IMG/VR virus record: IMGVR_UViG_3300007513_000001
Location: 229,410-293,409 of that record
Direction: 5' to 3' (one strand)
DNA length: 64,000 nt
Positions 1 to 64,000 of the stretch are shown here, one piece after another. Numbering within the stretch: position 1 is the first letter of the stretch; each line of letters starts with the position of its first letter. A model generated the notes under the pieces. That model was not told where the DNA came from. It searched no databases and saw nothing but the letters and a program-made list of their open reading frames with translations. The translations under genes were made by a program, and so were the position numbers.

Positions 1-414
1 AATGCTGAAAACATAAATGCAGCAGTTTCAGAAGAAGATACTGATAGCGTTGTTTTTCATTATGCTAGTTCTAAAAGAAATTCTGTTTCTTCTTCTACGG
101 TTCGACGCAGAAACGCTTCGGGAACCACTATTTCAGTCCCAGGCCTTTCTTTTGGAGGGCTATTAGAGAAATATAAGCCTGAAATTCTTAAAATTGATAT
201 CGAAGGAAAAGAGTATGATATTTTAGATTCGATTAAAGAGATACCAGATTTTGTAGAAGTTGTTGGTATTGAATTTCACAATACTCGAAAACCATATTCG
301 GAATATCCTTCTCGTTTTTTTCCAGAATCTACTTGGAAAAAAGTAGAGCACCCTATTTTGATGTACGGACAGAAAAAGGTTTTAGATTACACATTTTATC
401 GCAAAGTTGTTTAG
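1..414 (+). CDS. FkbM-family SAM methyltransferase, C-terminal part (runs off left edge)
   Basis: Frame 1 is open from base 1 to TAG 412-414 (not in ORF track); translation LLEKYKPEILKIDIEGKEYDIL...VVGIEFH has the FkbM KIDIEGxE motif. Confidence 0.7.
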   Translation, partial: NAENINAAVSEEDTDSVVFHYASSKRNSVSSSTVRRRNASGTTISVPGLSFGGLLEKYKPEILKIDIEGKEYDILDSIKEIPDFVEVVGIEFHNTRKPYSEYPSRFFPESTWKKVEHPILMYGQKKVLDYTFYRKVV

Positions 415-423
415 GAGAAAATA

Positions 424-840
424 ATGGTTGTTAATGGTTTTGATATTGACGGAGTGATTCACCTTGGAGATAGTGTCTGTGGAATCCGCCCTGGTCCTGG
501 TGATGTGATTATTACCGGTCGAAGTTTTGAGGAAGAGGCCGAAACTCTAGCTTTTCTTCGTCGTAATGGAATTAATAATCCAGTATTTTTTAACCAGTGT
601 CATTATGATGAAAAAACTCGTGAAGGTTCTGGTTGGCACAAAGGCGAAACTATTAAGTTGTTGCATCGAGCTGGCCTCAGCATTCGATATTTTTTCGAAG
701 ACGATGAAGTTCAAAAAGCCGAAATTGAAAGAATTTTAGCAGAAAAAGAAATCTGGAATATGCCAACCAAAGTAATTCACGTTAACAATCCACATGTAGC
801 GAAAGAGAATAGACGTCACTTAGAGGATTTACATGAGTAA
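424..840 (+). CDS. HAD-superfamily phosphatase (PNK-phosphatase-like)
   Basis: FDIDGV (DxD motif I), IITGRS (motif II), FFEDD (motif IV). Confidence 0.65.
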   Translation: MVVNGFDIDGVIHLGDSVCGIRPGPGDVIITGRSFEEEAETLAFLRRNGINNPVFFNQCHYDEKTREGSGWHKGETIKLLHRAGLSIRYFFEDDEVQKAEIERILAEKEIWNMPTKVIHVNNPHVAKENRRHLEDLHE

Positions 841-2278
841 TTCTGAGCTTCTTAAAATGACTGATAAGCAGCTTTTTGATGAAATTCCCTCTCATAAAAA
901 GCAAGATTTTATAGACTTTATAAAAGAGCTTAATCGAAGAGAGTATTTAGTTAGATTTGCAAAATCGTGCACCTTTGAAAGCTTTCAGCATTTACCTGGT
1001 ACTTCTTTTAAATTTGGTAATGGTTTTATCGTAAATGGAAAATCAGTCCCTTATTTCCACCCCAATCGTAGCTTTCATGATGAAATTATTTGGTTGAATG
1101 AAAATCTTTTCTACAACCCTCATGCTACTTTTGAAGACAAGCTCATCAACGCAGCGATTGTAAAGTTTTATGGGCCATCTAACACTTTGAAGCTTATTGC
1201 TAGCGGAACAGGAAAGAATTTTGTAGATTATAAACGATTCATAGGAGACGCTAAGTATCTTCAACAAGTTTGTGTAAATTTGGAAACAGCTGTGAAAAAT
1301 AAAGAGAAGATATACGGAACCACAGAACTAAGAACAAGCCTACAAACTGCTGCTCGAAACTACGCAAGAGACGTTGGTTCTCCAATAGATAAACTTGAAT
1401 TAATTCCGTTGGTAGATAGAAAAGTTAGATCATGTCGACCTTCTGATATTCTTTTTTGGTTTACTAAGATCGGTCCAGATTTTGTAAATTTTTATAAGAA
1501 GACTCCAAACATGGAAGAGTCTTTCAAGTTTTTAAATTCTTTTAGAGGGATTGGAAATTATTATGGTTATCATTTTAGTTGCAATCTTGCTCGTATGCCC
1601 TCCGTTGGAAATTTAATATTCAAGGGTACCCCTGGCAAAATCGATGAAGATGATGAATATGTTGTTCCGGGTGTTGGAGCGATGTCTGCGATAAATTGGT
1701 TTTATGAACACCGCGGCCACTCTATAAACACAAAAGTTGGAAAAAAATTAATAAACGCTATTCGCGAACACCAAAATGATTTCTTCGATTTAAAGAAATC
1801 TGACAATTCTAAATTTTATATGGAAAAAGTTTCTGAGCTTGGGTATTTTACTAATTTCGGCTGTGAAATATCTTGCTGCCAGTTCGGAGTTTATCGAAGA
1901 TTAAGAGAAGATAAAAAATTAGCTTTAAGAAGAGCAGCTGCACCAATTTCAAAAGAGGAAGTCAAAATGATTCTTACGCCAAAAACCCTAATGCAAAAAC
2001 TGGGTCTTATTTCAGAAGATAAGCCTTCTGAAGAACACATCCAAACCACCAATCCCGCTTTAGATTTTTCTTCTACAAGCAAAGAAGATTTAATTCTTGC
2101 TATTGTCGATGAATCTGGAGGAGCTTGTTCACATTCTGCAGTGGCAAAAATGATAGAAGAAAAGGGATATACTCAATATAAACAGTCTGGAAGCTGGAAA
2201 GAAAGCTGGGTAATAATGAGAGAATTAGTTAAAAAGGGTGCTCTAGTTAAAGATGGAAAATTTTATCGGAGGTCGTAA
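833..2278 (+). CDS. aGPT-Pplase / 5hmdU DNA kinase helical-domain-like DNA base-modification protein with C-terminal winged helix
   Basis: GIGNYYGYHFSCNL...DEYVVPGVGAMSAINW...CEISCCQFGVYRR resembles the HhH-fold aGPT-Pplase clade-1 pattern (GxFxxYq..DL...GPGA..GL...EhxLCEfxKY); last ~60 aa look like a wHTH; operon context. Confidence 0.55.
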   Translation: MSNSELLKMTDKQLFDEIPSHKKQDFIDFIKELNRREYLVRFAKSCTFESFQHLPGTSFKFGNGFIVNGKSVPYFHPNRSFHDEIIWLNENLFYNPHATFEDKLINAAIVKFYGPSNTLKLIASGTGKNFVDYKRFIGDAKYLQQVCVNLETAVKNKEKIYGTTELRTSLQTAARNYARDVGSPIDKLELIPLVDRKVRSCRPSDILFWFTKIGPDFVNFYKKTPNMEESFKFLNSFRGIGNYYGYHFSCNLARMPSVGNLIFKGTPGKIDEDDEYVVPGVGAMSAINWFYEHRGHSINTKVGKKLINAIREHQNDFFDLKKSDNSKFYMEKVSELGYFTNFGCEISCCQFGVYRRLREDKKLALRRAAAPISKEEVKMILTPKTLMQKLGLISEDKPSEEHIQTTNPALDFSSTSKEDLILAIVDESGGACSHSAVAKMIEEKGYTQYKQSGSWKESWVIMRELVKKGALVKDGKFYRRS

Positions 2279-3456
2279 TGCAAAACGTGAGGTGGGGAAC
2301 TATCATTCCCCTTATTGGGGGTAGCGCTATAGGGTGCTCTCAAGCCACTAAAAATAAGCCAGAATTTCATCTTAGTTATTCTGCTTTTGGCGCTAACGAA
2401 AAGTATTTAACCGATTATTGGAAAGACGTACCTCGTATAGTTTTAGATGAAGGTGGAGAAATCCCAAATCAGCAAATTGATTTTATCAACTCAGTTTGTC
2501 CATGCGCGGGTTTAAGTCAGCTTAATACTTCTAGAAGCAAAGATATGCGTGAATCTAAAAATTACTGGATGTACGAATCCGCTCAAAGGATAATGGGAGA
2601 ACTTAAACCGAGAGTTTACTGGGGAGAAAATGCTCCCGGCCTTTTTACTAATTCGGGTGCGTACGTACGTGACAAGCTTAAAACCCTGGCCAAAGAACAT
2701 GGTTATTCCTTTTCTCTTTATAAAACTGATACTCAAAAACATGGAATACCACAGCGAAGAGTAAGAACTTTTTATTTTTTTTGGAGAGATACTAATCCGC
2801 CTATTTTAAATTATTTTGATCAAACTCCTGTCCCTTTTGCAGAGTACATCAAAGAGATACCAGATACAGCAACTTTACAAGATCAGTTTAATATTGCGGG
2901 AAAAATTTCTGACAATTTTGATTCTTACGCTTTCGTTCTTCAGAAGTTGAAAATAACCCACAGAGAATTCGTGAAATCTAATGATTCCGGGTCTATTCAT
3001 TCAATTTTTTCTTACCTTGCTGAAAATGAACTTTTAAAAGAGTGCATAGACTGGATAGAAAAAAACAAAAATGAAGAAACAGCTGAACACAGAAGATTGA
3101 AAGCTATTTATAAAAAAGTTCAATCTGGTGGGAGATTTATGGATGCTTCTCCGGGGTATTATTATGCTAGAACTAACGCTATAGTGGGAAGGACTTTAAC
3201 GCATTTAGTTCACCCCACTGAAGATCGCGGCATGTCTATTCGAGAGCTGCTTCATATGATGGGGCTGCCTCATGACTTTGAAATGAGCGATAGAAAATCC
3301 TTGAATGTAATAGCGCAGAACGTTCCTACGTGTACAGCCCGAGATATGGCTACTCAAGTTATTGAATACTTAAACGGTGGTTTACAAATTGCAGAAAACA
3401 GTTTTTTAATGCAAAATAACTTAAAACAGGAGACCACGTTATGCGAGCCCTTGTAA
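2278..3456 (+). CDS. C5 DNA cytosine methyltransferase (divergent motif I)
   Basis: PCAGLS (catalytic motif IV), GENAPG (VI), PQRRVRTF (VIII), RGMSIRELLHMMGLP (IX), NVP (X); motif I is IPLIGG. Confidence 0.85.
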   Translation: MQNVRWGTIIPLIGGSAIGCSQATKNKPEFHLSYSAFGANEKYLTDYWKDVPRIVLDEGGEIPNQQIDFINSVCPCAGLSQLNTSRSKDMRESKNYWMYESAQRIMGELKPRVYWGENAPGLFTNSGAYVRDKLKTLAKEHGYSFSLYKTDTQKHGIPQRRVRTFYFFWRDTNPPILNYFDQTPVPFAEYIKEIPDTATLQDQFNIAGKISDNFDSYAFVLQKLKITHREFVKSNDSGSIHSIFSYLAENELLKECIDWIEKNKNEETAEHRRLKAIYKKVQSGGRFMDASPGYYYARTNAIVGRTLTHLVHPTEDRGMSIRELLHMMGLPHDFEMSDRKSLNVIAQNVPTCTARDMATQVIEYLNGGLQIAENSFLMQNNLKQETTLCEPL

Positions 3457-4427
3457 CTGGAGGTTGCGGATTTATTGGATCATGCATCTCTAAAAAATTA
3501 GTAGATTCAGGATGGGATGTTGAGATAGTTGACGATATGTCTAATGGGAATTATGAGTTTTTAGATGGCTATCGCATAAGATCAGTTCCGGTTCAGCTTG
3601 GTGAAAGTTTTGAAAACCAAGTCAAAAAGCAAGAACATCAAATTTTAGTTTTGGTTGGAGATTTTACTAGCTACGAAGTCGTTAGAAGAATTGTGGAAAA
3701 AAAATATGATGTAATATTTCATTGCGCAGCCAATCCACGCGTAGAATACTCAGTTCAAAACCCTGTTGAAACAACAGACGAAAATCTAACTAAAACAATT
3801 AAGCTTTTTACTCACTCTATTGGAAACGTCAAAAGGATAGTGTTTTCCTCTAGTTGTTCAATATACGGTGATCCGTGGACTCTTCCTACTACAGAATCTC
3901 ACGGAAAAAATCCAAATAGTCCATACGCGCTTCAAAAGCTTTGTGTCGAAGAGTTTGCGCGACTGTATTCTAAAACTTATGATTTAGACATAGCTTGTTT
4001 GCGATACTTCAATGTTTATGGCCCTTATCAATATGGAGGGTCTCCATATTCTACAGCTATCGTATCTTGGTGTGACAAAGTAAAAAATGGTTTACCGCTT
4101 CGCAGTGATGGTGATGGAACGCAGTCTAGAGATATGGTTTTTGTAGAAGACGTTGCGAGAGCAAATATTTTAGCTGCGACTCATAAAGAAAACTTTAGTG
4201 GAAAATGCATTAATATTGGAACTGGAGCTTCTTATACTAATAATCAAATTTTAGATATTTTTAAGTCTAAGTTTCCCGACATAGAAATTAGTCATGCACC
4301 AGAAAGATCCGGAGACGTAAAACACACTCAGGCATGCACAAAAGAAGCAAGGAATTTTTTAGGATTCAGAACTGAATATTCTTTAGAAGAAGGTCTAGAA
4401 AAAACTTTTGACTGGTGGGAGATTTGA
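3441..4427 (+). CDS. NAD-dependent NDP-sugar epimerase/dehydratase
   Basis: ALVTGGCGFIGS Rossmann motif, SSCSIYG, YALQK (YxxxK), LRYFNVYGP, RDMVFVEDVA. Confidence 0.95.
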   Translation: MRALVTGGCGFIGSCISKKLVDSGWDVEIVDDMSNGNYEFLDGYRIRSVPVQLGESFENQVKKQEHQILVLVGDFTSYEVVRRIVEKKYDVIFHCAANPRVEYSVQNPVETTDENLTKTIKLFTHSIGNVKRIVFSSSCSIYGDPWTLPTTESHGKNPNSPYALQKLCVEEFARLYSKTYDLDIACLRYFNVYGPYQYGGSPYSTAIVSWCDKVKNGLPLRSDGDGTQSRDMVFVEDVARANILAATHKENFSGKCINIGTGASYTNNQILDIFKSKFPDIEISHAPERSGDVKHTQACTKEARNFLGFRTEYSLEEGLEKTFDWWEI

Positions 4428-4984
4428 TGAAAAATGAATTTGTTATGTTTGTCGGACCCATGTTTGGTGGGAAAACTACTAAACTTTTAAGCGCGATAGA
4501 CAGATATCGATATCAAGGTAGAGACATTCATGTGTTTAAACCGATAGTAGATGAAAGATATTCTAAGGAAGAAATAGTAACCCATTGGGGAACTAAAATT
4601 CCAGCTACTAGAATCACCTCTCCAGTTAGCAGCCTTCATCCAGTATTTGAGCCTTTCTATCACCTTAAAGAATCTTGCGTTTTAGCAGTAGATGAAGCTT
4701 TTATGTTAGAGGGAGTTGGAAAAGTTTTGGTCGACCTGTTTAGAAGAGGCCACACAGTGCTTGTTTCTTCTCTTCAGCTTTCTTCTGATTTTACTCCATA
4801 TAAAGAGCTTCAAACCATGCTTCCGTACGCTACAAAAGTAGAAGTTTGTCCGGCAGTATGCTCTACGTGCGGCGCAGACGCGCACTATACTAAAAAGGTT
4901 GGCGGTCGTTCTGATCACGCAATCGAGGTAGGGGGATCAGAGATGTATCAGCCTAAGTGTTTAGAGCATTTTTATTTGGGATAA
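4427..4984 (+). CDS. tdk: thymidine kinase
   Basis: GPMFGGKTT P-loop, VDEAF Walker B, CSTCG zinc knuckle, GGSEMYQPKC; ATG overlaps upstream TGA. Confidence 0.93.
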   Translation: MKNEFVMFVGPMFGGKTTKLLSAIDRYRYQGRDIHVFKPIVDERYSKEEIVTHWGTKIPATRITSPVSSLHPVFEPFYHLKESCVLAVDEAFMLEGVGKVLVDLFRRGHTVLVSSLQLSSDFTPYKELQTMLPYATKVEVCPAVCSTCGADAHYTKKVGGRSDHAIEVGGSEMYQPKCLEHFYLG

Positions 4985-5019
4985 TTATGAAATTCTAGTT
5001 AATTCTAGTTATAATTTTA

Positions 5020-5460
5020 TTGAAGGATATTTTAACATTGTCAGACAAACACCACAAATCATCTTGGAAGTCTAGATCTTCTCTTGCTGTTACCCCATGG
5101 GGATCTGAGATCCGATGGGCTGCAACTGCCGGAGTAAATGGAAAATGCCTCAGCATTAACAAGGGCATGAGAACAAGCTTAAAATACTATAAGTTAAAAG
5201 ACGAAGTTCTTTTTCTTTACAAGGGGAAGATTTTAGTAACTCACGGAGATGAAAAAACTATAACGCATCCAGAAACACATCCATATGTTCAATCTATTCT
5301 TGCGCCTGGAGAAATGGTAATAGTGCAGAGCCATTGCCCTTACAGGATTGAAGCTTTAGAAGATTCTGAAGTTATTGAAATAGGCTCTCGAGGTCCAGGC
5401 GACACAGTCATGCTGGAGGATGATTTCGGGAGAGCAGATAAAGCAGATAAGGAGCTTTAA
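5020..5460 (+). CDS. cupin, mannose-6-phosphate-isomerase-like
   Basis: TPWGSE...GKCLSINKGMRTSLKYYKLKDE resembles KPWGxE...SLQxHxxKxE cupins; TTG start. Confidence 0.6.
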   Translation: MKDILTLSDKHHKSSWKSRSSLAVTPWGSEIRWAATAGVNGKCLSINKGMRTSLKYYKLKDEVLFLYKGKILVTHGDEKTITHPETHPYVQSILAPGEMVIVQSHCPYRIEALEDSEVIEIGSRGPGDTVMLEDDFGRADKADKEL

Positions 5461-6366
5461 ATGACAGTAACTGACCCATCTTCAGTCAATGTAGTGATAT
5501 ATCACGCAGACTGCACTGACGGATTCGGAGCTGCATACGCAGCTTGGAAACTACTTGGAAATAGAGCTGAATATCATGCATGTAAACATGGTAAACCACC
5601 GCCAGACGTAAAAGGAAAAGTTGTTGCTATTTTAGATTTTTCTTATGACAATGCTACAACTAAACGAATGATAGAAGACGCGGAAGGGCTGATCATCATC
5701 GATCATCATAAGTCAGCAGTCGTAGAATTGCACGATATCAGTAATGCTATTTTTGATATGGCTCATTCTGGAACAGTTCTTTCTTGGAACTTTTTTCACC
5801 CGGGAAAAGAATCTCCTAAGTTTTTGACTTATATTGAAGATCGCGATCTTTGGAAGTGGGAACTCCCATATTCAAAAGAATTTAGTGCAGCATTTGATAT
5901 GGTTCCATTTGAATTCGAGGAATTTGAAAAATTTGAAGACGATTCTGTATTCGATGACGCTGTAAAACGAGGTTCTTACATTTTGGCGTATTCAAAAACT
6001 GTTGTAAAGAAAGTTTGTGAAAAAGCTGAGCCGAGAAAGTTTGAAGGTAAGGATGTACTAGTCGTCAATGCGTCTCACTGGATGTCAGAGATTGGAGCTC
6101 GTCTTTCTCCAGACTGCGATTTTGCGATGATCTGGTATTGGGATCACGTTGCGCAGCACACTAAAGTTTCTCTAAGAGCTTTTCATGAAACTGTGGACGT
6201 TTCTGAAATTTCTAAAAAGTTCGGTGGCGGCGGCCACAAAAAAGCAGCTGGATTTCAGCTTTCCAAAAGTAAGCATGTTGAAGATTTATTTGATAAGCCG
6301 AAAACAACTAGAAAAAAATCTACTAAATCTTCAGCTAAAACTGTAAAGAAAACGGAGACTTCTTGA
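5461..6366 (+). CDS. DHH/DHHA1 phosphoesterase
   Basis: YHADCTDGFGAA, ILDFS, IDHHKS, IEDRDLW, GGGGHKKAAGF. Confidence 0.9.
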   Translation: MTVTDPSSVNVVIYHADCTDGFGAAYAAWKLLGNRAEYHACKHGKPPPDVKGKVVAILDFSYDNATTKRMIEDAEGLIIIDHHKSAVVELHDISNAIFDMAHSGTVLSWNFFHPGKESPKFLTYIEDRDLWKWELPYSKEFSAAFDMVPFEFEEFEKFEDDSVFDDAVKRGSYILAYSKTVVKKVCEKAEPRKFEGKDVLVVNASHWMSEIGARLSPDCDFAMIWYWDHVAQHTKVSLRAFHETVDVSEISKKFGGGGHKKAAGFQLSKSKHVEDLFDKPKTTRKKSTKSSAKTVKKTETS

Positions 6367-6764
6367 GACCGTCGTGGGATAAAATATGGATGGATTTCGC
6401 AAGCTCAATCGCTGAGAGATCTTACGACCCAAGATTTCAAGTGGGCGCTGTTATTATTACTGAAGACAACAGCCAAGTTTTAGCTGTTGGATATAACGGA
6501 AATTACGCTGGAGGTCCCAATGAAGTAGAATCAGAAACCCCTGGGGAATCTGGCATGCTTCATGCTGAAATTAATGCATTACTTAAAATGGATTACAACA
6601 ACCCTAAAAAGAAAAAGCTTTATCTAACTCTTTCTCCTTGTAGAATGTGCGCAAAGGCTATAATTAATAGCGGAATTAATGAAGTAGTTTATGCTGAATC
6701 TTATAGGGACCTATCGGGGATAGAACTTTTAAAAGAATGTGGCATATCTGTAAGACACGTTTGA
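6363..6764 (+). CDS. dCMP deaminase
   Basis: RPSWD N-terminus, VGYNG, HAEINA, SPCRMC zinc ligands; TTG start overlaps upstream TGA. Confidence 0.92.
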   Translation: MRPSWDKIWMDFASSIAERSYDPRFQVGAVIITEDNSQVLAVGYNGNYAGGPNEVESETPGESGMLHAEINALLKMDYNNPKKKKLYLTLSPCRMCAKAIINSGINEVVYAESYRDLSGIELLKECGISVRHV

Positions 6765-6811
6765 TTCAGAACTTAATATGTAGTAATGAATTGTAATTAA
6801 CGAGGACCGTA

Positions 6812-8212
6812 ATGTCACGATTAACTATGAAAGAGAGATTCGAGCTTTTTGCGAAGTGTGGAGCTTTCGGAAATTTAGAAGATTTAATGCTTCAAGAATC
6901 CAGCGTTTCTTTTCTAATGATAGAACAATTAGAAAATGACGACGTTCAAAAACTTAGAACGTCTATTGCTAATAGTAAAAAGGTAGTAAACCAAGCGAAA
7001 TCATCTCTAGCTGATAAGTTTCCTAAATCTTTAGGACCTTATTTGTCTGGGCATGCTTCAAACCTTGACAAGGCTGAGCAGTTAGCTTCTAAAATAGATT
7101 TGTCTAACCCGGAAGGACTTAAGGGCATGCTTTCAAGCATGCTTGGCGGCAAAGTCGACGTCGGCAGAGCTCTTCAGGGAGTGTTAGAAATTGAAGCACA
7201 GTCAAATCAATCGTTAGAAACTTTTAAAAATGCTATCGCCTTAATACACAGAAATCTTGATGGTAAGCTAGAAGACGACACGAAACTTTCGGAAATTCCA
7301 GCGGATGTGGGAATTACTTCAGATCAATTAAAAGACGCTGTTAAAAAAGCGTTTAAGGGAGCTGGCAAAAAAGGCGTATTCGCAAAGATGGCCGGCTTTT
7401 TTAAGAAAAAAGCGGCAGATATTCCTGGCGCTGAAGAGGTTGGAGAATTTCCAGCTGAAGAGTTTGCTACTGAACTTTTAGAATTACCGTTTAAAGAGCT
7501 GAAAGCTTTGGCTTCTGGCACGCAGAAATTAGAGCCTCCTGCGCCAAACGAAGATGCTATTACCGATGTAAATCAAAAAGCAGAAGAAGAAACTACAGAA
7601 ACCCCGGGAGAAGAAACTACAGAAACCCCGGGAGAAGACGCTGAAGAAACCCCTGGAGAAGATACTGAAGAGCCAGATGCTCCAGAAAACCCAGACCAAG
7701 AACAAGCGGAAAACGAAGCCGCTCTAGATGCGGCTGTTTCCGCTGAAGAAAACCAAGCCCAATCCCCCTTAAAAGCTGCCATGGACGCAGTTGATGGGTG
7801 GGTTAGTGGTCTTTCGCCATCATCTCAACAAACTCTCAAAAGAGGAAAAAGAGACGAAGAGCTTAAAACAGGGATTCAATCTGCCGTAGAGGACGTCGCC
7901 GGGGCTTTACAAAAAGCCGTGAAAGGCTCAATAGATAAGTGGGTTGGTACGCACGGTGAAACCCTTATTAAATCTAAACGTTTTAAGAAGGGAACTTTTG
8001 AAAATATGTCAGACACTATTGCTGACCTCATGGCCAATTTAATGATTTCCACTAACGAATCTGGAATACCACTTACTAAAAACAAGGTTCAAAAATCAGT
8101 TTATTCTTATTTAAACAGAAAATATTTGACTGATTACGATTCTATGATAAGTGAATCATCTAAAATTATGGATAGGTGGAATCATTTAGCGGGTTTAGAT
8201 CATGAAAATTGA
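6812..8212 (+). CDS. acidic hypothetical protein, probable virion component
   Basis: 466 aa; LMLQES/MISESS LxE sites, E/T/P/G repeat linker, C-terminal MDRWNHLAGL motif also seen at the end of 11134..12708. Confidence 0.75.
   Translation: MSRLTMKERFELFAKCGAFGNLEDLMLQESSVSFLMIEQLENDDVQKLRTSIANSKKVVNQAKSSLADKFPKSLGPYLSGHASNLDKAEQLASKIDLSNPEGLKGMLSSMLGGKVDVGRALQGVLEIEAQSNQSLETFKNAIALIHRNLDGKLEDDTKLSEIPADVGITSDQLKDAVKKAFKGAGKKGVFAKMAGFFKKKAADIPGAEEVGEFPAEEFATELLELPFKELKALASGTQKLEPPAPNEDAITDVNQKAEEETTETPGEETTETPGEDAEETPGEDTEEPDAPENPDQEQAENEAALDAAVSAEENQAQSPLKAAMDAVDGWVSGLSPSSQQTLKRGKRDEELKTGIQSAVEDVAGALQKAVKGSIDKWVGTHGETLIKSKRFKKGTFENMSDTIADLMANLMISTNESGIPLTKNKVQKSVYSYLNRKYLTDYDSMISESSKIMDRWNHLAGLDHEN
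7586..7657 (+). repeat. 24-bp coding tandem repeat (EETTETPG x2 plus a degenerate copy)
   Basis: gaagaaactacagaaaccccggga exact at 7586 and 7610, degenerate at 7634. Confidence 0.9.
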
Positions 8213-8570
8213 TAAATTAGCTAATCGTCTCTTGCACGCAAGATATAAACAGCGGCTTCTTGAAGCGATATCAGAGGTAGATGTTGTAGACGATCAAGGA
8301 AATATTATTATTGCTAAAGACTTAAAAGTTCGCCATAAAGATTCTGGTTACGAATATACGGTAGACGATGTAGTTGATGACGCCGGCGCAATTAGTGTAG
8401 TTTTAAGAGAACCTTCAGAGCCCAGGTTTGAGCCGGCTGGCTCCGAAGCGCTATTGGGCTCTCCGCCAAACCAACAGCTTGATCTAAACGAAGACGACGC
8501 TGCCGAAGAAGAAGAGGTAGTTTTTATAGTAGACCAGGCAGAATTTGAAAAGGAGTACGAAGTCAAATGA
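8202..8570 (+). CDS. hypothetical acidic protein
   Basis: ORF overlapping neighbours; RLLEA leader-like site. Confidence 0.75.
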   Translation: MKIDKLANRLLHARYKQRLLEAISEVDVVDDQGNIIIAKDLKVRHKDSGYEYTVDDVVDDAGAISVVLREPSEPRFEPAGSEALLGSPPNQQLDLNEDDAAEEEEVVFIVDQAEFEKEYEVK

Positions 8571-9253
8571 GCAATTTAGAAAGAGATATAAAAAATCAAA
8601 TTATTTCTGATTTGGGATTAGAAAATAGAGAGCTCTCTGAAGCTTATGTGACTCAAGCGAAGCAGTTTGAATTGAACACTGAATTATTGAGTTCGAAAAC
8701 TAAGAAAGTTCAGCAAGAGATGATGAATGGTTATGTTGAAACTCTTAATCACGTTGCTGCTTCACTAGATACTGCCGCAGAAGACAACGCTAATTCAGAT
8801 TCTTCAAAGTTCAGATCTTTAAAAATAGACGAAGTTTACAACATGAATGGTGCGTTTTTGTTCGGAATGCACTTTGAAAATATATCGGACCCTCAATCTA
8901 AAATAATGGTAGATTCTTTGACATTTATGCGCTTAGAGAGAGACTTTGGGACTTTTGATGAGTGGCAAAAAGATTTCATCGGTTGCGCCCTATCATCTCG
9001 CTCGGGCTGGGTAGTGACAGTTTATAACGGGTTTTTAAATCGGTACATGAATGTCTGCATTGATTCTAACGATATTAGTGTACCACTCAATTGTTATCCC
9101 CTTATAGTATTAAGCATGCACCCAGAGTCTTACGTGAGGGATTATCTGGGGGATAAGAAAGCCTATGTTTATGCGATGATGCAAGAATTTAAGTGGGACG
9201 TAGTAGAATCTAGATTCAAAAAATCTGATAAAATCAGCAAGGTGCTTAAATGA
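8567..9253 (+). CDS. Fe/Mn superoxide dismutase-fold protein lacking the metal ligands
   Basis: GYVETLN, RDFGTFDEWQKDF, SGWVV, PLIVLSM..ESYVRDY, KKAYV..FKWDVVESRF align by eye to SOD; DVWEHAYY replaced by SMHPESYV. Confidence 0.8.
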   Translation: MSNLERDIKNQIISDLGLENRELSEAYVTQAKQFELNTELLSSKTKKVQQEMMNGYVETLNHVAASLDTAAEDNANSDSSKFRSLKIDEVYNMNGAFLFGMHFENISDPQSKIMVDSLTFMRLERDFGTFDEWQKDFIGCALSSRSGWVVTVYNGFLNRYMNVCIDSNDISVPLNCYPLIVLSMHPESYVRDYLGDKKAYVYAMMQEFKWDVVESRFKKSDKISKVLK

Positions 9254-9909
9254 AAAGAGACGACCTAAAAGAATATTTCAGAAAATTTTATTCTGACACT
9301 CTTTTGACTGAGCAAGATGATTTATTTGGCGATGACGAGAACGCAGATGATGAAGCGGCAGACGAAGAAGGCGATACTGAAGCTGAAGAAGAAGCAGCTC
9401 CAGAAGAGGAAGAAGAAGAAGAAGTAGAAATCGAAGCTGGAGACGAAGTCCGATTAAACAAGCCGTTCGAAGCTCAGATAGATTCAATTCTTTCAGATTT
9501 CGAAATGGATGCTCTAAAGAGTGCACAAATTAATGTTGTTGATTCTGAAGTTACCGCAGAGTCTAAATGGTGGAAAAAATCTCTTTCTAATATTTTGCTT
9601 GAGCAAGATGAAGAAGAAGTTACTACAGAAGCTGATATAGATTTAGATTTATTTGCATCTGATGTTGCTAGGCTTATTGGAAATTATGATGTTTTGTTAG
9701 ACATGGAGTCGATTCTTTACAATAAAGCTAGAGAGCTGTTGGCGGTGAAGTATACTGAAGAAACTGCTGCTGCTTTCGATGAAATACTTCAAACTCGCTA
9801 CGGGATAGAGTTAGCAAAACCTGTAGACGGTAAAGTTTCTTCTCCCGGAGAAGAAGTACAGCCCCCTCTTTCTGTGGGCGCAACTGGTGGAGAGGGCGGA
9901 GCAGCGTGA
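9250..9909 (+). CDS. acidic hypothetical protein, probable virion component
   Basis: Very E/D-rich; LLTEQ and ILLEQ sites. Confidence 0.75.
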   Translation: MKRDDLKEYFRKFYSDTLLTEQDDLFGDDENADDEAADEEGDTEAEEEAAPEEEEEEEVEIEAGDEVRLNKPFEAQIDSILSDFEMDALKSAQINVVDSEVTAESKWWKKSLSNILLEQDEEEVTTEADIDLDLFASDVARLIGNYDVLLDMESILYNKARELLAVKYTEETAAAFDEILQTRYGIELAKPVDGKVSSPGEEVQPPLSVGATGGEGGAA

Positions 9910-10187
9910 CTAGCCCATTTCAAACTAGAAAATCTGTGCATGTTAATTTAACCACTGGTACTCATGCTGAGTTTAGAATGTCTCTTTTTGAAAGAGGTCT
10001 TTCGATGCAAGAAGTTTTTGAACATTTAGCATGTTCGATTGTTGACGGAGATTCTTACTTAAATAATCTTTTAGACAATCTTGAATATAATAAGAAATAT
10101 AGAGTAGGCACAAAGCAAATTATAAGCTCAGATTCTGAGACTATATTTGAGGAAATTAAAGCCAACAATACTTTTGGAGAAGATTAA
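9906..10187 (+). CDS. small hypothetical, possibly ribbon-helix-helix
   Basis: RKSVHVNLT strand followed by helices; GTG start overlaps upstream TGA. Confidence 0.6.
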   Translation: MTSPFQTRKSVHVNLTTGTHAEFRMSLFERGLSMQEVFEHLACSIVDGDSYLNNLLDNLEYNKKYRVGTKQIISSDSETIFEEIKANNTFGED

Positions 10188-10478
10188 ATGTTTGATTTTT
10201 TGTTTAGAGATAATAAGGCTCGCGAAAACGTAGTTAGGCTTTCTAAAGAAGTTGATTCTCTCAACAAAGAATTAAACGAAGTAAAAGAAGATTTAGATAA
10301 GATAAAAATTTCGTTAACAGAACTTCAAATGAGCTTAACTCTAGTTTTAGGTGCAACTCAAGGAGTGGCTGACGACTTAGCAGTGCTTTATACGACTGTT
10401 TTTGGATCTGAGCAGAAAAAAATATCAGCTTTGTCTTTTACAATGACAAAAACTGATGATGAAGACTACGAAAACTAA
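10188..10478 (+). CDS. coiled-coil hypothetical protein
   Basis: Heptad pattern; abuts upstream stop. Confidence 0.7.
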   Translation: MFDFLFRDNKARENVVRLSKEVDSLNKELNEVKEDLDKIKISLTELQMSLTLVLGATQGVADDLAVLYTTVFGSEQKKISALSFTMTKTDDEDYEN

Positions 10479-10501
10479 TATTTAAAAGTAGGAGGTGGTT
10501 T

Positions 10502-10693
10502 ATGAAGACACCACTTATGGATAAATTAGTTAATAAGTTAATTTCTAGGAAGTTTTTAGTTTTTCTTACGGCTACTGGACTTCTTACTTGGTCTGGATTA
10601 GATTCAGACACATGGGGCATGATCGCAATAGTCTACATTGGGGGACAATCAGTGATCGATGCTGCTTTAGCTTGGAAACATGGCGATAATTAG
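10502..10693 (+). CDS. small two-TM membrane protein (holin-like)
   Basis: SRKFLVFLTATGLL and WGMIAIVYIGGQ hydrophobic segments; SD GGAGG at 10491. Confidence 0.6.
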   Translation: MKTPLMDKLVNKLISRKFLVFLTATGLLTWSGLDSDTWGMIAIVYIGGQSVIDAALAWKHGDN

Positions 10694-11114
10694 TACAATG
10701 GCTACAGCGCTTTGGTGGATATCATTTCAAGCATGGCTTAAAAAAGCTTTGGCTTGGTGTAAGAAAAACTGGAAGCTTTTTGTGGGTATGGCTATCCCTA
10801 TATTGATAATGATTATCTCTAGGAAGCGAGTCGATCTCAAAAAAGTTTTAGATAGAACTCGAGAAGATTACGAAAAAGAATTAGATCTAATAGAAGAATC
10901 TAAACAAAAAGAGCTAGAGAAGCGAGATGAAGCTCGTAAAAATTATTTTTCTACTGTTGAAGAGATTAAAGAAAAATATGAAGAAGAAAGAAGCTCATTA
11001 GAGAAAGAAAAAACAGAAGCAATAGATAAACTTTTAGAAGAATACGCAGATGACCCCAAGGTTCTTACTGAGAAGATTAAAAGTTTAACAGGCGTAAGCA
11101 TATATAATAAATGA
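10680..11114 (+). CDS. membrane-anchored coiled-coil protein
   Basis: Hydrophobic LFVGMAIPILIMII followed by a charged helical tail. Confidence 0.7.
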   Translation: MAIISTMATALWWISFQAWLKKALAWCKKNWKLFVGMAIPILIMIISRKRVDLKKVLDRTREDYEKELDLIEESKQKELEKRDEARKNYFSTVEEIKEKYEEERSSLEKEKTEAIDKLLEEYADDPKVLTEKIKSLTGVSIYNK

Positions 11115-11133
11115 ACTAATGGAGCAAAATTAA

Positions 11134-12708
11134 ATGTCCTATTCTTTAAAAGACGTTTACGGTTTTAATAAAAAGAAATCTAACCCTAAAAAAGTCCGCG
11201 CAAGAGATGTTGCTAAGCTAATACTCAGAGAAGCTATTTTAATAGAACAAGAAGAATTAGCGAAACAAGTTCAGTCTGCTGGTGGAAAGCCTATTACTCT
11301 TGTTGTTCTTTATGGACCACCAGCGGCCGGAAAGGGAGCTGCGAAAAAAGATATAGGTACTTTCATAGGAGCTTCTGGCGAGAAAGATTTTGAGAAATGG
11401 CTAGAAGACATTGGAGACGAAGGAAACAAGCATTTCCAAGAAGAAGATGCCGCCATGGTAAATATAACTACAAAGCAAATGGCACCTGCAGTGTATGGAG
11501 AAATTTCTAAGAGAGTCTCTGCCGGAGAAAATTTTGACGACGTAGTTCAAGAATATTTTCATGTAAATGAATCTGGCAAAAAGTTTTCAGTTGCTGATAT
11601 TTTAAGCAAATCAGCTTTCGATAAACTTGAAAAGTCTGGAGGCGCAGAAGAATTTGCAAATTTCCCTCAAACCCAGGCATTCTTTACACAAGCTAGAGGT
11701 TTTTCTAAGCCTGTTGAGGGTTTATCTGACGACGTTAATAAAATGATGGGCCCAAGTGACGATTCACCCACACTTGGCATTCGAGCAGCCGCCGCTGGCA
11801 GATACATGAAAGATGTAAAATCGGAACTTCAGGGAATGTTAAGCACTGAAGAAATCGGATCTACTCCCTATGCCACAGTCTATTTAGCGGATCAAGCTGG
11901 AGAGTCTACAGCTGATACAGCTAGAATTGCAGCTCTTGGAAAAATGAAAGAAGATCCAGAATTTGACGCTCTTAAAATAATCGGTGTATATATTCATCAA
12001 CCAGCTGAAAGAACAAGGATAGCCAATCTTCATAGAGCATCTACTGGCGGCCGCCGAGTTGCTCAAAAAGAAGTTGACCGTATCTTTAAAGCGGGTCCAG
12101 AGATCGGAGCTGATGGAAACCTTGTAAATAAAGGAGCTGCTCTCGAAGCAATGGAAGGCGCTGGATTTGATCAAATTCACTTATACCACCCGCCAGACCC
12201 ATTTGATCCTGAGGGAGTTGAAGTTAATGGGCGCCCAATAGGTAATGCTATTTGCGAACCTCTTGGATCCGGCAAGGGCCACTTAGATATCGAGGGCTGT
12301 GATCAGGAATCTGAGGGATCAGCGACAGGCGCAAAATCATTGAAGGGGATGGAAAAATACGCAGTTAAGCAAGCTAAAATTCCTGATGAAGAAGTTGAAG
12401 CAGCCGGTGGCGGAATTCCCGAAGATTTAGAAGCTGAAGAAAAAGAAAAGATAATTGCTGCTTTTAACAAAATGGGCTTCAGCGGAGTTTCAAGTGGAGA
12501 TTTAGACAGCTACCTTACTACTTTAGCACCACCCAACGTAAGAGGTGCTTCTAAGCATGGAAAAGTCCCGTGGGCTGGTGATTTATTTGGAAAAGGAACA
12601 AATCCAACTGAGAAAATCACGCTTAAAGGAGAAAATGCCAGAAGTCAAAAGACTCAAGACGATGTTCTTCTTGAAAGGTGGCAACGCCTCGCGGGTTTAC
12701 TTAAGTAG
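11134..12708 (+). CDS. P-loop kinase, zeta-toxin/AAA_33-like, with large insertions
   Basis: VVLYGPPAAGKG Walker A; GVYIHQPAERTRIANLHRASTGGRRV resembles the zeta-like lid; LILREAILIEQ leader; LERWQRLAGL tail. Confidence 0.6.
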   Translation: MSYSLKDVYGFNKKKSNPKKVRARDVAKLILREAILIEQEELAKQVQSAGGKPITLVVLYGPPAAGKGAAKKDIGTFIGASGEKDFEKWLEDIGDEGNKHFQEEDAAMVNITTKQMAPAVYGEISKRVSAGENFDDVVQEYFHVNESGKKFSVADILSKSAFDKLEKSGGAEEFANFPQTQAFFTQARGFSKPVEGLSDDVNKMMGPSDDSPTLGIRAAAAGRYMKDVKSELQGMLSTEEIGSTPYATVYLADQAGESTADTARIAALGKMKEDPEFDALKIIGVYIHQPAERTRIANLHRASTGGRRVAQKEVDRIFKAGPEIGADGNLVNKGAALEAMEGAGFDQIHLYHPPDPFDPEGVEVNGRPIGNAICEPLGSGKGHLDIEGCDQESEGSATGAKSLKGMEKYAVKQAKIPDEEVEAAGGGIPEDLEAEEKEKIIAAFNKMGFSGVSSGDLDSYLTTLAPPNVRGASKHGKVPWAGDLFGKGTNPTEKITLKGENARSQKTQDDVLLERWQRLAGLLK

Positions 12709-12729
12709 CTAGAAGTTTAATATTTTCAT

Positions 12730-13179
12730 ATGATTATGAAAAAAATATTTGCGGGAATAATAAGCCTTCAGCTTATTTTCATTCCTGTTTCTGCTCACGC
12801 TGAAGAGCTAATCGCTAACGTCAATGAAGGAGATCCCGCACCATTTAGTGGTACGCTGTTTAATCCAGAAGCTAGCGCTAGAGTAATAATAGAGTTGGAG
12901 CACGCAAATGCAGCTTGCGACCTTAGAATATCAGAGGCAACTGATAGTTTAACTGCTCGCCATACTTTTGAATTAGAAGTACTTCAATCTTCGCTAACAA
13001 GTTGCAATGATTTATGTACGGCTAGATTAGATATTCGACAGAATCAAATTGATTTTCTAAACCAGGAATTAACTAAGCAAAAGCCAGCAAACCAAACGCT
13101 TTATTTTATAATTGGGGCAGTGCTGGGAGTTGGCTTAACTTTGGGTACTTCTTACGCATATTCAAATATTGTAAATTAG
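12730..13179 (+). CDS. exported/membrane coiled-coil protein
   Basis: Signal peptide, EGDPAPFSGTLF motif, C-terminal TM helix. Confidence 0.7.
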   Translation: MIMKKIFAGIISLQLIFIPVSAHAEELIANVNEGDPAPFSGTLFNPEASARVIIELEHANAACDLRISEATDSLTARHTFELEVLQSSLTSCNDLCTARLDIRQNQIDFLNQELTKQKPANQTLYFIIGAVLGVGLTLGTSYAYSNIVN

Positions 13180-13217
13180 CTTTCATCTACATACTTAGTT
13201 ATGTTCACGGAGTCATT

Positions 13218-14258
13218 ATGCCCAAGAGTAAAAGATCCAACTTATTAAAAACGATAGACAGCATTCTGTTCGAAGACGTATGGCAAAAGTACGGTTCCGA
13301 ATATATGTCTCATCCAATGGATCAAAAAGATTTTGAAGATACCACAGTACCACCAAGCTTGCCCATACAAGCTTTGGATCAAATGGCAACTCAGCTTACA
13401 GTAGAGCGTCCGCCAGTTGAAGATCCCGATTATATTCCTGATGGCGTAGAAGAGCTTTCTAGATCTGCTAGCACCCTTGCGCAGCAAGTTCCGAGAGATC
13501 AAGTCGCTTTTTTCTACGAGAAGATAAAAAAAGATTTAGAAGTTGCAATTGAAAATGAAAACAATCCAGAAACAGTAACTACTAAAAAAGAAGAAGAAGA
13601 GGCGGAAGAAGCTTCGCAGGCAGTTGAAAAAATGGACGAAACTAAAAACTTAAGAAGATATTTAAAAGGTTTGCTAAAAGAACAAGGTCGAGGACCTTCT
13701 GATTGGTCTCAGTTTAAACTGGGTAAACATTATGATGAAGATGAGCCAGAGGAATGGGAACTAGAAGACGAAGATCCACAACCCGCTGGAGGCTCTAATA
13801 AAGATACTATAAAGGGCAAACACATAGCAAAATACTACGGGAAAGCTGGTCCATCAGGAGTAAACGTATCTAGCGATAGATTAATGCAGAATTTTCTCGC
13901 CCCACTTTTTAGCGTACCCTCAGAAGATTTAAGAGATGCAATGGATTATATTCGTTATTTCTATCGCGAGCACGCTACCGGAGAAGAGCCACAAGGATCT
14001 GAGCAGTCATTTGTGAGTTATGTTCTTAAAAAAGTGGTGAAAGATTTAGTTAAAAAGAATCCTGACATAACTCAAACTCTTTTGCCTGCGGTTGTACAGC
14101 ACGTTAAAGAAATGCCAGATAAACAATTTTCAAAACTCATAGACAAAGCTTCGAAAGAATCTTCTAGTGAAATTAAAGCTAGGGGAGAACTTGCGGATAC
14201 TTTAGAAAGAGAAGATCCAGAACAATTTGAGGTCCTTCAAGATTTAGGGCTAGCTTAA
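13218..14258 (+). CDS. hypothetical protein, probable virion component
   Basis: 346 aa; ILFED and internal NLRRYLKGLLKEQ motifs. Confidence 0.75.
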   Translation: MPKSKRSNLLKTIDSILFEDVWQKYGSEYMSHPMDQKDFEDTTVPPSLPIQALDQMATQLTVERPPVEDPDYIPDGVEELSRSASTLAQQVPRDQVAFFYEKIKKDLEVAIENENNPETVTTKKEEEEAEEASQAVEKMDETKNLRRYLKGLLKEQGRGPSDWSQFKLGKHYDEDEPEEWELEDEDPQPAGGSNKDTIKGKHIAKYYGKAGPSGVNVSSDRLMQNFLAPLFSVPSEDLRDAMDYIRYFYREHATGEEPQGSEQSFVSYVLKKVVKDLVKKNPDITQTLLPAVVQHVKEMPDKQFSKLIDKASKESSSEIKARGELADTLEREDPEQFEVLQDLGLA

Positions 14259-14638
14259 TGAACCTTCAAGATGTCTTAAAAGAGTATTTTGAAACTGAAG
14301 ATTCTCCAAGGTCTTCTTTGAATGAGAGCATGGGCATGTTTTGTTCAGTTCCGGTGCAGCCAACGCAAAGAGACGATTGGGAAGTTGTGGCTAGTCCAAA
14401 CCGCTTGAATAAAACATATGAATTTGAAAATTCGCAAATTCTTAAAGCTTTTTTACTAGAAATGCTAGACTATCAAGAGTCTGTTTCTCATCATGGTAAA
14501 TTTATTGTAGATTATCCAAAGGTCACCGTAGAAGTATATACACATGATCTAGACGATGTCACTGAAATAGATTTGGAATGGTCAAAAATGGCTGACAATA
14601 TATACAGAGACGTTAATGACTATGCCCCAAGATACTGA
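14258..14638 (+). CDS. pterin-4a-carbinolamine dehydratase (PCD)-like
   Basis: W...LNKTYEF...ESVSHHGKFIVDYPKVTVEVYTHD: HH...TH triad; N-terminal extension ending SLNES. Confidence 0.8.
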   Translation: MNLQDVLKEYFETEDSPRSSLNESMGMFCSVPVQPTQRDDWEVVASPNRLNKTYEFENSQILKAFLLEMLDYQESVSHHGKFIVDYPKVTVEVYTHDLDDVTEIDLEWSKMADNIYRDVNDYAPRY

Positions 14639-15032
14639 TCCAGAGTTGTCTAGAGTCCTTTCGAATCCAGACAACTTGATAATAAGCGAGTCTCTTCTAG
14701 AGAGGCTTCCGACAAAAAAAGAGCCCCTACTACAAAGATGCAGTTTAAAAATTAACGACGCTTTGTATTCTGGTTTTTGTTTGCAGATAAATTTTCAAAA
14801 AGATAAAGCAAAAATTTCTATAGAGCTAGAATCTAATGAGCCTAAATTTAAATTTATAGATTCTAATTTTCCAAATTCTCTCTTTCAGCACCGCGTTTCT
14901 ATTACGTTAGACGAAGAAGAAAAAATCATAACTGGTAAACTGCTTGAAGTTTCTTATGATTTATCTCTAAGCTCTAAATGTATAATGTCGTTAGAGATAT
15001 ATAATTACCAATTGGAGGGTCATCATGGCTGA
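14616..15032 (+). CDS. hypothetical protein
   Basis: ORF packed in operon. Confidence 0.65.
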   Translation: MTMPQDTDPELSRVLSNPDNLIISESLLERLPTKKEPLLQRCSLKINDALYSGFCLQINFQKDKAKISIELESNEPKFKFIDSNFPNSLFQHRVSITLDEEEKIITGKLLEVSYDLSLSSKCIMSLEIYNYQLEGHHG

Positions 15033-15195
15033 TGAATTCGATTTTTCTAAATTCGTGAAAGATATAGAAAAAAGAGAGAACGAAGCTAAAAAGAAAAGGC
15101 TTCAACATCAAGAAGGTCAAAAAGACCATCCTATTAGAAAGCTGAATATTCTCACTAGAGAACTATGGCAAAATCGTATTAAATGGAGAAAATAA
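15025..15195 (+). CDS. small hypothetical protein (56 aa, not in ORF track)
   Basis: ATG 15025 after GGAGGG; MADEFDFSKFVKDIEKRE...RIKWRK; TAA overlaps next ATG. Confidence 0.7.
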   Translation: MADEFDFSKFVKDIEKRENEAKKKRLQHQEGQKDHPIRKLNILTRELWQNRIKWRK

Positions 15196-15845
15196 TGAAT
15201 TTTTCTCAATTAGACGAAATAACAAAATCTTCAGTAACGCAAGCTATTAAAGAATTATACACTCAGCTGCTAGAAGAAAAAGAACAAACAACACAACATA
15301 AAACATCTTCTGAAATAGATGACCTCAATCTTAGAGCTAAAAAAGAAGCTCAATCTACCGATGAAGAAGAAGAAGAAGAAAAAGTAGTAGTAAAATCTAC
15401 ATCTACTGAAAAAGCTTCTTCAGAAGAAAAACCTGAAATCGTCGTTCCTGAAAAGCTGCCTGACGTTTTAGAGCCAGAATCTATCATTAAATCTATAAAC
15501 GTGATAAGATCTGGAAACTCTTTAAAAGATGCGGGCGTTCAAGAGAGATTCCAAATTTATTTTGATAAATTAGATCCCGCAGAAAAAGTAGCTCTTAAGG
15601 GATTTTTAGACGGGCTCGCCCAAGTTATAGCTGGTGATATACCTGGACAAGATGCTGTTGCACCTTCGTCTCCGCCATATAACGTCTCAATGAAAGACAA
15701 ACCTTTACAAAAAAAATCTAGCGCTAAATCATCTCCAGATGCTGGGCTTGCTGTCGGCAATAGCCAACCAGACGCTCCTATTATTGTCGGAGAAAGTGCT
15801 AATAAACAATGGGTTAAAAATGTATTCTCAAAAAATAAAAAATAG
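15195..15845 (+). CDS. acidic hypothetical protein
   Basis: ATG overlapping upstream TAA; QLLEE site. Confidence 0.7.
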   Translation: MNFSQLDEITKSSVTQAIKELYTQLLEEKEQTTQHKTSSEIDDLNLRAKKEAQSTDEEEEEEKVVVKSTSTEKASSEEKPEIVVPEKLPDVLEPESIIKSINVIRSGNSLKDAGVQERFQIYFDKLDPAEKVALKGFLDGLAQVIAGDIPGQDAVAPSSPPYNVSMKDKPLQKKSSAKSSPDAGLAVGNSQPDAPIIVGESANKQWVKNVFSKNKK

Positions 15846-15852
15846 TCTTTTT

Positions 15853-15981
15853 GGCGGGCGGCCGTTCCTATCTCAGGTCGACCATAGGTTAAGCTACATT
15901 TCGCTACTTTCTGGTGCTTCTCCCAGCGACTTAAGTCGCTATCAACCCCAAGCAGGATAGTTAGCTAGCCGGTCGTCCGCC
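15853..15981 (+). ncRNA. candidate small structured RNA, family unknown
   Basis: GC-rich intergenic island; GGCGGGCGGCCG (15853-64) pairs with CGGUCGUCCGCC (15970-81) with two G-U pairs on + (A-C mismatches on -); internal CCUAU/AUAGG and AGCGAC-UUAA-GUCGCU hairpins. Confidence 0.5.
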
Positions 15982-16002
15982 TCTTATATAGTAGATAAAA
16001 TA

Positions 16003-16263
16003 ATGAAAACTCTTAGAAAACTAATAAAAGAAATGATTGCCCAAGAAGATTCTTGGAGAAGGGTGGATGGCTCTGTAGTTCCGTTTGGCTGCCCAGAGTG
16101 CGTTGATGATATTACTGGTAGAATAGAAGATACTTCTACGCTAAGAGATCAAATACCTAAGGGGTCTGCAGATCGCGCTCATTTAAATGGCGTGTTAGCT
16201 TTTTTAAGAAAAAAGAACAGACAAGCTCAAAAACTTACGCATAATTTTGAGGATAATCTGTAA
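16003..16263 (+). CDS. small protein with leader MKTLRKLIKEMIAQE and CxxC
   Basis: Leader motif; GCPECV. Confidence 0.7.
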   Translation: MKTLRKLIKEMIAQEDSWRRVDGSVVPFGCPECVDDITGRIEDTSTLRDQIPKGSADRAHLNGVLAFLRKKNRQAQKLTHNFEDNL

Positions 16264-16288
16264 AAAACTCCCTTTTTTATGGTATAAT
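16259..16288 (+). promoter_or_regulatory. conserved promoter TGTAAAAA-N10-TTRTGGTATAAT, copy 1
   Basis: Identical spacing in four intergenic copies; upstream of 16314. Confidence 0.75.
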
Positions 16289-16313
16289 ATATCTATAATA
16301 AGGAGTAACGTCT

Positions 16314-17594
16314 ATGGGTGGTGTAGGTAAACATCTGAGTCATACTTGGGAAAACCTTGATATGACATTTGGAGAACTAAAAGGAATTCTTTCTGAGGCA
16401 AGTCTGGGAACACTGGAGGTTGTCGAGAAGTTTGACGGAGTTAACTTGCACTTTTGCGTTGACTCTCGTGGAATTCCACGATTCGCAAGAAACGATACGC
16501 ATAAAATGGGCGGCGGTCTCAATTTGAGAGAGCTTAGAGATTTCTTTGAAGGTCACCCAGCCCAGTCAACATTTGTGCGGGGTGCTACGGCAATTTGCGA
16601 GATGCTCACCGATGTTTGGTGGCCTCTTGGATTCACACGAAGAAATTGGGTTAATTGTGACGTCATCGACACAAAGAGGCCTCAATTACTTAATTATTCT
16701 CGCCCCGCAATTACTCTTCACGAAGTCGCTTCTTTTGATTCTTCTGGCAAAAAGTTAAACGTTAGTGAAAGCGTCCAAAATCAATTTAAGCGACTCATAG
16801 AATCAATGCCAGCAGCAGTCTCTTTTGATGGAGAAGAATTCGACGTTGTTGGGCCTCAAAAGATAGAGCTCAATCCGGTTGCTGGCACAGAAATCTATGA
16901 TAGCGTGCTGCAGGCTATTTCTCACTGTCAATCAGCGACGCAAGTTAATAACGAAGATACTCTTCGAGAGTTTGCTTATCGCTCTATTTACGCTGGAGTT
17001 ACAAGCCAGATGAATATTTCAGAAAGACGAGCTAAAGATCTTGCTAATCTCATTGTTGGATATGACTCTCCAAAACTAGTAGAGATTAAAAAAGGTTTAA
17101 ATCCCTCAGTAGCAAAACTAGTTTCTTCTGTTGGAAGAGCTAACGTAAGAGGCAAAGTAATAGCTGAAGCAATCCTTCCTATTGAAACCGCAATATCAAC
17201 CCTTGGATCTTATATGCTGGATGGAGTATCTTCGGTACTTGTAGATAATCCTTCTGGAGAATGCGATAGAATCAAACTTGAATACATTTCAGCGCGCACT
17301 GTTTGCGAAAGCATTGATGATGGATATCAAGCACAAAGAATGGAGATCGTAGAAAAACATGTAAGAAAAATAGAGCTTGAAAATTATTCTTTGGAAAATT
17401 CGACATTTCAAGGCTTTGCAATTGAGGGTGTTGTTTTCGAACAATCCGGACAAAAATACAAACTGACAGGCCACTTCGCTGCAATCAATCAAATAGTCGG
17501 AACCACTCGCTACGGCCGAGGAAAAATTCCTGCTCTTGATGGAAACTCAGCAGAAAAGCAATATTCTATTTTAGAGAATCTGTCAGTCGGATAA
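16314..17594 (+). CDS. ligase-like (KxDG) nucleotidyltransferase of unknown substrate
   Basis: VVEKFDGVN motif I with adenylatable Lys; IEGVVF motif IV; YKL motif V; no OB domain recognised. Confidence 0.55.
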   Translation: MGGVGKHLSHTWENLDMTFGELKGILSEASLGTLEVVEKFDGVNLHFCVDSRGIPRFARNDTHKMGGGLNLRELRDFFEGHPAQSTFVRGATAICEMLTDVWWPLGFTRRNWVNCDVIDTKRPQLLNYSRPAITLHEVASFDSSGKKLNVSESVQNQFKRLIESMPAAVSFDGEEFDVVGPQKIELNPVAGTEIYDSVLQAISHCQSATQVNNEDTLREFAYRSIYAGVTSQMNISERRAKDLANLIVGYDSPKLVEIKKGLNPSVAKLVSSVGRANVRGKVIAEAILPIETAISTLGSYMLDGVSSVLVDNPSGECDRIKLEYISARTVCESIDDGYQAQRMEIVEKHVRKIELENYSLENSTFQGFAIEGVVFEQSGQKYKLTGHFAAINQIVGTTRYGRGKIPALDGNSAEKQYSILENLSVG

Positions 17595-18158
17595 TAGAGC
17601 TTCTACGTTTTGATCTACGGTGTATTGAGAATAGCCTCTGTGGGTGTACACTAGTTCCATGTCTTCGTTAATGTAGAAAAAGGTTGGCCAACTTTCAAGA
17701 GGCCACCCGTGGGGATCTGAGGGCTTAAGTAAACTTCTGTTACCAGCTAATACTGGTTCTGATATATTAAAAGTTTCTGCCCACCAAGTCAAATTGTTTG
17801 TTGTTGGATCTTCTCCAAAACTATTTTCTATTAATACAGTTATGTAATTTATTTCTGGAAAAGCAGCTACTGTTTCATCTATTCCACCAGCTGCAGATTG
17901 ACAAGGGCCACACCACATAGCAGAAAAATCTAATACGATTGGCTCTCCATAAAAATCATACAAATTAACTTCGTTTCCGTTTTGATCTTTTAGAGAAAAA
18001 TTGCAAGGATGACTCCCCACTTCAGCATCACAAGAATCCCAAGTTGCAAATGGGTATGGGTCTTGTTCACCGTCATCGATAATAACTGGAGTGGGTCCGC
18101 ACCCATTACATCCGATCAGGCAAGTTGCTAAAATAATTGCAGAAAGTATTTTTTTCAT
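17583..18158 (-). CDS. TlpA/redoxin-family lipoprotein
   Basis: Lipobox LIGC; DFSAMWCGPC; SWPTFFYI; start moved to ATG at 18158 after an SD. Confidence 0.85.
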   Translation of the reverse strand: MKKILSAIILATCLIGCNGCGPTPVIIDDGEQDPYPFATWDSCDAEVGSHPCNFSLKDQNGNEVNLYDFYGEPIVLDFSAMWCGPCQSAAGGIDETVAAFPEINYITVLIENSFGEDPTTNNLTWWAETFNISEPVLAGNRSLLKPSDPHGWPLESWPTFFYINEDMELVYTHRGYSQYTVDQNVEALLSD

Positions 18159-18177
18159 AATGTCCTCTTTGTTTTTT

Positions 18178-19788
18178 TTATTGGCAAGACCAAATAGCAT
18201 AATTAATGTTTATAGAGCTTCCATCGGCAGGTGATATTGAGAAAATAATCGTATTAGAAGAAGCTTCATAAGACCAATCAGATGAAACTACTCCATCAAC
18301 AGTCACCTCTATAGTGTCTTCAATTGGTGTATCAGATAGTGCAAACGCTAGTTGAGCGAGTGATTCTCTAGCCAATGTATCCATTGTGCTGCTCCAATCC
18401 GAAGCGCATATTGACATGAAAGTTCCACCTAAATCGTTTACTACGTCATAATAACCATCGCCAAACTGCGCCCCTCCATTAGTGGAACATCCAGAAGGAT
18501 AATCTCCAGCAATTGCGTGAGCAACAACGAGGTCTGAAGAGCTTTTTAAAGTGGAAAGATTAGAAGAATAATCGGATGGTGACTTCGTAGGATCACGATA
18601 TGATTGGGATCCATCAGCTTCATCAGAAACATATACCACGACTAATCTTGCATCTGTTCGAAAAAATCCAGTTGAAGAAGTTGGAGAAGCATCTCCACCA
18701 TTGGTAGATTCATACGCTGCCCATAATCCAGCTTCAAGTGCGCTTCCCCTTGTTCCAATATAGTCGATTTGATCGTTGAATTCTGTTACAGGGTCAGGTG
18801 TCGAATTAGTAATAATATCGCCTACGAAATCAGGACTATCAGTAGTGATAAGCGCTATTTGATAAGAAACCCCCGCTGCGGAGAAAGCATTCATAAATGT
18901 GTCAAAGTTGTTCTGGAGATTTGTTTGATTTCCTCCCATGGATCCGGAGTTGTCAATAACAAAAAGAATATCTACGTCTACAGTTCCATCTTGTGTAAAA
19001 GAATCTGTTACCCAAGCCTCGACTTCTCCGAGTCCGTCTTGATCTGCAAAAGCCGTTGGTGTAGCTGGATCGTTAGACGAGATTTCTATATATGAAGCGT
19101 CGTCTAAAGTATCTACAGGGATATAATCTACATTAAGCTCTATTGTGTCTCCAGGAGAAACAGTGATAGGTAGTGCTCCCCATGAAGATTCATATTCTTG
19201 TATAGAAAAATCTACGGGCAAGCTGGCAAAAAACTCAATATCTGAAATTATAAGATTTGAGTTTCCGATATTTCCTATTTCTACTGGAATTGTATCATCA
19301 CATCCAAGATAAATTTTTCCGAAATCGTGGTAGTCTGGAGAAACTGTAATAACTGGTGCATCTCCAGATCCATCGAGAGTAACATTAACAATAGGCTCAT
19401 CTTCATCGTTAGAAACAATGCTAATTGTTTCGTAGTTAGTCTCATATGTCCCGGGAGAGTAAGAAACTATCAGAGCTACAGAGTTCAATGGCTCCACAAT
19501 GCCAGTCGGCATAGATGTCAACGCGAAATTAGAATTTCCACTATGAAGATATATGTTAGAAATGTTGAGATCACCATTGCCGACATTGTCAATATTGATA
19601 ATAACATCTTGAGTTTCACTCCCTGCGCTTAGCGCTCCATAGCTGTGATGCGTGGGGTCTACTTCAATTTCAGGTGCCGTAATTCCAGGCTCTGCAGGTT
19701 CAACGTCTGGAGATATTTTATAGTCACTAGTACAGCTAATTGAAAGCAAAAATAAAGAAGAAAAAAAGAATTTAGTCCACGTATACAT
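18178..19788 (-). CDS. lipoprotein with two Ig-like (choice-of-anchor D/ASH-like) domains and a VWA domain
   Basis: Lipobox SISC; two repeats with NVGNGDL/NIGNSNL and SNDEDEP/SNDPATP; MIDAS DILFVIDNSGSM; VYVSDEAD; SD GGAGG. Confidence 0.8.
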   Translation of the reverse strand: MYTWTKFFFSSLFLLSISCTSDYKISPDVEPAEPGITAPEIEVDPTHHSYGALSAGSETQDVIINIDNVGNGDLNISNIYLHSGNSNFALTSMPTGIVEPLNSVALIVSYSPGTYETNYETISIVSNDEDEPIVNVTLDGSGDAPVITVSPDYHDFGKIYLGCDDTIPVEIGNIGNSNLIISDIEFFASLPVDFSIQEYESSWGALPITVSPGDTIELNVDYIPVDTLDDASYIEISSNDPATPTAFADQDGLGEVEAWVTDSFTQDGTVDVDILFVIDNSGSMGGNQTNLQNNFDTFMNAFSAAGVSYQIALITTDSPDFVGDIITNSTPDPVTEFNDQIDYIGTRGSALEAGLWAAYESTNGGDASPTSSTGFFRTDARLVVVYVSDEADGSQSYRDPTKSPSDYSSNLSTLKSSSDLVVAHAIAGDYPSGCSTNGGAQFGDGYYDVVNDLGGTFMSICASDWSSTMDTLARESLAQLAFALSDTPIEDTIEVTVDGVVSSDWSYEASSNTIIFSISPADGSSININYAIWSCQ

Positions 19789-20659
19789 TATATCCCACCT
19801 CCACGAGAGATCCATAGTCTGGAGTAGTGTCAAGTTTTACCGTATTTGTTTCTTCTGTGTAAGTCCATTCATAAATTGGGAATCTGTCAACATAGACGAT
19901 AATTGATTCTAAAATAGGTTCCGGTTCGCTCAACTGGATAGAGTTTTGTTGTTGGGTGAGATAAGAAGATTCCGATAGCCAAACCGACCAATCGTCGGTT
20001 TGCAAGTCTACAGTATCTTTTCCATATAGGTTAGCTAGCTCAATATATTTGAATCCTATTTCTTGAGCCCAACCATTCCCAGTTCCATCGTCTGGATTTA
20101 CAACACAGACTACATCATGTCTTACATCTTGAAATTCGTCATGCATCCAATCGTAGAATAAATCAGAGGTGATAGCGCTTTGTTCATCTTCATCAGAAAT
20201 CAAAAATAACAGAAAGTCCGCCTCTTGACGCCTGAAGTCGTATAAATCTATGTTCGAAAAAAAAGTATAAGTAGAAGCAAAACCTTCTTCTGGCATTGTC
20301 ATTGGAAGAAGGCCAGGCGCCATGAGCATGTCAATCGCTGAAGACGATGCATCATACGGGCCTGTATAAGATAGGTTGCTTGGGTCCATGGTAATATACC
20401 CAAATCGATAGTCAAGAGTGAGAGATTCAATATCTGCTCTCAATATATCCATTCCGTCTGCAACATCGTCATAATTGTCGCTCATAGAACCCGAGGTATC
20501 TAGTACGACTAAGACATCTAGCTCTTCTAGCTGTACTGGTTGAATATAAGAGTCAACAACTACTCTTACTTCGTGGTTATCAGTAACTTGATAATCGGGA
20601 GAGCATCCTACTGAAAAGATAAAAAATAAATAAGCTGCAATTTGAAAAATTGTTTTCAT
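19772..20659 (-). CDS. VWA-domain lipoprotein, paralog of 18178..19788
   Basis: Lipobox SVGC; LDVLVVLDTSGSM; LISDEDEQS; shared C-terminal W.Y....NT module. Confidence 0.8.
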   Translation of the reverse strand: MKTIFQIAAYLFFIFSVGCSPDYQVTDNHEVRVVVDSYIQPVQLEELDVLVVLDTSGSMSDNYDDVADGMDILRADIESLTLDYRFGYITMDPSNLSYTGPYDASSSAIDMLMAPGLLPMTMPEEGFASTYTFFSNIDLYDFRRQEADFLLFLISDEDEQSAITSDLFYDWMHDEFQDVRHDVVCVVNPDDGTGNGWAQEIGFKYIELANLYGKDTVDLQTDDWSVWLSESSYLTQQQNSIQLSEPEPILESIIVYVDRFPIYEWTYTEETNTVKLDTTPDYGSLVEVGYNVYVD

Positions 20660-21447
20660 AAGCTTCTAAGTGTGTCTTTTATTCTTCTTACTTCGCTTCT
20701 AGTTAAAGGGCAAATATAAACTAAAGTTTCCAGAGCTTGCGGCCGGCCAGCAAAGCTCTCTACTCCCAGAGCCCAAACTAAACCCGTTAAGTTTCCGCTA
20801 GAGTCGAAAACTCCTGCGCCGCTTGAACCTGGCCAGACAAACCCTTGTACTAAAATTGAGTTGTTGTAGTTTGTTGCGGTTCCGCTAACGATTCCAGTAG
20901 AAGTAAGGAGATTGTATGAGCTGGGGTAACCAGTATATACTACTTCGCTCCCTACAAGCCAATCTTCTACGTCTTTAAAATCTAAAGATACTGGAGTAAG
21001 ATTTCTCATTCTGGGAACTGAAAGAACCGCAATATCATAATTCTCAGAAACATAAACCGTGTGAGCAATTGTAGAAAAAGAGTTTTCACTGCTTATTAAA
21101 AGAACAGCTTCGTTATCTACAACATGTTTGGCAGTAAGAATATAGTAAGATCCTTGAAATTTAAAATATGTTCCGGATCCATGTCCCATGGTGTGTGCGC
21201 GATCTTGAGTCGGGAGCTGTGCTAATTTATGTACTTTAACTGCAGAATCTCTGCTAAGCCTATGGTGAAAATCTAAAGATCGCAATGAAGCTTGCTCTTG
21301 AATCAGCATAGGGCTATCGGCAGCTTCTGTTTGCGGCGCTTCCGGGGTGCTGTCAATTATTAAATTTTTGTCTTTCGCTGTGACTCCAACCAAGATAGCA
21401 AAAGTGAAGAATGAAAAGATTATAAGCCTTTTGACTAGTTTAGACAT
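20656..21447 (-). CDS. trypsin-like serine protease, exported
   Basis: Signal anchor; ILTAKHV, YDIAVL, PGSSGAGVF catalytic triad motifs. Confidence 0.88.
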   Translation of the reverse strand: MSKLVKRLIIFSFFTFAILVGVTAKDKNLIIDSTPEAPQTEAADSPMLIQEQASLRSLDFHHRLSRDSAVKVHKLAQLPTQDRAHTMGHGSGTYFKFQGSYYILTAKHVVDNEAVLLISSENSFSTIAHTVYVSENYDIAVLSVPRMRNLTPVSLDFKDVEDWLVGSEVVYTGYPSSYNLLTSTGIVSGTATNYNNSILVQGFVWPGSSGAGVFDSSGNLTGLVWALGVESFAGRPQALETLVYICPLTRSEVRRIKDTLRSL

Positions 21448-21597
21448 TGCGGGGACCTCTATAAATAGTTATTCAAAAAAAGAGGTCAAAGAACCCATAT
21501 CCTAAATTTTTTTATAATCATTAATATAATTGGAAGTAATGTTGGACACAAGGGTACCCTTTTGAATAGTTAATAAGGAAAAAAGGTTTCAAAAAAA

Positions 21598-22818
21598 ATG
21601 AATGAACAAACGCTCAGAAGATTTATTCGCCAAGAAATAAAATCTCAGAAAAAATTAATCAACGAAGAGATGATCTATTATGACAGGGGTGAGTTTTTTG
21701 ACGCCTTTATCGGACCGTGGATAAATGTTCTTAAAGTAATAAAAAACGAAAGTCAAAAAACTTTAGCAAATGTTAAGACTTCTTTTCAAATATTTTTTAC
21801 TCTTAATGATAAAAAAGCAAAAGAAATTCTAGCAAAAAATAGAGACAGAGTCAAAGCGATCAACGCAAAAACTGATGCTATTTTAAAAACAATGCCGATA
21901 AGTAACGATTTCGCTGCCGCTGCTTTTATTATGAATCCTGCCGCTTTTTTAGTTGCGAATCACGGAGCTGATTTTGCGAAAGGAACCGTAGATTATTTGA
22001 AGGGCGCTGGATTTGGCGACTTTTTACCCGAAGAGGGAGCTTATGAAGCAGAAAAAAGAAAGCAGGGTGACAAAGGCCCAATTGCTAAAGCTCTTCAAGG
22101 CTTAGAGCAAATCTTTCTTCTCGCTGGCGCAACTAATCCAGGGCCTTTATTATCAGAACAAGAAGCAGAACAAGAAGAAAAACCTGAAGAAGCTGCTGAA
22201 GAAAACGAAATATCACCCGATCTTATAATGAGAGCCATGGAAGAAACGGGAGACTTAAAGAAAATAAGCAGCTTGAAAAAAGAAATGCTCAATTCCTTCT
22301 TTGAGGGTAGCGATGGCATCAACGCTATTCCAGAATTAGCTTCGAGTCAAATAAAGTTTCTAAATGATTTAGCAGCTTCTACTAATTTAAAAGAATTAGA
22401 ATCGGGGTTGCAAAAATTTAAAACCGCTGCTCCAGAAGCAGATTTAGGTGATATTGCTAAGCTGCCAGAGACGCTTAAGAATGATGCTATAAACATTTCT
22501 AAAAATGAAGAAGCTATGGAGAAAATCAATAAGACATTCCGCGAAGAAAAAGGCTTGAAAGAAGATGAAGAAATAAACACTTCAGAGATGGAAGAATATA
22601 TCAGCAAATTAGCTTTCGGCCAAGCTATGTCTAGCGTACAAGAAGGAGCAAAAACAAATATACAAAATATAGTTAAATGGGCTCAGGGATCTATAGATAG
22701 TAGTGTAAAAGATTTGATAGATGGAATGAAAGAGGCCACACCCGGAGTCAAGATCGACGCAAATGACCCAGAGCTCAAGAAGCTGATATCTACCGCTAAA
22801 AGTAAAATATCTGCTTAG
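21598..22818 (+). CDS. hypothetical protein with leader, probable virion component
   Basis: MNEQTLRRFIRQEI..LINEE leader; internal LLSEQ. Confidence 0.75.
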   Translation: MNEQTLRRFIRQEIKSQKKLINEEMIYYDRGEFFDAFIGPWINVLKVIKNESQKTLANVKTSFQIFFTLNDKKAKEILAKNRDRVKAINAKTDAILKTMPISNDFAAAAFIMNPAAFLVANHGADFAKGTVDYLKGAGFGDFLPEEGAYEAEKRKQGDKGPIAKALQGLEQIFLLAGATNPGPLLSEQEAEQEEKPEEAAEENEISPDLIMRAMEETGDLKKISSLKKEMLNSFFEGSDGINAIPELASSQIKFLNDLAASTNLKELESGLQKFKTAAPEADLGDIAKLPETLKNDAINISKNEEAMEKINKTFREEKGLKEDEEINTSEMEEYISKLAFGQAMSSVQEGAKTNIQNIVKWAQGSIDSSVKDLIDGMKEATPGVKIDANDPELKKLISTAKSKISA

Positions 22819-22878
22819 TTTATCGTAAGTTAACATTTTTTCTTTGTGTTTAAAATAGACATACAACAGGAGATTTAT

Positions 22879-23244
22879 ATGTCTAAGCAAGACCAACCTT
22901 CGAGATGGGTACCAGAAATAATGTACGAAGAAGCCGGCGATGGTCTTTCTTCTCACATTCCTTTTATTCAAGTTCCATCTGAAGAAGACATGCCACGCAT
23001 GTTATTTATTTTTGAATCAAGAGAAACTGGCGAATTTGAACCTGGACAAAACGGTGAAGATTTACCAGTGACTGAGTTAGACTTGCACCAATATGCAGAT
23101 ATGGCAATTCTTAAAGAAAATCTACAATCCGCCGAGTACGATAATGTGAGACTTGCCCTCGGTCTCGAACCCCTGGTAAGCGCTTTAGAAAAGGGTAAAA
23201 AAGTTACGCAGAATATTAGACAAAATCTTGAAAATTCTCACTAA
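22879..23244 (+). CDS. hypothetical protein
   Basis: ATG 22879 after SD AGGAG. Confidence 0.7.
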   Translation: MSKQDQPSRWVPEIMYEEAGDGLSSHIPFIQVPSEEDMPRMLFIFESRETGEFEPGQNGEDLPVTELDLHQYADMAILKENLQSAEYDNVRLALGLEPLVSALEKGKKVTQNIRQNLENSH

Positions 23245-23256
23245 ATGTAGTATAAT
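23228..23256 (+). promoter_or_regulatory. sigma70-type promoter
   Basis: TTGAAA-N17-TATAAT upstream of 23281. Confidence 0.55.
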
Positions 23257-23280
23257 ATCCTTAATATAGGAGGATATTTA

Positions 23281-23931
23281 GTGCAGCCAATTTCAAAACA
23301 AATGTCTCGTGCAGCTCTGGAAAAAATGTCAAATTTTCATGAAGCTATTCGCAATCTTTATGCAGAGCAGAATCTTGAATTTTTCGAGGATTTGGGCCGG
23401 AGAAATATTCTGATGTCTCGACCGCAAGAAAAGTTTTTTGCAGAAGAACTTAAGAAAAAATATCCGCTTGCTCATGCAGATGGCAAAACAGGCCAGCCCG
23501 ATATTATAGTCCCAGAAATTGACCGAGAAATAGAGTGCAAAATTACTTCTAAAGGAAAATCTGGAGGCTGGAGTCTACAAACAGATTACAACACTCTTAA
23601 ATCTAAGGGCAGTTTAGATTATCTTTATGTGCTATGTAGTCCCGAGTTTGATCAATTTTCAGTTCTTTATTTCGAGGGCCTCGATATTTCTGATTTTAGA
23701 AATCCATCTCCAGGATCCCGCGGAAAGTCTCAAATGGTTCTATGGAAATCTATCAAGAAATGTACCGTACTTTGGGGCGAGATAGAAAATATAAGCGATG
23801 AAAATCGAGAAAAAGTAGAAAAACTCATAGCGCAAAATCCAAGCGATTACGATATGAAAAAATTGATTAAACGAAAAAACTTTTGGAACACTTCGCCAGA
23901 TCGGTTTAGATTTATTTTGAAGGGGATCTAA
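23281..23931 (+). CDS. PD-(D/E)xK restriction-endonuclease-like protein
   Basis: GQPDIIV...EIECKITS; SD GGAGG; GTG start. Confidence 0.55.
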   Translation: MQPISKQMSRAALEKMSNFHEAIRNLYAEQNLEFFEDLGRRNILMSRPQEKFFAEELKKKYPLAHADGKTGQPDIIVPEIDREIECKITSKGKSGGWSLQTDYNTLKSKGSLDYLYVLCSPEFDQFSVLYFEGLDISDFRNPSPGSRGKSQMVLWKSIKKCTVLWGEIENISDENREKVEKLIAQNPSDYDMKKLIKRKNFWNTSPDRFRFILKGI

Positions 23932-24368
23932 TGAAACAATATGAAGTCGGTTCAATTTTGTATTTGATACCAGAGTCTAATTTTATGTCTATACCTGTTC
24001 AGGTTGTAGAAGAAGTCATTAGAAAATCTATAAGTGGCGAAACTATAGATCACTATGTTCAAATTCCAAACAAAGAAGAACGGGTTTTATTGCGAGATAT
24101 AAAAGCTGATATTTTTCAAGATTTAGAAGAAGTAAAGACGCACCTATTAGAATTAGCTACGAGAAAAGTAGAAAAAATTATATCTCAAACTGAAGAATTA
24201 ACTCTCCAAAATTTTGAAGTAGTTGTTAAAAAATCGAATTCTACTAAAAAAAATAATCGTAGATCCAAAAAGAAATCCGGGGCTCTGAAATCAAACCAAA
24301 TAGAACTGGGCAATGGGCAAAAAGCTAATATTGTAATGTCTGATGAAATACGGGAGATTCTTTCATGA
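23931..24368 (+). CDS. hypothetical protein (SH3-like N-terminus)
   Basis: YEVGSILY start; overlaps neighbours. Confidence 0.65.
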   Translation: MKQYEVGSILYLIPESNFMSIPVQVVEEVIRKSISGETIDHYVQIPNKEERVLLRDIKADIFQDLEEVKTHLLELATRKVEKIISQTEELTLQNFEVVVKKSNSTKKNNRRSKKKSGALKSNQIELGNGQKANIVMSDEIREILS

Positions 24369-25186
24369 AAGTTCTAGTTTTAGACGGCTACAATCTTTTA
24401 CATCGATCGCGATGGTCGATGGCTGCAAAGCGTGCTGGAGAATACGGCATGACGTTTGCTTTTTTTAGGTCTCTTAAAACTCTGGTGGAGAAGTTTGAGC
24501 CAGATAAGATTTATTTCGTTTTAGAAGGGTATCCAAAATCCAGACACTCTACAGTTTCAGATTATAAAGCTAATAGAGAAAAGATGACTGATGAAAGTTT
24601 CATTACTCAGAAAGATGAAATTATAGAGATTTGCAAAACGTGCTTTCCTTTAACAGTTATACGTCATCCCGACTACGAGTGTGACGACACAATTGCTTAT
24701 CTAGCTAGAGGAAGGCACCTCCACGACAACGTGACAATTGTATCGACAGACACAGACTTTATTCAGCTTTTGCAGTGTCCAAACGTGTCTCTATACAACC
24801 CTATTAAAAAGCAATTTTTAGAGAATCCCCCTTACAATTATGTTCACTGGAAAGCATTAAGGGGAGATTCTGCTGATAATATTTCGGGATTCTCTGGGAT
24901 CGGAGATAAGAGGGCTGCGAAGATTTTAGAAAGCCAAGAGTCTTTTTTAAAGTTTATGAAAACTCAAGAAATTAGAGAAAAATTTGCAACTAACTGTTTT
25001 CTAATAAGTCTGCATGATTATCTTTTAAAAAATGATTTAGAAAATTTGGAAGAAGTTGAATCTGAGTTTAGCTGGAAGCAGTGCCGAAAGTTTTTCTTAA
25101 AGCGAGATTTTAATTCAATGACTAAATCTCAATATTCGAAAACTTTTGAACGAGTTTTTAACAGAGTAGGAAAACAAGATGAATAA
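24365..25186 (+). CDS. 5'-3' exonuclease (PolA N-terminal / T4 RNase H-like)
   Basis: LVLDGYNLLHR, YECDDTI, STDTDFIQL, ALRGDSADNISGFSGIGDKRA (H3TH). Confidence 0.92.
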   Translation: MKVLVLDGYNLLHRSRWSMAAKRAGEYGMTFAFFRSLKTLVEKFEPDKIYFVLEGYPKSRHSTVSDYKANREKMTDESFITQKDEIIEICKTCFPLTVIRHPDYECDDTIAYLARGRHLHDNVTIVSTDTDFIQLLQCPNVSLYNPIKKQFLENPPYNYVHWKALRGDSADNISGFSGIGDKRAAKILESQESFLKFMKTQEIREKFATNCFLISLHDYLLKNDLENLEEVESEFSWKQCRKFFLKRDFNSMTKSQYSKTFERVFNRVGKQDE

Positions 25187-25367
25187 TTTAAACGAAGATA
25201 TTATAGCTCTATTGAGGAGTGGAGGGTATATTTCTAAAGATGAAATAGCTTATAAGAAGGGTGATTTACTCATAGCTGAAAATGTTATTTCAAGTGAGAA
25301 AAGAGTGTTGGATAATGTTCCAAGTACGGTTGTGGAAGCGAACAGCAAGAGAATCTTAAAGGGATAA
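25179..25367 (+). CDS. small hypothetical protein
   Basis: Packed between exonuclease and groEL. Confidence 0.65.
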   Translation: MNNLNEDIIALLRSGGYISKDEIAYKKGDLLIAENVISSEKRVLDNVPSTVVEANSKRILKG

Positions 25368-25372
25368 TTTAG

Positions 25373-26992
25373 ATGCAGATTAATAAGACTCTGCTTTTTG
25401 ATGCTGAGGCTAGAAAAGAGATATTAGATGGCGTTGAGACTATAGCAAAAGCAGTAAAGAGTACGATGGGACCAAACGGTCAGACGGTAGTTATAGAAAG
25501 AGAAGGAGCTCCGCCGATCTTAACTAAAGACGGCGTTACGGTTGCTCATGCTGTAAATTTGAGCAGCAATTTTAAAAACCTTGGAGTTCAAATGGTCAAG
25601 CAAGCAGCTGCTCAAACTGCTGAAGAAGCTGGCGATGGCACAACTACTTCGACTGTTTTAACTCACACTCTAACTGCTGAAGGGATGAAATTAATTTCGG
25701 CGGGGTATAAGAGCTCTGAAATTAGAGCTGGTATGAAATGGGCAGTAGAAGAAATTTTGAAAGATCTTGAAAATAGATCTCAACCAGTTCGCGAAGATGA
25801 TGACATAATCAACATCGGGGCTATTTCTGCTAATGGAGATAGAAAGATTGGAGAGCTCTTGCTAGAAGCAATGAAGTCTGTGGGTCCAGAAGGAGTAATT
25901 TCTATTGAAGAAGCGAAAGGGTTTACTACTTCTTTGAAAACAGTAGACGGATTCCAGCTTGACAGGGGATACATTTCTCCATATTTTGTGACTAATCACG
26001 ATAGACTGAGTGTAGAATTTTCTAATCCAAAAATTTTGTTAGCCAATAAGACAATATCTAGTGTAACTGAACTTTTGCCACTTTTAGAACAAGCTCACAA
26101 AAATTCGATTCCATTAGTTATTGTAGCTAATGACGTAGACGGAGAAGCTTTAAAAACTTTGGTGGTTAATCACTCAAAGGGAATAGTGAAAGTTTGTGTT
26201 GTGAGGGCGCCAGAGTTTGGGGATGGCAGAGTAGACAGCATGAGCGATCTTTCTTTATTGTTCGGCACTAAGGTGGTTTTTTCTGGAGAAGAAATACATC
26301 AAAACATAGAAGATTTGGGAACATGCGAAAGAATAGAAGTGTTTAGATCTAAATCTATTTTTGTTGGACCGTCTTGCGAAGATTCTGATTTAGAAGATAG
26401 AGTATCCAATATTCAAAACATGCTAATTTCTCCAGAAACTGAAATAAATCAAAAACTTCTTTTGTCTCGAAGGTTAAGCAGATTGCAGGGCGGAATTGCA
26501 GTTATTAGAGTTGGCGGACATACAGAGCTAGAATTAAAAGAGCGAAAAGATAGAGTTGAAGATGCGCTCCATGCAACTCAAGCTGCGGCCGCTAAAGGGA
26601 TTTTACCGGGTGGCGGAATTGCTTTAGTCAGATCTTCAAGAAATATATTAGATAGGTTTGAAGATATTGCTCCATCGGGCTCTACTGAAGATTTCGGCGC
26701 CGGAGTAAGAGTTGTAATGTCGGCTTGTGAATCTCCGCTCCGTCAAATAGTTTCAAATTCCGGCGGAGCTCCAGATGTAGTATTTAATAGAGCTCTCAAT
26801 CCCGAAGAAGCTGATGAAGGATATGATGCCCGGAAAGGCGAGTTTGTTAATATGTATAATAGGGGTATCATCGATCCCTATAGCGTTGTAAGCTCTGCTT
26901 TGAAGAATGCATGCTCAGCAGCATGTTCAATTATTTCTATCGGATGTGCAATGGTTGAGGAAAAAGATGCAAGTATTGATAAATTAAGTTGA
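25373..26992 (+). CDS. groEL: chaperonin GroEL, divergent
   Basis: TKDGVTVA, AGDGTTT, ISANGD, DRGYISPYF, LQGGIAVIRVGG, RKDRVEDAL, PGGG, GIIDP; no GGM tail. Confidence 0.97.
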   Translation: MQINKTLLFDAEARKEILDGVETIAKAVKSTMGPNGQTVVIEREGAPPILTKDGVTVAHAVNLSSNFKNLGVQMVKQAAAQTAEEAGDGTTTSTVLTHTLTAEGMKLISAGYKSSEIRAGMKWAVEEILKDLENRSQPVREDDDIINIGAISANGDRKIGELLLEAMKSVGPEGVISIEEAKGFTTSLKTVDGFQLDRGYISPYFVTNHDRLSVEFSNPKILLANKTISSVTELLPLLEQAHKNSIPLVIVANDVDGEALKTLVVNHSKGIVKVCVVRAPEFGDGRVDSMSDLSLLFGTKVVFSGEEIHQNIEDLGTCERIEVFRSKSIFVGPSCEDSDLEDRVSNIQNMLISPETEINQKLLLSRRLSRLQGGIAVIRVGGHTELELKERKDRVEDALHATQAAAAKGILPGGGIALVRSSRNILDRFEDIAPSGSTEDFGAGVRVVMSACESPLRQIVSNSGGAPDVVFNRALNPEEADEGYDARKGEFVNMYNRGIIDPYSVVSSALKNACSAACSIISIGCAMVEEKDASIDKLS

Positions 26993-26995
26993 TTT

Positions 26996-27025
26996 TGTAA
27001 AAATTGCCAAGTATTATGGTATAAT
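26996..27025 (+). promoter_or_regulatory. conserved promoter, copy 2 (sigma-factor operon)
   Basis: TGTAAAAATTGCCAAGTATTATGGTATAAT. Confidence 0.75.
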
Positions 27026-27052
27026 ATCTATATTAACAAAAGGAGAAGGGTT

Positions 27053-27331
27053 TTGAGCCGTAAATATAAATCCAATTCACGAGACAGGTCAAATCTCAGG
27101 GCTTCAGAAGAAATTGTTTATCTTCCGGAGTATGAGGTATCGAGGCGATATGAGTCGCTAGTTCGCCTTATTGAAGGCCGAGGTTTTTCTAAAAGGAAGA
27201 GACAAGAGCTAGAAACTGAAGCTTGTTATCTTTTTAGAGAGCTCGAGTACAGAAAAGCAAGAAAAGTTGCACACTCTATGTATCTTAAAAATCTTAACAA
27301 CCGGAAAAGTGGAGGATATCGACGTGGCTGA
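27053..27331 (+). CDS. basic hypothetical protein
   Basis: TTG start after AGGAG; overlaps sigma gene start. Confidence 0.7.
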   Translation: MSRKYKSNSRDRSNLRASEEIVYLPEYEVSRRYESLVRLIEGRGFSKRKRQELETEACYLFRELEYRKARKVAHSMYLKNLNNRKSGGYRRG

Positions 27332-28085
27332 TTTGGCATCATATTTTGAACAAGTGGGAAGAACTGCCCTTTTAACTAAAGAACAAGAAGTTCAGCTCTC
27401 GCAGAGAATTGAGAAGGGCGACCGCCAAGCTAGGGATCACATGATTCAAGCGAATCTTAGGCTAGCAATCTCAATCGCTAAGAAATACCAGCACTCTGGA
27501 TGCTCTTTGGAAGACTTGATTCAAGAGTCGTCAATGGGTCTCATCAAAGCTGTTGATAGATTTGATTGGCGAAAAGGCTTTAAGTTTTCTACTTACGCAT
27601 GTTGGTGGATTAAACAAGCGGTGAGAAAGCACGTAGCTTCTCATTCGGGATCGATTAAACTTCCTACTCACGCTAAAAATCTTTTGTGGAAAGTCCAGTC
27701 TACTTCTAAAGAATACGAAGAAGAGTTTGGAGTTGCTCCGACTATGGAAGAACTTTCGGATTTGCTTGGAGTAAAAAAAGATACTCTGGAATCTATTATC
27801 ATGTCTTCACGATGGACTTTGTCTCTTGACAAAGAGATCGGCAACAAGAATGAGGGGGGTTCCAGAACTCTCAAGGAAGTCATTCCAGATGATAAAGAGT
27901 CTTTTGAGCTTAGTCTAGACAAAGCAAAAATTTCTCAAATTATTAGAGAAGCTTTTTCTCATCTTTCGCTAAGAGAAGAAAAGGTTTTGCGACTGCGTTT
28001 TGGAATCGATGAAATTTCTGGTTCTAAAAATGAGTTTTATTTGACCAACGAAGAAATTTCAACTATGAAAAAGAGGAGAGCATAA
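27324..28085 (+). CDS. RpoD-like sigma70 factor lacking region 4.2
   Basis: GTG 27324 after GGAGG; LLTKEQEVQL (1.2), ANLRLAISIAKKY (2.1), DLIQESSMGLIKAVDRFD (2.2), FSTYACWWIKQA (2.3/2.4), region 3, LSLREEKVLRLRFG (4.1), then stop before the HTH. Confidence 0.9.
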   Translation: MADLASYFEQVGRTALLTKEQEVQLSQRIEKGDRQARDHMIQANLRLAISIAKKYQHSGCSLEDLIQESSMGLIKAVDRFDWRKGFKFSTYACWWIKQAVRKHVASHSGSIKLPTHAKNLLWKVQSTSKEYEEEFGVAPTMEELSDLLGVKKDTLESIIMSSRWTLSLDKEIGNKNEGGSRTLKEVIPDDKESFELSLDKAKISQIIREAFSHLSLREEKVLRLRFGIDEISGSKNEFYLTNEEISTMKKRRA

Positions 28086-28088
28086 ATC

Positions 28089-28367
28089 ATGAGCATGCCA
28101 AAAGGATACCAAAGCGAACACGGATACGCAACTGTTTCTTCGGAAGAAGGTTGTATGGGCTATCGAGAAATTGCTGAAAAAATGACAGATGAGGGTGATA
28201 AAATGAATCACTCTACTGCCAGGAATGTTTTTCTCCGTGCGATGGAGAAGCTTGCTTCTCCAGTTTGCAAAATTTATGGTGAGAAAAATTATTCTGCGAT
28301 GGCTAGAGATCCAAGGTTTCAATCATGTATGCAAGAGATTATTGAAGACCTCGGGGTTGATATTTAA
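28089..28367 (+). CDS. sigma region-4.2-like HTH protein
   Basis: GYREIAEKM...NHSTARNVFLRAMEKLA; in frame with sigma gene after TAA-ATC; own SD AGGAG at 28073. Confidence 0.6.
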   Translation: MSMPKGYQSEHGYATVSSEEGCMGYREIAEKMTDEGDKMNHSTARNVFLRAMEKLASPVCKIYGEKNYSAMARDPRFQSCMQEIIEDLGVDI

Positions 28368-28382
28368 TAATAGGAGAACATT

Positions 28383-28793
28383 ATGTCTGTTTCTTGGGAA
28401 TTTTTTGCTGGTCGAAGATCAGTGTCATTGAGAGAGATTTTAGAAGCTGAGGGTATTTCTTCGTATGAAGAATTGGTCATTTCGCTTAAACACATGGGAG
28501 TACGCGCGCCCTTGGAGAAAGAAGTAGCTTGGATGTTTAATGAGAAATCTGATAAGATTCAAGTTCCTTGCGATCCGAATATGACTGCGGAAGAAATGCA
28601 AGAAGCTCGGAAAGAAATTACTAACATTATTATAGAGGGAGATCCAGAAGCTTTAGTGCCTCAAATTAAAGCGGAACTCCCAACTGGAGGAATTAAGCCG
28701 CTTGATGCCAGCAAAGGAGGAGTCAGCAAAGAAGAAAAGACTCCCCAAAGGAGGAAGAGAAGAACTCGCAAAACTACTAAAGCGGAGAAGTGA
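28383..28793 (+). CDS. hypothetical protein
   Basis: SD AGGAG; basic tail. Confidence 0.7.
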   Translation: MSVSWEFFAGRRSVSLREILEAEGISSYEELVISLKHMGVRAPLEKEVAWMFNEKSDKIQVPCDPNMTAEEMQEARKEITNIIIEGDPEALVPQIKAELPTGGIKPLDASKGGVSKEEKTPQRRKRRTRKTTKAEK

Positions 28794-29035
28794 TGAAGGT
28801 TTCACTTCCTCACGGATCTGAGCTCGACACTGAGACAAATGAAATAAAGATTAATTTAGGGAGCGTGATTTTAAATTTTTCTCTTGAAGAATGGGAAGAA
28901 TTTATAACTATAATAAGTGACATTGATACAGTGCTTCAATCTAATTTAAAAGCTGAATCTTTTATTTGTCCGTCTTGCGGTTCTGCGAATAATTCTTACG
29001 AATATAATGAGCCAACTGAAGAAGAATATAATTGA
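28790..29035 (+). CDS. small protein with CPSC zinc knuckle
   Basis: FICPSCGS. Confidence 0.65.
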   Translation: MMKVSLPHGSELDTETNEIKINLGSVILNFSLEEWEEFITIISDIDTVLQSNLKAESFICPSCGSANNSYEYNEPTEEEYN

Positions 29036-29264
29036 AAAAGATGGCACTCTAGTAAAGCTAAAGCCTGGTAAATACCTTAAAAGCAAATATGAGCGTGCTC
29101 CAAAAGCAAACAGTAATTTTCTAGAACTCAAAGAAAGTAAAGAAGCTTTGATTTTAGAAAATCTCGGAGGCTACAATTCTTCTTTAGCGCGCTCAGCTTA
29201 TCTTTCTCTTTTAGATAGCGAACTAGTTATTGTTTGGCAAGATCAATTCGAGAAGATTAAATGA
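29007..29264 (+). CDS. small hypothetical protein
   Basis: Overlapping operon ORF. Confidence 0.6.
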   Translation: MSQLKKNIIEKDGTLVKLKPGKYLKSKYERAPKANSNFLELKESKEALILENLGGYNSSLARSAYLSLLDSELVIVWQDQFEKIK

Positions 29265-29443
29265 ATATAGAAAAGTGGATTCCAAACAGTGTTCTTTATG
29301 GAGCTATTGGCGTGAATTATGTGTTGGCTTTATTTGGAGCTTATGTAGCTTCTACAGAAATAATGATATTATCAATAGTTTCAATCGCTAGCTGTGGAGT
29401 ATCTCTTTGGGCAAGAGCTAAACAAAAAAATGATAAAAGCTAA
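29261..29443 (+). CDS. small two-TM membrane protein
   Basis: Two hydrophobic helices. Confidence 0.65.
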   Translation: MNIEKWIPNSVLYGAIGVNYVLALFGAYVASTEIMILSIVSIASCGVSLWARAKQKNDKS

Positions 29444-29479
29444 AATGTCAAATATAATATATGCACCAATGGGAGATTT

Positions 29480-30148
29480 ATGTCTTATAGAAAACCACTT
29501 CAATGGCCCAATAGCTTGCTTAAATTAAAAGCTGAAGATGTTACGCCTGATACCAGTCTTTCTAATCTTTTTGAAGATATGGTAGATACTTTAAAAATTG
29601 AAAGAGGCGCTGGATTAGCGGCGCCGCAGATTAATCAAAGCTTGAATGTGATAATGATAGACGTTGCAGAGTGGGAAGAGTCTGCTGCGTTCATTCAGAA
29701 GCTTTCTGAGGAACTTGTCGAAGAAAGATATTGGTTCTTATTGAACCCAAGGTTGGATTTATCAGAAGAGCGGCAGCGTTGGTCTGAAGGGTGTCTATCA
29801 GTCCCGTGGGTCAGCGCTGAAGTAGAAAGATCGTCTGTGTGCTCAGTAAGTTATTTGACAAGAGATTTTGAATCGAAAGAAATTAATTTACCATGGCCTC
29901 TTTCAGGTGCTGTACAACATGAATTTGATCATTTAGAAGGAAAGCTTTTTTTAGATAGAGTTAGCCGTCTTAAGTCTAGTCGTCTTAAGAAGTTTATCAC
30001 TAAAAAGAGAAAAAAGATAAAAGATGTTAGAGAAGATTTGCTTCGAGACCCCGAAGAAAAAAAGATTGGCGGAAAAAAGAGAAATTTAACCCTCAGTAAG
30101 AAAGAGGTTAAAAGAAGAAAGCTTTCAAGAAAAATTAATTCTCGCTGA
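29480..30148 (+). CDS. def: peptide deformylase
   Basis: GAGLAAPQ, EGCLSV, QHEFDHLEG; long basic C-terminal tail. Confidence 0.95.
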   Translation: MSYRKPLQWPNSLLKLKAEDVTPDTSLSNLFEDMVDTLKIERGAGLAAPQINQSLNVIMIDVAEWEESAAFIQKLSEELVEERYWFLLNPRLDLSEERQRWSEGCLSVPWVSAEVERSSVCSVSYLTRDFESKEINLPWPLSGAVQHEFDHLEGKLFLDRVSRLKSSRLKKFITKKRKKIKDVREDLLRDPEEKKIGGKKRNLTLSKKEVKRRKLSRKINSR

Positions 30149-30229
30149 GATAAATTATTTTGAATTATTTTGCAAAAAAATTGAATAAAATGGGCCTCTC
30201 ATACGGCTAATAGACAGCAGGAGGGAAAA

Positions 30230-30517
30230 ATGACTGCTTTAATTTTAATCGGAACAATGTTTTTAGGGGCTCCAGAAGCCCATGCTCACGCACCACGGCG
30301 CCACCAACGAACAACGGCCGCTCAAGTGCAAATTAATTTTCACTGGGCTTGGGTAAAGGGGCGTTGGTCCCATGGGACCTGGGTAAATGGTCATTGGACT
30401 CGTCGTCCCGGACCACATCCAGATGCTCATCAGCATGATATGCGCTGGATTCCTGGTCACTATGAGGGCAGAGGGCCACGCAAGCACTGGGTGCCAGGAC
30501 ACTGGTCTCGTAAGTAA
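30230..30517 (+). CDS. exported WxxGxW-repeat protein
   Basis: Signal peptide; WVKGRW, WVNGHW, WIPGHY, WVPGHW. Confidence 0.8.
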   Translation: MTALILIGTMFLGAPEAHAHAPRRHQRTTAAQVQINFHWAWVKGRWSHGTWVNGHWTRRPGPHPDAHQHDMRWIPGHYEGRGPRKHWVPGHWSRK

Positions 30518-30544
30518 ATCTTTCGTCTTTATATTTAATTGCGT

Positions 30545-30796
30545 ATGACAACGCAAGAAATACAAAATAATCGGTTTTTCCGCTACTGCCTTCGAAGGTA
30601 TGAATCTTTTGGCCCTTCTCAATTAGAAGAAGCTAAATTAAAGCTTATTCTTCGCATGACAACTAACACTGGTTGGGAACCCGAAGCTTTTTGGGAGCTT
30701 TTTGAAGACTTGTTAAAAAGTAATAATTGGTCTGAAGCTCAAGTCTGTGCTTACTTTGAAGTTTGTAGCATAGGCGAACTTGAAGTGGAGTTATAA
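30545..30796 (+). CDS. small hypothetical protein
   Basis: ORF track 30539; second ATG chosen. Confidence 0.55.
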   Translation: MTTQEIQNNRFFRYCLRRYESFGPSQLEEAKLKLILRMTTNTGWEPEAFWELFEDLLKSNNWSEAQVCAYFEVCSIGELEVEL

Positions 30797-30799
30797 ATT

Positions 30800-30910
30800 A
30801 TGGCATTGAAAGAATATACTATCATCGGAGCTTTTGCGGCTTTTTTGTTTGTGGTTTGTTTTAAGACAACGATGTTTCTAGGCGATTTGCTTGGATCTTT
30901 TGTGTACTAG
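30800..30910 (+). CDS. 36-aa hydrophobic peptide (not in ORF track)
   Basis: MALKEYTIIGAFAAFLFVVCF...; fills the gap after a GGAG. Confidence 0.5.
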   Translation: MALKEYTIIGAFAAFLFVVCFKTTMFLGDLLGSFVY

Positions 30911-30935
30911 CATTATATTTATCGGAGAGGTAAAA

Positions 30936-31133
30936 ATGCCAATTGAAGAACTAATACAATACGCAGTTAGCAATCGTCAATACAGCGAAGAGCTATCAGA
31001 AGAACTTTCTACTTACGGTATTTCTGAACTTCTTAAGCACGTAGATTATCCTACTGCTCTAGTTATTTTAGAGAGAGCGCAAGAGGGAATAATGAGAGCC
31101 AGACATACGCTTAACATGTTTGGAAGAGATTAA
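30936..31133 (+). CDS. small hypothetical protein
   Basis: ATG after GAGG SD. Confidence 0.6.
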   Translation: MPIEELIQYAVSNRQYSEELSEELSTYGISELLKHVDYPTALVILERAQEGIMRARHTLNMFGRD

Positions 31134-31190
31134 GCTCTAAGATGTACTAGTCGAATAGCTGGTTATAATCGTATAAGAGGTTATAACCAC

Positions 31191-31553
31191 ATGAAGTTTG
31201 ATCACATAGCTTTAAGCTGCAAATCTATTATTTCGTCTGTGGAGTGGTATGTCCGCCGCTTTAATGCCGAAATTTTGTATGAAGATACGACATGGGCGAT
31301 GTTGAATGTTGGCGGTCAGCGCGTAGCACTCACTATTCCAACTGAACATCCAGCTCATATTGCTATCAATGTAGAGTCTTTTGATAATTTTCCCGAAGGC
31401 TCAGAAATTAAGTTCCATCGGGATGGAAGCATGTATTGTTACGTGACAGATCCCGACAACAACACAGTAGAATACATTTATTGGCCAAAGGAGGCGCGAA
31501 ATGAGCGAAACAACAAAACAACAGAAAAAGTGGAAGACTGGGAGAGTATTTAA
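31191..31553 (+). CDS. VOC/glyoxalase-family protein
   Basis: FDHIAL, HIAI, YVTDPDNNTVE. Confidence 0.85.
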   Translation: MKFDHIALSCKSIISSVEWYVRRFNAEILYEDTTWAMLNVGGQRVALTIPTEHPAHIAINVESFDNFPEGSEIKFHRDGSMYCYVTDPDNNTVEYIYWPKEARNERNNKTTEKVEDWESI

Positions 31554-31764
31554 TTCTTTTCTAGAAGCTGATGAGTTTAGGAAAACATTGTTAGAGCAAG
31601 ACTTATCGAATATGCTCCTTGTAAAAGTGCGCCGGTGTGGAGACGGCGGATCTAAATTTAAAATCAAGACGTGGACTCCACCAGCTCAAAAGAAAAAGAT
31701 TGAAGATAAAAAGTCTAATAAGAATAATAATAAGCCCACTAGAAAGAAGAAAAATACCCGCTAG
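31501..31764 (+). CDS. basic hypothetical protein
   Basis: SD GGAGG at 31489. Confidence 0.7.
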   Translation: MSETTKQQKKWKTGRVFNSFLEADEFRKTLLEQDLSNMLLVKVRRCGDGGSKFKIKTWTPPAQKKKIEDKKSNKNNNKPTRKKKNTR

Positions 31765-31799
31765 CGAAATAGTTATTTGAAGTTGTAGGGAAATGATTC

Positions 31800-33818
31800 A
31801 TGAGAAGAAGAAGAAATCGTAAAATTTTAGATTCTATACTTTTAGAAGAATTACTTGTAGAAGCTAGCAATTCTATTAGTGCTAGCACCATGAGACAAGC
31901 TGTCCAAGAAGCCTTGAAAAGTACTGGTCAGTTTGATTTTCCGGAATCGTCTAACAGTCGTCAAAAAAGTCGCGGGATAAGGATAAACCCATCTTCCGCT
32001 TTAGATGAAAAAACTAAAGATGAAATCACCAGAGCGCTGAAAGACGCTGCGGCAACTGTGGGGTTGAAACTTGGAGAACTTGCGCTTCCAAAAAGCACGC
32101 CTGCAGGACGCAAAAAACCGGTTTCCGGAACCTTTTATTCTTGGCCGATCGCTAATATTAGAGAATGGCTTCAAAAATCTAGAGGGCCACAAATCAAAAC
32201 CGGCGCGTACTGGATTCAAAAAGTGCTAGGAGACCGCGATCTACCTTCTATTCATAAAGAGATGAGAACTAGTTCGAAGACATTGGACGATGAGTTTATT
32301 GTTGTCAACGCTCGGTCCCTTCAAAATAAGCTCTTCACCGGACAGGGCTTAGGCGAGTTGGCCGAGCACGCGACAGCTGCAGCTATCAATGGCGAGTCCG
32401 GGGCTGTAGACGCGTTAAATCCTTCGGGTGGATTCTATGATGCTGTTGAGGGCGCTATACTTAATAATTCTTGGAAAAAAGCAGACGATAATCTCAAGGC
32501 TTCTTTTGCAGAGGCTTATACAAAAATGCGGGATAAAGCTTCTGCTAACATAGGGAAGATTGCCGGACAGGGTTTCGATTTTGGCGCTGCTCAAGTTGAA
32601 GGTGGCGGTTCTTCTTACGATGTTGTGACAACAACTGCACTCGTCCACGTAAAATATGATGATCCAAGCCGACTTTCTGGATTGCAGCAAAAAACAGAAG
32701 ATCCTTCATCAGGTAAGGTTTCCAAAGCAAAGAAAAGTACGCCTGATGAAGAAGTCGCTTTTGGAGCTTCAGACAGATATTGGAAGAATCAACGCGCAGC
32801 TTTCAAAGAGGCTATAAACAAAGCAGGCGTAAGAAAAGACAAAGAGCTGTTAGGGGAATGGGGTTTTTATGAAGTTCTTTTAAACGGTGGGCCATATACT
32901 AAAATACAACAATCTACTGATCCGGCAATCGAAGCATGGAAAGCATCTGTTACACCTGGTGAAATCGCCGATAAATTAATTCAAGATATCAAACGCGAAT
33001 TCGGCGAGAGCCAAAGAAAAGACGCTCAAGGCAACCAAATGCCACAATTTTATTTTAGTTATTTTCCACTGGGAGAAGACGATTATAGGTTAAAAATAGA
33101 GTCAGTTGAATTTGGAGATACGCGGGGTCCTGCAGATATAGCAGGGTCAATTACTCTTTACTCTCCCGATGGACAGCAGACTACAGTAAGAAATTTAGAA
33201 ATAGTAATGAACCCCTCTTACAAGGGAAGAGAGGGAGGAACTCAAATAGGCAAAGTGTATAATGCAGTTTCTGGTAATAGAACTATTTTTGAAATAGAGT
33301 TTCGAGCCGAAAATTCAGCAAAGCCAATCCAGGTTCACCGAGGCGACGGTTTCAGTGTTGAGCCCGAATCTACTGATACAGCTATGGCCACAGTTTTAGT
33401 AAATGAAATTAGAAAGATGATTCGAAGAATTATTCGAGAAGAGAATGAAAGATCTAACATTTCGTTTTGTGATCGCGTAGCTGAATCTCTTCTCTTAGAA
33501 GAGCTTACAAAATCTGATAAAAAAGAAATCGAAAAAATGATTAAAAAGAGAATCGAAGCTGATAGATCTGAACAGAAAAAGATAATTCAAAAAGAGATGG
33601 CAGTTGAGCTTAAAAAGAATTTGGGCAAAGATTTTTTTGGAAATCCAAATAAGCTGCATAAAGCAATCCAAGAAATCGCGAATGAAGAATTGATGAAAGA
33701 ATTTTCTAAGGGCAAAGCAAGAGACGAAGTTGTTGATATTACTAAAAAGGTTCTTAAGAAATTTTATAGAGAAATTTCGTTTAGCTCGAATATCGTCATT
33801 GACAGAGTTAAACTCTAA
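31800..33818 (+). CDS. large multi-module hypothetical protein, probable virion component
   Basis: ILLEELLVEA near N-terminus; IRKMIRRIIREE and LLLEEL precede a ~100-aa C-terminal module. Confidence 0.8.
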   Translation: MRRRRNRKILDSILLEELLVEASNSISASTMRQAVQEALKSTGQFDFPESSNSRQKSRGIRINPSSALDEKTKDEITRALKDAAATVGLKLGELALPKSTPAGRKKPVSGTFYSWPIANIREWLQKSRGPQIKTGAYWIQKVLGDRDLPSIHKEMRTSSKTLDDEFIVVNARSLQNKLFTGQGLGELAEHATAAAINGESGAVDALNPSGGFYDAVEGAILNNSWKKADDNLKASFAEAYTKMRDKASANIGKIAGQGFDFGAAQVEGGGSSYDVVTTTALVHVKYDDPSRLSGLQQKTEDPSSGKVSKAKKSTPDEEVAFGASDRYWKNQRAAFKEAINKAGVRKDKELLGEWGFYEVLLNGGPYTKIQQSTDPAIEAWKASVTPGEIADKLIQDIKREFGESQRKDAQGNQMPQFYFSYFPLGEDDYRLKIESVEFGDTRGPADIAGSITLYSPDGQQTTVRNLEIVMNPSYKGREGGTQIGKVYNAVSGNRTIFEIEFRAENSAKPIQVHRGDGFSVEPESTDTAMATVLVNEIRKMIRRIIREENERSNISFCDRVAESLLLEELTKSDKKEIEKMIKKRIEADRSEQKKIIQKEMAVELKKNLGKDFFGNPNKLHKAIQEIANEELMKEFSKGKARDEVVDITKKVLKKFYREISFSSNIVIDRVKL

Positions 33819-33860
33819 GCAGCTCATTGTTATACTGGTTTTATTAATCGGAATCTTACA

Positions 33861-34622
33861 ATGTTAGATCAATTATCAATGCTTTTAGAGATTTATGAAG
33901 ATCGCGGAATAAAGTCACGAGAGTACTACTTTATGCGAGATATGGAATATAACCTTAAGAGAGACAGGAATATCTCAGAGGGCCAGCTTGCTTGGCTAGA
34001 TAAGATTCTGAAAAGAGGCGCACCCCAACCTGTGGATCATGATTCTTTAGCAAAAATAGAGTCTTTGCTGGAATTGGGGAAAGCTTCTTCTTCAAAGAAT
34101 AAAGTTTTACTTAATCTGCGCAGTCAAGTATATAGTGGAAAAACTCTGACAGCAAAACAACAAAATCTTATAGCTGAAATAGAATCTCAATTGATTACGT
34201 TTCAACCCTTTATTAAAGATTCTGCGACTATAAAAGAGATGAAATGCATTATAAAGCTTTCTAAGTCTCGCCCTAACACCTACTGGAGAATGCGGCCCCA
34301 ACAACACCAAGCTATCTCAGAAATAGGAGATTGGCTAGAGTGGAATCAAGCGAAAAAAACGATTAGAGAGCCAACACTAGACAAGACTTCTTATAAAAAA
34401 ATGCAAGGTATATTCCGTAGGCAGCTTTCTGTTTTGAGAGAATCGCCACACCCCGAGGGGTCAATGCGAGCTATAAAGACAGGAAGTGTATATCACACCG
34501 CAGTCGTAGTGGGTCCGCCGTATATTTCAAGCGAAGGAAATATTTTGCACCCCGTGCTAGTCAACGGACGCGTTAGAGGCGCGAGAACGTTATATGCGTC
34601 ATCGTATGTAAATAATGGGTAA
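33861..34622 (+). CDS. hypothetical protein
   Basis: 253-aa ORF; ISEGQL/LTAKQQ repeats. Confidence 0.7.
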   Translation: MLDQLSMLLEIYEDRGIKSREYYFMRDMEYNLKRDRNISEGQLAWLDKILKRGAPQPVDHDSLAKIESLLELGKASSSKNKVLLNLRSQVYSGKTLTAKQQNLIAEIESQLITFQPFIKDSATIKEMKCIIKLSKSRPNTYWRMRPQQHQAISEIGDWLEWNQAKKTIREPTLDKTSYKKMQGIFRRQLSVLRESPHPEGSMRAIKTGSVYHTAVVVGPPYISSEGNILHPVLVNGRVRGARTLYASSYVNNG

Positions 34623-34664
34623 GTTTGTTATACTTAATGGTCTATTTTTTGAGAGTAAAAAACA

Positions 34665-34907
34665 ATGTTTAAATTAACCACAAGTTCGATCTTTGCCCTT
34701 CTTTCTATTTTGGGTTTCGGATATTCTGTTTCTAGTTATTCAAATCCAGCTTCAAGTAGCGAGATTTCGAAAGTTCAATCACCTTTGCCCAAAGGGGATT
34801 CTTTCAAGCTTATAAAAAGCCCGCTTATCAAAGTTAACGGTGTTAAGTTAGATGAATCCAAAACTTACACGCTCGCAGAAATAGAAAATCGCATTAAGAA
34901 TTTATAA
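34665..34907 (+). CDS. small exported protein
   Basis: Signal-peptide-like N-terminus. Confidence 0.6.
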   Translation: MFKLTTSSIFALLSILGFGYSVSSYSNPASSSEISKVQSPLPKGDSFKLIKSPLIKVNGVKLDESKTYTLAEIENRIKNL

Positions 34908-34967
34908 CATTTTGTACAGCGAATCCTTTTTTTTTATAATTTAAAAAAAGGAGGGGCATTATGCCAG

Positions 34968-35333
34968 GTGTACTATCGAGCTAAAGAATTGGCGATTAAT
35001 AATGGGCGTACTTATCATCTTGCTGCTATTTTGAGGCGAAATGGTAGAGTCGTTCGCATTGGTGAAAATACTCATAAGACTCATCCTAGATTTAAACGCC
35101 AATACAAAGACGGGACTTGGGGTTCTCATATGCATGCTGAAATGAATGTTCTTCGTTTTGCCAAGCCTGGTGATGAGCTAGAAGTTATCCGATTTACTAA
35201 ATGCAATCACGAACGAACAATGGCGCGCCCATGCGATCTCTGCATGGAAGAAATTAAAAAGTCGAAGATTAAAAAAGTTAGGTACACTAATTGGGATGGT
35301 GAGTGGGAGGAGTTTAGAGTAGATGGCGATTAA
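34968..35333 (+). CDS. zinc-dependent cytidine-deaminase-fold protein
   Basis: HAEMNVL and ARPCDLC; GTG start. Confidence 0.85.
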   Translation: MYYRAKELAINNGRTYHLAAILRRNGRVVRIGENTHKTHPRFKRQYKDGTWGSHMHAEMNVLRFAKPGDELEVIRFTKCNHERTMARPCDLCMEEIKKSKIKKVRYTNWDGEWEEFRVDGD

Positions 35334-35541
35334 GAAAAATGACTTAGTGAAATTTAAAGATTCTAGGCTGTACGAAGTTTTGGGAATTCAGTTCGGTTCT
35401 CCGCTTATTGTTGTGCGTGGACCTTACGAGGGTAGAAATTATAATCCGGGAAAAAATACTGCACTAGCTATTGTTGTGGACTTAATGGCTGGTGTTTCTA
35501 TTCTAGAAAAGATTAAAGTTGATGAATTAGAAAGGGTGTGA
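35323..35541 (+). CDS. small SH3-like hypothetical protein
   Basis: IKKNDLVKF start. Confidence 0.6.
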
Positions 35542-35545
35542 TTAT

Positions 35546-36367
35546 ATGCCAAAAGATCCGTTCGCTATTTTGGGAATAAGCAGAAAAGCTTCAGAAAAAG
35601 AAATTAAAGCTGCTTATAGAAAACTGGCAGTAAAATATCATCCTGATAAAAACCCTGATAATCCAGAAGCAATAAGAAAATTTAAAGAAATTACTGAAGC
35701 TTACGAAAGAGCTCTCAATCCGCCAGCACACCACCCACCTCCGCAGGGCTTTGATTTTAGAGATCCCTTTTCTTCATTTTTTGATGAAGCGTTTTTTGGA
35801 GCAAATCGTTTTGCAGATATACCTCTAGACAATGAACTTACTTGTAAGATAAGTTTTATAGAGGCAGTTCGCGGAGGGAAAATTCATATTAGGTATGATA
35901 GGCTACATTCTACTCCTCGAGGATTTCAAGCTAAAAATCAAGAAGCGATAATTACTATTCCACCCGGAGTTAAAAACGGTCAAATTCTTCGAATGAGAGG
36001 GCTTGGGAATATTTCTAGAGCTCGCAAGGGAGACTTGTATGTGCACATTAGCTGTCCATCAGAAACATCAGAGTTTTCTCGGAGAAATTTAGATATTTTC
36101 TCTACAAAAGAAGTAGATTATCTAGACGCCATTTTGGGTTGTAGACTTAGAGTAAAGACGATTCACGGCTCTCGAGATATTACACTTCCCCGTTTTCACG
36201 ATGTAAATATTCCCATTGTTATAAAAGGCGCAGGTATAAGAGCGGGAGACTCTTCTGGAAGCCATTGTATTCAGCTTAGAATAAAAACATCTTCTAAAAT
36301 TTCCAAAGAAGAAGAGCTTCTTTTATTAAAAATTAGAGAAACAAGAAATGGACCCCATAGCTCTTAA
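35546..36367 (+). CDS. dnaJ: DnaJ/CbpA-type co-chaperone without zinc finger
   Basis: J-domain with YHPD, G/F region, [20 protein letters not shown]. Confidence 0.92.
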
Positions 36368-36713
36368 AAACCTAATTATTTCCTTTATCTTATTTACGTG
36401 CATGCACGCGTGCGTCTGGTGGTCTACAAACGCTCAATTTATGGGAGAGGCTTTAAAAGATAAAAGTCTAGAGATAAGTTTAGCTCTTTCTATTCCTATT
36501 ACATTATTTGCATATTACGCTGCTCGTTATTCATATGGTTCTTTAGGAGAGTCTTTATGGGCTATTCGGTTTATTGGTTTTGGAACTTCTTATTTAATTT
36601 TTCCACTTTTTACTTGGGCTTTTTTTGGTGAATCTATGTTTACCTTGAAAACAACGATCTGTATCTTTCTTTCTTTCTTAATTGTTGCCATTCAGGTATT
36701 CTGGCCCAACTAG
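36348..36713 (+). CDS. small four-TM membrane protein
   Basis: Four hydrophobic helices, SMR/DMT-like size. Confidence 0.7.
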
Positions 36714-36753
36714 CGTGATAATTAGTTCGTGATACCCTTTATCGGATTTTAAT

Positions 36754-37191
36754 ATGGCAAATAAAAAATTGAAGAATCCAGACCTGACATACGCCAGGGG
36801 CAATAAGAAAAATCTCATACTAGATAAACCCTCGAAGTCTCGAGGATATATGAGCGGAAAAGATGTTACCTGGACAGGTGAAGATGCAAACGACACAATT
36901 CACGACTATTTATCTTCTATGGAGATGGTAGAGAATTCACTGCGCCAATTCATAAGAGAAGTAATGCAAAGTCATACCAACGAGCCGATAGTAGGCGACA
37001 GAATAATAAACGTGAACCCTCAGTGTAAACATTACTTAAGTAAAGGAATAGTTACTGATGTGAGTAATCTTCCAAAAGACAAAGGGACAACGGCAACCTA
37101 CATAGTCGTGAACGCAGGTCCAACGTACGAAGAGGGAGATTTTTTAACTAAGACCTTAGATCAACTAGAATTAGATCTGGGCAAGGAGTAA
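36754..37191 (+). CDS. two-module hypothetical protein
   Basis: Internal ENSLRQFIREV linker, then an SH3-like module (VGDRIIN). Confidence 0.7.
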   Translation: MANKKLKNPDLTYARGNKKNLILDKPSKSRGYMSGKDVTWTGEDANDTIHDYLSSMEMVENSLRQFIREVMQSHTNEPIVGDRIINVNPQCKHYLSKGIVTDVSNLPKDKGTTATYIVVNAGPTYEEGDFLTKTLDQLELDLGKE

Positions 37192-37197
37192 TTTATT

Positions 37198-37605
37198 ATG
37201 TTAGAAATTTTATGGAATTTAGTATCTGGAACTTTTATCTCGCTTTGGGGACTAGTTTCAAGTGTAGCAGTTTTTGCTACAGATCTTTTAGTTCATTTGC
37301 ACACTGAAGCTCCCCGATTAGAGGGTTTGTTAGTTGGCATACTTTTAGCTTGGCTTATGGTACGCAGAGACAAGCATCCGCTTTTGAGAGTGCTCAGTGC
37401 CCCGCTTAAGCTAGTAGTTGACATTTTGGATCTTGCTTGGGACCAAGTAGTCGAAGTCGTTTCTGACTTGTGGGGAACTGTAACGGGCTGGGTTTCTGGT
37501 GTTTACAGCTGGGTTAAAGGAAAAGTGACCGGCGTCTACGATCAAGTTTTAAAAGTGCTTACGAGTTTAAAAGATAGATTAGTTAACTTGGGTAAGAAAG
37601 AGTAA
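37198..37605 (+). CDS. membrane protein
   Basis: Hydrophobic and amphipathic helices. Confidence 0.7.
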   Translation: MLEILWNLVSGTFISLWGLVSSVAVFATDLLVHLHTEAPRLEGLLVGILLAWLMVRRDKHPLLRVLSAPLKLVVDILDLAWDQVVEVVSDLWGTVTGWVSGVYSWVKGKVTGVYDQVLKVLTSLKDRLVNLGKKE

Positions 37606-37610
37606 GAGGT

Positions 37611-37982
37611 ATGAAAATCACAAAAAGACAGCTTGGAAGAATTATTAGAGAAGCAATTATAGCCGAAGCCGGTTATGATCAGTTGCCTTTCAAAGATGGT
37701 CAACCATGGCGAGACCCAGACGTTCCATACGACGTGGCTGCAAACCTTCTTCAGCGAGATCTTGAACAAGCTGTTTCTGACGAACTAGATAGAGAGCTTA
37801 CTGACCAAGAAATGGATGATGCTGGTTATTTCGAAGAGGAGAGCTGGCCTTTAAGATTCGGCTATACAGACAAGACCGGTGAAGAAGTCGAGTTCATAGC
37901 CAACAATAGTGCCGATGCAGACGAATTTTTCGCAATGTTCTTTAAAGAATATGGAAGAGACCACCCCTACTCAGTGAATTAG
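37611..37982 (+). CDS. MKITKRQL-leader acidic protein
   Basis: MKITKRQLGRIIREAIIAEA followed by an acidic body. Confidence 0.8.
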   Translation: MKITKRQLGRIIREAIIAEAGYDQLPFKDGQPWRDPDVPYDVAANLLQRDLEQAVSDELDRELTDQEMDDAGYFEEESWPLRFGYTDKTGEEVEFIANNSADADEFFAMFFKEYGRDHPYSVN

Positions 37983-37990
37983 GAATTACA

Positions 37991-38230
37991 ATGAAAGTGA
38001 CAAAACAGCAGTTAAAAGAAATTATCAAAGAATACAAAGAATTATTGCGGCCAGGGCATGTAGATGGCCAACCGTGGAGCGGCACACTAGAAGATCTAGC
38101 GACTGTCCAAAGCAAGACTTGGGGACATGGAGAAGTTGTTGATAAAAAAGGCTACAGAGATATAGTCAACCACGCCAGAGATTTAACAGCTGGAAAAGCA
38201 AAAAGCCCAGTCAGAAAATACGGAAAGTAA
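37991..38230 (+). CDS. MKITK-type leader small protein
   Basis: MKVTKQQLKEIIKEY. Confidence 0.75.
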   Translation: MKVTKQQLKEIIKEYKELLRPGHVDGQPWSGTLEDLATVQSKTWGHGEVVDKKGYRDIVNHARDLTAGKAKSPVRKYGK

Positions 38231-38231
38231 T

Positions 38232-39047
38232 ATGCCAGAGAGCACTTACGAAAAATTTAAAGTGCTTGGATATGTTCGTCCAGCAGAGGTGTTTCATACT
38301 CTTCTCGAATGGGAAAAGATCGTTTTAGAGTTGATAGATTTACAATCGGGAGGTTTAGATACCAGAGCGGGAGAAATCAGCTGCAAGCACGCATCTTTTT
38401 GTTCTGCTGCTGACTTTGATAGGTTTGTAGAAATAATAAATGTTTATTTTGGTTATCAGCTGAACGTCGAAACAGAAAGATATGACCTACTAACTCAAAA
38501 AAATGTATTAGATTTCATAGAAGATTTTGTTAATCATCGATTTTGGGGTTTTGAGCAAGAATTTTCTTCTTATTTTCCAGATATTTCTCGTCTTAAGTTC
38601 GCATATTTCTATTCTCGCGGAGACATGGAGCCTTACGTAATGCTTGATGAAGAATACACAGATCAGTTTTATGGTTCAGAACCAGTAGTAAAACCCGTGT
38701 GCCATTTTACCAGCCCCAAAGGGCTAGAAAGACTCAACACAGCAATACAAAACGGAGAAGCTTTTGATATATCTACTTACACTGTAGCAGAGCGCCCTTT
38801 TTTCAGAAAAGAGTCTACAGTGACAGTAGAAATGATCGGACATGTAAGAGCTGCTTTTCGAAGCGATATAAAGTCTTTAGCTTTAGACAATGGAAGAAGA
38901 GCTTGCAACATGTATAGACTTCAATATCCGGGAAAAAACCAAAGTAATATTTGCCAAGACTTAACTACTTGTGACGATGAAGAAGTGATTACTAATTTAT
39001 GGAACGAGTATATTGCGACTCCGCTAAGAATTACTCGCGTTATCTAG
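38232..39047 (+). CDS. hypothetical protein, possible ADP-ribosyltransferase-like C-terminal domain
   Basis: VCHFTSPKGL...FDISTYT...NEY. Confidence 0.6.
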   Translation: MPESTYEKFKVLGYVRPAEVFHTLLEWEKIVLELIDLQSGGLDTRAGEISCKHASFCSAADFDRFVEIINVYFGYQLNVETERYDLLTQKNVLDFIEDFVNHRFWGFEQEFSSYFPDISRLKFAYFYSRGDMEPYVMLDEEYTDQFYGSEPVVKPVCHFTSPKGLERLNTAIQNGEAFDISTYTVAERPFFRKESTVTVEMIGHVRAAFRSDIKSLALDNGRRACNMYRLQYPGKNQSNICQDLTTCDDEEVITNLWNEYIATPLRITRVI

Positions 39048-39371
39048 CGGCTTTATATTTTCTCTAAAGATTTTTACGAAAGTTCCTTGTATTAAAATTT
39101 CGTAAACATCATAAGAAAACCATTGAGGGTCTCTAGATATTTGTGTAGGCCGGCCAATGTATTTGTTAATAGTCGCGATATCGCCATCTTCAACTACTAT
39201 TTTCCTGCCGTAAAAATCGTCAAAAGAAGGAAAACTATAAAGGTCAATTTCTTCCCAGAGAACGACTTTACCGCCAGCATAAGCAGCGCTGTTAGCGAAT
39301 CCGTCGGGCGTATAAGTTAGTCCGCCAACTGTAATGCTAACAAGTTGACCATTTTGAAGTTTTTCTTTCAT
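39024..39371 (-). CDS. hypothetical protein
   Basis: Isolated minus-strand ORF filling the gap between plus genes. Confidence 0.65.
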   Translation of the reverse strand: MKEKLQNGQLVSITVGGLTYTPDGFANSAAYAGGKVVLWEEIDLYSFPSFDDFYGRKIVVEDGDIATINKYIGRPTQISRDPQWFSYDVYEILIQGTFVKIFRENIKPLDNASNS

Positions 39372-39442
39372 TTGCTGAGACCTTTAATTAAATAGGTCTT
39401 TTAGATATAATTGTTTTAAATCATTTAACGAGGAGAACTGAA

Positions 39443-39637
39443 ATGATAAAGCCGGGCGATCGTGTTTATATCTGGAACAGGATGGATATGACGGGAGAAG
39501 TGTTATCTGTAAAAGCTAAACGGGTGAAAACTTGGTTTGTCGGGGGAACTTCTGGTACCTCTTCTAGCGCTACTGTTCGCTTTGACAATGGAGAAACTTT
39601 AGAAATTGAAACTTCTGAGTTGATGAGACTAGAATGA
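39443..39637 (+). CDS. small SH3-like protein
   Basis: IKPGDRV...VRFDNG; SD GAGGAG. Confidence 0.7.
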   Translation: MIKPGDRVYIWNRMDMTGEVLSVKAKRVKTWFVGGTSGTSSSATVRFDNGETLEIETSELMRLE

Positions 39638-39930
39638 CAAACCAACTTGAGTTTCTTTTTTCAAGTTTAAAATCTATAAGCAGAGATACAGCTTTGCTAG
39701 AAATGTTCGATTGGAACGAAGAAAATTTAGAAAAATTTAATGAAGAAGTAGCTAGAGCATTAACTCTTTACGAAATGTCTAACCCGCAAGCTTTAGTAGA
39801 TTTTTTAGTAGAAACCGCAAGGCCCTACACTGTAGAATTCTTGCAAGACAATTTAGAGTCTATGATGCAAAATTTAGTTGAACAATCTATTGCTGAGTTA
39901 AATAATTTACAAGATGCTCAGGATAACTAA
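39634..39930 (+). CDS. hypothetical protein
   Basis: Overlapping operon ORF. Confidence 0.65.
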   Translation: MTNQLEFLFSSLKSISRDTALLEMFDWNEENLEKFNEEVARALTLYEMSNPQALVDFLVETARPYTVEFLQDNLESMMQNLVEQSIAELNNLQDAQDN

Positions 39931-40778
39931 TGAAGAAAAATATTGATAAAACTGGAAAAACTGCCACACTCTACAAGTTTGATAAGCTTGATTCTCCAAA
40001 TAAAGAAAAGAGTGATAGCGATAAGCTTGGAATTATTTTAGATTTAGAAACGACCGGACTCTCGAGAGAGCATGACGAGATAATTGAAGTTGCTTTTCGG
40101 CCGTTTTATTTTTGCTCTCAGTTTTTTGAAGTTACTAGCTTAGCTAGAAAGTTTACTCTCTATAATGAGCCATCTTCACCAATTAGAGAAGAGATAACAG
40201 AAATAACTGGAATTACTAACGAGATGGTTGCCGGGCAAAAGATAGATTGGAACTGGTTAAGAAATATGCTGAATTCTGCAGACTACATTATTTGCCATAA
40301 CGCTGGTTTCGATCGCGGGTTTTTAGATACTACGCTAGAAAAAGAAGGAGTCACCCCTACCGAAAACGCAGTTTGGACTTGCTCAATGAAGCAAATTGAC
40401 TGGATGTCTTTTTGCCGACCATCAAAAGCTTTGGAAGTTTTATGTGCTTGGTCTGGGTTTTTCTATGATTCTCATCGTGCGCACGTTGACGTGGATGCTT
40501 TGCTTCATTTGCTTCGAAGAGAAAATAAAATAGCTGAGCTAATCGAAAATGCTTCAACTGCAGATTATAGGGTCTTTGCTATGAATTCTCCTAGAGACAT
40601 GAATCACCTTCTTAAGCGTCGGTGGTACCGCTGGGATCCTAGCGTCAACATGTGGTGGAAAAATTTCAGCGTTGAAGAAGAAGCTAAAAAAGAAACAGAG
40701 TGGCTAAAGGAGAACATAAATGGAGTCGAACCGCAAATATTTCCACTAGAACCAAAATATCGTTTTGCACCCGAATAA
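39930..40778 (+). CDS. DnaQ-like DEDDh 3'-5' exonuclease
   Basis: ILDLETTGL, HNAGFDRGFL, HRAHVDVDA. Confidence 0.92.
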   Translation: MKKNIDKTGKTATLYKFDKLDSPNKEKSDSDKLGIILDLETTGLSREHDEIIEVAFRPFYFCSQFFEVTSLARKFTLYNEPSSPIREEITEITGITNEMVAGQKIDWNWLRNMLNSADYIICHNAGFDRGFLDTTLEKEGVTPTENAVWTCSMKQIDWMSFCRPSKALEVLCAWSGFFYDSHRAHVDVDALLHLLRRENKIAELIENASTADYRVFAMNSPRDMNHLLKRRWYRWDPSVNMWWKNFSVEEEAKKETEWLKENINGVEPQIFPLEPKYRFAPE

Positions 40779-40796
40779 TTACTACAGAGGTGTAAC

Positions 40797-41249
40797 ATGT
40801 CATCCACTGTATCTAAATCTACTCTTACTGTAATAATTGATGAAAGCGTTAAGCTAAAAGACAACGAATTTAAATCGCGGCAATCAGTTAAAATCAACAA
40901 TATTAATGAAATAAGCCAAAGGCTAGTCAGCGTTCCGACTTCCCAAATTACATTGCTTCAACTGAGTTCTTCTGTAGGCTCAGGAACTTATAAGACTAGC
41001 GATTTAAAATATTTGAGAATGACTAACTTAGATAATGAAAATTATATTAGGCTGTCTTTTACTTCGGGATCGTCTGGAAACGGTTTCGATGTAAAGCTGG
41101 GAGCGCTTCAAAGCTATATTGTTACTAACGCTTCGATTAGCGGATCAGCTGCTGGTGGAACTTTCGATTCTTTTACTAATTTCGATACTTTGAAAGCTGA
41201 TGCTAATACAGCGGCTTGTAATTTAGAATTATTTTTAGCTTCTAAATGA
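40797..41249 (+). CDS. beta-rich hypothetical protein
   Basis: S/T-rich 150-aa ORF with SD GAGG. Confidence 0.7.
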   Translation: MSSTVSKSTLTVIIDESVKLKDNEFKSRQSVKINNINEISQRLVSVPTSQITLLQLSSSVGSGTYKTSDLKYLRMTNLDNENYIRLSFTSGSSGNGFDVKLGALQSYIVTNASISGSAAGGTFDSFTNFDTLKADANTAACNLELFLASK

Positions 41250-41279
41250 AAATTAGGGTTTAGATTGTTATAATATTAT

Positions 41280-41810
41280 ATGCAAGGGCATAGGTCTTCT
41301 ACGAGAAAACATCGATATAGAGAAAAACAAAAAACTGCTGAATATATGTCGGTTGAATTATGCACGATTAATTTCCAACACGAAGATAATTTAGGTTTTT
41401 TAATTCGAGCAGCCGCTTGTTTTGGAGTAAAGAGAATTCACGTTATCGGGTCTATTCCAAGTAGATCTATTCTTAATCCTCTTTCTGGAAGTTTATATGA
41501 TTATGTGGAACTCAAACAATATAAAAAACCTGCAGATTTTTTAAAATTCATCAACGAAGAAAATATACCGCTCATTGCAGCAGAGATTTCAGATAATTCA
41601 ATTCCTATTTACGATATAGATTTTTCTGATTTTGGTAATTTTTGTTTGGTGGTCGGTAACGAATCAATCGGAATTCCGTTCGAGATATTTAGAAAAAGTT
41701 TGCCAGTGCAAGTACCAATGCCGGGAGTAGGATATTGTTTAAATACGTCACAAACTGCAAACGTCGCTCTTTACGAAATTATGCGACAAAAGAAAAATTC
41801 CGAAAAATAA
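41280..41810 (+). CDS. SpoU/TrmH-family RNA 2'-O-methyltransferase
   Basis: NLGFLIRAAACFG, LVVGNESIGI, VPMPGVGYCLN. Confidence 0.9.
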   Translation: MQGHRSSTRKHRYREKQKTAEYMSVELCTINFQHEDNLGFLIRAAACFGVKRIHVIGSIPSRSILNPLSGSLYDYVELKQYKKPADFLKFINEENIPLIAAEISDNSIPIYDIDFSDFGNFCLVVGNESIGIPFEIFRKSLPVQVPMPGVGYCLNTSQTANVALYEIMRQKKNSEK

Positions 41811-41949
41811 AAACAAAATATGAAGAAAAATCATTTTTGTTCGACGAATGGATTATGGGAATGACAGTAGCTGGCTGCATAATTACGATTATAGTGGGAA
41901 GAGAAATAAAACATTCAGTCAAGCGCCGTTTTAATAGAGGGGAGAAAAA

Positions 41950-42555
41950 ATGAAAATAGGGTTAGTGCCAGTTTCAGCAAAGCCTTATCATGCTGGTCAC
42001 CACGCTTTAGTTGAGCTTGCGGCATCTCAAAATGATAAAGTTTTACTTTTTGTTTCTGTTTCTGGTAGACATCGTCCTGGAGAATTTCCTATTGATGGAT
42101 CTGACATGTACCAGGTGTGGACTTCTTATTTAGAGGGTGCAATGCCGGGAAACGTGGAAATAGCATATGGCGGATCTCCAGTTAGAAAAGTTTATGAAGA
42201 AGTTGGAGAAGCTTGCGACTCAGGCTCAGAAGATGTGTATACGATTTATTCAGATCCAGAAGATACATCTACAAATTATTCCCAAGGGTATAGGGACAAA
42301 TATATGCAGCCACTCTGCGATCTTGGCCAAGTTAGATTTGCTTCAGAAGTAGACCCCAGCTCCGTTACCAGAGGCGTCGGCACCCCTGATATTTCCGGAA
42401 CAAAAGTAAGAACTTATTTAGAGAGTGGAGACTTTAATAGCTTCGCTGCAGCAATGCCCTCTGGTGTCGACGCTCAGGCAATTTTCGATATTCTCACTAA
42501 GAAAGTTTCTGAGAATATTTTGAAAAGTTACGTTTCTGCTATTTTAAAAATGTAA
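41950..42555 (+). CDS. HIGH-class nucleotidyltransferase (cytidylyltransferase-like)
   Basis: KPYHAGH, ISGTKVR (KMSKS-like); C-terminal ENILKSYVSAIL motif. Confidence 0.75.
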   Translation: MKIGLVPVSAKPYHAGHHALVELAASQNDKVLLFVSVSGRHRPGEFPIDGSDMYQVWTSYLEGAMPGNVEIAYGGSPVRKVYEEVGEACDSGSEDVYTIYSDPEDTSTNYSQGYRDKYMQPLCDLGQVRFASEVDPSSVTRGVGTPDISGTKVRTYLESGDFNSFAAAMPSGVDAQAIFDILTKKVSENILKSYVSAILKM

Positions 42556-42580
42556 AAAGTCTTAGTTTTTGTGGTATAAT
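42551..42580 (+). promoter_or_regulatory. conserved promoter, copy 3
   Basis: TGTAAAAAGTCTTAGTTTTTGTGGTATAAT. Confidence 0.75.
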
Positions 42581-42608
42581 AAAGATAATAAAGCAGTGAG
42601 ATAACACC

Positions 42609-42902
42609 TTGCACGATCTATTTATCCGAGATTTTTATCTTCAGCGAGGAATGGTTCCCGTAGAGGGATTTTCACCAGAAGAAATCGAGTCTTTTAACAA
42701 GAGACTGCAATCTCTTTCACCTGAAGACCGCCGCAAAGCGAAGAGAAAATTTAGAAAGTTCGTTAGAAAGCTTGAGAAGAAAAATAAAGATTTTATTTCT
42801 TCTTTTGACGGGTCAAACCCATCACCAGCTAAAAAGAACCAAAGAAGAAAAAATGTTCACCGACATATCTGCGAAACTATTAGGAAGGAAATGAATGACT
42901 AA
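42609..42902 (+). CDS. basic hypothetical protein
   Basis: TTG start downstream of promoter. Confidence 0.65.
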   Translation: MHDLFIRDFYLQRGMVPVEGFSPEEIESFNKRLQSLSPEDRRKAKRKFRKFVRKLEKKNKDFISSFDGSNPSPAKKNQRRKNVHRHICETIRKEMND

Positions 42903-43086
42903 ATATATGTTTAACGTTATTGTACTTTATACAGCTTACATCTTGGGGGGCATTTTTGGGCTCCACCATTTCTGCCGCGGTAAAATATTTTTAGGCTTCC
43001 TTTATCTAGGGACTTTGGGGCTTTTTGGCTTGGGGCTTTTGTTTGATTTATTCGCGATTCCTTTCTACGCGAGAAATTTCACATGA
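42895..43086 (+). CDS. TM2-domain membrane protein
   Basis: LGGIFGLHHFCRGK...GFLYLGTLGLFGLGLLFDLF. Confidence 0.85.
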   Translation: MTKYMFNVIVLYTAYILGGIFGLHHFCRGKIFLGFLYLGTLGLFGLGLLFDLFAIPFYARNFT

Positions 43087-43463
43087 GTAAAAAGTCAAAA
43101 GCTCAAATTAAAAAAGATTCTCTAAAAAAAGAGATAGAAGATCTAGAAGAAAAATTAGCTAATTTAGAAAATAAGGTGGATAAAGTTTGGAATTCTCGCC
43201 TTGATTCTCTTCTAGATAAACAAATTAGAAAATTACAATATCTAGAAATGAAACTAGACAAAGGAATTTCAGCGTTAGAATCAACTAAAAGAAAAGTTAG
43301 AGATGCTGGAACTTCTGGTTATTATAGTTGCCATCATGATATTATGGAAGCATGTAACTCAGTATATTCAGCCTGTGCTCACCTTTCAGAGCTCAAGATG
43401 ATAGAAGCTTCAATTAAGGAAATCATTAGAAAAGATGCAAAAAAAGATTCACCTCTTAAGTAA
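43083..43463 (+). CDS. coiled-coil hypothetical protein
   Basis: Heptad pattern. Confidence 0.65.
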   Translation: MSKKSKAQIKKDSLKKEIEDLEEKLANLENKVDKVWNSRLDSLLDKQIRKLQYLEMKLDKGISALESTKRKVRDAGTSGYYSCHHDIMEACNSVYSACAHLSELKMIEASIKEIIRKDAKKDSPLK

Positions 43464-44064
43464 AGTACCTCGAAAAATTGTTCTTGCATGTTCTGGAGGT
43501 TGTGATTCTATGGCTGCATTAGACTTTTTACTTTCTGGAAAGAAAGAAGTCATTGTCGCATATTTCAATCACGGCACTCAGCACGGCCGTGAAGCAGAAG
43601 AGTTTGTAAGAGCTTACTGTGAAGAAAGAAGTCTGAAGCTTTTCGTGGGATCTTGTTCAAAACAAAAAAAGCAAACACAATCGCTAGAAGAATATTGGAG
43701 AGAAGAACGGCTAAGTTGGCTTAATCACGTTTCTGAAGTTGAGTGCGCCCCAGTTGTTACATGTCATCATTTAGATGATGCTGTAGAGTGGTGGATTTTT
43801 TCTTCTTTTCACGGAAATGGTAAGGTTATCCCTCCCGTTCGAAAGCCATTCCTTCGGCCGTTTCTCCTTACAAGAAAAGATACTTTAGTTTCTTGGAACA
43901 CTCGCAAAGAGGTTCCCTGGATTGAAGATCCGTCAAATGAAAAAACAGAGTTCATGAGAAATTATATTCGGCATGAGCTAATTCCCAGAGTGCTAAATGT
44001 AAATCCTGGAATTCATAAAGTAGTAGCAAAAAAGATTAAAGATTTGCATGAAAACTCGTTATAA
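43435..44064 (+). CDS. tilS: tRNA(Ile)-lysidine synthetase, catalytic domain only
   Basis: LACSGGCDS PP-loop, YFNHG, CHHLDDAVE, RPFL, WIEDPSN, RNYIRH; 209 aa, no C-terminal tRNA-binding domains. Confidence 0.9.
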   Translation: MQKKIHLLSKVPRKIVLACSGGCDSMAALDFLLSGKKEVIVAYFNHGTQHGREAEEFVRAYCEERSLKLFVGSCSKQKKQTQSLEEYWREERLSWLNHVSEVECAPVVTCHHLDDAVEWWIFSSFHGNGKVIPPVRKPFLRPFLLTRKDTLVSWNTRKEVPWIEDPSNEKTEFMRNYIRHELIPRVLNVNPGIHKVVAKKIKDLHENSL

Positions 44065-44452
44065 AAAGGGGGACATTATTTTAGCGAAATCCCCAGCTGG
44101 CGATGCTATACTTCCAGTACACCACAAGCTTGTTCGAAGAGTTGTTGTAGAACCTCAAAAAGGTCAGCAAGCTGGCTTTAAAACAACTATGGATTGGCCA
44201 GGATACGCTGGTTGGGATACCGTTTTAGTTTCGGCTGAAGAAATAAAATACCTGAAGCAAGAATGGTGTATTCCATACACTGAGCCCGAGAAAGATTCTG
44301 TCTTCGTTTATGATTGTTGCATTTTGAAAAAAGTGAAAAAAGTTAAAGTATCGCAAAAAATTTTAAACAAATTAGCTTCGAGAAAAAAAATTAAAAGAGG
44401 AAGAAATGCCAAAAGCAAAAAAGCAAAAAAGAGTAGTTCGAAAAAAGTCTAA
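44048..44452 (+). CDS. hypothetical protein (SH3-like, basic tail)
   Basis: YKKGDIIL start. Confidence 0.65.
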   Translation: MKTRYKKGDIILAKSPAGDAILPVHHKLVRRVVVEPQKGQQAGFKTTMDWPGYAGWDTVLVSAEEIKYLKQEWCIPYTEPEKDSVFVYDCCILKKVKKVKVSQKILNKLASRKKIKRGRNAKSKKAKKSSSKKV

Positions 44453-44741
44453 AAAATCTATTAAGATTGACTCAGGCCCTTTGGAGTACGGGGGCTGGAA
44501 AATTGGAGATGTGGCTTGGTGGTGTATGACTTCAGAAGCTACTCCACACCAGGGCATAATTGCTAGATTTCATCCAGAAGATAATGTCGGTCCCGCTGTT
44601 TCTCTTGACGATACTGCCGGTGGCCGCAGAGTAGCGCTGATGCAGTTTATTTTCGACACTAAGAAAGCTGCTAAAGCTTCAAGACCTGAATTTATTGAGT
44701 TTTGGCAAAACTACAGAAACCAAAGAGATCAAAAGAAATGA
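44406..44741 (+). CDS. hypothetical protein (SH3-like)
   Basis: WKIGDVAW. Confidence 0.65.
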   Translation: MPKAKKQKRVVRKKSKKSIKIDSGPLEYGGWKIGDVAWWCMTSEATPHQGIIARFHPEDNVGPAVSLDDTAGGRRVALMQFIFDTKKAAKASRPEFIEFWQNYRNQRDQKK

Positions 44742-44923
44742 TTGAAATTTTTAGTAGCGCGCCTGTTTGGGTTTTGGTTCTAACACTTCCATTTAAAATT
44801 TGGGCTTCATGGGAAGCAGCCCAACGAGACCAATTCGGTTGGTTTATTTTGTTTTTTCTAACTTGGCTATATGCTATTCCCGAGATAGTGTATTTGGTTT
44901 GGTTTAAAAAGAGTCGCTGGTAA
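44738..44923 (+). CDS. small membrane protein (DUF5652-like)
   Basis: KIWASWEAAQRDQFGWFILFF...PEIVYL; ATG overlaps upstream TGA. Confidence 0.65.
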   Translation: MIEIFSSAPVWVLVLTLPFKIWASWEAAQRDQFGWFILFFLTWLYAIPEIVYLVWFKKSRW

Positions 44924-44934
44924 CGGAGAATTAA

Positions 44935-45159
44935 GTGTATAAAGTTTGCGATTGTTGTAGTGAGTTGTTTTTTGAAAACGAAGAGCATAGTTTTTTCGAA
45001 GATTTTGGTTTCGTTTGTTTTCTTTGTTTAGATGAAGGATTTGAACTTCCGAAATCAGAAGACGACGTTGACAAAGAGCCTGGTGAAAAAGAAACATCTG
45101 CTTTGGCTAATGAAAAAATTCCGCTAACAAAATTTCCAAAAATTAATCTAAATTCTTGA
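44935..45159 (+). CDS. small Cys-rich zinc-binding protein
   Basis: CDCC and CFLC; GTG after GGAG. Confidence 0.6.
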   Translation: MYKVCDCCSELFFENEEHSFFEDFGFVCFLCLDEGFELPKSEDDVDKEPGEKETSALANEKIPLTKFPKINLNS

Positions 45160-45199
45160 TGAAAAAATCAGGCTCCGGATTTATAATCTAATCAGTTGA

Positions 45200-45277
45200 A
45201 GGCCCATAGCTCAATCAGGTCAGAGCATTTGTCTCATAAACAAAGGGTTCCGGGTTCGAGTCCCGGTGGGCCTACCA
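45200..45277 (+). tRNA. tRNA-CAT, probably Ile2 (TilS substrate) rather than Met
   Basis: Acceptor AGGCCCA/TGGGCCT, anticodon arm TTTGT-CTCATAA-ACAAA, T-arm CCGGG-TTCGAGT-CCCGG, encoded CCA; C4:G69 and C5:G68. Confidence 0.92.
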
Positions 45278-45290
45278 CTTTAAAAAGAGG

Positions 45291-46348
45291 GTGCAAGTGA
45301 ACAGTCCAGTAATTCGTCCGCAAGTATTAAAACTCAGAAGCGTCTGGAAGAATGAAGCTACAGATTTTACTCCATGGATGGCTTCCAATGAGGGCATATC
45401 TTGGCTATGCCAGGATCTTGGTATTGAAAGCTTGAAGGTAGAGGGTGTTGAAGTAGATACTGACGAAGGCAAAAGAATTGATATTTTAGCCGCTCTTCCA
45501 AACGGAGATTCCATTGTTATAGAAAATCAATTTAATGCAGCAGACCACAGGCACTTTCACAACATCCAACACTATGCTGTTTCGTCTAATTCTAATACAG
45601 TTATTTGGATTGCAGAATCGTTTCCGAGTCTTTACGTAAAGCTTATTGAATCTATTAACGCTTCTGACTGGATTGACATCGTTGGTGTAGTTGCAAGAGT
45701 TAACTCCGCAGGAGGCCCTCTTCCAACGCTACAGTTTGAAGTGATTTCAGCAAGTGAAGAAGCTCTAGAGAGAATGAAAGGAGACAGTGATGTCGAAGCA
45801 ACCGTTGCAGATAACGACGCTCTTTCCAGTTTCTATAAAGATTATTTTGACCAGCTTAAGCCTGCTTTAGATTCTTATCTTAGGGGCACAACGCCCCACA
45901 AACGAGGCACAAAAAAGAAGTGGCGCAGTTATGCTGAATGGAACTTCGAAAAAGGCGCTTGGATGAAATGGCAAATTTGCTTTAATCAACAGCGAGGCCG
46001 CCCGGGAGAGTATAGGGTTTCAATTCTTTTTAATCATATTGAAGATGAAAAGAATTTGGAGAGACTAAATTACATTAAGCAAAATAAAGATAGCTTGCTT
46101 TCTGGCATCTCGGTAGATTTTGTCGAAGATTGGGATTCTACTGTTGGCTGCCGAGGGCAAAAAGTTCATTTTAAATTTCCGCGTGAAGTTAACTATCGAA
46201 ATATTTCTCCTAGCGATAAAATTGAATTAGTTGATTGGACAAAAGATTTGATGCGTAATATTACGAAAAATGCATCTAATCTGGACATTAAATCGTGCTC
46301 TGGCGCTAATACTTACTCTAAGAATGGAGTAAACAATCATCTTTCTAT

Positions 46349-46358
<10 letters not shown>
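45291..46358 (+). CDS. DUF4268-type PD-(D/E)xK endonuclease-like protein
   Basis: WKNEATDFTPW, RIDILA, IVIENQ, DHRHFHNIQHY; stop codon lies inside tRNA-Asn. Confidence 0.75.
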
Positions 46359-46424
<66 letters not shown>

Positions 46425-46441
46425 TCTTTCGAGGTATATAA

Positions 46442-48031
46442 ATGTGCGGATTTTTAACTTATTTTGGAGAAAATGCAGACGTTAAAAAGCTCGCAAAATT
46501 TTCTTCTAAAATTCAATATAGGGGACCAGACAACACTAAAGATGTTTTAGTTAACGAAAAGCTTTTTATGTCTTTTCACAGATTGGCTATTATTGATGTA
46601 ACAGAATTAGGAGATCAACCCCTGCGCCACCCGGACGACGCTGGTTTAGTTTTGGTGTGTAACGGAGAAATCTATAACTACAAAGCACTTATTCAGCAAT
46701 ATAATTTTAAGCCAGGGTCAAATTCAGATTGCGAAGTTATTTTGCATCTTTATAAAAAGTTTGGGATTAAAAAAGCGGTAGAACAACTTGACGGAGTTTT
46801 TGCTTTTTCTTTATACGATTCTAACAAAGATGTTTTATATGCAGCTAGAGATCCCCATGGTGTTCGTCCATGCTTCTTAGCTTTAGAAAAAGATTTTTCA
46901 GCTATCGCTAGTGAAGCTAAAGTTCTAAAAGATATTTCAGATAACATTACTCATTTTCTGCCAGGCACTTGGTGGTCATCAGAATACCCTAACGTTATGA
47001 GCTCCTATTTTAATGTGGAACACAATCCCGTAATTTCAGTGTCGGAAAAAGATGCTTGCGAAAAAATAAAATCGCTTTTAACAGAATCTGTCAGAAAAAG
47101 AATGATGTCAGAAAGAGAAGTGGGGTGTTTGTTATCGGGCGGTTTAGACTCTAGTTTGATTTCTTCTCTAGTTGCTTCAATGTGCGATGACCCTAAAAAA
47201 CTTAAGACTTTTTCTATTGGAATGGAAGGAAGTCCAGATTTAGAATATGCTCAAAAAGTCGCAGCTCATATCGGTTCTGACCATCACAGCATCCAGCTTT
47301 CTCAACAAGATTTTTTAGACGCGATTGACGTAGTGATTTATAATATAGAATCTTACGATACAACCACCGTAAGAGCGAGCGTGGGAAACTATTTAGTTTC
47401 CAAGTACATTAGAGAAAATACTGACGTAAAAGTAGTATTCAACGGAGACGGAGCAGATGAAGTCTGTATGGGGTATGTATATAATGTCAATGCTCCATCT
47501 ACCGAAGATTTCTATTCAGAAAATCATCGCCTGTTAAAAGAAATATACTTGTTTGATGTTTTGAGATCAGATAGAAGTATTAGCTCAAACGGCCTCGAAG
47601 CTAGAACTCCTTTCTTAGATAAAAGTTTTACAAAATACTATATGTCCATACCGCCAAAAATGAAGATGTTTGGTTTAGATAAGCCAGAAAAATATCTCCT
47701 CAGGAAATCTTTCGACGGGACTGGATTGTTGCCAGACGAGGTTTTATGGAGGAGTAAGTGCGCATTTTCCGATGGCGTCAGTAGTATTAAAAATTCCTGG
47801 CATAAGACTCTTAAAAGCTTTATAGATTCTCAAATATCTGATGAGCAATTCGAAAATGAAAAAGATTCTTTTGATTGCTGCAAGCCAGTTTTGAAAGAGA
47901 GCTATTTTTACCGAAAAATATATGAAAACCACTTCGGAGATTCCATGAATTTGATACCTCACTTCTGGATGCCCAAGTGGACTATAGCTAATGACCCTTC
48001 AGCTAGAGAACTAGAAAACTATAAAGAATAA
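46442..48031 (+). CDS. asnB: glutamine-hydrolysing asparagine synthetase
   Basis: N-terminal MCG, RGPD, FHRLAI, NGEIYNY, ARDP, LSGGLDSS, YDTTTVRAS, GDGADE, EARTPFLD, WMPKW..DPSAR. Confidence 0.97.
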   Translation: MCGFLTYFGENADVKKLAKFSSKIQYRGPDNTKDVLVNEKLFMSFHRLAIIDVTELGDQPLRHPDDAGLVLVCNGEIYNYKALIQQYNFKPGSNSDCEVILHLYKKFGIKKAVEQLDGVFAFSLYDSNKDVLYAARDPHGVRPCFLALEKDFSAIASEAKVLKDISDNITHFLPGTWWSSEYPNVMSSYFNVEHNPVISVSEKDACEKIKSLLTESVRKRMMSEREVGCLLSGGLDSSLISSLVASMCDDPKKLKTFSIGMEGSPDLEYAQKVAAHIGSDHHSIQLSQQDFLDAIDVVIYNIESYDTTTVRASVGNYLVSKYIRENTDVKVVFNGDGADEVCMGYVYNVNAPSTEDFYSENHRLLKEIYLFDVLRSDRSISSNGLEARTPFLDKSFTKYYMSIPPKMKMFGLDKPEKYLLRKSFDGTGLLPDEVLWRSKCAFSDGVSSIKNSWHKTLKSFIDSQISDEQFENEKDSFDCCKPVLKESYFYRKIYENHFGDSMNLIPHFWMPKWTIANDPSARELENYKE

Positions 48032-48091
48032 ATTTTATACACTTTTGGTGTTGTGGGTATAGTTTCTTAATCTACGTTTAAGGAGATAAAA

Positions 48092-48391
48092 ATGCTAGAT
48101 AAAATTAAGTCACTTTTGACGAAATACAAGGTACACGTAAGCGTTGTTGGTGGGGCTTTAGTTATTGCTACTGTTTACGGCCAGTGCACTTTAGAGCCAA
48201 ACGTTGAAGCAGTTGAAGAAGCAGTTGAAGAAGCTGCCGATCAAGCAGCTAACTCAACCACGTCTAACGAAGACAAAAAGGTTGAAGCGGCAGCGGCAGA
48301 TGCAGCTATCATGACTGAAGACGCGACTAACGCATCTGAAAATGAAAGTGCTGATACCACTACAGAAGCTACAGAGACTAAAGAAGATTAA
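48092..48391 (+). CDS. small lipoprotein-like acidic protein
   Basis: Hydrophobic N-terminus ending YGQC; A/T/E-rich tail; SD AGGAG. Confidence 0.7.
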   Translation: MLDKIKSLLTKYKVHVSVVGGALVIATVYGQCTLEPNVEAVEEAVEEAADQAANSTTSNEDKKVEAAAADAAIMTEDATNASENESADTTTEATETKED

Positions 48392-48409
48392 AAATAATTA
48401 TGTTTTTTA

Positions 48410-48438
48410 TTGAACAACAGAGTTTTGAAGTTTAAAAT
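48410..48438 (+). promoter_or_regulatory. sigma70-type promoter upstream of the large ncRNA candidate
   Basis: TTGAAC-N17-TAAAAT. Confidence 0.5.
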
Positions 48439-48480
48439 AAAACATAATTTACTAAACGTTCTTTAACATTGCTAATAAAA

Positions 48481-49132
48481 GACCTTAGTTCTTGGGTCTA
48501 CAAACCTGGATGAGATTACCGATCTCCAGGCGCTAGCGAAAGCTGGTGATAGAGAAAACCTCGCTCAGGAAAAAGCTGTTCTTACGGACCTGCCCGCCTG
48601 ACTAAGAGAGGGGATGCGTAAAGGAGGGTGGTACCTCTGAAAATCATCCAGTGATTCGATGCATGGGTTCCCATACCACTGGGAAAATACTGCTGAGAGT
48701 ATCCGCGGACTTGTAGGTTCATCGTGGAAACGGGATAAGGGGACTAACCAAGAAAAAGTCTTGGGAAGAGAGGTTAATACCTTTTAGAATCTAACTGTCG
48801 GTGATAGAAGTCTCTCTGGCGGAATCGGAAACGAGACCGTCGTCCCGAAAGGGGTCGTATGGACATCCTCCCAAGGTTTGGAAATGCGACGCGCAACTAA
48901 GAGGTGAAGTGTACAGCTCACTCAAAGGCGCGCAGAATATCATAATACGACAGTAAGGCGTGCTGTTCCGTAGTCTTACGGCTAAGAACAGGGAGAAAGC
49001 TCGCGAACGGCGTTACTTGCCGGTGTGCTTACATCTAACCCAAAGGGGACAGGCTCAAAAGGCTTGATGATCACGAGCAGAGAGAATAGAAGTGCTAAAA
49101 CTCTCCCCCTTTTTAACAAGACCCGAGAGGGC
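48481..49132 (+). ncRNA. large highly structured ncRNA candidate (~650 nt; ROOL/GOLLD size class or new)
   Basis: No credible ORF, GC-richer than flanks, more than 12 visible helices, several GNRA-capped (CUAGC-GAAA-GCUGG, CGU-GGAA-ACG, UCG-GAAA-CGA, CCC-GAAA-GGG, CCC-GAGA-GGG); lies in the tRNA region. Confidence 0.75.
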
Positions 49133-49144
49133 AAAGAGAAAAAA

Positions 49145-49573
49145 ATGACAGTAGAAATCGGTAGCAAAGTAGTAGTTCATTATAAAGGAACATTAAACAA
49201 CGGTGAAGAATTCGACAGCTCATATTCAAGAAATGAGCCGCTAAGTTTTACCGTAGGAAACGGAGAAACAATCGCGGGTTTTGATTCTGCTGTTGTTGGG
49301 ATGTCTATTGGGGAAGTAAAAAATATTACCCTGAGCCCATCCGAAGGGTATGGGGACGTAAATCCAGAAGCGTTTCAAAAGATTTCAAAGAATCAGTTTC
49401 CGTCAGATTTTGAACCATCAGCTGGCACTTTAGTCGAGGGAATCAATACCCAAGGCCAAAAAGTTAGAGCCATCATTGCAGAAGTTTTTGACGAAGATTT
49501 AGTTCTTGATTTTAATCACCCGATGGCTGGAAAAGAGATGAATTTCGAAATTCAGCTAGTCAACTGCGAATAA
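49145..49573 (+). CDS. FKBP-type peptidyl-prolyl isomerase with insert-in-flap domain (SlyD/SlpA-like)
   Basis: VVVHYKGTL, FDSS, IAGFDSAVVGM, EGYG, LDFNHPMAGK; start moved to ATG 49145. Confidence 0.93.
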   Translation: MTVEIGSKVVVHYKGTLNNGEEFDSSYSRNEPLSFTVGNGETIAGFDSAVVGMSIGEVKNITLSPSEGYGDVNPEAFQKISKNQFPSDFEPSAGTLVEGINTQGQKVRAIIAEVFDEDLVLDFNHPMAGKEMNFEIQLVNCE

Positions 49574-49580
49574 ACAAACT

Positions 49581-49656
49581 GCGGGAGTAGCTCAATTGGT
49601 AGAGCTTCAGCCTTCCAAGCTGATTGTTGAGGGTTCGATTCCCTTCTCCCGCTCCA
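49581..49656 (+). tRNA. tRNA-Gly (TCC)
   Basis: GCGGGAG/CTCCCGC, TCAGC-CTTCCAA-GCTGA, U73, encoded CCA. Confidence 0.97.
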
Positions 49657-49666
49657 TGGAGGTAAA

Positions 49667-49804
49667 ATGGCTAGGGTAAAAATATCAGATTTAGTTCATC
49701 AACAAAAGATTCTTGAAGACAAAATTAAGAAGATACAAATTGTTCTTTGGTCTACTGTTTTGTTTGTTGCAGTTTTTGGATATAAAGTATTGTTTGCCGT
49801 TTAG
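49667..49804 (+). CDS. 45-aa single-TM protein (not in ORF track)
   Basis: ATG after GGAGG; MARVKISDL...IVLWSTVLFVAVFGYKVLFAV. Confidence 0.6.
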   Translation: MARVKISDLVHQQKILEDKIKKIQIVLWSTVLFVAVFGYKVLFAV

Positions 49805-49814
49805 GGGAGACTTA

Positions 49815-50045
49815 ATGAAGACTTTAGTTAAAAAAGGGTCGATAGCCTATCTTAGTCACACTGGTCATAAAGGATTCAGGTATCCATCAAAAGATTCAGA
49901 AAAACTTCTTTTTGATGTAGAGGCTGAGCGAGTTTCTTGGGTTGGCGGTGGAGAAAAATTGACTCCCGTCAAAATTCCAGAATCATCAATTTTAGCTTTG
50001 GGAGATTCTGAAAAATCTGTCGTAGTTTGGGTTCATAAAAATTGA
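49815..50045 (+). CDS. small hypothetical protein
   Basis: ATG after GGGGAG. Confidence 0.65.
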   Translation: MKTLVKKGSIAYLSHTGHKGFRYPSKDSEKLLFDVEAERVSWVGGGEKLTPVKIPESSILALGDSEKSVVVWVHKN

Positions 50046-50077
50046 ACATCTAGCTATTTTAGTTAGAATTAATTTAT

Positions 50078-50154
50078 GCGCCCGTAGCTCAGCTGGATAG
50101 AGCAACGGCCTTCTAAGCCGTGGGCCGCAGGTTCGAATCCTGCCGGGCGTGCCA
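50078..50154 (+). tRNA. tRNA-Arg (TCT)
   Basis: GCGCCCG/CGGGCGT, ACGGC-CTTCTAA-GCCGT, TTCGAAT, encoded CCA. Confidence 0.97.
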
Positions 50155-50179
50155 TTTATAATTTGCAGGAGGAGATGTT

Positions 50180-50251
50180 GTGGAAGTTATTGGAGCGATT
50201 GCCATCAGCAGCATGATTGGCTTGACAGCATTAGCGTCAATTTTTGAATAG
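50180..50251 (+). CDS. 23-aa hydrophobic peptide (not in ORF track)
   Basis: Strong SD AGGAGG 7 nt before GTG; MEVIGAIAISSMIGLTALASIFE. Confidence 0.45.
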   Translation: MEVIGAIAISSMIGLTALASIFE

Positions 50252-50259
50252 GGTTTATA

Positions 50260-50508
50260 ATGAGTTATTGGAAGCGAGAAATTAAAAATTTTTTTATCTC
50301 TCCTGAATCAAGTCGCGTACACTGCACGACAGATATTGATTCGTTGGGGAAAATTGAGATTAACATCGGCCGCAGTATGACATTAAGGCTTTCTATGAAA
50401 GATGCTATGGCTTTGCGAGACGCGATTGCTATTAGTGTTATTAAAATTCAAGATGAGATGAATTATTCTCAAGACCATTCGAGAGTTACAAATGGAGATA
50501 TGGGATGA
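50260..50508 (+). CDS. small hypothetical protein
   Basis: Operon ORF. Confidence 0.6.
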   Translation: MSYWKREIKNFFISPESSRVHCTTDIDSLGKIEINIGRSMTLRLSMKDAMALRDAIAISVIKIQDEMNYSQDHSRVTNGDMG

Positions 50509-50735
50509 GTAAAATGGTGTCGATTTTTCTATCAACTTTAATTTATGTTGGAATGATTGATAATCTCGAGGGCGATTATGCAGCAGTTGAGATGTCTAAT
50601 CAGCAGGGAGAAATAACTCGATTAGAAATTCCTATTTTGCTTTTTCCGTGCGAAGTTTCAGAAGGAGACTACTTTTATACTTTTGAAATCGACGGAGTTC
50701 GAGAAATTCGCTGTGGCGAACCACCAACTGATTAA
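50505..50735 (+). CDS. DUF3006-like small protein
   Basis: IDNLEGDYAAVE...IPILLFP..VSEGD. Confidence 0.6.
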   Translation: MSKMVSIFLSTLIYVGMIDNLEGDYAAVEMSNQQGEITRLEIPILLFPCEVSEGDYFYTFEIDGVREIRCGEPPTD

Positions 50736-50745
50736 AGGAGAAAAC

Positions 50746-50982
50746 ATGTCACAAGGTGTTACTGTAATTGAAGAGTTTATTGAAAAGCTTTTTGCGCTAG
50801 AAAACGAGCAAAAGCTCCTATCAGAAGATAGGAAGCTTCTTATTGCTGATTATAAAGGGAAGCTAGATGTAAAAGCAGTACAAGCTGCAATTCGAATCGC
50901 TAAAATTAAATCAAAAGTAGACAGTTCTGATGAAGAGCTTCATAATATGGTTAATACCGTAGAAAGAAACATCAGTCTGTAA
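50746..50982 (+). CDS. GapR/DUF2312-like DNA-binding protein
   Basis: FIEKLFALENEQKLLSEDRK..IADYKGKLDVKAV..AIRI; ATG after AGGAG. Confidence 0.65.
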   Translation: MSQGVTVIEEFIEKLFALENEQKLLSEDRKLLIADYKGKLDVKAVQAAIRIAKIKSKVDSSDEELHNMVNTVERNISL

Positions 50983-51007
50983 AAAAAGCCTCTTTTTATG
51001 GTATAAT
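50978..51007 (+). promoter_or_regulatory. conserved promoter, copy 4
   Basis: TGTAAAAAAAGCCTCTTTTTATGGTATAAT. Confidence 0.75.
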
Positions 51008-51038
51008 AATACTATAAGGAGGAGGGATAAGACCTCAA

Positions 51039-51479
51039 ATGAAAATTCTTTTTCTACACGGCTTAGAATCTAAACCTGGCGGAACTAAAGCGAAAGCTCT
51101 AGAAAAGGCTGGGCATAAAGTCTTGAATCCAGCACTTCCTAAAGATTCTCTAGAAGAATCTATTGCGATTGCGCAAGGGATCATAGATAGAGACTGGCCA
51201 GATATTATCGTCGGTTCCAGCAGGGGCGGGGCAATTGCAACAGCAGTAGATAGCAAAGGTGCTAGATTGATTCTGATTGCCCCAGCCTGGAAGTTATATG
51301 GTATAACACCAAGAGCTGGTTCGGATACAACAGTGTTACACTGTCCTACTGATGATATAGTTCCCTATGAACATACAAAAGAATTAGCTGAAAAAACTGG
51401 AGCTAAAATTATAGAGTGCGGAGAGTGTCACCGAATGAGTGATAACGATGCTTTGAGTTCTCTAGTAGAATCAGTTTGA
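51039..51479 (+). CDS. YqiA-like alpha/beta hydrolase
   Basis: FLHGLES, VGSSRGG nucleophile elbow, DDIV, CHRM. Confidence 0.85.
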   Translation: MKILFLHGLESKPGGTKAKALEKAGHKVLNPALPKDSLEESIAIAQGIIDRDWPDIIVGSSRGGAIATAVDSKGARLILIAPAWKLYGITPRAGSDTTVLHCPTDDIVPYEHTKELAEKTGAKIIECGECHRMSDNDALSSLVESV

Positions 51480-51487
51480 TTTAACTT

Positions 51488-51516
51488 AAAATGCACCGAA
51501 CATTCGGTGCATTTTT
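51488..51516. terminator. intrinsic terminator, symmetric
   Basis: AAAATGCACCGA-ACAT-TCGGTGCATTTT(T). Confidence 0.85.
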
Positions 51517-51623
51517 GTATATTTTTAGTATCCATTTTGTATTTCGTGATTATTTTTAAATTAGCTAAAATTTTGCTGATAAGGAAATTTTGGTACAAAC
51601 TTGCTTATTAAAGGAGTAAAAGC

Positions 51624-53498
51624 ATGGGTAAAGTTATTGGAATTGATTTGGGCACGACAAATTCGTGCGTGGCTGTAGTCGAGGGTACAAACCCTATAGT
51701 TATAGCTAATGAAGAAGGAAGCAGAACAACTCCTTCCGTTGTGAGCTATAATGATACCGGAAGACTAGTAGGAATAGCAGCTCGTAGACAAGCTATCGTT
51801 AACCCCGAATCTACCGTGTATTCTGTGAAGCGTTTTATGGGAATGAGATTTGACGAATCTAAAACAGAGGTCGAAAAAGTTCCTTACGAAATAGTTTCTG
51901 GAGATAGCGGAGAGTGCCGAATAAAAATTAAAGATAGCAAACTGTCTCCTTCTGAAATATCAGCGCAGATTTTAACTAAGCTAAAGAGGAGTGCTGAAAG
52001 ATATTTAGGCACGACTGTAGACGAAGTCGTTATTACAGTACCAGCTTATTTTAATGACTCACAGCGTCAAGCAACTAAAGATGCTGGAAAAATTGCTGGG
52101 TTAGAAGTTAAAAGGATCATTAACGAACCGACAGCTGCAGCTTTAGCTTACGGCATGGATAAAGCTGGCGAGCAAAAGGTTGCTGTTTTTGACTTGGGCG
52201 GTGGTACATTTGATATCTCAATTTTAGAAATATCAGATGGAGTTGTCGAAGTTTTGAGCACGAATGGAGATACTCACCTTGGGGGCGACGACGTAGATCA
52301 ACTTTTGATTGATTGGCTATTTAAAACTTTTGAGGCGGACACCGGAATAGATCTTTCTAAAGATAGCATGGTTATTCAAAGGCTTAGAGAAGCAGCTGAA
52401 AAAGCTAAAATAGAGCTCTCTACAGCGCAGCAAACTGAAATCAATCTTCCCTTCTTGACAGCTGACGCGACCGGTCCGAAACATCTAACTGCGAATTTGA
52501 CAAGATCAAAGTTTGAACAAATGATAGATTCTTTTGTTCAAAATACACTGGTTCCGGTTAAAAATGCGCTCGAAGATGCAAATATTGCCAAAGAAGAAAT
52601 TGATGAAGTGATTCTTGTTGGAGGGTCTACTAGAATTCCAGCTGTTAGAGATAGAGTTGAGAAGTTTTTCGGCAAAACTGCAAATAGTTCGGTTAATCCA
52701 GACGAAGTTGTTGCTCTTGGAGCAGCAGTGCAGGGAGGCGTATTTTCAGGAGACGTTAATGACGTGCTTCTTCTTGACGTTACCCCCTTATCTTTGGGCA
52801 TTGAAACCTTGGGAGGTGTAACAACATTTTTAATTAATCGAAACACCACGATTCCAACTTCTAAATCAGAAACCTTCAGCACGGCAACAGATAATCAGCC
52901 AGCGGTTGATATACACGTCTTGCAGGGAGAGAGAAAGTTTTCTAAAGACAACAGAACTCTTGGAAATTTTCAATTAGCTGGCATCCCTCCAGCTCCTCGA
53001 GGTTTACCACAAATCGAGGTAACTTTTGATATCGACGCGAATGGTATTTTGTCAGTTTCTGCAAAAGACAAAGCTACTGGAAAAGAGCAGAGTGTAAGAA
53101 TCGAAGGCCAATCTGGGCTTTCAGATAGTGATATATCTGATATGATTAAAAATGCCGAGGCTGCTGCAGAAGAAGACGAAAAGAAGTTTAAGGTTATAGA
53201 AGAAAGAAATAAGTTAGACACTCTTGTATACCAAGCTCAAAAAGCAATGAAAGAAAATCAAGACAACATGACGGAAGATTCTAAATTTTCTCTTGGGGAA
53301 TTTATTATCGCTGCCGAAAGTGCTTTAGACAGCGATAGTTTAGATGAGCTTAACCTAGCGTTTAATAATTTGCAGTCTAAGCTTCATGAAATAAGTTCAG
53401 AACTTTACCAATCGTCAACTACCGCTGAAGATTCTAGCGACACGAGCGATGATTCAGGTGATATTATAGACGCTGATTTTGAAGATGTTGACTCTTGA
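51624..53498 (+). CDS. dnaK: Hsp70 chaperone DnaK
   Basis: [69 protein letters not shown] tail. Confidence 0.98.
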
Positions 53499-53542
53499 GT
53501 GTCTTTTGGTATATTTATAATGAAGTAAACTGAGGGTGCGAG

Positions 53543-54373
53543 ATGCGCTTTTTAAAAGAATACATTTCTCAAGTTTTAAAAGAAGCTACGAAATTACCAG
53601 ACGATTTTTATAAACCTTTAGAAAGCGCCATCGCATCATCTCAGTTTTGGACTTTTGCCAACGGTCCGGAAGACGCAGATTTCAATCGGGTCGGCGGAGA
53701 AGATGTAGACCAGACAGAAGCCGCAGAAGTTTTAGGGTACGCTCTTTTAGATTTTTTTAGATCTATAAAATATCCTCTTATACCTCTCGTAAGGTCTCCC
53801 GATGTCGGAGTAAAAGGTAACGATAAATTCTTGGTGGGAAAAGGTCACCGATATTATCCAGACAAGATTGTTGCTGGTGGACAAATGGGTTTGACTGATA
53901 CGGGTAGGAGAATTCTGTATCTAGACCTGATGGTTTATGATGAAGATATCGACACAAACGATATTTCTGCTAATTCTGTAGTTTCAGACGTCGCTTCAGT
54001 TGTAAGACATGAATTAATTCATGCAGATCAATATGATAAAAGAGCTAAAAAACAGAAGACAACGAGAGTAAAAGCTAAAAAAGCTTATGAGGAAGATGGA
54101 AGTATTGTAACTTCAGATGACAGACACCAATATCTTTCTTCGCACATCGAAATCGATGCATATGCTCATGAATTTGCAGAACAGTTGCTTCAAGATTTCG
54201 GTTTAGAAAGGGCGCTACAGTTAATAAGAACTTCTAACAAGGCAGAAGACTTGCCGGTTTCAGATCAATTAGAAGAATATCTAAAGGGGATATCAAGCAA
54301 AAAAGCTTTTAGAAATCTGATGGGAAAAGTTTACACTCAAATAATGGATTTAAAAGATAGAAAAATTTATTAA
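53543..54373 (+). CDS. leader-bearing zincin-like metalloprotease
   Basis: MRFLKEYISQVLKEA leader; RHELIHADQY (HExxH) and EIDAYA. Confidence 0.65.
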   Translation: MRFLKEYISQVLKEATKLPDDFYKPLESAIASSQFWTFANGPEDADFNRVGGEDVDQTEAAEVLGYALLDFFRSIKYPLIPLVRSPDVGVKGNDKFLVGKGHRYYPDKIVAGGQMGLTDTGRRILYLDLMVYDEDIDTNDISANSVVSDVASVVRHELIHADQYDKRAKKQKTTRVKAKKAYEEDGSIVTSDDRHQYLSSHIEIDAYAHEFAEQLLQDFGLERALQLIRTSNKAEDLPVSDQLEEYLKGISSKKAFRNLMGKVYTQIMDLKDRKIY

Positions 54374-54454
54374 TATTTTATTTTACTAAACATTATAGAT
54401 TTTCGGTATAAGCAGTTCATAAAATGATATTTAGTGATATCGAGTGGGAAAAAA

Positions 54455-55099
54455 ATGCAGCTAGTCAGAAAATATGTAAGAGCTCTTTTAATAGAGCAGC
54501 TAGAAGCGGAGCTTCAAACACCCTCTACGGGAGTCCCAAAAGGCGTTTGGACACTACTTCAGCCAGGTAGCCCAGAGTTTGAACAAGCTAGAATAGAACT
54601 AAATGATTTGATCACCATGGCTTATTCGAACATTGGCGGTCATTTAAAGATAACTAGTCCCGAAAGTTTGAACAGATATCAATTTTGGGTCGTCCAAGAT
54701 TTAGATGACGACGACCAAATAGATGTAGCCCTCTTTGGCAAGCCTGATATTGGTGGAAACAAACTTGGAGGAATAGGGCATGATGGATCTAGTGCTGCGA
54801 AGTCTGCATATAAAAACAAATCTGCAGAGCTTCGTTCTGGTGGAGAAGTAGCAGGAGTTGGAAATTGGTGGGGTGAAGTTAGTGGAAAAGCTGCATATGC
54901 AGTTTTGTCTCGTGGCGCACCCGCAATTACCGACGAAGCTCATGTCCGAACTCTTCTTGCTGGCGACCTTATCGTTTGGCACGGGATGCACCCAGATCCT
55001 GATGCTCCACCACTGTTTAAAGCTAACCCCGGATGGTACACTAAGACTTTTAGAGATGGTTCTGAACATACAAAAATAATAGCTGGGAGCCCGACGTGA
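54455..55099 (+). CDS. leader-bearing hypothetical protein
   Basis: MQLVRKYVRALLIEQ leader. Confidence 0.75.
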   Translation: MQLVRKYVRALLIEQLEAELQTPSTGVPKGVWTLLQPGSPEFEQARIELNDLITMAYSNIGGHLKITSPESLNRYQFWVVQDLDDDDQIDVALFGKPDIGGNKLGGIGHDGSSAAKSAYKNKSAELRSGGEVAGVGNWWGEVSGKAAYAVLSRGAPAITDEAHVRTLLAGDLIVWHGMHPDPDAPPLFKANPGWYTKTFRDGSEHTKIIAGSPT

Positions 55100-55344
55100 A
55101 AATCACAAAACTCCAACTCAGAAGAATAATTGCAGAAGCTATCGACTTAGATATCGAAAAGGGCGACGTTATTCTTACAGGAAGATTTAAAAATAAGAGA
55201 ACTATTGTAAAAGATATCGGAGTAGACGATTTAGGTCAACCCACTATTAATGGAATGAAAGTCCTGAATTTTAGAATTGAAAAACTTATGCCCAAAGATA
55301 AATGGAGCCAAAAATCTAAAGAAGCTCTTAAGGATAAAAAATGA
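55096..55344 (+). CDS. MKITK-leader small protein with SH3-like body
   Basis: MKITKLQLRRIIAEA; GDVILTGRFKN. Confidence 0.8.
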   Translation: MKITKLQLRRIIAEAIDLDIEKGDVILTGRFKNKRTIVKDIGVDDLGQPTINGMKVLNFRIEKLMPKDKWSQKSKEALKDKK

Positions 55345-55646
55345 GAATTACAAAACTGCAGCTTAAAAGAGTGATAAGAGAAGCTATAAACGAAAGCCAG
55401 TGGCAAGACAATATAGATGATTTTCTTTCTGACCGCGAAGCTAATCCTCACGATGGAGGCATGTACGGCGAAGATGAAGAAGACCGAAAATGGAGTGAAG
55501 CCGAATACGACCGCGGCTACCAGGACGGCTATGATGCTCTTCCACCCGCCGGCGACGCCTCAGCAGATTACGATGTGGGCTACGAAGACGGGAACAACGA
55601 TGGCAACGCTGAATCAGAGCGTGATTATGAAATGGGGTACAGATAA
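55341..55646 (+). CDS. MKITK-leader highly acidic protein with YxxGYxxG repeats
   Basis: MRITKLQLKRVIREA; YDRGYQDG, YDVGYEDG, YEMGY. Confidence 0.8.
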   Translation: MRITKLQLKRVIREAINESQWQDNIDDFLSDREANPHDGGMYGEDEEDRKWSEAEYDRGYQDGYDALPPAGDASADYDVGYEDGNNDGNAESERDYEMGYR

Positions 55647-55949
55647 ATGAAAATTACAAAGAGACAAATCAGAAGAATTATTAGAGAAGAGAAGCGAAAG
55701 GTCTTACGAGAGGGTATTACCCAAGAAGAGGCTTTGGCCGTCGCTATCCAAGACTACGTTATAGCGCTCCAAGACCAGATGGACTTCGACTCCGTCCAGG
55801 ACTTCCTACCAGATGTTATTGGTCAAGTCGAGGATTGGTTTGCAAATGAAGCTATCGCAGAAGAGTTCGCTGATGGCGAGAGCGGTGAATACGACCTTGA
55901 TCCGAATGATCAAGCATATGCTGCCGGTCGGCCATGGGAGCATAACTAA
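55647..55949 (+). CDS. MKITK-leader acidic protein
   Basis: MKITKRQIRRIIREE..VLREG. Confidence 0.8.
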   Translation: MKITKRQIRRIIREEKRKVLREGITQEEALAVAIQDYVIALQDQMDFDSVQDFLPDVIGQVEDWFANEAIAEEFADGESGEYDLDPNDQAYAAGRPWEHN

Positions 55950-55950
55950 A

Positions 55951-56352
55951 ATGAAAATCACGAAAAGACAGCTTAGAAGAATTATTAGAGAAGAGCTAGA
56001 TTACGGCGAGTTTCAGAGAGATCCAGAAGTTCAAGCGGCTCTACAAGCCGCAGGATTTAATCAAGACGGCAGCTTTGGAATGGAAGGCTATCCTGGACCA
56101 AGCGATTGGCAACTATACTCCCCGGAAAATATGGAGCAAGCCGAAAGGTGGATTGATGCTGCTATTGCAATGAATGATGCATTACGAAAAGCCGAAACTG
56201 CTTTAGACCGCGGCGAATATAGCTCAGCCCAAGATGCCTGGTATGATATAATTTATCCAGTGCAAAAAGAATATAGTGATACCGGGGCAGCCGATACAGA
56301 GGGCAGAGAGGTCGCCGGTGACTGGTTAGAACAAGCGGGATTTTCGTGGTAA
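55951..56352 (+). CDS. MKITK-leader acidic protein
   Basis: MKITKRQLRRIIREE; start moved from 55813. Confidence 0.8.
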   Translation: MKITKRQLRRIIREELDYGEFQRDPEVQAALQAAGFNQDGSFGMEGYPGPSDWQLYSPENMEQAERWIDAAIAMNDALRKAETALDRGEYSSAQDAWYDIIYPVQKEYSDTGAADTEGREVAGDWLEQAGFSW

Positions 56353-56353
56353 A

Positions 56354-56644
56354 ATGAAAATTACAAAAAGAAAACTCAGAAGAATTATCCGGGAAGAAAA
56401 AGAACTTCTTTTAAAAGAAGCAATTAAATTTCCGTGGGGCGAAACTGACCCAGAATATCCTGACGATAATGCTGTATTACCACCGACTAGAAAAATAGAA
56501 TTTAAGTGGGGGCCAGGTGGCTTGGAAATGGAAATGCGTATGAACGGAGAGAAAATTCTTGGTTTTACGCGGCAATCACAAGTCGACGAATTAATTGAAC
56601 AACTAGAGGGTCTACTTGCTGGACCAATGAGGACATCACCATGA
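56354..56644 (+). CDS. MKITK-leader protein
   Basis: MKITKRKLRRIIREE..LLKEA. Confidence 0.8.
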   Translation: MKITKRKLRRIIREEKELLLKEAIKFPWGETDPEYPDDNAVLPPTRKIEFKWGPGGLEMEMRMNGEKILGFTRQSQVDELIEQLEGLLAGPMRTSP

Positions 56645-56922
56645 AAATCACAAAAAGACAACTCAGAAGAATCATCAAAGAAGAAAGACGGCTCTTAAAA
56701 GAGCAGGGTGATCCTATCGCTGACCAGCTTCTTGGAGATTTCGTTACAGATTTAGCTAGTGGGCTAATGGATATGTATGATCCCCAAGACGCAAATCGAG
56801 TTGGATCTGAAGAAGATTTTTATGAAGCAGTAACGACAATAACAGTTGAGGTAGAAGACCTTGTACGCCAGCGATTAAATGATTTATGGTCTGGCGATTT
56901 AAAACTAGAGCTAATGAAATGA
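56641..56922 (+). CDS. MKITK-leader acidic protein
   Basis: MKITKRQLRRIIKEE..LLKEQ. Confidence 0.8.
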   Translation: MKITKRQLRRIIKEERRLLKEQGDPIADQLLGDFVTDLASGLMDMYDPQDANRVGSEEDFYEAVTTITVEVEDLVRQRLNDLWSGDLKLELMK

Positions 56923-57134
56923 AAATCACAAAAAGACAACTCCGGCGCCTGATTAAAGAAGTTCTACAAGAAGATAAGTCTGGGAAAGGAGCTTGCCCAG
57001 ATTCCGGGTGCATTAAGAAAAGTGGCGATGATTGGAGAATTATCAGTAACAAAACTGGTAAAATGTGGCCACAGAAATACAAAACGAGAAAAAGCGCAGA
57101 AAATGCGCTAGACGCTTATCATGCGAGTAGATGA
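56919..57134 (+). CDS. MKITK-leader basic protein
   Basis: MKITKRQLRRLIKEVLQE; ATG overlaps upstream TGA. Confidence 0.8.
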   Translation: MKITKRQLRRLIKEVLQEDKSGKGACPDSGCIKKSGDDWRIISNKTGKMWPQKYKTRKSAENALDAYHASR

Positions 57135-57166
57135 TATTCTAGAAAATAAAATCTAATAAAATTAAA

Positions 57167-59938
57167 ATGTTATCAATTAATGGAATACCGATCAAGATCA
57201 AAGTAGCTCGAGACGACAAATCTCGAGCTCATGGTCTTATGGGGGTAAAGAGTATGCCGGAAAACGAGGGTATGCTTTTCGTTTTTTCAGAGTCGAAACC
57301 TAGATCTTTTTGGATGAAAGATACTCTGTTTCCGCTTTCTATTGCTTACATTGACGAAGACCATAAGATTATCAACATTGAAGACATGAAGCCACACGAT
57401 ACTTCTAGTGTTGTCTCTGCTTCACCCGCGATATGCGCATTAGAAATGAACCGAGGGTGGTTTAGAAACAACGGCATCCGACCGGGAGACGCTGTTGACG
57501 GAATCAAAAGGGTTTATAGTGAATCTATTTTAAGGAAATCTATTAGACTATTGTTGAGAGAATCATCTACACCCACACGAACTTCATTTGATATTCCTAT
57601 ACCTGCTGATTTAAAAGATATTCATTCACGAATTAAGTACGCGGGTCGAGAATTATTTTTAGTTGGTGGTGCTGTTCGAGATGCGCTTATGGGTAAAACC
57701 CCTAAAGATTATGACGTAGCAACAAATGCGAGTCCTGAAGCCGTTATAAAAATATTGCAAAAAGATCCAAGTCTTAGGTTAGATTTAACTGGTAAACAGT
57801 TTGGAGTAGTGAGAGTAAAAACTAGTGACGGTGGAGAATACGAAATAGCTACTTTTAGAGAAGACATAGGAAAAGGTAAGTCTACAAAGGTAAAATTTTC
57901 TACGATTGAAAACGATGTTAAAAGAAGAGATTTAACAATTAATGCGCTGTTCTACGATATGGATTCTAAAGAAATCGTAGATTATGTCGGCGGAATTGAA
58001 GACATTGAAAACGGAATAATCCGAGCAGTAGGAAACCCAACTCAAAGATTTGACGAAGATAGAATTAGAATTTTGAGAGCCGTCAGATTTGCTGGGAGGA
58101 TGGGATCAAATTTAGACCCGCAAACTAAGCAAGCTATTTTAGACGACAACAAACTAATAGATACGGAAACTGGTCAGCAGATACCAGCTGATAGAATCAC
58201 TGAAGAGTTTGTAAAAGGGATAAAGTCAGCGCAAGATCCCGTTGGGTTTTTAGCTACTATAAATGACCTCGGTCTTTTTGATCAAATTTTGCCAGGCTTA
58301 GAGCTGAATTTTAGTACTTCTGGAACAACTGACCACATAGCTCAATTGGCTGCGTTGTTAAATAATAATTCTACAGATTCTATATCTTCGACTTTAAAAA
58401 GAATGAGATATTCTAACGATGAACGGAATATCATTAATTTTTTAATTAGTTTTGGAAATATTAATCGAGACACTGCTCCAGCGCTTAAAAAAGATTTCAA
58501 GCGCTACAAGATACCAGAAAGTCATTTAATAGAATATGCAGCGGCTTCAGACAGCCTTTCACAAAATAAACTGGATTCGTTTCTGCAGTTTGCTTCTGAG
58601 CCACCAGCTGGAAACTCTAAAGAATTAATGGCTAAAGGAATCAAAGGGCGAGATCTTGGTGTTGCTCTTGCCGCAGCAGAGGGAGATGCTTTTGCGAAGT
58701 TGATTGGCGAGTCAGTAATCGTTAGGCTTTTGACGGAAGCCGCCAAAGGACCACAAGATCTGCCTGACGGAATATTTGTACAGATCAAGCCCGACGATTG
58801 GGGCGTTCGAGTCGCTTATGTAAACAAGCTCAATAATGTGCTCTCGATGGAAGCTGACATTCGGGGCGTAGTTATGGTAGAAAGGCTTTCAGAAGATGAT
58901 ACGGATTTAGGGCCGTGCGACGACGCATGGATGATCGGATCTTCAGAGGCAGCCCCTGGTTGGGGCCCAATGCTTTACGATGTTGCTATGGAATATGCTA
59001 CTATGAAAGGCGGCGGGCTTATGGCAGATCGAGGTTCAGTCTCTCCAAAGGCTCGTAATGTGTGGGACTATTACATGAATAATCGCGGTGACGTTACAGG
59101 AATCCAGATGGATGACCGCAAAAACACTCTCACACCAGAGGAAGAAGATAATTGTAGCCAAAAGGTTGCCGGTCTTGACAATCGGTCACAACAGGATAAG
59201 TCGAAGCTATCCCCAGCCGGCACTTACAAGACAGATTGGGTTGACTCTCCTTTAAGCAAACGCTGGACAAAACCACCCACCACCATCGAGGCTTTAAGAG
59301 CTGCAGGCAAACTCGTCTGGCATGAAGCGGGCGATCATCTTCCACTCAGAGATTTGGATGCAGAAGGTCCAATCTTGCACTTGGAAAATTTCGTGAAAGA
59401 AATATTAAAAGAAGAAACTTTTAGAATTCTAATACCGAGCCCTCCTTCTGAAAAAGAAAGGTTAAAAGAGCTTCCATACGTAGTTCAAAAAAATCAAAAT
59501 CCGAGCTTTAGCCCAGAGATTTTGAAGACGTTAGATAAGAGAGTTTCAAAGTTATTTAATTTTTTAATAGTGAGCGCTGGATATCCGGACGTTTTTGAAA
59601 GAATAAAAGAAACAAAAAACAGCATAAAACCAATTATCAAGTTTCACAAAAATTATTTTGATTGTCTCCGACCAGATGAATTAGCGGATTCTTATGGGCT
59701 AGATTTTCCTGTTAGCTATTTGGACAGTGCGCAGAGTCCGTCTTATCCTTCGGGTCATACAACCCAAGCGTTTTACTTAGCACATGTTTTGGCAAGTGAA
59801 TATCCAGAAATTTCAGAAGATTTTTATAATTTAGCTCAAATGGTGGCCGACTCTAGAATAGAACATGGGGTGCATTTACCTTCAGACAATGAAGCGGGAA
59901 AACTTCTTGCAAAAACTATATACGGGTGGGAAGTTTAA
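57167..59938 (+). CDS. cca: four-domain fusion: DUF192 + CCA-adding enzyme + GNAT-like domain + PAP2 phosphatase
   Basis: GLM..EGMLF..FWMKDT..PLSIAYI..ALE (DUF192); VGGAVRD..KDYDVAT, EIATFR, RRDLTINA, FDEDRIRILRAVRF (class II CCA); GWGPMLYD..SVSPKARNVW (GNAT-like); K..RP, PSGH, SRIEHGVHLPSD (PAP2). Confidence 0.88.
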   Translation: MLSINGIPIKIKVARDDKSRAHGLMGVKSMPENEGMLFVFSESKPRSFWMKDTLFPLSIAYIDEDHKIINIEDMKPHDTSSVVSASPAICALEMNRGWFRNNGIRPGDAVDGIKRVYSESILRKSIRLLLRESSTPTRTSFDIPIPADLKDIHSRIKYAGRELFLVGGAVRDALMGKTPKDYDVATNASPEAVIKILQKDPSLRLDLTGKQFGVVRVKTSDGGEYEIATFREDIGKGKSTKVKFSTIENDVKRRDLTINALFYDMDSKEIVDYVGGIEDIENGIIRAVGNPTQRFDEDRIRILRAVRFAGRMGSNLDPQTKQAILDDNKLIDTETGQQIPADRITEEFVKGIKSAQDPVGFLATINDLGLFDQILPGLELNFSTSGTTDHIAQLAALLNNNSTDSISSTLKRMRYSNDERNIINFLISFGNINRDTAPALKKDFKRYKIPESHLIEYAAASDSLSQNKLDSFLQFASEPPAGNSKELMAKGIKGRDLGVALAAAEGDAFAKLIGESVIVRLLTEAAKGPQDLPDGIFVQIKPDDWGVRVAYVNKLNNVLSMEADIRGVVMVERLSEDDTDLGPCDDAWMIGSSEAAPGWGPMLYDVAMEYATMKGGGLMADRGSVSPKARNVWDYYMNNRGDVTGIQMDDRKNTLTPEEEDNCSQKVAGLDNRSQQDKSKLSPAGTYKTDWVDSPLSKRWTKPPTTIEALRAAGKLVWHEAGDHLPLRDLDAEGPILHLENFVKEILKEETFRILIPSPPSEKERLKELPYVVQKNQNPSFSPEILKTLDKRVSKLFNFLIVSAGYPDVFERIKETKNSIKPIIKFHKNYFDCLRPDELADSYGLDFPVSYLDSAQSPSYPSGHTTQAFYLAHVLASEYPEISEDFYNLAQMVADSRIEHGVHLPSDNEAGKLLAKTIYGWEV

Positions 59939-59939
59939 G

Positions 59940-62414
59940 ATGACTGTGTTACGTGATCACATAAGAGCGCTGCTTGCGGAAGAAACAAAAGCATCCCGTG
60001 CAGTTCCGGAACTGGGCCTCTGGTTACCTAAAAACTTTAACGATCTCATAGAAAAGAAATACCCAGCCTATGCAATCCCAGATGAAGAGTGGGACGAAGG
60101 GTCTATTTCTTGGTGGATGCATGCAGAGTCGATCGAGGACGCGTGGCAGAAGAGAAATCAAGAAATTTCTGGCGACAAAACAATGGCCGTAGCAAAGACT
60201 GCATCCGGTGTTGGTGGTGGCATGACCGGTGTGGGTATCAGCGGCCTCCTCTACGCTGGTGGCCTCATCGTCGACGCTCTTGGCGGCGGCGGTATGGCAT
60301 CGCTTGCTTTAAAACTGCTTGGAGCCAAGGGCATTTTTCTTTCGATCGGCCATGAAGCCCTTAAAAAAGGTGGGTTTGATACCAAGCTAAGGCGAGAATT
60401 TCAGAAAGAAATTAGGTGGGATGAAAATCTTCTAAAAGGTATAAAAGAATCTGAGGCAGAGGCAGTCGAAAATGCTTACATGGAGTATTTTTGGGATATG
60501 ATTAAAAATAAGCCTCACGCGCACTTTGGGGTGGAGTTCGAAGACATAAACGATTTTTACCTGAGGACATCAGAAAGTGATATGCTACAGCCGACTGGAA
60601 CGAGGAAAGTTCGTGTGCCATCTCAGGACGAAAAAGATCTAGCTAAGCTTATAGCCACAAACCCTTCTGCTGGTGCTTCAAATAGGTTAAGGGGTCGTGA
60701 CTCGAGAGAAGCCCAAGCAGGAATGAGACAATTGTCGCAGAATGAACTGCGGAAATATATTCGTTCCCTACTAAGTGAATCCACCCAATACGACGATCAC
60801 TTCAAGCCGCTCATGGATTCTGGTTATGACGGTATCAAGCAAGCAATAGAATTAGCAGATAGTCTCGGTATGTCGCCTCGAGAATTACCGTGGAATGATG
60901 ATACGTTAAACGCTTATTTGTTTTATGCTCCAGGTGAAGATACACTTGAAAAGCTGACCAAAATTGGCTGGACTACCGAAGAATGGGTAGAACAGGGCCG
61001 AAGAGCTTTTGAAGACCGTGAGAGAGAATTAGGCTTGCGGGAATCAGCTGATTATGACGATGATTATTCATCTTCAATGGAGGCCATGCTTGCAATGCTG
61101 GTCGTTGATCAAGCTCAGGATAATGGAGCCGAACAGGCATTGATGATGTTTGAACCAATGGCATTGAGTGATGATCCAGAATATCAATTAGATCTAGATT
61201 TGTTAGCAGCAGAAATTTCTCAGAGATTGCAGCCCCATACAGAAAAATACCAGAAATATGATGGCGTGGACAAGTTCGGTGTTCTGCTTGTGTGGCAATC
61301 TACCGTAGATGAGATAATCAAATTTGTAACTGGAGATGGCATCAACCGAAGCTTTCGGCCTTCTTGGAAATCTTTCGAAAGAGAGGAAGATGTATCAGAA
61401 ATGCTGGGGCCAGTGTTAAGGCAAACAGTGACTGCGTGGAAAAAGAAAGAGCAAGGCAAGCCTGCAATGGCAGACCACGAGGAAGAGTGGGTTGTTCGCG
61501 AGTGTGTAAGAAGAATATTGACAGAGCAGATTAATTCAGTTTTAGACAAGATCGTTAAGCTTGTTGAGACAGGTCATGGAAATCAAGCTTTCGAAATCAT
61601 GGTTATGATGCCAGAAGAATTAGACACGGCCATGGTGATCACTACACTTCGAAAAGAATTAGCTAATTTACGCGCCATAACACGATCACCAGAGCCACAC
61701 CAGTGGGCTTACTCTAGATATAGAAAAAAGCTTCCTGATCCAGAGTGGGATAAGTTTGTTAAGTTTGCCCGTGGCTTTTCTGATTTTATCGGTTACCAAG
61801 GAAGTATGCTCGATCCGAATAATCATAACCCTCAACATCGGGCGCGCCCGCGCGATCCACTTGCCAAAACACATGACAGGTGGCCTTCAGCCGAAGATAT
61901 GATACAGATGCTACAGCAAAAAATTGGCGGTGAGACTATTAAAGAAGCAGCACGCCCGAACTATGTAACTGGCCATGGAATATTTGATGATCGGAGCCCA
62001 ACTGAAAATGAAAAGAAATTACTTGATGTGTTTGTTGGAAGTGGCGCCCAGGCTTTGGAGTTAGCTGAATTAACTGGCCACGATGAGCTAGCATCTTGGA
62101 TGCACAAGATAATAGATCCCATCCGTGAGAGAATTAAAACAATTGAAGATACAGTGGCGCTTATACAGTCTGATGAAATTACAGAGCGATGGAAGATAGA
62201 AGATATTTCGATAAAACTTGAAAATGAGGCTGAAGAAATACTTCGTGGCTACTATCCGTCAAGCAAGCTACACGACAGCTGGGAAGACAGTGTATTCGAA
62301 ATGGCGGATTATATTTGGTACCACGGTGTAGATTACGATAGCTACAACGTCGCCTCAGAAACCAAGTCAAAACAAGACTTAGACAAGATAAAGATGTGGG
62401 CAGGTGTCGCATGA
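59940..62414 (+). CDS. multi-module polyprotein-like ORF of leader-separated helical modules
   Basis: MTVLRDHIRALLAEE leader; internal LRKYIRSLLSES, LGLRES, VRECVRRILTEQ, TIKEA; start moved from 59865. Confidence 0.8.
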   Translation: MTVLRDHIRALLAEETKASRAVPELGLWLPKNFNDLIEKKYPAYAIPDEEWDEGSISWWMHAESIEDAWQKRNQEISGDKTMAVAKTASGVGGGMTGVGISGLLYAGGLIVDALGGGGMASLALKLLGAKGIFLSIGHEALKKGGFDTKLRREFQKEIRWDENLLKGIKESEAEAVENAYMEYFWDMIKNKPHAHFGVEFEDINDFYLRTSESDMLQPTGTRKVRVPSQDEKDLAKLIATNPSAGASNRLRGRDSREAQAGMRQLSQNELRKYIRSLLSESTQYDDHFKPLMDSGYDGIKQAIELADSLGMSPRELPWNDDTLNAYLFYAPGEDTLEKLTKIGWTTEEWVEQGRRAFEDRERELGLRESADYDDDYSSSMEAMLAMLVVDQAQDNGAEQALMMFEPMALSDDPEYQLDLDLLAAEISQRLQPHTEKYQKYDGVDKFGVLLVWQSTVDEIIKFVTGDGINRSFRPSWKSFEREEDVSEMLGPVLRQTVTAWKKKEQGKPAMADHEEEWVVRECVRRILTEQINSVLDKIVKLVETGHGNQAFEIMVMMPEELDTAMVITTLRKELANLRAITRSPEPHQWAYSRYRKKLPDPEWDKFVKFARGFSDFIGYQGSMLDPNNHNPQHRARPRDPLAKTHDRWPSAEDMIQMLQQKIGGETIKEAARPNYVTGHGIFDDRSPTENEKKLLDVFVGSGAQALELAELTGHDELASWMHKIIDPIRERIKTIEDTVALIQSDEITERWKIEDISIKLENEAEEILRGYYPSSKLHDSWEDSVFEMADYIWYHGVDYDSYNVASETKSKQDLDKIKMWAGVA
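60783..60893 (+). repeat. 37-codon module duplicated at 63456..63566
   Basis: TQYDDHFKPLMDSGYDGIKQAIELADSLGMSPRELPW vs TEYDSHFKPLMDSGFDGIKQAMELADSLGITSQELPW (29/37 identical). Confidence 0.9.
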
Positions 62415-62935
62415 ACCCACTCCGTGAATACATAAGGGAAATGCTTACTGAAGCCAGCACAGAGGAGAAGACCGCTTCGATCAACGATATGCTCAATGCT
62501 GAAAAAGAGGTAGCCAAGCTTACCAATATATTTTGGGGCAGCGGCGCCCAGGGGCTCCAGCTGGCTGAGATGGTGGGAGCGACTGATAAAGATGGGATCC
62601 CGCTTTCTGAGATTTTTGATGAAATTGTTAATGATGTCGTTTGGCTAATTGAAGAGGTGGAAAAGTTCGGAGAAGAATTTAAGAAAACACCACCCAAAAC
62701 CCATTGGGCCGCTACAAACAGTGACAAGCACATGGAGACGATTCAACGGCAAATCATAGATGAGATCGCAATGACAGGATTATATCCCGGTATCTCAGAC
62801 GAACTACACGATCATCTTGTACATGTTGCTACGAAAGCTGTTTGGAGCATTGTGCCTCACCCATGGGGTAAAGTGGATACCGAGCAAGGTGCAAGATCAT
62901 TGGCTTGGCTCAAGAAATGGGCAGGTGTCGCGTGA
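62411..62935 (+). CDS. leader-bearing helical protein, paralog of the last module of 59940..62414
   Basis: MNPLREYIREMLTEA; FWGSGAQGLQLAE; KKWAGVA end shared. Confidence 0.8.
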   Translation: MNPLREYIREMLTEASTEEKTASINDMLNAEKEVAKLTNIFWGSGAQGLQLAEMVGATDKDGIPLSEIFDEIVNDVVWLIEEVEKFGEEFKKTPPKTHWAATNSDKHMETIQRQIIDEIAMTGLYPGISDELHDHLVHVATKAVWSIVPHPWGKVDTEQGARSLAWLKKWAGVA

Positions 62936-63417
62936 ACCTGCTCCGTGAATACATAAGAGTTCTAGTCGAGAAAAGTGAAGGTGAAGACCCTGTGCGCGAA
63001 GACAGAATGAAAGTATCCCAGATGTTCTGGAACATCGGCGCAGGTATGGGAATTCGGCTGGCAGAAATGACTCCAGGCTTGGAAGATCTTGCTGCTGAGT
63101 TTGAAGAGTTTCGGATTCTCGTGGAGGAGTTTATTGATCTTAGTGAGAGATTTATGGCCCAACCTCCGAAAGACAGCGCTGTGCAATGGACCATCCAGAT
63201 ACGCACAATTAAAAAGAATATTCAAACAAGAGCAGCAGAACTGCACTGGCACCGGCCGGGTCACGCAGCCGATAAAGAACTCGATTCTGCGCACCGCCGC
63301 TGGGTGCAGATGTTTTTAGAGGCACTCCGGTGGGCACACTGGACCCATACTCAAGGCGCACACGCACATTCAGACCAAGAAGAATATGAAGCTCTAAAAG
63401 ACTGGATAGTTGTATGA
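62932..63417 (+). CDS. leader-bearing helical protein, same paralog family
   Basis: GTG start overlapping TGA; MNLLREYIRVLVE; MFWNIGAGMGIRLAE. Confidence 0.8.
   Translation: MNLLREYIRVLVEKSEGEDPVREDRMKVSQMFWNIGAGMGIRLAEMTPGLEDLAAEFEEFRILVEEFIDLSERFMAQPPKDSAVQWTIQIRTIKKNIQTRAAELHWHRPGHAADKELDSAHRRWVQMFLEALRWAHWTHTQGAHAHSDQEEYEALKDWIVV
62933..62969 (+). repeat. 37-bp exact direct repeat at gene starts (second copy 63415..63451)
   Basis: tgaacctgctccgtgaatacataagagttctagtcga; partial third copy at 62412. Confidence 0.95.
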
Positions 63418-64000
63418 ACCTGCTCCGTGAATACATAAGAGTTCTAGTCGAAGCCACCGAATACGACTCTCACTTCAAACCACTCATGGACTCAGGCTTC
63501 GATGGCATCAAGCAAGCAATGGAACTAGCCGATAGTCTGGGCATAACCTCTCAAGAATTGCCTTGGGACATGGGTTCGATTGATGAGTACGCATGGGAGA
63601 TGCGGGATGACGTACCATGGCCAGAAGTTTTAGAACCCACCGGTTGGACTGAAAAAGATTATCGAAACGCTTTTGATGCTAAATGGAAGAGCATCCCCGG
63701 TGCACAACCTCATTGGGACTTGACCGAGCAGAAGGTTCTAGCTCAAGGGATGTGTTTTCCGTTCGCAATTGAGAAAGCTGAAGAGTGGTTTGAAGACCAT
63801 TTTACGAAGGGTGGCCCTGGTCGCAAGCCAAAGAGGCATCCGGCTCTGAACAACATGGACAAGTTCAAGGTTGTGCATGGGAAGGTAACTGACAAGTGGG
63901 AGAAGCCACCGAAACCTATCGTTCATGCATGGGTGGAAATGGGTGACTTGGTCTTTGATGACCAAACGAAACACACGAAACCCGACGGCATTCCGAAAGA
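63414..64000 (+). CDS. leader-bearing two-module protein ending in a transglutaminase/papain-like domain (runs off right edge)
   Basis: Not in ORF track; MNLLREYIRVLVEA, duplicated module, DLTEQ, then GMCFPFA...VVHG...HAWVE..D..FD. Confidence 0.7.
   Translation, partial: MNLLREYIRVLVEATEYDSHFKPLMDSGFDGIKQAMELADSLGITSQELPWDMGSIDEYAWEMRDDVPWPEVLEPTGWTEKDYRNAFDAKWKSIPGAQPHWDLTEQKVLAQGMCFPFAIEKAEEWFEDHFTKGGPGRKPKRHPALNNMDKFKVVHGKVTDKWEKPPKPIVHAWVEMGDLVFDDQTKHTKPDGIPK

What the first reader, a model, noticed from the sequence alone, without database searches (positions are those of the whole stretch)
55096..57134. Seven-cassette array: conserved ~45-bp gene heads, unrelated and mostly acidic bodies
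Seen: each gene starts (a/g)tgaaaat(c/t)ac(a/g)aa.a...ca.ctcagaagaat.at...gaa, with stop/start overlaps or 0-1 nt gaps; several bodies are very D/E- and aromatic-rich, one has YxxGYxxG repeats. Known: acidic DNA-mimic proteins (Ocr, Arn) inhibit restriction and other DNA-binding defences; the T4 ip1 locus is hypervariable. Inference: the leader DNA doubles as a recombination anchor for a swappable anti-defence cassette array.
Basis: partly seen in the sequence, partly recalled or inferred. Interest (0 to 1): 0.68.

Follow-up and report, generated by a model that had tools for sequence, protein, structure and literature searches.

The report
Leader-tagged cargo gene arrays, jumbo phage
Seven back-to-back small genes in a 293-kb marine T4-like phage share a 14-residue N-terminal tag that looks like a capsid-loading, protease-cleaved signal on unrelated, mostly acidic proteins, in a much larger and differently built version of phage T4's injected "internal proteins".

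Summary
At 55096-57134 seven abutting genes each start with MKITK(R/L)QLRRII(R/K)E, and their bodies show no BLAST similarity to one another. The window belongs to a 293,409-bp T4-like jumbo phage with 31 such genes: a 22-gene array, one pair, and this array. A looser form of the tag, M-x-LLREYIRxLLxE, heads larger proteins and also sits at module joints inside two long ORFs next to the array.

About 50 related marine viral contigs carry 479 more tagged ORFs. Together they fall into 218 body families, and shared families appear in different orders in different phages.

The phage encodes a T4 gp21-type prohead protease. The tag ends in that protease's I/L-x-E motif in 97% of copies, and the capsid protein has a similar site where T4's is cut. 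My best explanation (confidence about 0.55) is a capsid-targeting propeptide on cargo that is packed and injected, as with T4 IPI-III and Alt. The arrays are probably reshuffled by recombination between the ~45-nt leader DNA.

Packaging, cleavage and any anti-defence activity are all untested. Unlike the basic T4 IPs, these bodies are mostly acidic. I rate it a new variant of a known kind.

The parts
55096..55344 (+). Cassette 1 (82 aa, GTG start). Leader at 55096-55137. Basic body predicted as a small beta-barrel. The most conserved cassette.
   Evidence: Homologues in 9 distinct relatives at 64-77% whole-protein identity. AF2 gives helix 5-17 plus 5 strands at pLDDT 67. A homologue of the body without the leader occurs in huge phage LR756502.
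55341..55646 (+). Cassette 2 (101 aa). Leader MRITKLQLKRVIRE. Body has 31% D+E with GY/DG repeats.
   Evidence: Partial homologues in L067, L032, L054 and L117.
55647..55949 (+). Cassette 3 (100 aa). Extended leader with a second h-h-x-E motif ending at residue 22. Acidic body.
   Evidence: Weak homologues in L058 and L117.
55951..56352 (+). Cassette 4 (133 aa). Acidic, 14% aromatic residues.
   Evidence: 80% identical orthologues in L068 and L093, where the neighbours are different.
56354..56644 (+). Cassette 5 (96 aa). Extended leader (second motif ends at residue 22).
   Evidence: Homologue in L062, directly upstream of a cassette-1 orthologue.
56641..56922 (+). Cassette 6 (93 aa). Extended leader. 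Acidic body.
   Evidence: 23 full-length homologues at 54-82% identity in marine metagenomes. In L117 and L118 the orthologue is flanked by other cassettes.
56919..57134 (+). Cassette 7 (71 aa). Basic body with a C-x5-C motif.
   Evidence: Homologues in L059 (directly upstream of a cassette-1 orthologue) and L082.
37611..37982 (+). Lone leader cassette (123 aa, acidic), 17 kb upstream of the array.
37991..38230 (+). Second lone leader cassette (79 aa, basic; leader MKVTKQQLKEIIKE).
53543..54373 (+). 276-aa protein headed by the variant leader MRFLKEYISQVLKE. Contains an HExxH motif.
   Evidence: No Pfam or PHROG family.
54455..55099 (+). Roughly 214-aa protein. Its likely true start is the ATG at 54455, which gives the variant leader MQLVRKYVRALLIE.
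   Evidence: Orthologue in L016, placed after cassette 1 rather than before it.
57167..59938 (+). 923-aa multi-module ORF: DUF192, then a poly(A) polymerase / CCA-adding-type nucleotidyltransferase, then a module of unknown function, then PAP2. Leader-like linkers lie at 57524-57562, 58712-58738 and 59387-59416.
   Evidence: Pfam. Linker positions. In L014 the nucleotidyltransferase is a separate gene starting with the full leader. The third module is 45% identical (E 1e-32) to a stand-alone leader-headed protein at genome 2495-3184.
59940..62414 (+). 824-aa ORF starting with the variant leader MTVLRDHIRALLAE. A second, internal leader-like site lies at 61491-61526.
   Evidence: No Pfam family.

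Best explanation
The seven genes belong to a large class of cargo proteins of an uncultured marine T4-like jumbo phage. Each carries a basic, amphipathic 14-residue N-terminal propeptide, MKITKRQLRRII(K/R)E.

Proposed mechanism:
1. The propeptide docks the protein onto the scaffolding core while the prohead assembles, as a capsid-targeting sequence does.
2. The phage's gp21-type prohead serine protease cuts after the invariant Glu of the I-I-x-E motif. About 30% of copies have a second motif 8 residues further on.
3. The mature bodies stay in the head and enter the host cell with the DNA. There they act early, plausibly against host defences or on host physiology.

Larger proteins use a looser form of the same tag. 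These include an ADP-ribosyltransferase-like protein, a CCA-adding-type nucleotidyltransferase, a PAP2 phosphatase module, a GNAT-like protein and an HExxH protein. In some ORFs these modules are strung together with the tag as the linker, which fits cleavage into separate products.

Because every cassette begins with about 45 nt of near-identical DNA and the genes abut, recombination between leaders deletes, duplicates or exchanges whole cassettes in frame. This would account for the very diverse, reshuffled arrays.

Shown: the repeat, its strict N-terminal position, its spread across the clade, the protease and T4-type head genes, and the shuffling. Inferred: docking, cleavage, packaging, injection, and what the bodies do.
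For: 1. T4-type head machinery. The genome has Peptidase_S77 (gp21) at 171474-172085, 84.7 bits against a cut-off of 27. It has two gp23-type capsid genes and, by position and size, a terminase and a portal just upstream. All five large leader-bearing relatives also encode S77.

2. The tag ends in the gp21 motif. An h-h-x-E motif ends at residue 14 in 421 of 435 tagged proteins and again at residue 22 in 128 of 435. Background is 4-5% per 12-residue window. Glu14 is present in 416 of 426 relatives. T4 propeptides fetched here end IAE|A (ipII, ipIII) and ITE|A (ipI). Alt is cut at ITE-6 and LTE-619 (PMC5694885).

3. The capsid protein has VLRE|A at residues 58-62, within a few residues of the position aligned to the T4 gp23 maturation site.

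4. The general motif occurs 38 times on the + strand against 1 for its reversed control. It sits exactly 2 residues after a start codon in all but a few cases. The exceptions are in-frame internal sites.

5. A head-module gene just downstream of the protease gene (one gene between) starts MAKISKSMLKGIVKE.

6. Cargo of the Alt kind. The protein at genome 1340-1954 has invariant R, S and E-x-E residues. Its roughly 45 best structure matches are nearly all ADP-ribosyltransferases or ART-like folds, Z 5-7.2 over 100-117 residues. Its leader-like motif lies just ahead of the domain.

7. The tag is modular. Unrelated bodies form 218 families. A homologue of one body exists without the leader in another phage. 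An enzyme that is separate and leader-headed in L014 is fused behind a leader-like linker here.

8. Selection acts on the protein. Identity at codon position 3 is 0.61, against 0.78 and 0.82 at positions 1 and 2.

9. Precedent. Reviews describe T4 IPs as a diverse set of injected defence-countering proteins that share only a capsid-targeting sequence (PMC3012670; PMC9026906).
Against: There is no experimental or proteomic evidence that any of these proteins is in a virion or is cleaved.

The leader has no detectable similarity to the T4 capsid-targeting sequence: the leader HMM scores below 0 on ipI-III.

T4 IPs are basic, with pI 8.9-9.5 (PMC9026906). Here 67% of bodies have pI below 5. Strongly acidic cargo beside packed DNA is not the T4 pattern.

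I/L-x-E is a short motif and could be part of an amphipathic helix for other reasons.

A complex prediction of the protease with a leader gave no answer and counts neither way.

The 'scaffold' and 'core' genes near the protease are named by position only. PHROGs found nothing for them.

Thirty-one or more cargo species per genome would be far more than in T4.
Confidence: 0.55

Rival explanations
1. The leader is a protein-level tag or module with a job other than head loading. It could be a shared handle for a common partner such as the phage's own DnaK or GroEL, the membrane, nucleic acid or a host factor. It could also be a basic helix that masks the acidic body until it is removed. The proteins would then act inside the infected cell and would not be packaged.
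For: The leader is strongly basic (net +5 to +6) on mostly acidic bodies. AF2 predicts it as a helix. The phage encodes DnaK and GroEL near the array. There is no sequence similarity to the T4 capsid-targeting sequence. The number of tagged genes is unusually high for capsid cargo.
Against: This reading does not explain why the tag ends in the protease motif in 97% of copies, with a second phased copy in 29%. It does not explain why the tag recurs as a linker between modules of long ORFs. It does not explain why a head-module gene just downstream of the protease gene carries it. All genomes with the tag have the S77 protease.
Confidence: 0.2
2. The conserved 45 nt works mainly as nucleic acid. 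It would be a recombination anchor comparable to PeSL elements, or an A-rich element that restarts translation for tightly coupled genes lacking Shine-Dalgarno sites. The peptide would be a passenger.
For: Between genomes the leaders are nearly the only DNA of the array that still matches, at 80-97% identity. Synonymous codons are skewed well beyond body usage across the whole clade: Thr4 ACA 72% against 27%, Arg9 and Arg10 AGA 81-89% against 25%, Glu14 GAA 93% against 57%. Genes overlap or abut without obvious ribosome-binding sites. In metagenome contigs, depth piles up at the leaders and the flanks on both sides are diverse. PeSL-mediated shuffling is established in T4-like phages (PMC4122927).
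Against: Third codon positions still vary more than first and second positions. The hydrophobic and charged pattern and Glu14 are kept through codon changes. The LLREYIR variant keeps the same residue pattern with different DNA. Internal in-frame copies occur without a start codon. A DNA role can coexist with the peptide role, so this is better seen as a second layer than as a replacement.
Confidence: 0.12
3. This is an ordinary paralogous gene family. The N-terminus is conserved only by descent from tandem duplications, and the bodies have diverged beyond recognition.
For: The arrangement is tandem. Some cassettes share an extended similarity up to about residue 24.
Against: There are 218 body families, 142 of them singletons, of very different length, charge and predicted fold. 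The leader heads recognisable, unrelated enzymes. One body family exists without the leader elsewhere. Identity drops abruptly from 0.72 to 0.28 at the leader's end.
Confidence: 0.05

Closest known systems
Phage T4 internal proteins IPI, IPII and IPIII with their capsid-targeting sequence (CTS)
   Same: Small, mutually unrelated proteins of a T4-type phage that share only a 10-19-residue N-terminal propeptide. The propeptide begins MK and ends I-x-E. T4 IPs are loaded onto the prohead core, trimmed by gp21, injected with the DNA, and encoded in a hypervariable locus. IPI* blocks GmrSD restriction.
   Different: The leader sequence is unrelated and strongly basic. Bodies are mostly acidic where T4 IPs are basic. 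There are 31 genes per genome in long arrays, against three in T4. The tag is also used on enzymes and as an internal linker. Nothing has been shown experimentally.
T4 Alt, the packaged and injected ADP-ribosyltransferase
   Same: A protein with an R-S-ExE ADP-ribosyltransferase-like fold lies in the same genome region and has a leader-like motif ahead of the domain. Alt is cut by gp21 at ITE-6 and LTE-619.
   Different: There is no detectable sequence similarity to any Pfam ART family. The protein is much smaller, about 150 residues of domain. Its target is unknown.
PeSL (promoter-early stem-loop) elements of T4-like phages
   Same: Short conserved DNA repeats flanking variable genes, thought to drive cassette insertion, deletion and exchange by homologous recombination. 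The same idea was raised earlier for the T4 IP locus (PMC4122927).
   Different: PeSLs are intergenic promoter-terminator units. Here the repeat lies inside the coding sequence and encodes a conserved peptide, and the intergenic space is 0-4 nt.
Ejection (inner-body) proteins of phiKZ-like giant phages such as SPN3US and 201phi2-1
   Same: Jumbo phages pack many different proteins whose propeptides are removed after Glu by a gp21-related protease. Redundant cleavage sites occur within the propeptides.
   Different: Those propeptides are long (often more than 100 residues) and not shared between proteins. Their motif is S/A/G-x-E. Those phages are not T4-like in the rest of the head module.
Cargo-loading peptides of encapsulins and encapsulation peptides of bacterial microcompartments (from my own knowledge, not tested)
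   Same: A short amphipathic helix at a protein end that is enough to load unrelated cargo into a protein shell.
   Different: Those systems are not viral, the peptide is not removed by a maturation protease, and there are no cassette arrays.

Membership tests
T4-type internal proteins (CTS-tagged capsid cargo) | Encoded by a phage with a T4-type prohead: gp23-type capsid protein, portal, gp21 (S77) protease and a scaffolding core | tested here: met
   PF03420 at 84.7 bits. PF07068 at 212 bits, twice. PDB hits to T4 gp23 at E 4e-29. Gene order terminase, portal, unknown gene, protease, small ORFs, 562-aa acidic ORF, capsid protein. The scaffold is identified by position only.
T4-type internal proteins (CTS-tagged capsid cargo) | A short (10-20 residue) N-terminal propeptide shared by otherwise unrelated small proteins | tested here: met
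   31 genes share a 14-residue leader, and their bodies give no BLAST hits to one another. There are 479 more tagged ORFs in relatives.
T4-type internal proteins (CTS-tagged capsid cargo) | The propeptide ends in the gp21 cleavage motif (I/L)-x-E | tested here: met
   I-I-x-E ends at residue 14 in 421 of 435 proteins. T4 ipI-III read here end IAE or ITE.
T4-type internal proteins (CTS-tagged capsid cargo) | The leader is homologous to the T4 CTS (MKTYQEFIAE) | tested here: not met
   The leader HMM scores below 0 on T4 ipI, ipII and ipIII. The resemblance is one of function only.
T4-type internal proteins (CTS-tagged capsid cargo) | Basic, DNA-associated mature proteins | tested here: not met
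   278 of 418 bodies have pI below 5. In this array 5 of 7 are acidic. T4 IPs have pI 8.9-9.5.
T4-type internal proteins (CTS-tagged capsid cargo) | Present in the virion, N-terminally processed, and injected | not testable with these tools
   The phage is uncultured and no proteomic data are available. The complex prediction gave no answer.
T4-type internal proteins (CTS-tagged capsid cargo) | Encoded in a hypervariable locus that differs between related phages | tested here: met
   Cassette order and content differ in every relative examined.
Acidic DNA-mimic anti-restriction proteins (Ocr, Arn, ArdA) | Sequence or fold membership in a known DNA-mimic family | tested here: not met
   No Pfam or PHROG family at permissive thresholds for any of the seven. 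The only fold I predicted (cassette 1, which is basic) has no significant PDB match. The acidic bodies were not folded.
Acidic DNA-mimic anti-restriction proteins (Ocr, Arn, ArdA) | A surface charge pattern that imitates B-DNA, and inhibition of a DNA-binding defence | not tested
   Only bulk composition was measured: 19-31% D+E, pI about 4.1.
PeSL-type recombination cassettes | An intergenic promoter plus stem-loop repeat flanking variable genes | tested here: not met
   The repeat is coding and the genes abut. No + strand terminator-like site lies within the array, and promoter-like sites are not above shuffled expectation.
R-S-ExE ADP-ribosyltransferases (neighbouring cargo gene at genome 1340-1954, outside the window) | ART fold with conserved Arg, Ser and Glu-x-Glu | tested here: met
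   R60, S107, E160 and E162 are invariant in 5 homologues. The best structure matches are nearly all ARTs or ART-like folds, Z 5-7.2, and Foldseek probabilities reach 0.99. Z below 8 makes this moderate support only. There is no Pfam hit.

The most novel reading that the evidence does not exclude
A clade of marine T4-like jumbo phages may have turned the capsid-targeting-sequence principle into a general loading system. One 14-residue cleavable tag would load dozens of different proteins per virion, drawn from a pool of more than 200 families. The cargo would be mostly small acidic proteins but also enzymes: an ADP-ribosyltransferase-like protein, a CCA-adding-type nucleotidyltransferase and a phosphatase module, some made as polyproteins with the tag as the linker. 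The tag's own DNA, kept uniform at synonymous sites, would serve as the recombination site that exchanges cassettes between phages. That would resemble an integron in which the attachment site is the signal peptide, and it would point to hundreds of candidate injected effectors in ocean viromes.
Probability: 0.3. Interest if true: 0.82.

Novelty: new variant of a known kind. Interest (0 to 1): 0.64.

Why it matters
If the tag is a capsid-loading and cleavage signal, then a simple sequence rule picks out the injected cargo of a widespread group of uncultured ocean jumbo phages. The rule is M-K-I-T-K-R-Q-L-R-R-I-I-x-E at the N-terminus. It would mark hundreds of otherwise uncharacterised proteins as likely first-minute effectors, including possible anti-defence factors.

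It would also show that the T4 internal-protein strategy can grow to about 10% of a genome's genes, accept acidic cargo and enzymes, and use polyproteins.

The tag could be useful in practice. T4's own capsid-targeting sequence is already used to pack foreign proteins into heads.

The arrays also offer a clean natural test of whether a coding repeat can act as a recombination anchor for cassette exchange.

Tried and rejected
- **Body annotation.** Pfam and PHROG scans of the seven bodies, their neighbours and ten large tagged proteins from relatives gave nothing above threshold. The only hint was a sub-threshold PARP match on L032:1718-2749.
- **Genome identity.** Megablast of the region against the phage collection gave no match.
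- **Pelagibacter myophages.** Hits to HTVC008M and Mosig looked promising but were chance matches. Neither locus has the leader.
- **T4 late promoter.** TATAAATA occurs 8 times on each strand and is not placed before the arrays. I dropped it as a timing clue.
- **Protease-leader complex.** The prediction of the S77 protease with the first 40 residues of cassette 4 scored 0.02 against a mark of 0.34. The verdict was 'no answer', so it is not evidence either way.
- **Cassette 1 structure.** The AF2 model has pLDDT 67. Foldseek found nothing at E<=0.001; the weak top rows are small ribosomal beta-barrel proteins.
- **Protein atlas.** A look-up of cassette 4 returned only unnamed viral clusters scoring below 0.8.
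- **Metagenome contigs.** Only Logan contigs were available. The listed contigs from 3 studies match the genome with 0-2 differences and show the same arrangement, though no contig spans the whole array. The many 'joints' between leaders have short sides (22-47 nt) that fit several leaders, so I did not count them as recombinants.
- **RNA.** Rfam found no RNA family in the array.
- **Literature.** Full-text searches for the leader peptide strings found nothing relevant.
- **Genetic code.** Only code 11 was used.
Full report
**The observation**

The stretch 55096-57134 holds seven + strand ORFs of 71-133 codons. Their first ~49 nt form one repeat family of seven copies, spaced 245-403 nt. A degenerate version of the head matches 7 times in the window against 0 in 100 shuffles. 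Neighbouring genes overlap by 4 nt or are 0-1 nt apart.

Mean pairwise nucleotide identity is 0.72 over the first 45 nt and 0.28 both upstream and downstream. The bodies give no BLASTP hit to one another. Five of the seven are acidic (pI 4.1-4.7) and two are basic.

**The wider setting**

The window is the last 64 kb of a 293,409-bp IMG/VR virus record. Its 'terminal repeat' is only a 38-bp overlap, so the two ends are contiguous.

A leader HMM finds 31 clear copies, all on the + strand. Twenty-two form an array at genome 47.6-57 kb, two sit at window 37611 and 37991, and seven are the array in question.

A looser residue pattern, M-x-h-h-[KR]-x-x-h-[KR]-x-h-h-x-E, occurs 38 times on the + strand (39 on both strands) against once for its reversed control. 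With few exceptions it begins exactly two residues after a start codon. This pattern covers a second flavour of the tag, M-x-LLREYIRxLLxE, which heads larger proteins. These are the two ORFs just upstream of the array (53543 and 54455), the 824-aa ORF downstream (59940), and several proteins at genome 1.9-4.3 kb, which adjoin the window's end.

The pattern also sits inside long ORFs at module joints. In the 923-aa ORF at 57167-59938 it separates DUF192, a poly(A) polymerase / CCA-adding-type nucleotidyltransferase, an unknown module and PAP2. Two observations show these joints are real module boundaries:
- In relative L014 the nucleotidyltransferase is a separate gene that begins with the full leader.
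- The third module is 45% identical to a stand-alone, leader-headed protein at genome 2495-3184.

**What kind of phage this is**

The genome encodes a T4 gp21-type prohead protease, Peptidase_S77, at 84.7 bits. It has two 86%-identical gp23-type capsid genes. By position, a terminase and a portal lie directly upstream.

The nearest cultured capsid proteins are only 37-47% identical: Microcystis phage Mel-JY01 and Flavobacterium 'immuto' phages. The window also carries DnaK, GroEL, asparagine synthase and four tRNAs.

**Why I read the leader as a capsid-targeting propeptide**

T4 loads its internal proteins and Alt onto the prohead core through 10-19-residue N-terminal propeptides. The gp21 protease then removes them after Glu in an I/L-x-E context. 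Reviews describe the mature IPs as a diverse set of injected proteins that counter host defences and share only this targeting sequence (PMC3012670; PMC9026906; PMC5694885). I fetched T4 ipI-III: they begin MKTYQEFIAE|A or MKTF...ITE|A.

The leader here has the same general form:
- **End motif.** Across 435 distinct tagged proteins from this genome and its relatives, an h-h-x-E motif ends at residue 14 in 421 and again at residue 22 in 128. Elsewhere in the proteins it appears in only 4-5% of 12-residue windows.
- **Capsid protein.** It shows VLRE|A at residues 58-62, close to the position that aligns with T4's maturation cut.
- **Head module.** A small gene just downstream of the protease gene (one gene lies between them) begins MAKISKSMLKGIVKE.
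- **Alt-like cargo.** A neighbouring gene (genome 1340-1954) has a leader-like motif ahead of a domain with invariant Arg, Ser and Glu-x-Glu. Its best structural matches are nearly all ADP-ribosyltransferases or ART-like folds, Z 5-7.2. This parallels T4 Alt.
- **Co-occurrence.** Every large relative that carries the tag also carries the protease.

None of this shows cleavage or packaging. It is a consistent set of sequence-level coincidences. The complex prediction gave no verdict.

**Is the conservation at the peptide or the DNA level?**

Both, in layers. Codon position 3 is less conserved (0.61) than positions 1 and 2 (0.78 and 0.82), and the residue pattern survives many synonymous changes. 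So the peptide is under selection.

Synonymous choice is nevertheless far from body usage across the whole clade. Thr4 is ACA in 72% of copies against 27% in bodies. Arg9 and Arg10 are AGA in 81-89% against 25%. Glu14 is GAA in 93% against 57%. Between genomes the leaders are almost the only array DNA that still aligns, at 80-97% identity.

This second layer could reflect recombination or gene conversion among leaders. It could equally reflect selection on the translation start region of tightly coupled genes. I cannot separate these two possibilities.

**Are the cassettes swapped?**

Yes, between phages. An exact-pattern scan found the leader in 79 stretches from about 50 viral contigs of up to 288 kb. 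These hold 479 tagged ORFs with a median length of 101 aa.

Clustering the bodies of 502 tagged proteins gives 218 families, 142 of them singletons. Families present in this array turn up elsewhere in other orders and other company:

| Cassette (family) | Where seen | Arrangement |
|---|---|---|
| Cassette 2 (24) | L032 | directly upstream of cassette 1 (family 1) |
| Cassette 5 (42) | L062 | directly upstream of cassette 1 |
| Cassette 7 (35) | L059 | directly upstream of cassette 1 |
| Cassette 4 | the L016/L093 phage | elsewhere in the genome |
| Cassette 6 | L117 | between a cassette weakly similar to one in the 47.6-57 kb array and a cassette-3 homologue |
| Cassette 6 | L118 | between unrelated cassettes, next to glutamine synthetase and ThyX |

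Relatives L015-L018 have a single cassette where this genome has seven.

There are also traces of events at leaders. Two cassette pairs in the 47.6-57 kb array are fused in frame; in one pair the internal leader begins with ATC instead of ATG. In L016 some ORFs end with leader-like remnants.

Within this strain I saw no variation. The listed contigs from three studies match with 0-2 differences and keep the same order. No contig spans the whole array, because contigs break at the leaders. Depth there rises 10- to 500-fold, with diverse flanks, which shows how common the tag is in these communities.

**What the bodies do**

This is unknown. No body matched a Pfam or PHROG family. I did not run the PADLOC library.

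Cassette 1 is the conserved member. Nine distinct relatives carry it at 64-77% whole-protein identity. It is predicted as a leader helix followed by a small beta-barrel, at low confidence. A leaderless homologue occurs in an unrelated huge phage. Cassette 6 has 23 homologues in marine metagenomes.

As a class the bodies are acidic: 67% have pI below 5, against 23% of other small ORFs in the genome. This is the opposite of T4's basic IPs. It is compatible with the DNA-mimic idea but does not test it.

**Comparison with what is known**

Functionally the closest system is the T4 IP/CTS/gp21 system. The arrays meet four of its sequence-level criteria: a T4-type head, a shared short propeptide, the I-x-E ending, and a hypervariable locus. 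They fail two: homology to the T4 targeting sequence, and basic charge.

For the DNA-level shuffling the closest concept is the PeSL element, together with the older proposal of shuffling within the T4 IP set. Here, however, the repeat is coding.

I found no paper describing this leader.

**Verdict**

The feature is real and spans a whole phage clade. It is best explained as a greatly expanded and differently built version of T4's capsid-targeted cargo system (confidence about 0.55).

Noticed in passing
window 57167-59938: One 923-aa ORF joins DUF192, a poly(A) polymerase / CCA-adding-type nucleotidyltransferase, an unknown module and a PAP2 phosphatase, with leader-like peptides at the joints. 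Relatives split the same modules differently: L014 has a separate leader-headed nucleotidyltransferase, and L016 has DUF192 as its own gene ending in a leader remnant.
   Followed up: partly
window 45200-50154: Four tRNA genes: Met, Asn, Gly and Arg(TCT). tRNA-Arg(TCT) reads AGA, the codon used for 36 of 40 Arg residues at leader positions 9 and 10. The phage also encodes a CCA-adding-type enzyme.
   Followed up: no
window 53543-54373: The 276-aa leader-variant protein contains an HExxH motif (HELIH). Its L014 counterpart has HELEH. This could be a zinc metallopeptidase, but it has no Pfam or PHROG family.
   Followed up: no
genome 1340-1954 (L021), outside the window: A 204-aa protein with invariant R-S-ExE residues and an ADP-ribosyltransferase-like predicted fold (Z up to 7.2). 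A leader-like motif sits at residues 35-46, preceded by about 30 further conserved residues.
   Followed up: yes
genome 176269-180150 (L023): Two tandem gp23-type capsid genes are 86% identical. Their N- and C-terminal thirds are identical and they differ in the middle (residues ~120-350). They may be hexamer and vertex paralogues, or alternative shell proteins.
   Followed up: partly
genome 73936-75003 (L115); L016 5970-7202: A tubulin/FtsZ-like protein with GGGTG-type signatures, 80% identical between two of these T4-like jumbo phages.
   Followed up: no
genome 49106-49897 and 50981-51760 (L022): Two cassette pairs in the large array are fused in frame. One internal leader begins with ATC instead of ATG, so the leader can sit inside a longer protein.
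   Followed up: partly
window 25373-26992, 51624-53498, 46442-48031 and 833-2278: The phage encodes GroEL, DnaK, an asparagine synthase and a protein with the helical domain of 5-hmdU DNA kinase. The last hints at thymidine hypermodification of its DNA.
   Followed up: no
window 18178-19833 (- strand): One of the few genes on the minus strand encodes Ig-like (HYDIN/VesB-like, ASH) domains plus a von Willebrand A domain.
   Followed up: no
window 51488-51515: A strong terminator-like hairpin (12-bp stem followed by a T run) lies just before dnaK. No + strand terminator-like site follows until 58226, beyond the array. So dnaK, the two variant-leader genes and the seven cassettes may form one transcript.
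   Followed up: no
genome ends (1-38 and 293372-293409): The record's 'direct terminal repeat' is only 38 bp of exact overlap, which looks like an assembly closure. The leader-protein region therefore runs continuously from window ~53.5 kb across the record's end to genome ~4.3 kb.
   Followed up: yes

What the first reader, a model, noticed from the sequence alone, without database searches (positions are those of the whole stretch)
57167..59938. DUF192-CCA-GNAT-like-PAP2 polyprotein with the leader motif at every domain boundary
Seen: ILRKSIRLLLRES (~57525-57565), LIGESVIVRLLTEA (~58700-58742) and LENFVKEILKEE (~59380-59416) fall exactly between four recognisable domains. The CCA domain has DxD and RRD motifs, lacks the poly(A)-polymerase signature and an HD domain, and its flexible loop looks a few residues short. 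All four tRNAs here already encode CCA. Inference: a proteolytically processed, possibly packaged tRNA-rescue kit (PAP2 removes 3'-phosphate, CCA rebuilds the end) against tRNA-cleaving defences; gives a functional hint for DUF192.
Basis: partly seen in the sequence, partly recalled or inferred. Interest (0 to 1): 0.8.

Follow-up and report, generated by a model that had tools for sequence, protein, structure and literature searches.

The report
Leader-tagged enzyme polyprotein of a marine jumbo phage
A marine giant phage fuses four enzymes into one protein, separated by copies of a short address-and-cut-here helix that also heads about 50 of its other genes; this suggests the phage loads ready-made enzymes, including a tRNA-end repair enzyme, into its capsid and injects them, which has not been shown directly.

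Summary
Window 57167-59938 (+) is one intact 923-aa frame: DUF192, a class II CCA/poly(A)-type nucleotidyltransferase (NTase), a virus-specific GNAT-like domain (MID) and a soluble PAP2 phosphatase. An 11-14-aa amphipathic helix ending in [L/I]-x-E sits at all three junctions. Copy 1 is strong, copy 3 moderate. Copy 2 is degenerate, but it lies where most homologues carry a strong copy.

The same motif is the N-terminal leader of about 50 genes, roughly 9.5% of this 293-kb marine phage genome. It is conserved at the amino-acid level only. In relatives the NTase, MID and PAP2 modules are separate leader-tagged genes, or are fused in other orders with the leader kept at each junction.

The phage has a T4-like head module with an apparently active gp21-type (S77) prohead protease, whose known cut sites are I/L-x-E. 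My best reading is that the leader is this lineage's capsid-targeting sequence plus cleavage site, so the polyprotein is packaged, cut and injected.

The "tRNA-rescue kit" idea is plausible but untested. NTase specificity is unresolved, the PAP2-NTase fusion is unique to this protein, and fusion partners are promiscuous. I class it as a new variant of known kinds (T4 CTS/internal proteins, polyvalent proteins).

The parts
57167..59938 (+). 923-aa polyprotein ORF (stop included)
   Evidence: Single open frame. The junctions are bridged by error-free contigs from independent runs. The identical protein occurs on 4 contigs.
57191..57496 (+). DUF192 domain (aa 9-110). It has no N-terminal leader.
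   Evidence: Pfam PF02643, 106 bits against a cut-off of 27. PDB 3pjy and 3m7a match at 1e-16. The nearest relatives are standalone 137-aa proteins that carry the leader at their C-terminus.
57530..57562 (+). Leader copy 1, aa 122-132 LRKSIRLLLRE. Cut predicted after E132.
   Evidence: PWM 20.1 bits, the best 11-mer in the protein. No minus-strand control reaches 14 bits.
57563..58699 (+). Class II nucleotidyltransferase module (aa 133-511; CCA-adding/poly(A) polymerase type)
   Evidence: Pfam PolyA_pol and PolyA_pol_RNAbd. PHROG tRNA nucleotidyltransferase, 2e-57. GGAVRD/DYD, RRD and EDRIR motifs are present and the A-B loop is 3-4 aa short. NCBIfam PcnB scores 192 bits and CCA 175 bits, both below their cut-offs.
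58706..58738 (+). Leader copy 2, aa 514-524 GESVIVRLLTE (degenerate). Cut predicted after E524.
   Evidence: PWM -0.6 bits. It is positionally equivalent to the strong junction leader found in 61 of 112 homologues. The LLTE|AAKG junction matches the leader-tagged paralogue.
58739..59317 (+). MID domain (aa 525-717): a virus-specific family with a remote GNAT-like fold
   Evidence: 1692 cluster representatives at E<=1e-3, mostly ~200-aa proteins in which the match begins at about residue 15, after a leader. No Pfam match. AF2 pLDDT 89.8. All of the top 50 VIA-align hits are GNAT folds, Z 5-7. Atlas neighbours agree.
59381..59413 (+). Leader copy 3, aa 739-749 LENFVKEILKE. Cut predicted after E749.
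   Evidence: PWM 11.1 bits, second best in the protein. It aligns column for column with the N-terminal leaders of standalone PAP2 homologues. It is modelled as a lower-confidence helix ahead of the high-confidence PAP2 body.
59414..59935 (+). Soluble PAP2 phosphatase module (aa 750-923)
   Evidence: Pfam PAP2, 43.9 bits against a cut-off of 27.2. The K..RP, PSGH and SR..H..D residues are invariant in 41 homologues. AF2 pLDDT 91.8. Nearest structures are class A acid phosphatases 7f17, PhoC and PhoN.
54434..57134 (+). Upstream tandem array of leader-tagged genes: one with a type B leader (54434-55099), then seven small genes with a type A leader (MKITKRQLRRIIRE)
   Evidence: ORFs; PWM 27-40 bits. 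Codons vary synonymously and the upstream DNA is not conserved.
59940..62414 (+). Downstream neighbour: a second polyprotein (~824 aa) with an N-terminal leader and two internal leader copies
   Evidence: PWM 29.5, 28.1 and 19.0 bits at window 59949, 60747 and 61494. One of its modules is fused behind MID in relative P0054.
62396..64000 (+). Three more type B leader-tagged genes. The last runs off the window and contig end and continues at the genome start.
   Evidence: PWM 33.6, 19.8 and 18.9 bits. The contig ends overlap by about 38 bp.

Best explanation
The ORF is a genuine fusion of four 'cargo' modules. Each is flanked by this phage lineage's portable leader, an 11-14-residue amphipathic helix ending in [L/I]-x-E.

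The leader most likely works like the T4 capsid-targeting sequence. During head assembly it docks the protein onto the scaffolding core, and the T4-type (S77) prohead protease then cuts after the Glu. On this reading the 923-aa precursor is packaged once and released inside the capsid as up to four proteins: DUF192 with the helix still on its C-terminus (aa 1-132), the NTase (133-524), the GNAT-like MID (525-749) and the acid-phosphatase-like PAP2 (750-923). These would be injected with the DNA and act before any phage gene is expressed.

Shown here:
- the fusion is real;
- the motif is placed at the junctions and is statistically significant there;
- the modules occur on their own in relatives;
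- the S77 protease is present and looks active;
- the [L/I]-x-E junction is conserved.

Inferred:
- targeting to the prohead, cleavage and injection;
- the biochemical roles. Restoring tRNA 3' ends is the most likely role for the NTase, because the phage's tRNA genes in the window (the ones checked) already encode CCA.
For: 1. The motif acts as a protein-level tag.
   - A regex for it finds 51 hits in six frames, all on the + strand.
   - About 54 frames carry about 60 sites of 12 bits or more, covering 9.5% of the genome.
   - Codons vary synonymously and upstream DNA is unconserved.
2. The modules are portable.
   - In L002 the NTase and MID are separate leader-tagged genes.
   - Among the 149 best MID-family proteins (of 1692 clusters), 68 carry a leader of 10 bits or more within their first 12 residues.
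   - Standalone PAP2 homologues carry the leader, and it aligns with internal copy 3.
3. The junction rule holds in homologues. In 117 NTase homologues there are 158 motif hits. None lies inside the NTase core. In 61 of 112 a hit starts 4-9 aa after the core, and in 46 of 99 a hit ends 0-6 aa before it.
4. The cut-site signature is conserved. At the mature start of MID, P1 is Glu in 86 of 100 and P3 is Leu/Ile in 92 of 100. This holds across three leader flavours and for both N-terminal and internal copies. It matches T4 gp21 sites such as ITE-6 and LTE-619 in Alt (PMC5694885).
5. The machinery is present.
   - S77 protease at 85 bits, with His/Ser/Asp aligned to T4 gp21 structure 5jbl.
   - Two gp23-like capsid genes.
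   - The MCP has ...VLRE|A in its N-terminal part.
   - A core protein beside the protease starts with a type-A-like leader; only 2 of 162,370 control positions score as high.
   - Five of five large leader-bearing IMG/VR records have S77.
6. There is precedent. T4 internal proteins are diverse and share only a CTS (PMC3012670). The packaged ADP-ribosyltransferase Alt is cut by gp21, and an ART-like leader-tagged gene by sequence motifs (no family match) sits at G000 1340-1954.
7. In the AF2 models the leader helices have lower confidence than the domain bodies.
Against: - There is no proteomic or biochemical evidence. The phage is uncultured and no GenBank phage carries MID.
- The leader arrays lie far from the head module (about 48-58 kb and 283-293/0-4 kb, against 170-181 kb). 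The T4 late-promoter octamer is not enriched, so late expression is unproven.
- Standalone DUF192 relatives carry the motif at their C-terminus. That does not fit a simple N-terminal propeptide model.
- Copy 2 is degenerate and might not be cut.
- About 50 cargo species is far more than in T4.
- A basic amphipathic helix could serve other roles, such as membrane, nucleic-acid or oligomer contacts.
- The co-occurrence with S77 is phylogenetically non-independent.
Confidence: 0.6

Rival explanations
1. The helix is a capsid-targeting or docking element, but the internal copies are not cut. The protein would then be packaged and injected as one intact multi-enzyme 'polyvalent' protein.
For: Multidomain injected effector proteins are well documented (PMC5512222). 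Copy 2 is degenerate. DUF192 relatives keep the motif as a C-terminal tail, so the helix can persist on a mature protein.
Against: Glu at P1 and Leu/Ile at P3 are conserved at internal junctions as strongly as at N-terminal ones. Internal copies in homologues score 20-30 bits. T4 gp21 does cut internal and C-terminal sites (LTE-619 of Alt; PMC5694885).
Confidence: 0.15
2. The leader has nothing to do with the virion. It would be a shared tag for proteins made inside the infected cell, for example an oligomerisation, membrane, nucleoid or RNA-binding helix, or a degron or regulatory handle. The polyprotein would then be simply a multi-domain cytoplasmic enzyme.
For: The helix is basic and amphipathic. 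The arrays are not adjacent to the head genes, and no T4-type late promoter signal was found. Many cargo domains are ordinary cytoplasmic enzymes.
Against: This does not explain the invariant [L/I]-x-E end placed exactly at the start of the conserved mature domain across three leader flavours. It does not explain the leader-like N-terminus of a head-core protein next to the protease. It does not explain the parallel with T4 internal proteins and Alt.
Confidence: 0.12
3. The precursor is processed at the leader copies by a different protease, for example a co-delivered zincin-like peptidase as proposed for polyvalent proteins, or a host protease acting after injection.
For: Relatives encode a leader-tagged HExxH (SprT-like) module. 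Iyer et al. propose metallopeptidase-mediated processing of polyvalent proteins (PMC5512222).
Against: That HExxH module has no BLAST match in this phage's own genome. The site signature fits S77 specificity, and S77 is present in all five large leader-bearing relatives tested.
Confidence: 0.08
4. The internal copies are functionless relics. Neighbouring leader-tagged genes in a tight tandem array fused through loss of a stop codon, and the former N-terminal leaders are decaying.
For: The genes in the arrays abut or overlap. Copy 2 is degenerate and copy 3 is weaker than typical N-terminal leaders.
Against: Junction leaders are retained at high score in dozens of divergent homologues with different partners, which indicates selection. 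All three copies keep L-x-E.
Confidence: 0.05

Closest known systems
T4 capsid-targeting sequence (CTS) with internal proteins IPI-III and Alt, processed by prohead protease gp21
   Same: A short (10-20 aa) shared N-terminal propeptide heads otherwise unrelated proteins and ends in an I/L-x-E cut site. An S77 protease and gp23-like capsid genes are present. The cargo includes enzymes and an ADP-ribosyltransferase-like protein. The tagged genes sit in tandem, fast-evolving arrays (PMC3012670, PMC5694885).
   Different: The leader sequence differs and comes in at least three flavours. There are about 50 tagged genes (9.5% of the genome) rather than a handful. The leader recurs inside fused multi-enzyme precursors and sometimes at C-termini. 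Packaging and cleavage are not demonstrated here.
Polyvalent proteins of phages and conjugative elements (Iyer, Burroughs, Anand, de Souza, Aravind 2017)
   Same: Several unrelated effector enzyme domains sit in one polypeptide that is thought to be delivered with the DNA. Domains shuffle between relatives. GNAT, ART, HD, RelA/SpoT-type and zincin modules occur in the family (PMC5512222).
   Different: That paper does not mention CCA-type NTase, DUF192, PAP2 or prohead-protease processing. Here a defined repeated linker motif marks every junction. The proposed processing enzyme is the head protease, and the zincin module is absent from this genome.
Ejection/inner-body proteins of phiKZ-like giant phages (phiKZ, SPN3US) processed by an S80 prohead protease
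   Same: Many head-internal proteins carry propeptides that are removed at x-x-E motifs. Paralogues have conserved N-termini. Some substrates have multiple cut sites (PMC5694885, PMC10052503).
   Different: Those propeptides are long (over 100 aa), the motif is A/S/G-x-E, and the protease family differs. No short portable tag or enzyme polyproteins are described there.
Multifunctional bacterial CCA-adding/repair enzymes and 'Swiss Army Knife' RNA-repair proteins
   Same: An NTase of the CCA type is combined with phosphoesterase domains. Relatives of this NTase are fused to HD, HD_4, NUDIX and HAD_SAK_1, the HAD family named for RNA-repair proteins. CCA-adding enzymes are noted in jumbo phages as tRNA-end repair factors (PMC7824862).
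   Different: Here the phosphatase is a PAP2/class A acid phosphatase type, which I do not know to have been linked to RNA repair (my own knowledge, not searched). The domains are separated by putative cut sites rather than forming one enzyme. Activity and specificity are untested.

Membership tests
T4-type CTS / internal-protein system | Genome encodes a gp21-type (Peptidase_S77) prohead protease with its catalytic triad | tested here: met
   PF03420, 84.7 bits against a cut-off of 27. His/Ser/Asp align with T4 gp21 structure 5jbl.
T4-type CTS / internal-protein system | A short propeptide shared by otherwise unrelated proteins | tested here: met
   About 50 ORFs carry it. The cargo proteins are unrelated to one another.
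T4-type CTS / internal-protein system | The propeptide ends in an I/L-x-E cleavage motif directly before the conserved mature protein | tested here: met
   P1 is Glu in 86 of 100 and P3 is Leu/Ile in 92 of 100 at the MID mature start. T4 sites are given in PMC5694885.
T4-type CTS / internal-protein system | Proteins are present in the virion and trimmed by the protease | not testable with these tools
   The phage is uncultured and no proteomic data are available.
T4-type CTS / internal-protein system | Sequence similarity to the T4 CTS itself | not tested
From memory the sequences differ apart from the I/L-x-E end.
Polyvalent proteins (Iyer et al. 2017) | Two or more unrelated effector domains in one polypeptide, with the domains shuffled among relatives | tested here: met
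Polyvalent proteins (Iyer et al. 2017) | An associated zincin-like metallopeptidase for processing | tested here: not met
   The HExxH module found in relatives has no match in this genome. Only that one family was tested.
Polyvalent proteins (Iyer et al. 2017) | Presence of catalogued LPD/polyvalent-specific domains | tested here: inconclusive
   An AFDB cluster named 'Large polyvalent protein associated domain' matches MID at 2e-13. No Pfam LPD model hits any of the 86 family members.
Class II CCA-adding enzyme | Motif A (GGxVRD, DxD), motif B (RRD) and motif D (EDxxR) | tested here: met
   Seen in the alignments to 3aqm and 6ibp. The same motifs occur in bacterial poly(A) polymerase (PMC2532741), so they do not discriminate between the two.
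Class II CCA-adding enzyme | Scores above the curated cut-off of a CCA equivalog model | tested here: not met
   NF009814 scores 174.7 bits against 290. The PcnB subfamily scores 191.9 bits against 305.65.
Class II CCA-adding enzyme | Flexible loop of normal length between motifs A and B (needed for A addition) | tested here: inconclusive
   The loop is 3-4 residues shorter than in 6ibp and 3aqm. Loop sequence varies strongly among enzymes (PMC2910056).
Class II CCA-adding enzyme | Adds C, C and A to tRNA 3' ends | not testable with these tools
   This needs an enzyme assay.
PAP2 / class A acid phosphatase | Kx6RP, PSGH and SRx5Hx3D catalytic motifs | tested here: met
   K, R, P, PSGH, R, H and D are invariant in 41 homologues.
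PAP2 / class A acid phosphatase | Pfam PAP2 above the gathering score, and a soluble class A fold | tested here: met
   43.9 bits against 27.2. Foldseek hits 7f17, PhoC and PhoN at E 7e-7 to 1e-3, TM about 0.6.
GNAT acetyltransferases | GNAT fold | tested here: inconclusive
   All of the top 50 VIA-align hits are GNAT, but at Z 5-7, below the tool's confidence line. Foldseek against PDB is not significant. Atlas neighbours with GNAT families have TM 0.4-0.6.
GNAT acetyltransferases | A match to GNAT sequence models | tested here: not met
   No Pfam hit for the domain or for any of its 86 relatives.
DUF192 (PF02643) | Pfam model above the gathering score | tested here: met
   106.2 bits against 27. 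PDB 3pjy and 3m7a match.

The most novel reading that the evidence does not exclude
An uncultured clade of marine T4-like jumbo phages devotes about a tenth of its genome to an addressable cargo system. A short helix acts as both capsid address and protease cut site. It lets any enzyme, singly or strung together as combinatorial polyproteins, be loaded into the head and injected. In this phage the load would include a pre-made tRNA 3'-end repair set (NTase plus phosphatase) that pre-empts tRNA-targeting host defences before any phage gene is transcribed.
Probability: 0.3. Interest if true: 0.85.

Novelty: new variant of a known kind. Interest (0 to 1): 0.72.

Why it matters
If the leader is a capsid address plus cut site, three things follow.

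1. It gives a sequence rule for reading the injected proteome of a whole group of uncultured ocean phages directly from their genomes. Here that means about 50 proteins, most of unknown function.
2. It would be the first case of tRNA-end repair enzymes delivered ready-made with the DNA. That would move the tRNA arms race between phages and bacterial defences to the first seconds of infection.
3. It would offer a natural, modular packaging tag and polyprotein design for loading foreign enzymes into large capsids.

It also assigns a context, injected effector, to a large virus-only GNAT-like family (1692 clusters) and to phage DUF192 and PAP2 proteins.

Tried and rejected
- **HMMER on the 11-aa motif.** Local domain calls were erratic, so I replaced it with a full-length position weight matrix using BLOSUM pseudocounts.
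- **Full-length alignments for a whole-protein AF2 model (A2, A3, A4).** MAFFT scattered or misplaced the domain fragments. I dropped the whole-protein model and modelled MID and leader-plus-PAP2 separately. The DUF192/NTase linker was therefore not modelled.
- **T4 late promoter TATAAATA.** It occurs 8 times per strand against about 24 expected, so it gives no information on timing.
- **GenBank phage collection.** No nucleotide match to the locus, only NTase hits below 40% identity, and no MID match. No cultured relative or virion proteome is available.
- **Literature search for the motif strings.** Only false hits.
- **Pfam on other leader-tagged cargo.** Mostly empty.
- **Considered and rejected: the conserved leader as a DNA-level repeat, promoter or mobile cassette.** Codons vary synonymously and upstream DNA differs.
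- **Considered and rejected: the fusion as an assembly chimera.** Independent contigs bridge each junction.
- **Considered and rejected: internal translation starts.** No start codon precedes the internal copies.
Full report
**What the window is.** The window is the last 64 kb of a 293,409-bp IMG/VR virus record. The record's ends overlap by about 38 bp, so it is a complete circularly assembled genome. GC content is 39%. The sequence is held by marine and seawater metagenomes from several studies. Its head genes are distantly T4-like: a Peptidase_S77 (gp21-type) prohead protease at G000 171474-172085 and two gp23-like capsid genes. The nearest cultured capsid relatives reach only 37-47% identity: Microcystis phage Mel-JY01, Flavobacterium 'immuto' phages and Rhodothermus RM378. 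No GenBank phage matches the locus at the DNA level.

**The ORF and its domains.** Window 57167..59938 (+) is one open frame of 923 aa. Contigs from independent runs cover each of the three junctions without a single difference or indel, and the identical protein occurs on four contigs. The fusion is therefore real.

- Pfam finds DUF192 (aa 9-110), the PolyA_pol head domain (163-286) with its RNA-binding domain (316-378), and PAP2 (825-915).
- PHROGs calls the second domain a tRNA nucleotidyltransferase.
- The stretch aa 525-717 ('MID') matches no Pfam or NCBIfam model.

**The leader motif.** A simple pattern, x[RK]xx[LIVM][RK]x[LIVMA][LIVM]xE, gives 51 hits in the six-frame translation of the genome, all on the + strand and mostly at ORF starts. 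Two flavours dominate.

- MKITKRQLRRIIRE (type A) heads small proteins, in arrays at genome 47.6-58 kb and window 55.1-57.1 kb.
- MNLLREYIRELLSE (type B) heads larger, enzyme-like proteins at window 54.4 kb and 59.9-64 kb, running on into genome 0-4.3 kb.

Relatives show a third flavour, MKLLFENWRKFINE. At 12 bits or more there are about 60 sites in about 54 frames, covering 9.5% of the genome. Conservation is at the amino-acid level: codons vary synonymously and the DNA upstream of the start codons is not conserved.

**The three internal copies.** I trained a position matrix only on N-terminal type B leaders from this genome and one relative. The two best 11-mers in the whole polyprotein are:

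- aa 122-132 LRKSIRLLLRE at 20.1 bits. None of 162,370 minus-strand control positions reaches 14 bits.
- aa 739-749 LENFVKEILKE at 11.1 bits. Four controls reach 10 bits.

Homology rescues it. Among 117 NTase homologues there are 158 motif hits of 10 bits or more. None lies inside the ~375-aa NTase core. In 61 of 112 a hit begins 4-9 residues after the core, and in 50 of those the offset is exactly that of copy 2. In 46 of 99 a hit ends 0-6 residues before the core. Copy 2 also keeps the L-x-E|AAKG junction of the leader-tagged MID paralogue at G000 2504. All three copies fall between the domain limits given by Pfam, PDB matches and homologue alignments.

**Are the domains separate leader-tagged genes in relatives? 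Yes.**

- In the closest IMG/VR relative (L002) the NTase (71% identical) is its own gene beginning MKIKKSQLRRIIRE, and MID is a separate gene beginning MNLLREYIRVLLTE.
- The MID family is very large: 1692 cluster representatives at E<=1e-3. The best hits are mostly ~200-aa proteins in which the match starts at about residue 15, right after a leader.
- PAP2 homologues are mostly ~187-aa standalone proteins with the leader. In the alignment their N-terminal leaders line up with internal copy 3 of the polyprotein.
- DUF192 is more varied. Some relatives have an N-terminal leader. The two nearest are 136-137-aa standalone proteins, one ending ...ESILRKSIRALLE plus six residues, so the motif sits at their C-terminus. 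Others are fused behind the NTase.
- Homologous NTases are joined, always through leader copies, to a shifting set of partners: MID, DUF192, HD, HD_4, HAD_SAK_1, NUDIX, Fic, SET, a HipA-like kinase and an HExxH module.
- The gene downstream in the window (59940-62414) is itself a three-leader polyprotein.

**What the leader most likely is.** The invariant part of the motif is its end. At the start of the conserved mature MID sequence, P1 is Glu in 86 of 100 proteins and P3 is Leu or Ile in 92 of 100. This holds across all three flavours and for both N-terminal (66) and internal (34) copies. That is the known specificity of T4 gp21, for example ITE-6 and LTE-619 in Alt (PMC5694885).

In T4, internal proteins and Alt reach the prohead core through a 10-20-aa capsid-targeting sequence, which the protease then removes. 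The internal proteins are otherwise unrelated to each other (PMC3012670, PMC5694885). Several observations fit the same scheme here.

- The S77 protease has His, Ser and Asp at the positions of the T4 catalytic triad.
- The major capsid protein has ...VLRE|A in its N-terminal part.
- A small protein two genes downstream of the protease starts MAKISKSMLKGIVKE. This scores 10.7 bits on the type A matrix, and only 2 of 162,370 control positions score as high.
- Five of five large IMG/VR records that carry the leader also carry S77, although these records are related to each other.
- In the two AF2 models the leader segments form helices of lower confidence (57-79) than the domain bodies (96 or more).

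I therefore read the leader as this lineage's targeting sequence plus cut site, and the ORF as a precursor that is packaged and cut into up to four proteins for injection. None of this is demonstrated experimentally.

**The enzymes.**

*NTase.* It has GGAVRD/DYD, RRD and EDRIR, so it is probably active. Bacterial poly(A) polymerases share these motifs (PMC2532741). The PcnB model scores 192 bits and the CCA model 175 bits, both below their cut-offs. The best PDB match is E. coli PAP I, narrowly ahead of a CCA-adding enzyme. The loop between motifs A and B is 3-4 residues shorter than in either.

*PAP2.* All catalytic residues are present. It models as a soluble enzyme whose nearest structures are non-specific class A acid phosphatases. 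That is compatible with removing a 3'-phosphate, and equally with acting on nucleotides or lipid phosphates.

*MID.* It is a confident model (pLDDT 89.8). It resembles GNAT folds only remotely: Z 5-7, but all of the top 50 hits are GNAT, and the Atlas search agrees. Its conserved G-W-G-P loop sits in front of a helix, where GNATs bind acetyl-CoA.

*DUF192.* It remains of unknown function.

**The 'tRNA-rescue kit' idea.** For it: relatives fuse the NTase to HD, HD_4, NUDIX and HAD_SAK_1, the HAD family named for RNA-repair proteins. Jumbo-phage CCA enzymes are generally viewed as tRNA-end repair factors (PMC7824862).

Against using the fusion as functional evidence: among 117 NTase homologues, MID follows in 10, DUF192 in 4 and PAP2 in none. 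Partners also include Fic, SET and kinase domains. Fusion therefore seems to reflect a shared route of delivery more than a shared pathway. I put the kit reading at roughly one in four to one in three.

**Comparison with what is known.** The closest systems are:

- the T4 CTS/internal-protein/Alt system;
- the propeptide-bearing ejection proteins of phiKZ-like phages;
- the 'polyvalent proteins' of Iyer et al. (PMC5512222).

The polyvalent-protein paper mentions neither CCA-type enzymes, DUF192, PAP2 nor prohead-protease processing. The zincin peptidase it invokes for processing is absent from this genome. The motif strings were not found in the searchable literature. What is new here is the scale (about 50 tagged genes), the use of the tag as a repeated linker in combinatorial enzyme polyproteins, and the nature of the cargo. 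I class it as a new variant of a known kind.

**Limits.**

- There is no cultured relative and no proteome.
- Expression timing is unknown; the T4 late-promoter octamer is not enriched.
- The whole-protein structure could not be modelled, because the alignments misplaced the fragments.
- The C-terminal placement of the motif on some DUF192 proteins does not fit a simple N-terminal propeptide model.

Noticed in passing
window 59940-62414 (+): The next gene is also a polyprotein of about 824 aa. It has an N-terminal leader and two strong internal copies (at 60747 and 61494), and no Pfam domains. One of its modules is fused behind MID in a relative (P0054).
   Followed up: partly
window 55096-57134 (+); also G000 47.6-58.1 kb (L008): There are tandem arrays of small (60-250 aa) proteins, some acidic (for example window 55341-55646), all starting MKITKRQLRRIIRE. 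Some frames hold two leader units in a row. They resemble the polymorphic internal-protein arrays of T4-like phages.
   Followed up: partly
window 63390-64000 (+), continuing at G000 1-999 (L007): A leader-tagged ORF runs off the contig end and continues across the circular junction into a frame with a second leader (VREYVRALLKE). This is another likely two-module precursor, split by the linearisation of the record.
   Followed up: no
L007 1340-1954 (G000, outside the window): A leader-tagged protein shows an R / S-x-S / E-x-E pattern typical of mono-ADP-ribosyltransferases. It is reminiscent of T4 Alt, which is packaged and injected. It has no Pfam hit.
   Followed up: partly
window 51624-53498, 25373-26992, 46442-48031 (+): The phage encodes a full-length Hsp70/DnaK (832 bits), a Cpn60/GroEL-type chaperonin and an asparagine synthase. 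The Hsp70 gene lies just upstream of the leader-gene array.
   Followed up: no
window 45200-50154 (+); G000 7607-9859: There are four tRNA genes in the window (Met, Asn, Gly, Arg), all with encoded CCA, and four more near the genome start (Leu, Lys, Thr, Pro).
   Followed up: partly
window 31800-33818 and 13218-14258 (+): Two larger ORFs without Pfam matches carry internal leader-like motifs (IRKMIRRIIRE at 33408, 18 bits; LRRYLKGLLKE at 13650, 15 bits). They may be further processed or packaged proteins.
   Followed up: no
window 58726-59211, run X4 record 9: In one metagenome, a more abundant related phage carries a diverged MID homologue in a different gene context. This is direct evidence of module shuffling within one sample.
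   Followed up: no
P0270 (metagenomic protein, 200 aa): This protein is a 99%-identical copy of the PAP2 module, but its N-terminus is different and not leader-like. It may be a variant or frameshifted form of the polyprotein on a short contig.
   Followed up: no

What the first reader, a model, noticed from the sequence alone, without database searches (positions are those of the whole stretch)
59940..63566. Accordion of duplicated helical modules, alternately fused and free-standing
Seen: the 824-aa ORF has five leader-separated modules; module 2 recurs at 63456 (29/37 aa identical, with many further synonymous changes); module 5 (GSGAQALELAE...KMWAGVA) recurs as gene 62411 (GSGAQGLQLAE...KKWAGVA) and more distantly 62932; junction DNA tgggcaggtgtcgc is shared at 62397 and 62918, and a 37-bp exact repeat at 62933 and 63415. 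The region looks more GC-rich than the rest. Inference: ongoing duplication and shuffling via leader DNA; a fused versus separate state is interchangeable, as expected if a protease frees the modules.
Basis: partly seen in the sequence, partly recalled or inferred. Interest (0 to 1): 0.62.

Follow-up and report, generated by a model that had tools for sequence, protein, structure and literature searches.

The report
Leader-tagged phage cargo proteins, shuffled
A 293-kb marine T4-like phage carries a long run of genes whose unrelated protein modules all begin with the same 14-residue leader ending in the cut site of the phage's head protease. These are most likely proteins loaded into the capsid and injected with the DNA, and related phages carry the same modules either fused into polyproteins or as separate genes.

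Summary

It is part of a larger feature. A leader array of about 14.8 kb runs from window 53543 across the contig junction to genome position 4313. A leader profile finds 39-41 copies in this phage, all on the + strand.

The genome is a complete, uncultured marine T4-like phage with a gp21-type prohead protease and Gp23-type capsid genes. Residue 14 of the leader is an invariant Glu, with Leu or Ile two residues before it. That is the T4 gp21 cut site (L/I-x-E). The layout from Met1 parallels the T4 capsid-targeting sequence of IPII and IPIII.

Ten related contigs carry the same modules in other fusion states. In one of them, homology to the window starts inside a leader, and near-identity begins at the next degenerate one.

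Best reading: capsid-targeted, protease-processed cargo proteins and polyproteins that are shuffled at the leader DNA. The shuffling is shown. Capsid targeting and cleavage are inferred. It is a new variant of a known kind.

The parts
53543..54373 (+). First gene of the leader array: 276 aa, N-terminal leader, HExxH motif (possible zincin-like peptidase)
54455..55099 (+). Leader-tagged 214-aa protein, no known family
55096..57134 (+). Seven small genes (71-133 aa), each starting with the K-I-T-K-R-Q-L-R-R-I-I-R/K-E form of the leader. They are packed at -4 to +1 nt spacing.
57167..59938 (+). 923-aa polyprotein: DUF192, then poly(A) polymerase-type (Pol-beta) nucleotidyltransferase domains (PolyA_pol head plus RNA-binding domain), which I read as a likely tRNA CCA-adding enzyme, then a GWGP-motif domain that is a paralogue of a free gene at genome 2495-3184, then a PAP2 phosphatase. 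The domains are joined by leader-like linkers.
57521..57562 (+). Internal leader 1 of the 923-aa ORF, with Glu in the place of Met1, ending L-R-E
58706..58738 (+). Internal shortened leader 2 of the 923-aa ORF, ending L-T-E. A co-occurring relative's contig matches from 58726 onward and is preceded there by ATG plus leader codons.
59381..59413 (+). Internal leader-like linker 3 of the 923-aa ORF, ending L-K-E. A relative's contig diverges at 59370.
59940..62414 (+). 824-aa polyprotein of five mostly helical modules (the finding)
59940..59981 (+). Leader of module 1 (aa 1-14)
60738..60779 (+). Leader of module 2 (aa 267-280)
61029..61043 (+). Short L-G-L-R-E linker between modules 2 and 3. The same linker recurs in relatives, and a relative's contig joint ends exactly at 61043.
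61485..61526 (+). Leader of module 4 (aa 516-529). Homology to relative L021 begins at 61507, inside this leader.
61896..61946 (+). Degenerate leader between modules 4 and 5, ending I-K-E. The last mismatch to L021 (61928) lies here, before the 99.9%-identical block.
62411..62935 (+). Free-standing paralogue of module 5 (174 aa). Modelled as an all-helical bundle.
62932..63417 (+). More distant free-standing paralogue (161 aa, GTG start)
63414..64000 (+). Start of a further polyprotein: a module-2 paralogue, then more domains. It runs across the contig junction to genome position 999, with an internal leader at genome position 190.

Best explanation
The repeated leader is a capsid address plus a protease cut site. 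It is the counterpart, in this phage lineage, of the T4 capsid-targeting sequence (CTS) carried by the internal head proteins.

Proposed steps:
1. A 14-residue amphipathic helix at the start of each module binds the scaffolding core while the prohead assembles (inferred).
2. The phage's gp21-type prohead protease cuts after the invariant Glu14 of the L/I-x-E motif. In polyproteins it also cuts after a second Glu that sits where Met1 would be. This frees each module inside the head (inferred).
3. The freed proteins travel with the DNA into the next host and act early (inferred). They include a likely tRNA CCA-adding enzyme, a PAP2 phosphatase, a weakly GNAT-like domain, an HD_4 hydrolase, many small acidic proteins and the helical modules of the finding.

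If cleavage separates the modules anyway, it matters little whether two modules are encoded as one ORF or two. The 42-nt leader DNA is shared by all of them and serves as a portable patch of homology. A crossover between an internal leader and an N-terminal leader swaps the upstream context. That duplicates, shuffles, fuses and splits modules, and this evolutionary part is shown.
For: The phage:
- The genome is a complete 293-kb virus record with terminal repeats. It has a Peptidase_S77 (gp21) gene and two Gp23-family capsid genes.
- The protease aligns with T4 gp21 and keeps the motifs that align with the T4 gp21 regions I recall as holding the catalytic His and Ser.

The leader:
- T4 gp21 cuts after Glu in L/I-x-E. 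The T4 CTS is the first 10 residues of IPIII, with residues 4 and 7 needed for targeting and 8 and 10 for processing (PMC9026906).
- T4 IPII and IPIII begin M-K-T-Y-Q-E-F-I-A-E. The leader here, read in the same register from Met1, shares M1, K2, E6, an aromatic at 7, I8 and often E10.
- Glu14 is the only invariant column across both leader types.
- Residue 12 is L or I in 74/79 N-terminal and 16/16 internal leaders. L/I-x-E ends at residue 14 in 64/79 and 13/16.
- In internal leaders, the place of Met1 is Glu in 11/13.
- The leader heads unrelated bodies, as in T4, where only the CTS is shared (PMC3012670; PMC12373910).
- About 60% of identical leader residues use different codons, so selection acts on the peptide.
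- A sister clade uses a different leader that still ends (I/V)-x-E at residue 14.
- The capsid protein has a candidate maturation site, L-R-E then A.

Shuffling:
- Six of 12 module families occur both free and fused.
- The breakpoints of the L021 mosaic fall at leaders.
- Loose ends of co-occurring contigs fall at leader edges.
Against: - No virion proteome, no N-terminal sequence and no cultured relative exist. Targeting, cleavage and injection are all inferred.
- A profile of the leader does not find T4's own CTS, and finds 0-1 marginal places in Mel-JY01, immuto and a 484-kb uncultured phage. Homology to the T4 CTS cannot be shown; the likeness is one of pattern and position.
- Most cargo here is acidic, whereas T4's internal proteins are described as basic (PMC9026906).
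- Some first modules, such as DUF192, have no N-terminal leader, and nothing I found shows that a CTS works from inside a protein.
- Forty or more different packaged proteins would be many times T4's number.
- No T4-type late promoter was found near the array.
- The protease-leader docking job gave no verdict.
Confidence: 0.6

Rival explanations
1. The polyproteins are uncut 'polyvalent proteins'. On this view the leader is only a shared helix that binds a common partner, such as a chaperone (the phage's own DnaK, for instance), a host target or a sister helix. It would be neither a capsid address nor a cut site.
For: - Multi-domain injected proteins with disparate enzymes are known (PMC5512222; PMC7824862).
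- The 923-aa ORF combines DUF192, a Pol-beta-type nucleotidyltransferase and PAP2.
- A DnaK gene lies directly upstream of the array.
- The leader is modelled as a helix of low confidence.
Against: - The single invariant residue is the terminal Glu, with L/I two residues before it. This fits a protease site better than a binding helix.
- Internal leaders gain a Glu where Met1 would be.
- Free and fused states interchange freely, which is easiest if the products end up the same.
- DnaK was not found in the fetched flanks of the eight relatives.
Confidence: 0.15
2. The modules are cut apart by a different protease, for instance the leader-tagged HExxH protein at 53543-54373 or a host enzyme. Their destination need not be the capsid.
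For: - Zincin-like peptidases are proposed to process polyvalent proteins (PMC5512222).
- The first gene of the array has an HExxH motif.
- Weak Atlas leads point to ImmA/IrrE (M78), SprT-like and LPD23.
Against: - No Pfam or NCBIfam match supports a peptidase.
- The site pattern, L/I-x-E with cutting after Glu, is that of gp21-type serine proteases, and one is encoded in the head module.
Confidence: 0.1
3. The repeat is kept as DNA or RNA, as a mobile regulatory or translation-initiation cassette like the promoter-stem-loop cassettes of T4-type phages. The peptide would be a by-product.
For: - Mobile regulatory cassettes do mediate shuffling in T4-type genomes (PMC2839356 and PMC4122927, listed).
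- Several leader copies share near-identical DNA.
- The shared W-A-G-V-A junction DNA contains an AGGTG Shine-Dalgarno-like word 6 nt before the next start codon.
Against: - About 60% of identical residues use different codons.
- Leaders occur in frame inside long ORFs.
- All profile hits at score 6 or more are in the coding frames of the + strand.
- A sister clade has other residues but keeps Glu14.
Confidence: 0.03
4. The long fused ORFs are assembly or frameshift artefacts of a metagenomic contig.
For: - The record is metagenome-derived.
- De Bruijn contigs break at the repeated leader DNA.
Against: - Colinear contigs without differences cover the fused ORF in runs from two studies.
- Fused forms of the same families recur in independent contigs and in the protein library.
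Confidence: 0.02

Closest known systems
T4 internal head proteins IPI, IPII, IPIII and Alt, with their capsid-targeting sequence, processed by the gp21 prohead protease
   Same: - A short N-terminal leader is shared by otherwise unrelated proteins.
- The leader ends in L/I-x-E.
- A gp21-family protease sits in a T4-type head module.
- The genes lie in variable loci.
- The register from Met1 is similar (M1, K2, E6, aromatic 7, I8, E10).
   Different: - The leader is 14 residues, not 10, and a profile of it does not detect T4's CTS.
- There are about 40 or more copies per genome, against a handful in T4.
- The leader is also used as an internal linker in polyproteins of up to 923 aa.
- The cargo includes recognisable enzymes and is mostly acidic.
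Ejection or inner-body proteins of giant phages (phiKZ, 201phi2-1, SPN3US), matured by gp21-like proteases
   Same: - Many head-internal proteins, including paralogue families.
- Propeptides are removed after Glu at a short motif.
- Propeptide regions can carry several cut sites.
   Different: - Those phages use another motif; from memory it is S/A/G-x-E, and I did not check it here.
- They are a different lineage (not Gp23/T4-type).
- The reviews read here do not mention a uniform portable leader, or fused and free interchange of modules.
Polyvalent proteins (Iyer et al. 2017)
   Same: - Unrelated enzymatic domains sit in one polypeptide that is predicted to be delivered with the DNA.
- Pol-beta nucleotidyltransferase, GNAT and alarmone-related domains are typical members.
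- Processing by a protease is proposed.
   Different: - Here the domains are separated by a repeated leader carrying a serine-protease site.
- No embedded zincin domain was detected.
- The same modules also exist as single leader-tagged genes.
Mobile regulatory cassettes (PeSLs) that mediate modular shuffling in T4-type genomes
   Same: A short conserved sequence at gene boundaries acts as the recombination site for module exchange.
   Different: Here the shared patch is coding and selected as a peptide. It lies at the start of, or inside, ORFs rather than between genes.

Membership tests
T4-type CTS-bearing internal head proteins | The phage has a T4-type head module with a gp21-family (Peptidase_S77) prohead protease | tested here: met
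   PF03420 scores 84.7 bits at G000 171570-171989. Gp23 family hits are present. The alignment to T4 gp21 is 52/183 identical, and the motifs aligned with the T4 regions I recall as holding the catalytic His and Ser are kept.
T4-type CTS-bearing internal head proteins | A short N-terminal leader shared by proteins that are otherwise unrelated | tested here: met
   39-41 leader copies in the genome and 73 in eight relatives. The bodies fall into 12 or more unrelated families, some with different Pfam domains.
T4-type CTS-bearing internal head proteins | The leader ends in the gp21 site L/I-x-E, cut after Glu | tested here: met
   The motif is present: Glu14 is invariant in A4 and L/I is at residue 12 in 74/79 and 16/16 leaders. 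Cutting itself was not tested.
T4-type CTS-bearing internal head proteins | Sequence homology of the leader to the T4 CTS | tested here: inconclusive
   Five identities and one conservative match in 10 positions, in register from Met1. The leader profile finds nothing in the T4 genome. The sequence is too short for statistics.
T4-type CTS-bearing internal head proteins | The protein is present in the mature head with the leader removed, and is injected into the host | not testable with these tools
   There is no cultured member. No modules were found in 50,697 phage records.
T4-type CTS-bearing internal head proteins | Genes lie in variable loci where cargo is exchanged | tested here: met
   Different module orders and fusion states in ten related contigs. 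The mosaic breakpoints of L021 fall at leaders.
Polyvalent proteins (Iyer 2017) | Two or more domains of disparate biochemical activity in one polypeptide of a phage | tested here: met
   The 923-aa ORF has DUF192, PolyA_pol and PAP2.
Polyvalent proteins (Iyer 2017) | An embedded zincin-like metallopeptidase, or large polyvalent-protein-associated domains (LPDs) | tested here: not met
   No such Pfam hit in the 923-aa or 824-aa ORFs. There is only a weak Atlas lead (LPD23, score 0.86) for the separate gene at 53543.
PeSL-type mobile regulatory cassettes | An intergenic promoter plus stem-loop motif flanking the shuffled genes | tested here: not met
   Genes in the array are spaced -4 to +1 nt apart, with no intergenic room. 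The shared element is coding.

The most novel reading that the evidence does not exclude
A cosmopolitan, uncultured lineage of marine T4-like jumbo phages uses one portable 14-residue address-and-cut-site to load dozens of different proteins into the capsid. The cargo includes a likely tRNA CCA-adding enzyme, a phosphatase and an alarmone-type HD hydrolase. Many of these proteins are made as head-protease-processed polyproteins, a strategy otherwise typical of RNA viruses. If so, the injected proteome of such phages can be read directly from sequence, and it evolves by leader-to-leader recombination.
Probability: 0.5. Interest if true: 0.78.

Novelty: new variant of a known kind. Interest (0 to 1): 0.66.

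Why it matters
If the leader is a capsid address, three things follow.

1. It is a sequence-only handle on which proteins uncultured T4-like jumbo phages inject. That is where counter-defence and host-takeover functions are expected.
2. It would show that a dsDNA phage can use its head protease to process true polyproteins of unrelated enzymes. That would explain why gene fusion and fission are neutral in this locus.
3. It offers a natural, compact cargo-loading tag for large capsids.

The evolutionary part stands on its own. It is an unusually clean case of a short coding sequence acting as the recombination joint for protein modules, with breakpoints mapped to the leader.

Tried and rejected
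- DNA and protein searches of 50,697 phage records with the region, the 824-aa ORF and the conserved K-E-D-P-M-G-F module found nothing.
- Module 1 of the 824-aa ORF has no relative in the viral contigs.
- Pfam, PHROGs and NCBIfam leave almost all modules unnamed. The single PHROG hit (terminase small subunit, E 4e-4, no significant stretch) was dismissed.
- The AF2 model of gene 62411 is good (pLDDT 86.8). Foldseek against PDB and BFVD gave no match at E 1e-3 or better.
- The AF2 model of the whole 824-aa ORF is poor (pLDDT 56.8). Only modules 2 and 5 are confident, so it was used only for the mostly helical secondary structure and for no other argument.
- Docking of the protease with a 40-residue leader segment gave no verdict. 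It counts neither for nor against.
- The T4 late promoter TATAAATA is not enriched. A TAGAATAAA-like word seen before the portal and capsid genes and before 57167 did not generalise.
- DnaK was not found in the fetched flanks of the eight relatives.
- A RiPP-type leader and core reading was rejected: the modules are folded domains of 100-270 aa.
- An encapsulin or microcompartment cargo-tag reading was considered from memory and set aside. The only capsid-type genes looked for and found are the phage's own Gp23-type head genes.
It was redone from coordinates.
Full report
**Observation.** The ORF map shows an 824-aa ORF (59940-62414). It is followed by genes at 62411, 62932 and 63414 whose start and stop codons overlap by 4 nt.
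- The 14-mer at 62397 and 62918 occurs nowhere else in the window.
- The 37-bp exact repeat lies at 62933 and 63415.
- Module 2 matches the 63414 ORF at 29/37 aa, and 13 of the 30 identical residues in the 42-codon stretch use different codons.
- Module 5 is homologous to genes 62411 and 62932 beyond the end motifs, with BLASTP E values from 2e-23 to 6e-6.
- The region is richer in GC (0.461 against 0.394).

The ORF has three canonical leaders, at aa 1-14, 267-280 and 516-529. It also has a short L-G-L-R-E linker and one degenerate leader.

**What surrounds it.** The window is the last 64 kb of a complete 293,409-bp virus record, and the two ends of the record overlap by 38 bp. The last ORF of the window therefore continues into genome positions 1-999. 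The leader array runs from window 53543 to genome position 4313, about 14.8 kb, where a cysteine synthase gene follows.

The array holds:
- a leader-tagged protein with an HExxH motif;
- seven small genes with a K-I-T-K-type leader;
- a 923-aa ORF in which DUF192, a poly(A) polymerase-type (Pol-beta) nucleotidyltransferase (likely a CCA-adding enzyme), an unnamed domain and a PAP2 phosphatase are joined by leader-like linkers;
- the 824-aa ORF;
- nine further genes.

A second cluster of small K-I-T-K-type genes lies at genome 47.9-58.6 kb, and single copies lie elsewhere, one of them on an HD_4 protein. A leader profile gives 39 hits in + strand frames, none in - strand frames and none in shuffled proteins. 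An independent profile search gives 41 places, all on the + strand.

**What kind of phage.** The genome encodes a Peptidase_S77 (T4 gp21) prohead protease and two Gp23-family capsid genes, in a head module with terminase, portal and scaffold. The protease aligns with T4 gp21 and keeps the motifs that align with the T4 regions I recall as holding the catalytic His and Ser. The capsid protein is under 50% identical to any cultured phage, and the modules have no match in 50,697 phage records. Public runs that hold the region are marine or seawater metagenomes from several studies.

**The leader.** Counted from Met1 it reads M-(K/N)-(L/I)-(L/T)-(R/K)-x-(Y/Q)-(I/L)-R-x-(L/I)-(L/I)-x-E.
- Glu14 is the only invariant column across both leader types.
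- Residue 12 is L or I in 74/79 N-terminal and 16/16 internal copies.
- T4 gp21 cuts after Glu in L/I-x-E. The T4 capsid-targeting sequence is the first ten residues of IPIII, with positions 4 and 7 needed for targeting and 8 and 10 for processing (PMC9026906).
- T4 IPII and IPIII begin M-K-T-Y-Q-E-F-I-A-E. In the same register, the leader here shares M1, K2, E6, an aromatic at 7, I8 and often E10.
- In internal leaders the place of Met1 is Glu in 11 of 13 cases, usually with a hydrophobic residue two before it. The leader could therefore be cut out on both sides.
- About 60% of identical leader residues use different codons, so the peptide is what is selected.
- A sister clade found by the profile search uses a different leader that still ends (I/V)-x-E at residue 14.

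**Shuffling is shown.** Eight IMG/VR contigs (65-284 kb) carry 73 leaders, all on the + strand, in other orders.

Clustering 108 modules from nine genomes gives 12 body families, and six of them occur both free and fused. Examples:
- DUF192 heads a polyprotein here without its own leader. In L013 it is a free gene with a leader.
- The K-E-D-P-M-G-F module is free in nine cases and fused in three.

The family of module 5, 62411 and 62932 has only 36 representatives among 1.84 billion proteins. Among them:
- modules 4+5 as a separate 315-aa gene;
- module 3 with its own leader;
- proteins with one or two tandem copies of module 2 followed by L-G-L-R-E-S and a 62932-type module.

The clearest case is contig L021. 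Its DNA has a single mismatch to the window over 61929-63826. It is about 80% identical across module 4 (61507-61928). It shows no homology upstream of 61507, which lies inside the leader of module 4. There L021 has a start codon and a different upstream gene. Both transitions fall on leaders.

In four metagenome runs, colinear contigs confirm the fused ORF. Contigs of co-occurring relatives start, stop or switch at leader edges: 58726, 59370, 61043, 62411 and 62452.

**Mechanism.** I conclude that the leader is this lineage's capsid-targeting and maturation signal. The array would then encode head-internal, injected proteins, some of them made as polyproteins that the head protease separates. 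Leader-to-leader recombination generates the accordion of modules.

The evolutionary half is demonstrated. Targeting, cutting and injection are inferred from the protease, the site pattern and the T4 precedent. T4-family internal proteins likewise share only their leader (PMC3012670; PMC12373910).

Against this reading:
- The leader profile does not find T4's CTS.
- The cargo is mostly acidic.
- Some first modules lack an N-terminal leader.
- No late promoter was found.
- The docking job gave no verdict.

**The modules themselves.** Gene 62411 folds as a confident six-helix protein with a floppy leader, but it has no structural neighbour. What the helical modules do is open. The whole-ORF model is too poor to use.

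**Comparison and novelty.** The nearest known systems are:
- the T4 internal proteins with their CTS;
- the protease-matured ejection proteins of giant phages;
- the polyvalent proteins of Iyer et al..

Compared with these, three things are new: the number of leader copies, the use of the leader as an internal linker between unrelated enzymes, and the documented interchange of fused and free states with breakpoints at the leader. Five literature searches found no description of this leader. I rate it a new variant of a known kind.

Noticed in passing
window 51624-53498: A full-length DnaK/Hsp70 gene lies directly upstream of the leader array. It was not found in the fetched flanks of the eight relatives.
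   Followed up: partly
G000 176269-178167 and 178261-180150 (outside the window): Two tandem Gp23-family capsid genes, 87% identical and with identical N-terminal propeptide regions. This is far closer than T4 gp23 is to gp24.
   Followed up: partly
G000 47940-58638 (L018): A second cluster of about 18-25 consecutive small genes that all start with the K-I-T-K-R-Q-L-R-x-I-I-K/R-E leader. A leaderless SET-domain gene (56991-57488) sits among them.
   Followed up: partly
G000 63893-64504 (L018:16894-17505): An HD_4 (alarmone-hydrolase-type HD domain) protein with a leader a few residues after its start.
   Followed up: partly
window 53543-54373: The first gene of the array has an HExxH motif. 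Atlas leads are weak: ImmA/IrrE M78, SprT-like and LPD23. It may be a packaged zincin-like peptidase.
   Followed up: partly
window 60198-60311: Module 1 of the 824-aa ORF contains a Gly-rich hydrophobic stretch of about 38 residues. It could be membrane-active.
   Followed up: no
L001 1340-1954 and protein P0005: The same 33-residue piece precedes the leader on two different cargo bodies, so a 'pre-leader' also moves as a unit.
   Followed up: no
proteins P0008-P0018: A sister clade uses a variant leader (M-K-L-L-F-E-N-W-R-K-Y-I/V-N-E) on homologues of module 5. Glu14 is kept.
   Followed up: partly
window 51039-51479 and L014 12879-13770: An alpha/beta-hydrolase-like gene is free and leaderless here. 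In L014 it lies in one reading frame upstream of a leader and another module.
   Followed up: partly
window 62397-62410 and 62918-62931: The shared junction DNA encodes the conserved W-A-G-V-A C-terminus. It also contains an AGGTG Shine-Dalgarno-like word 6 nt before the overlapping start codon of the next gene.
   Followed up: no
G000 4313-5182 and 6273-7325 (L001): A cysteine synthase (PALP family) follows the array. An ORF whose translation looked IMP dehydrogenase-like by eye lies further on; it was not scanned. Both look like auxiliary metabolic genes.
   Followed up: no
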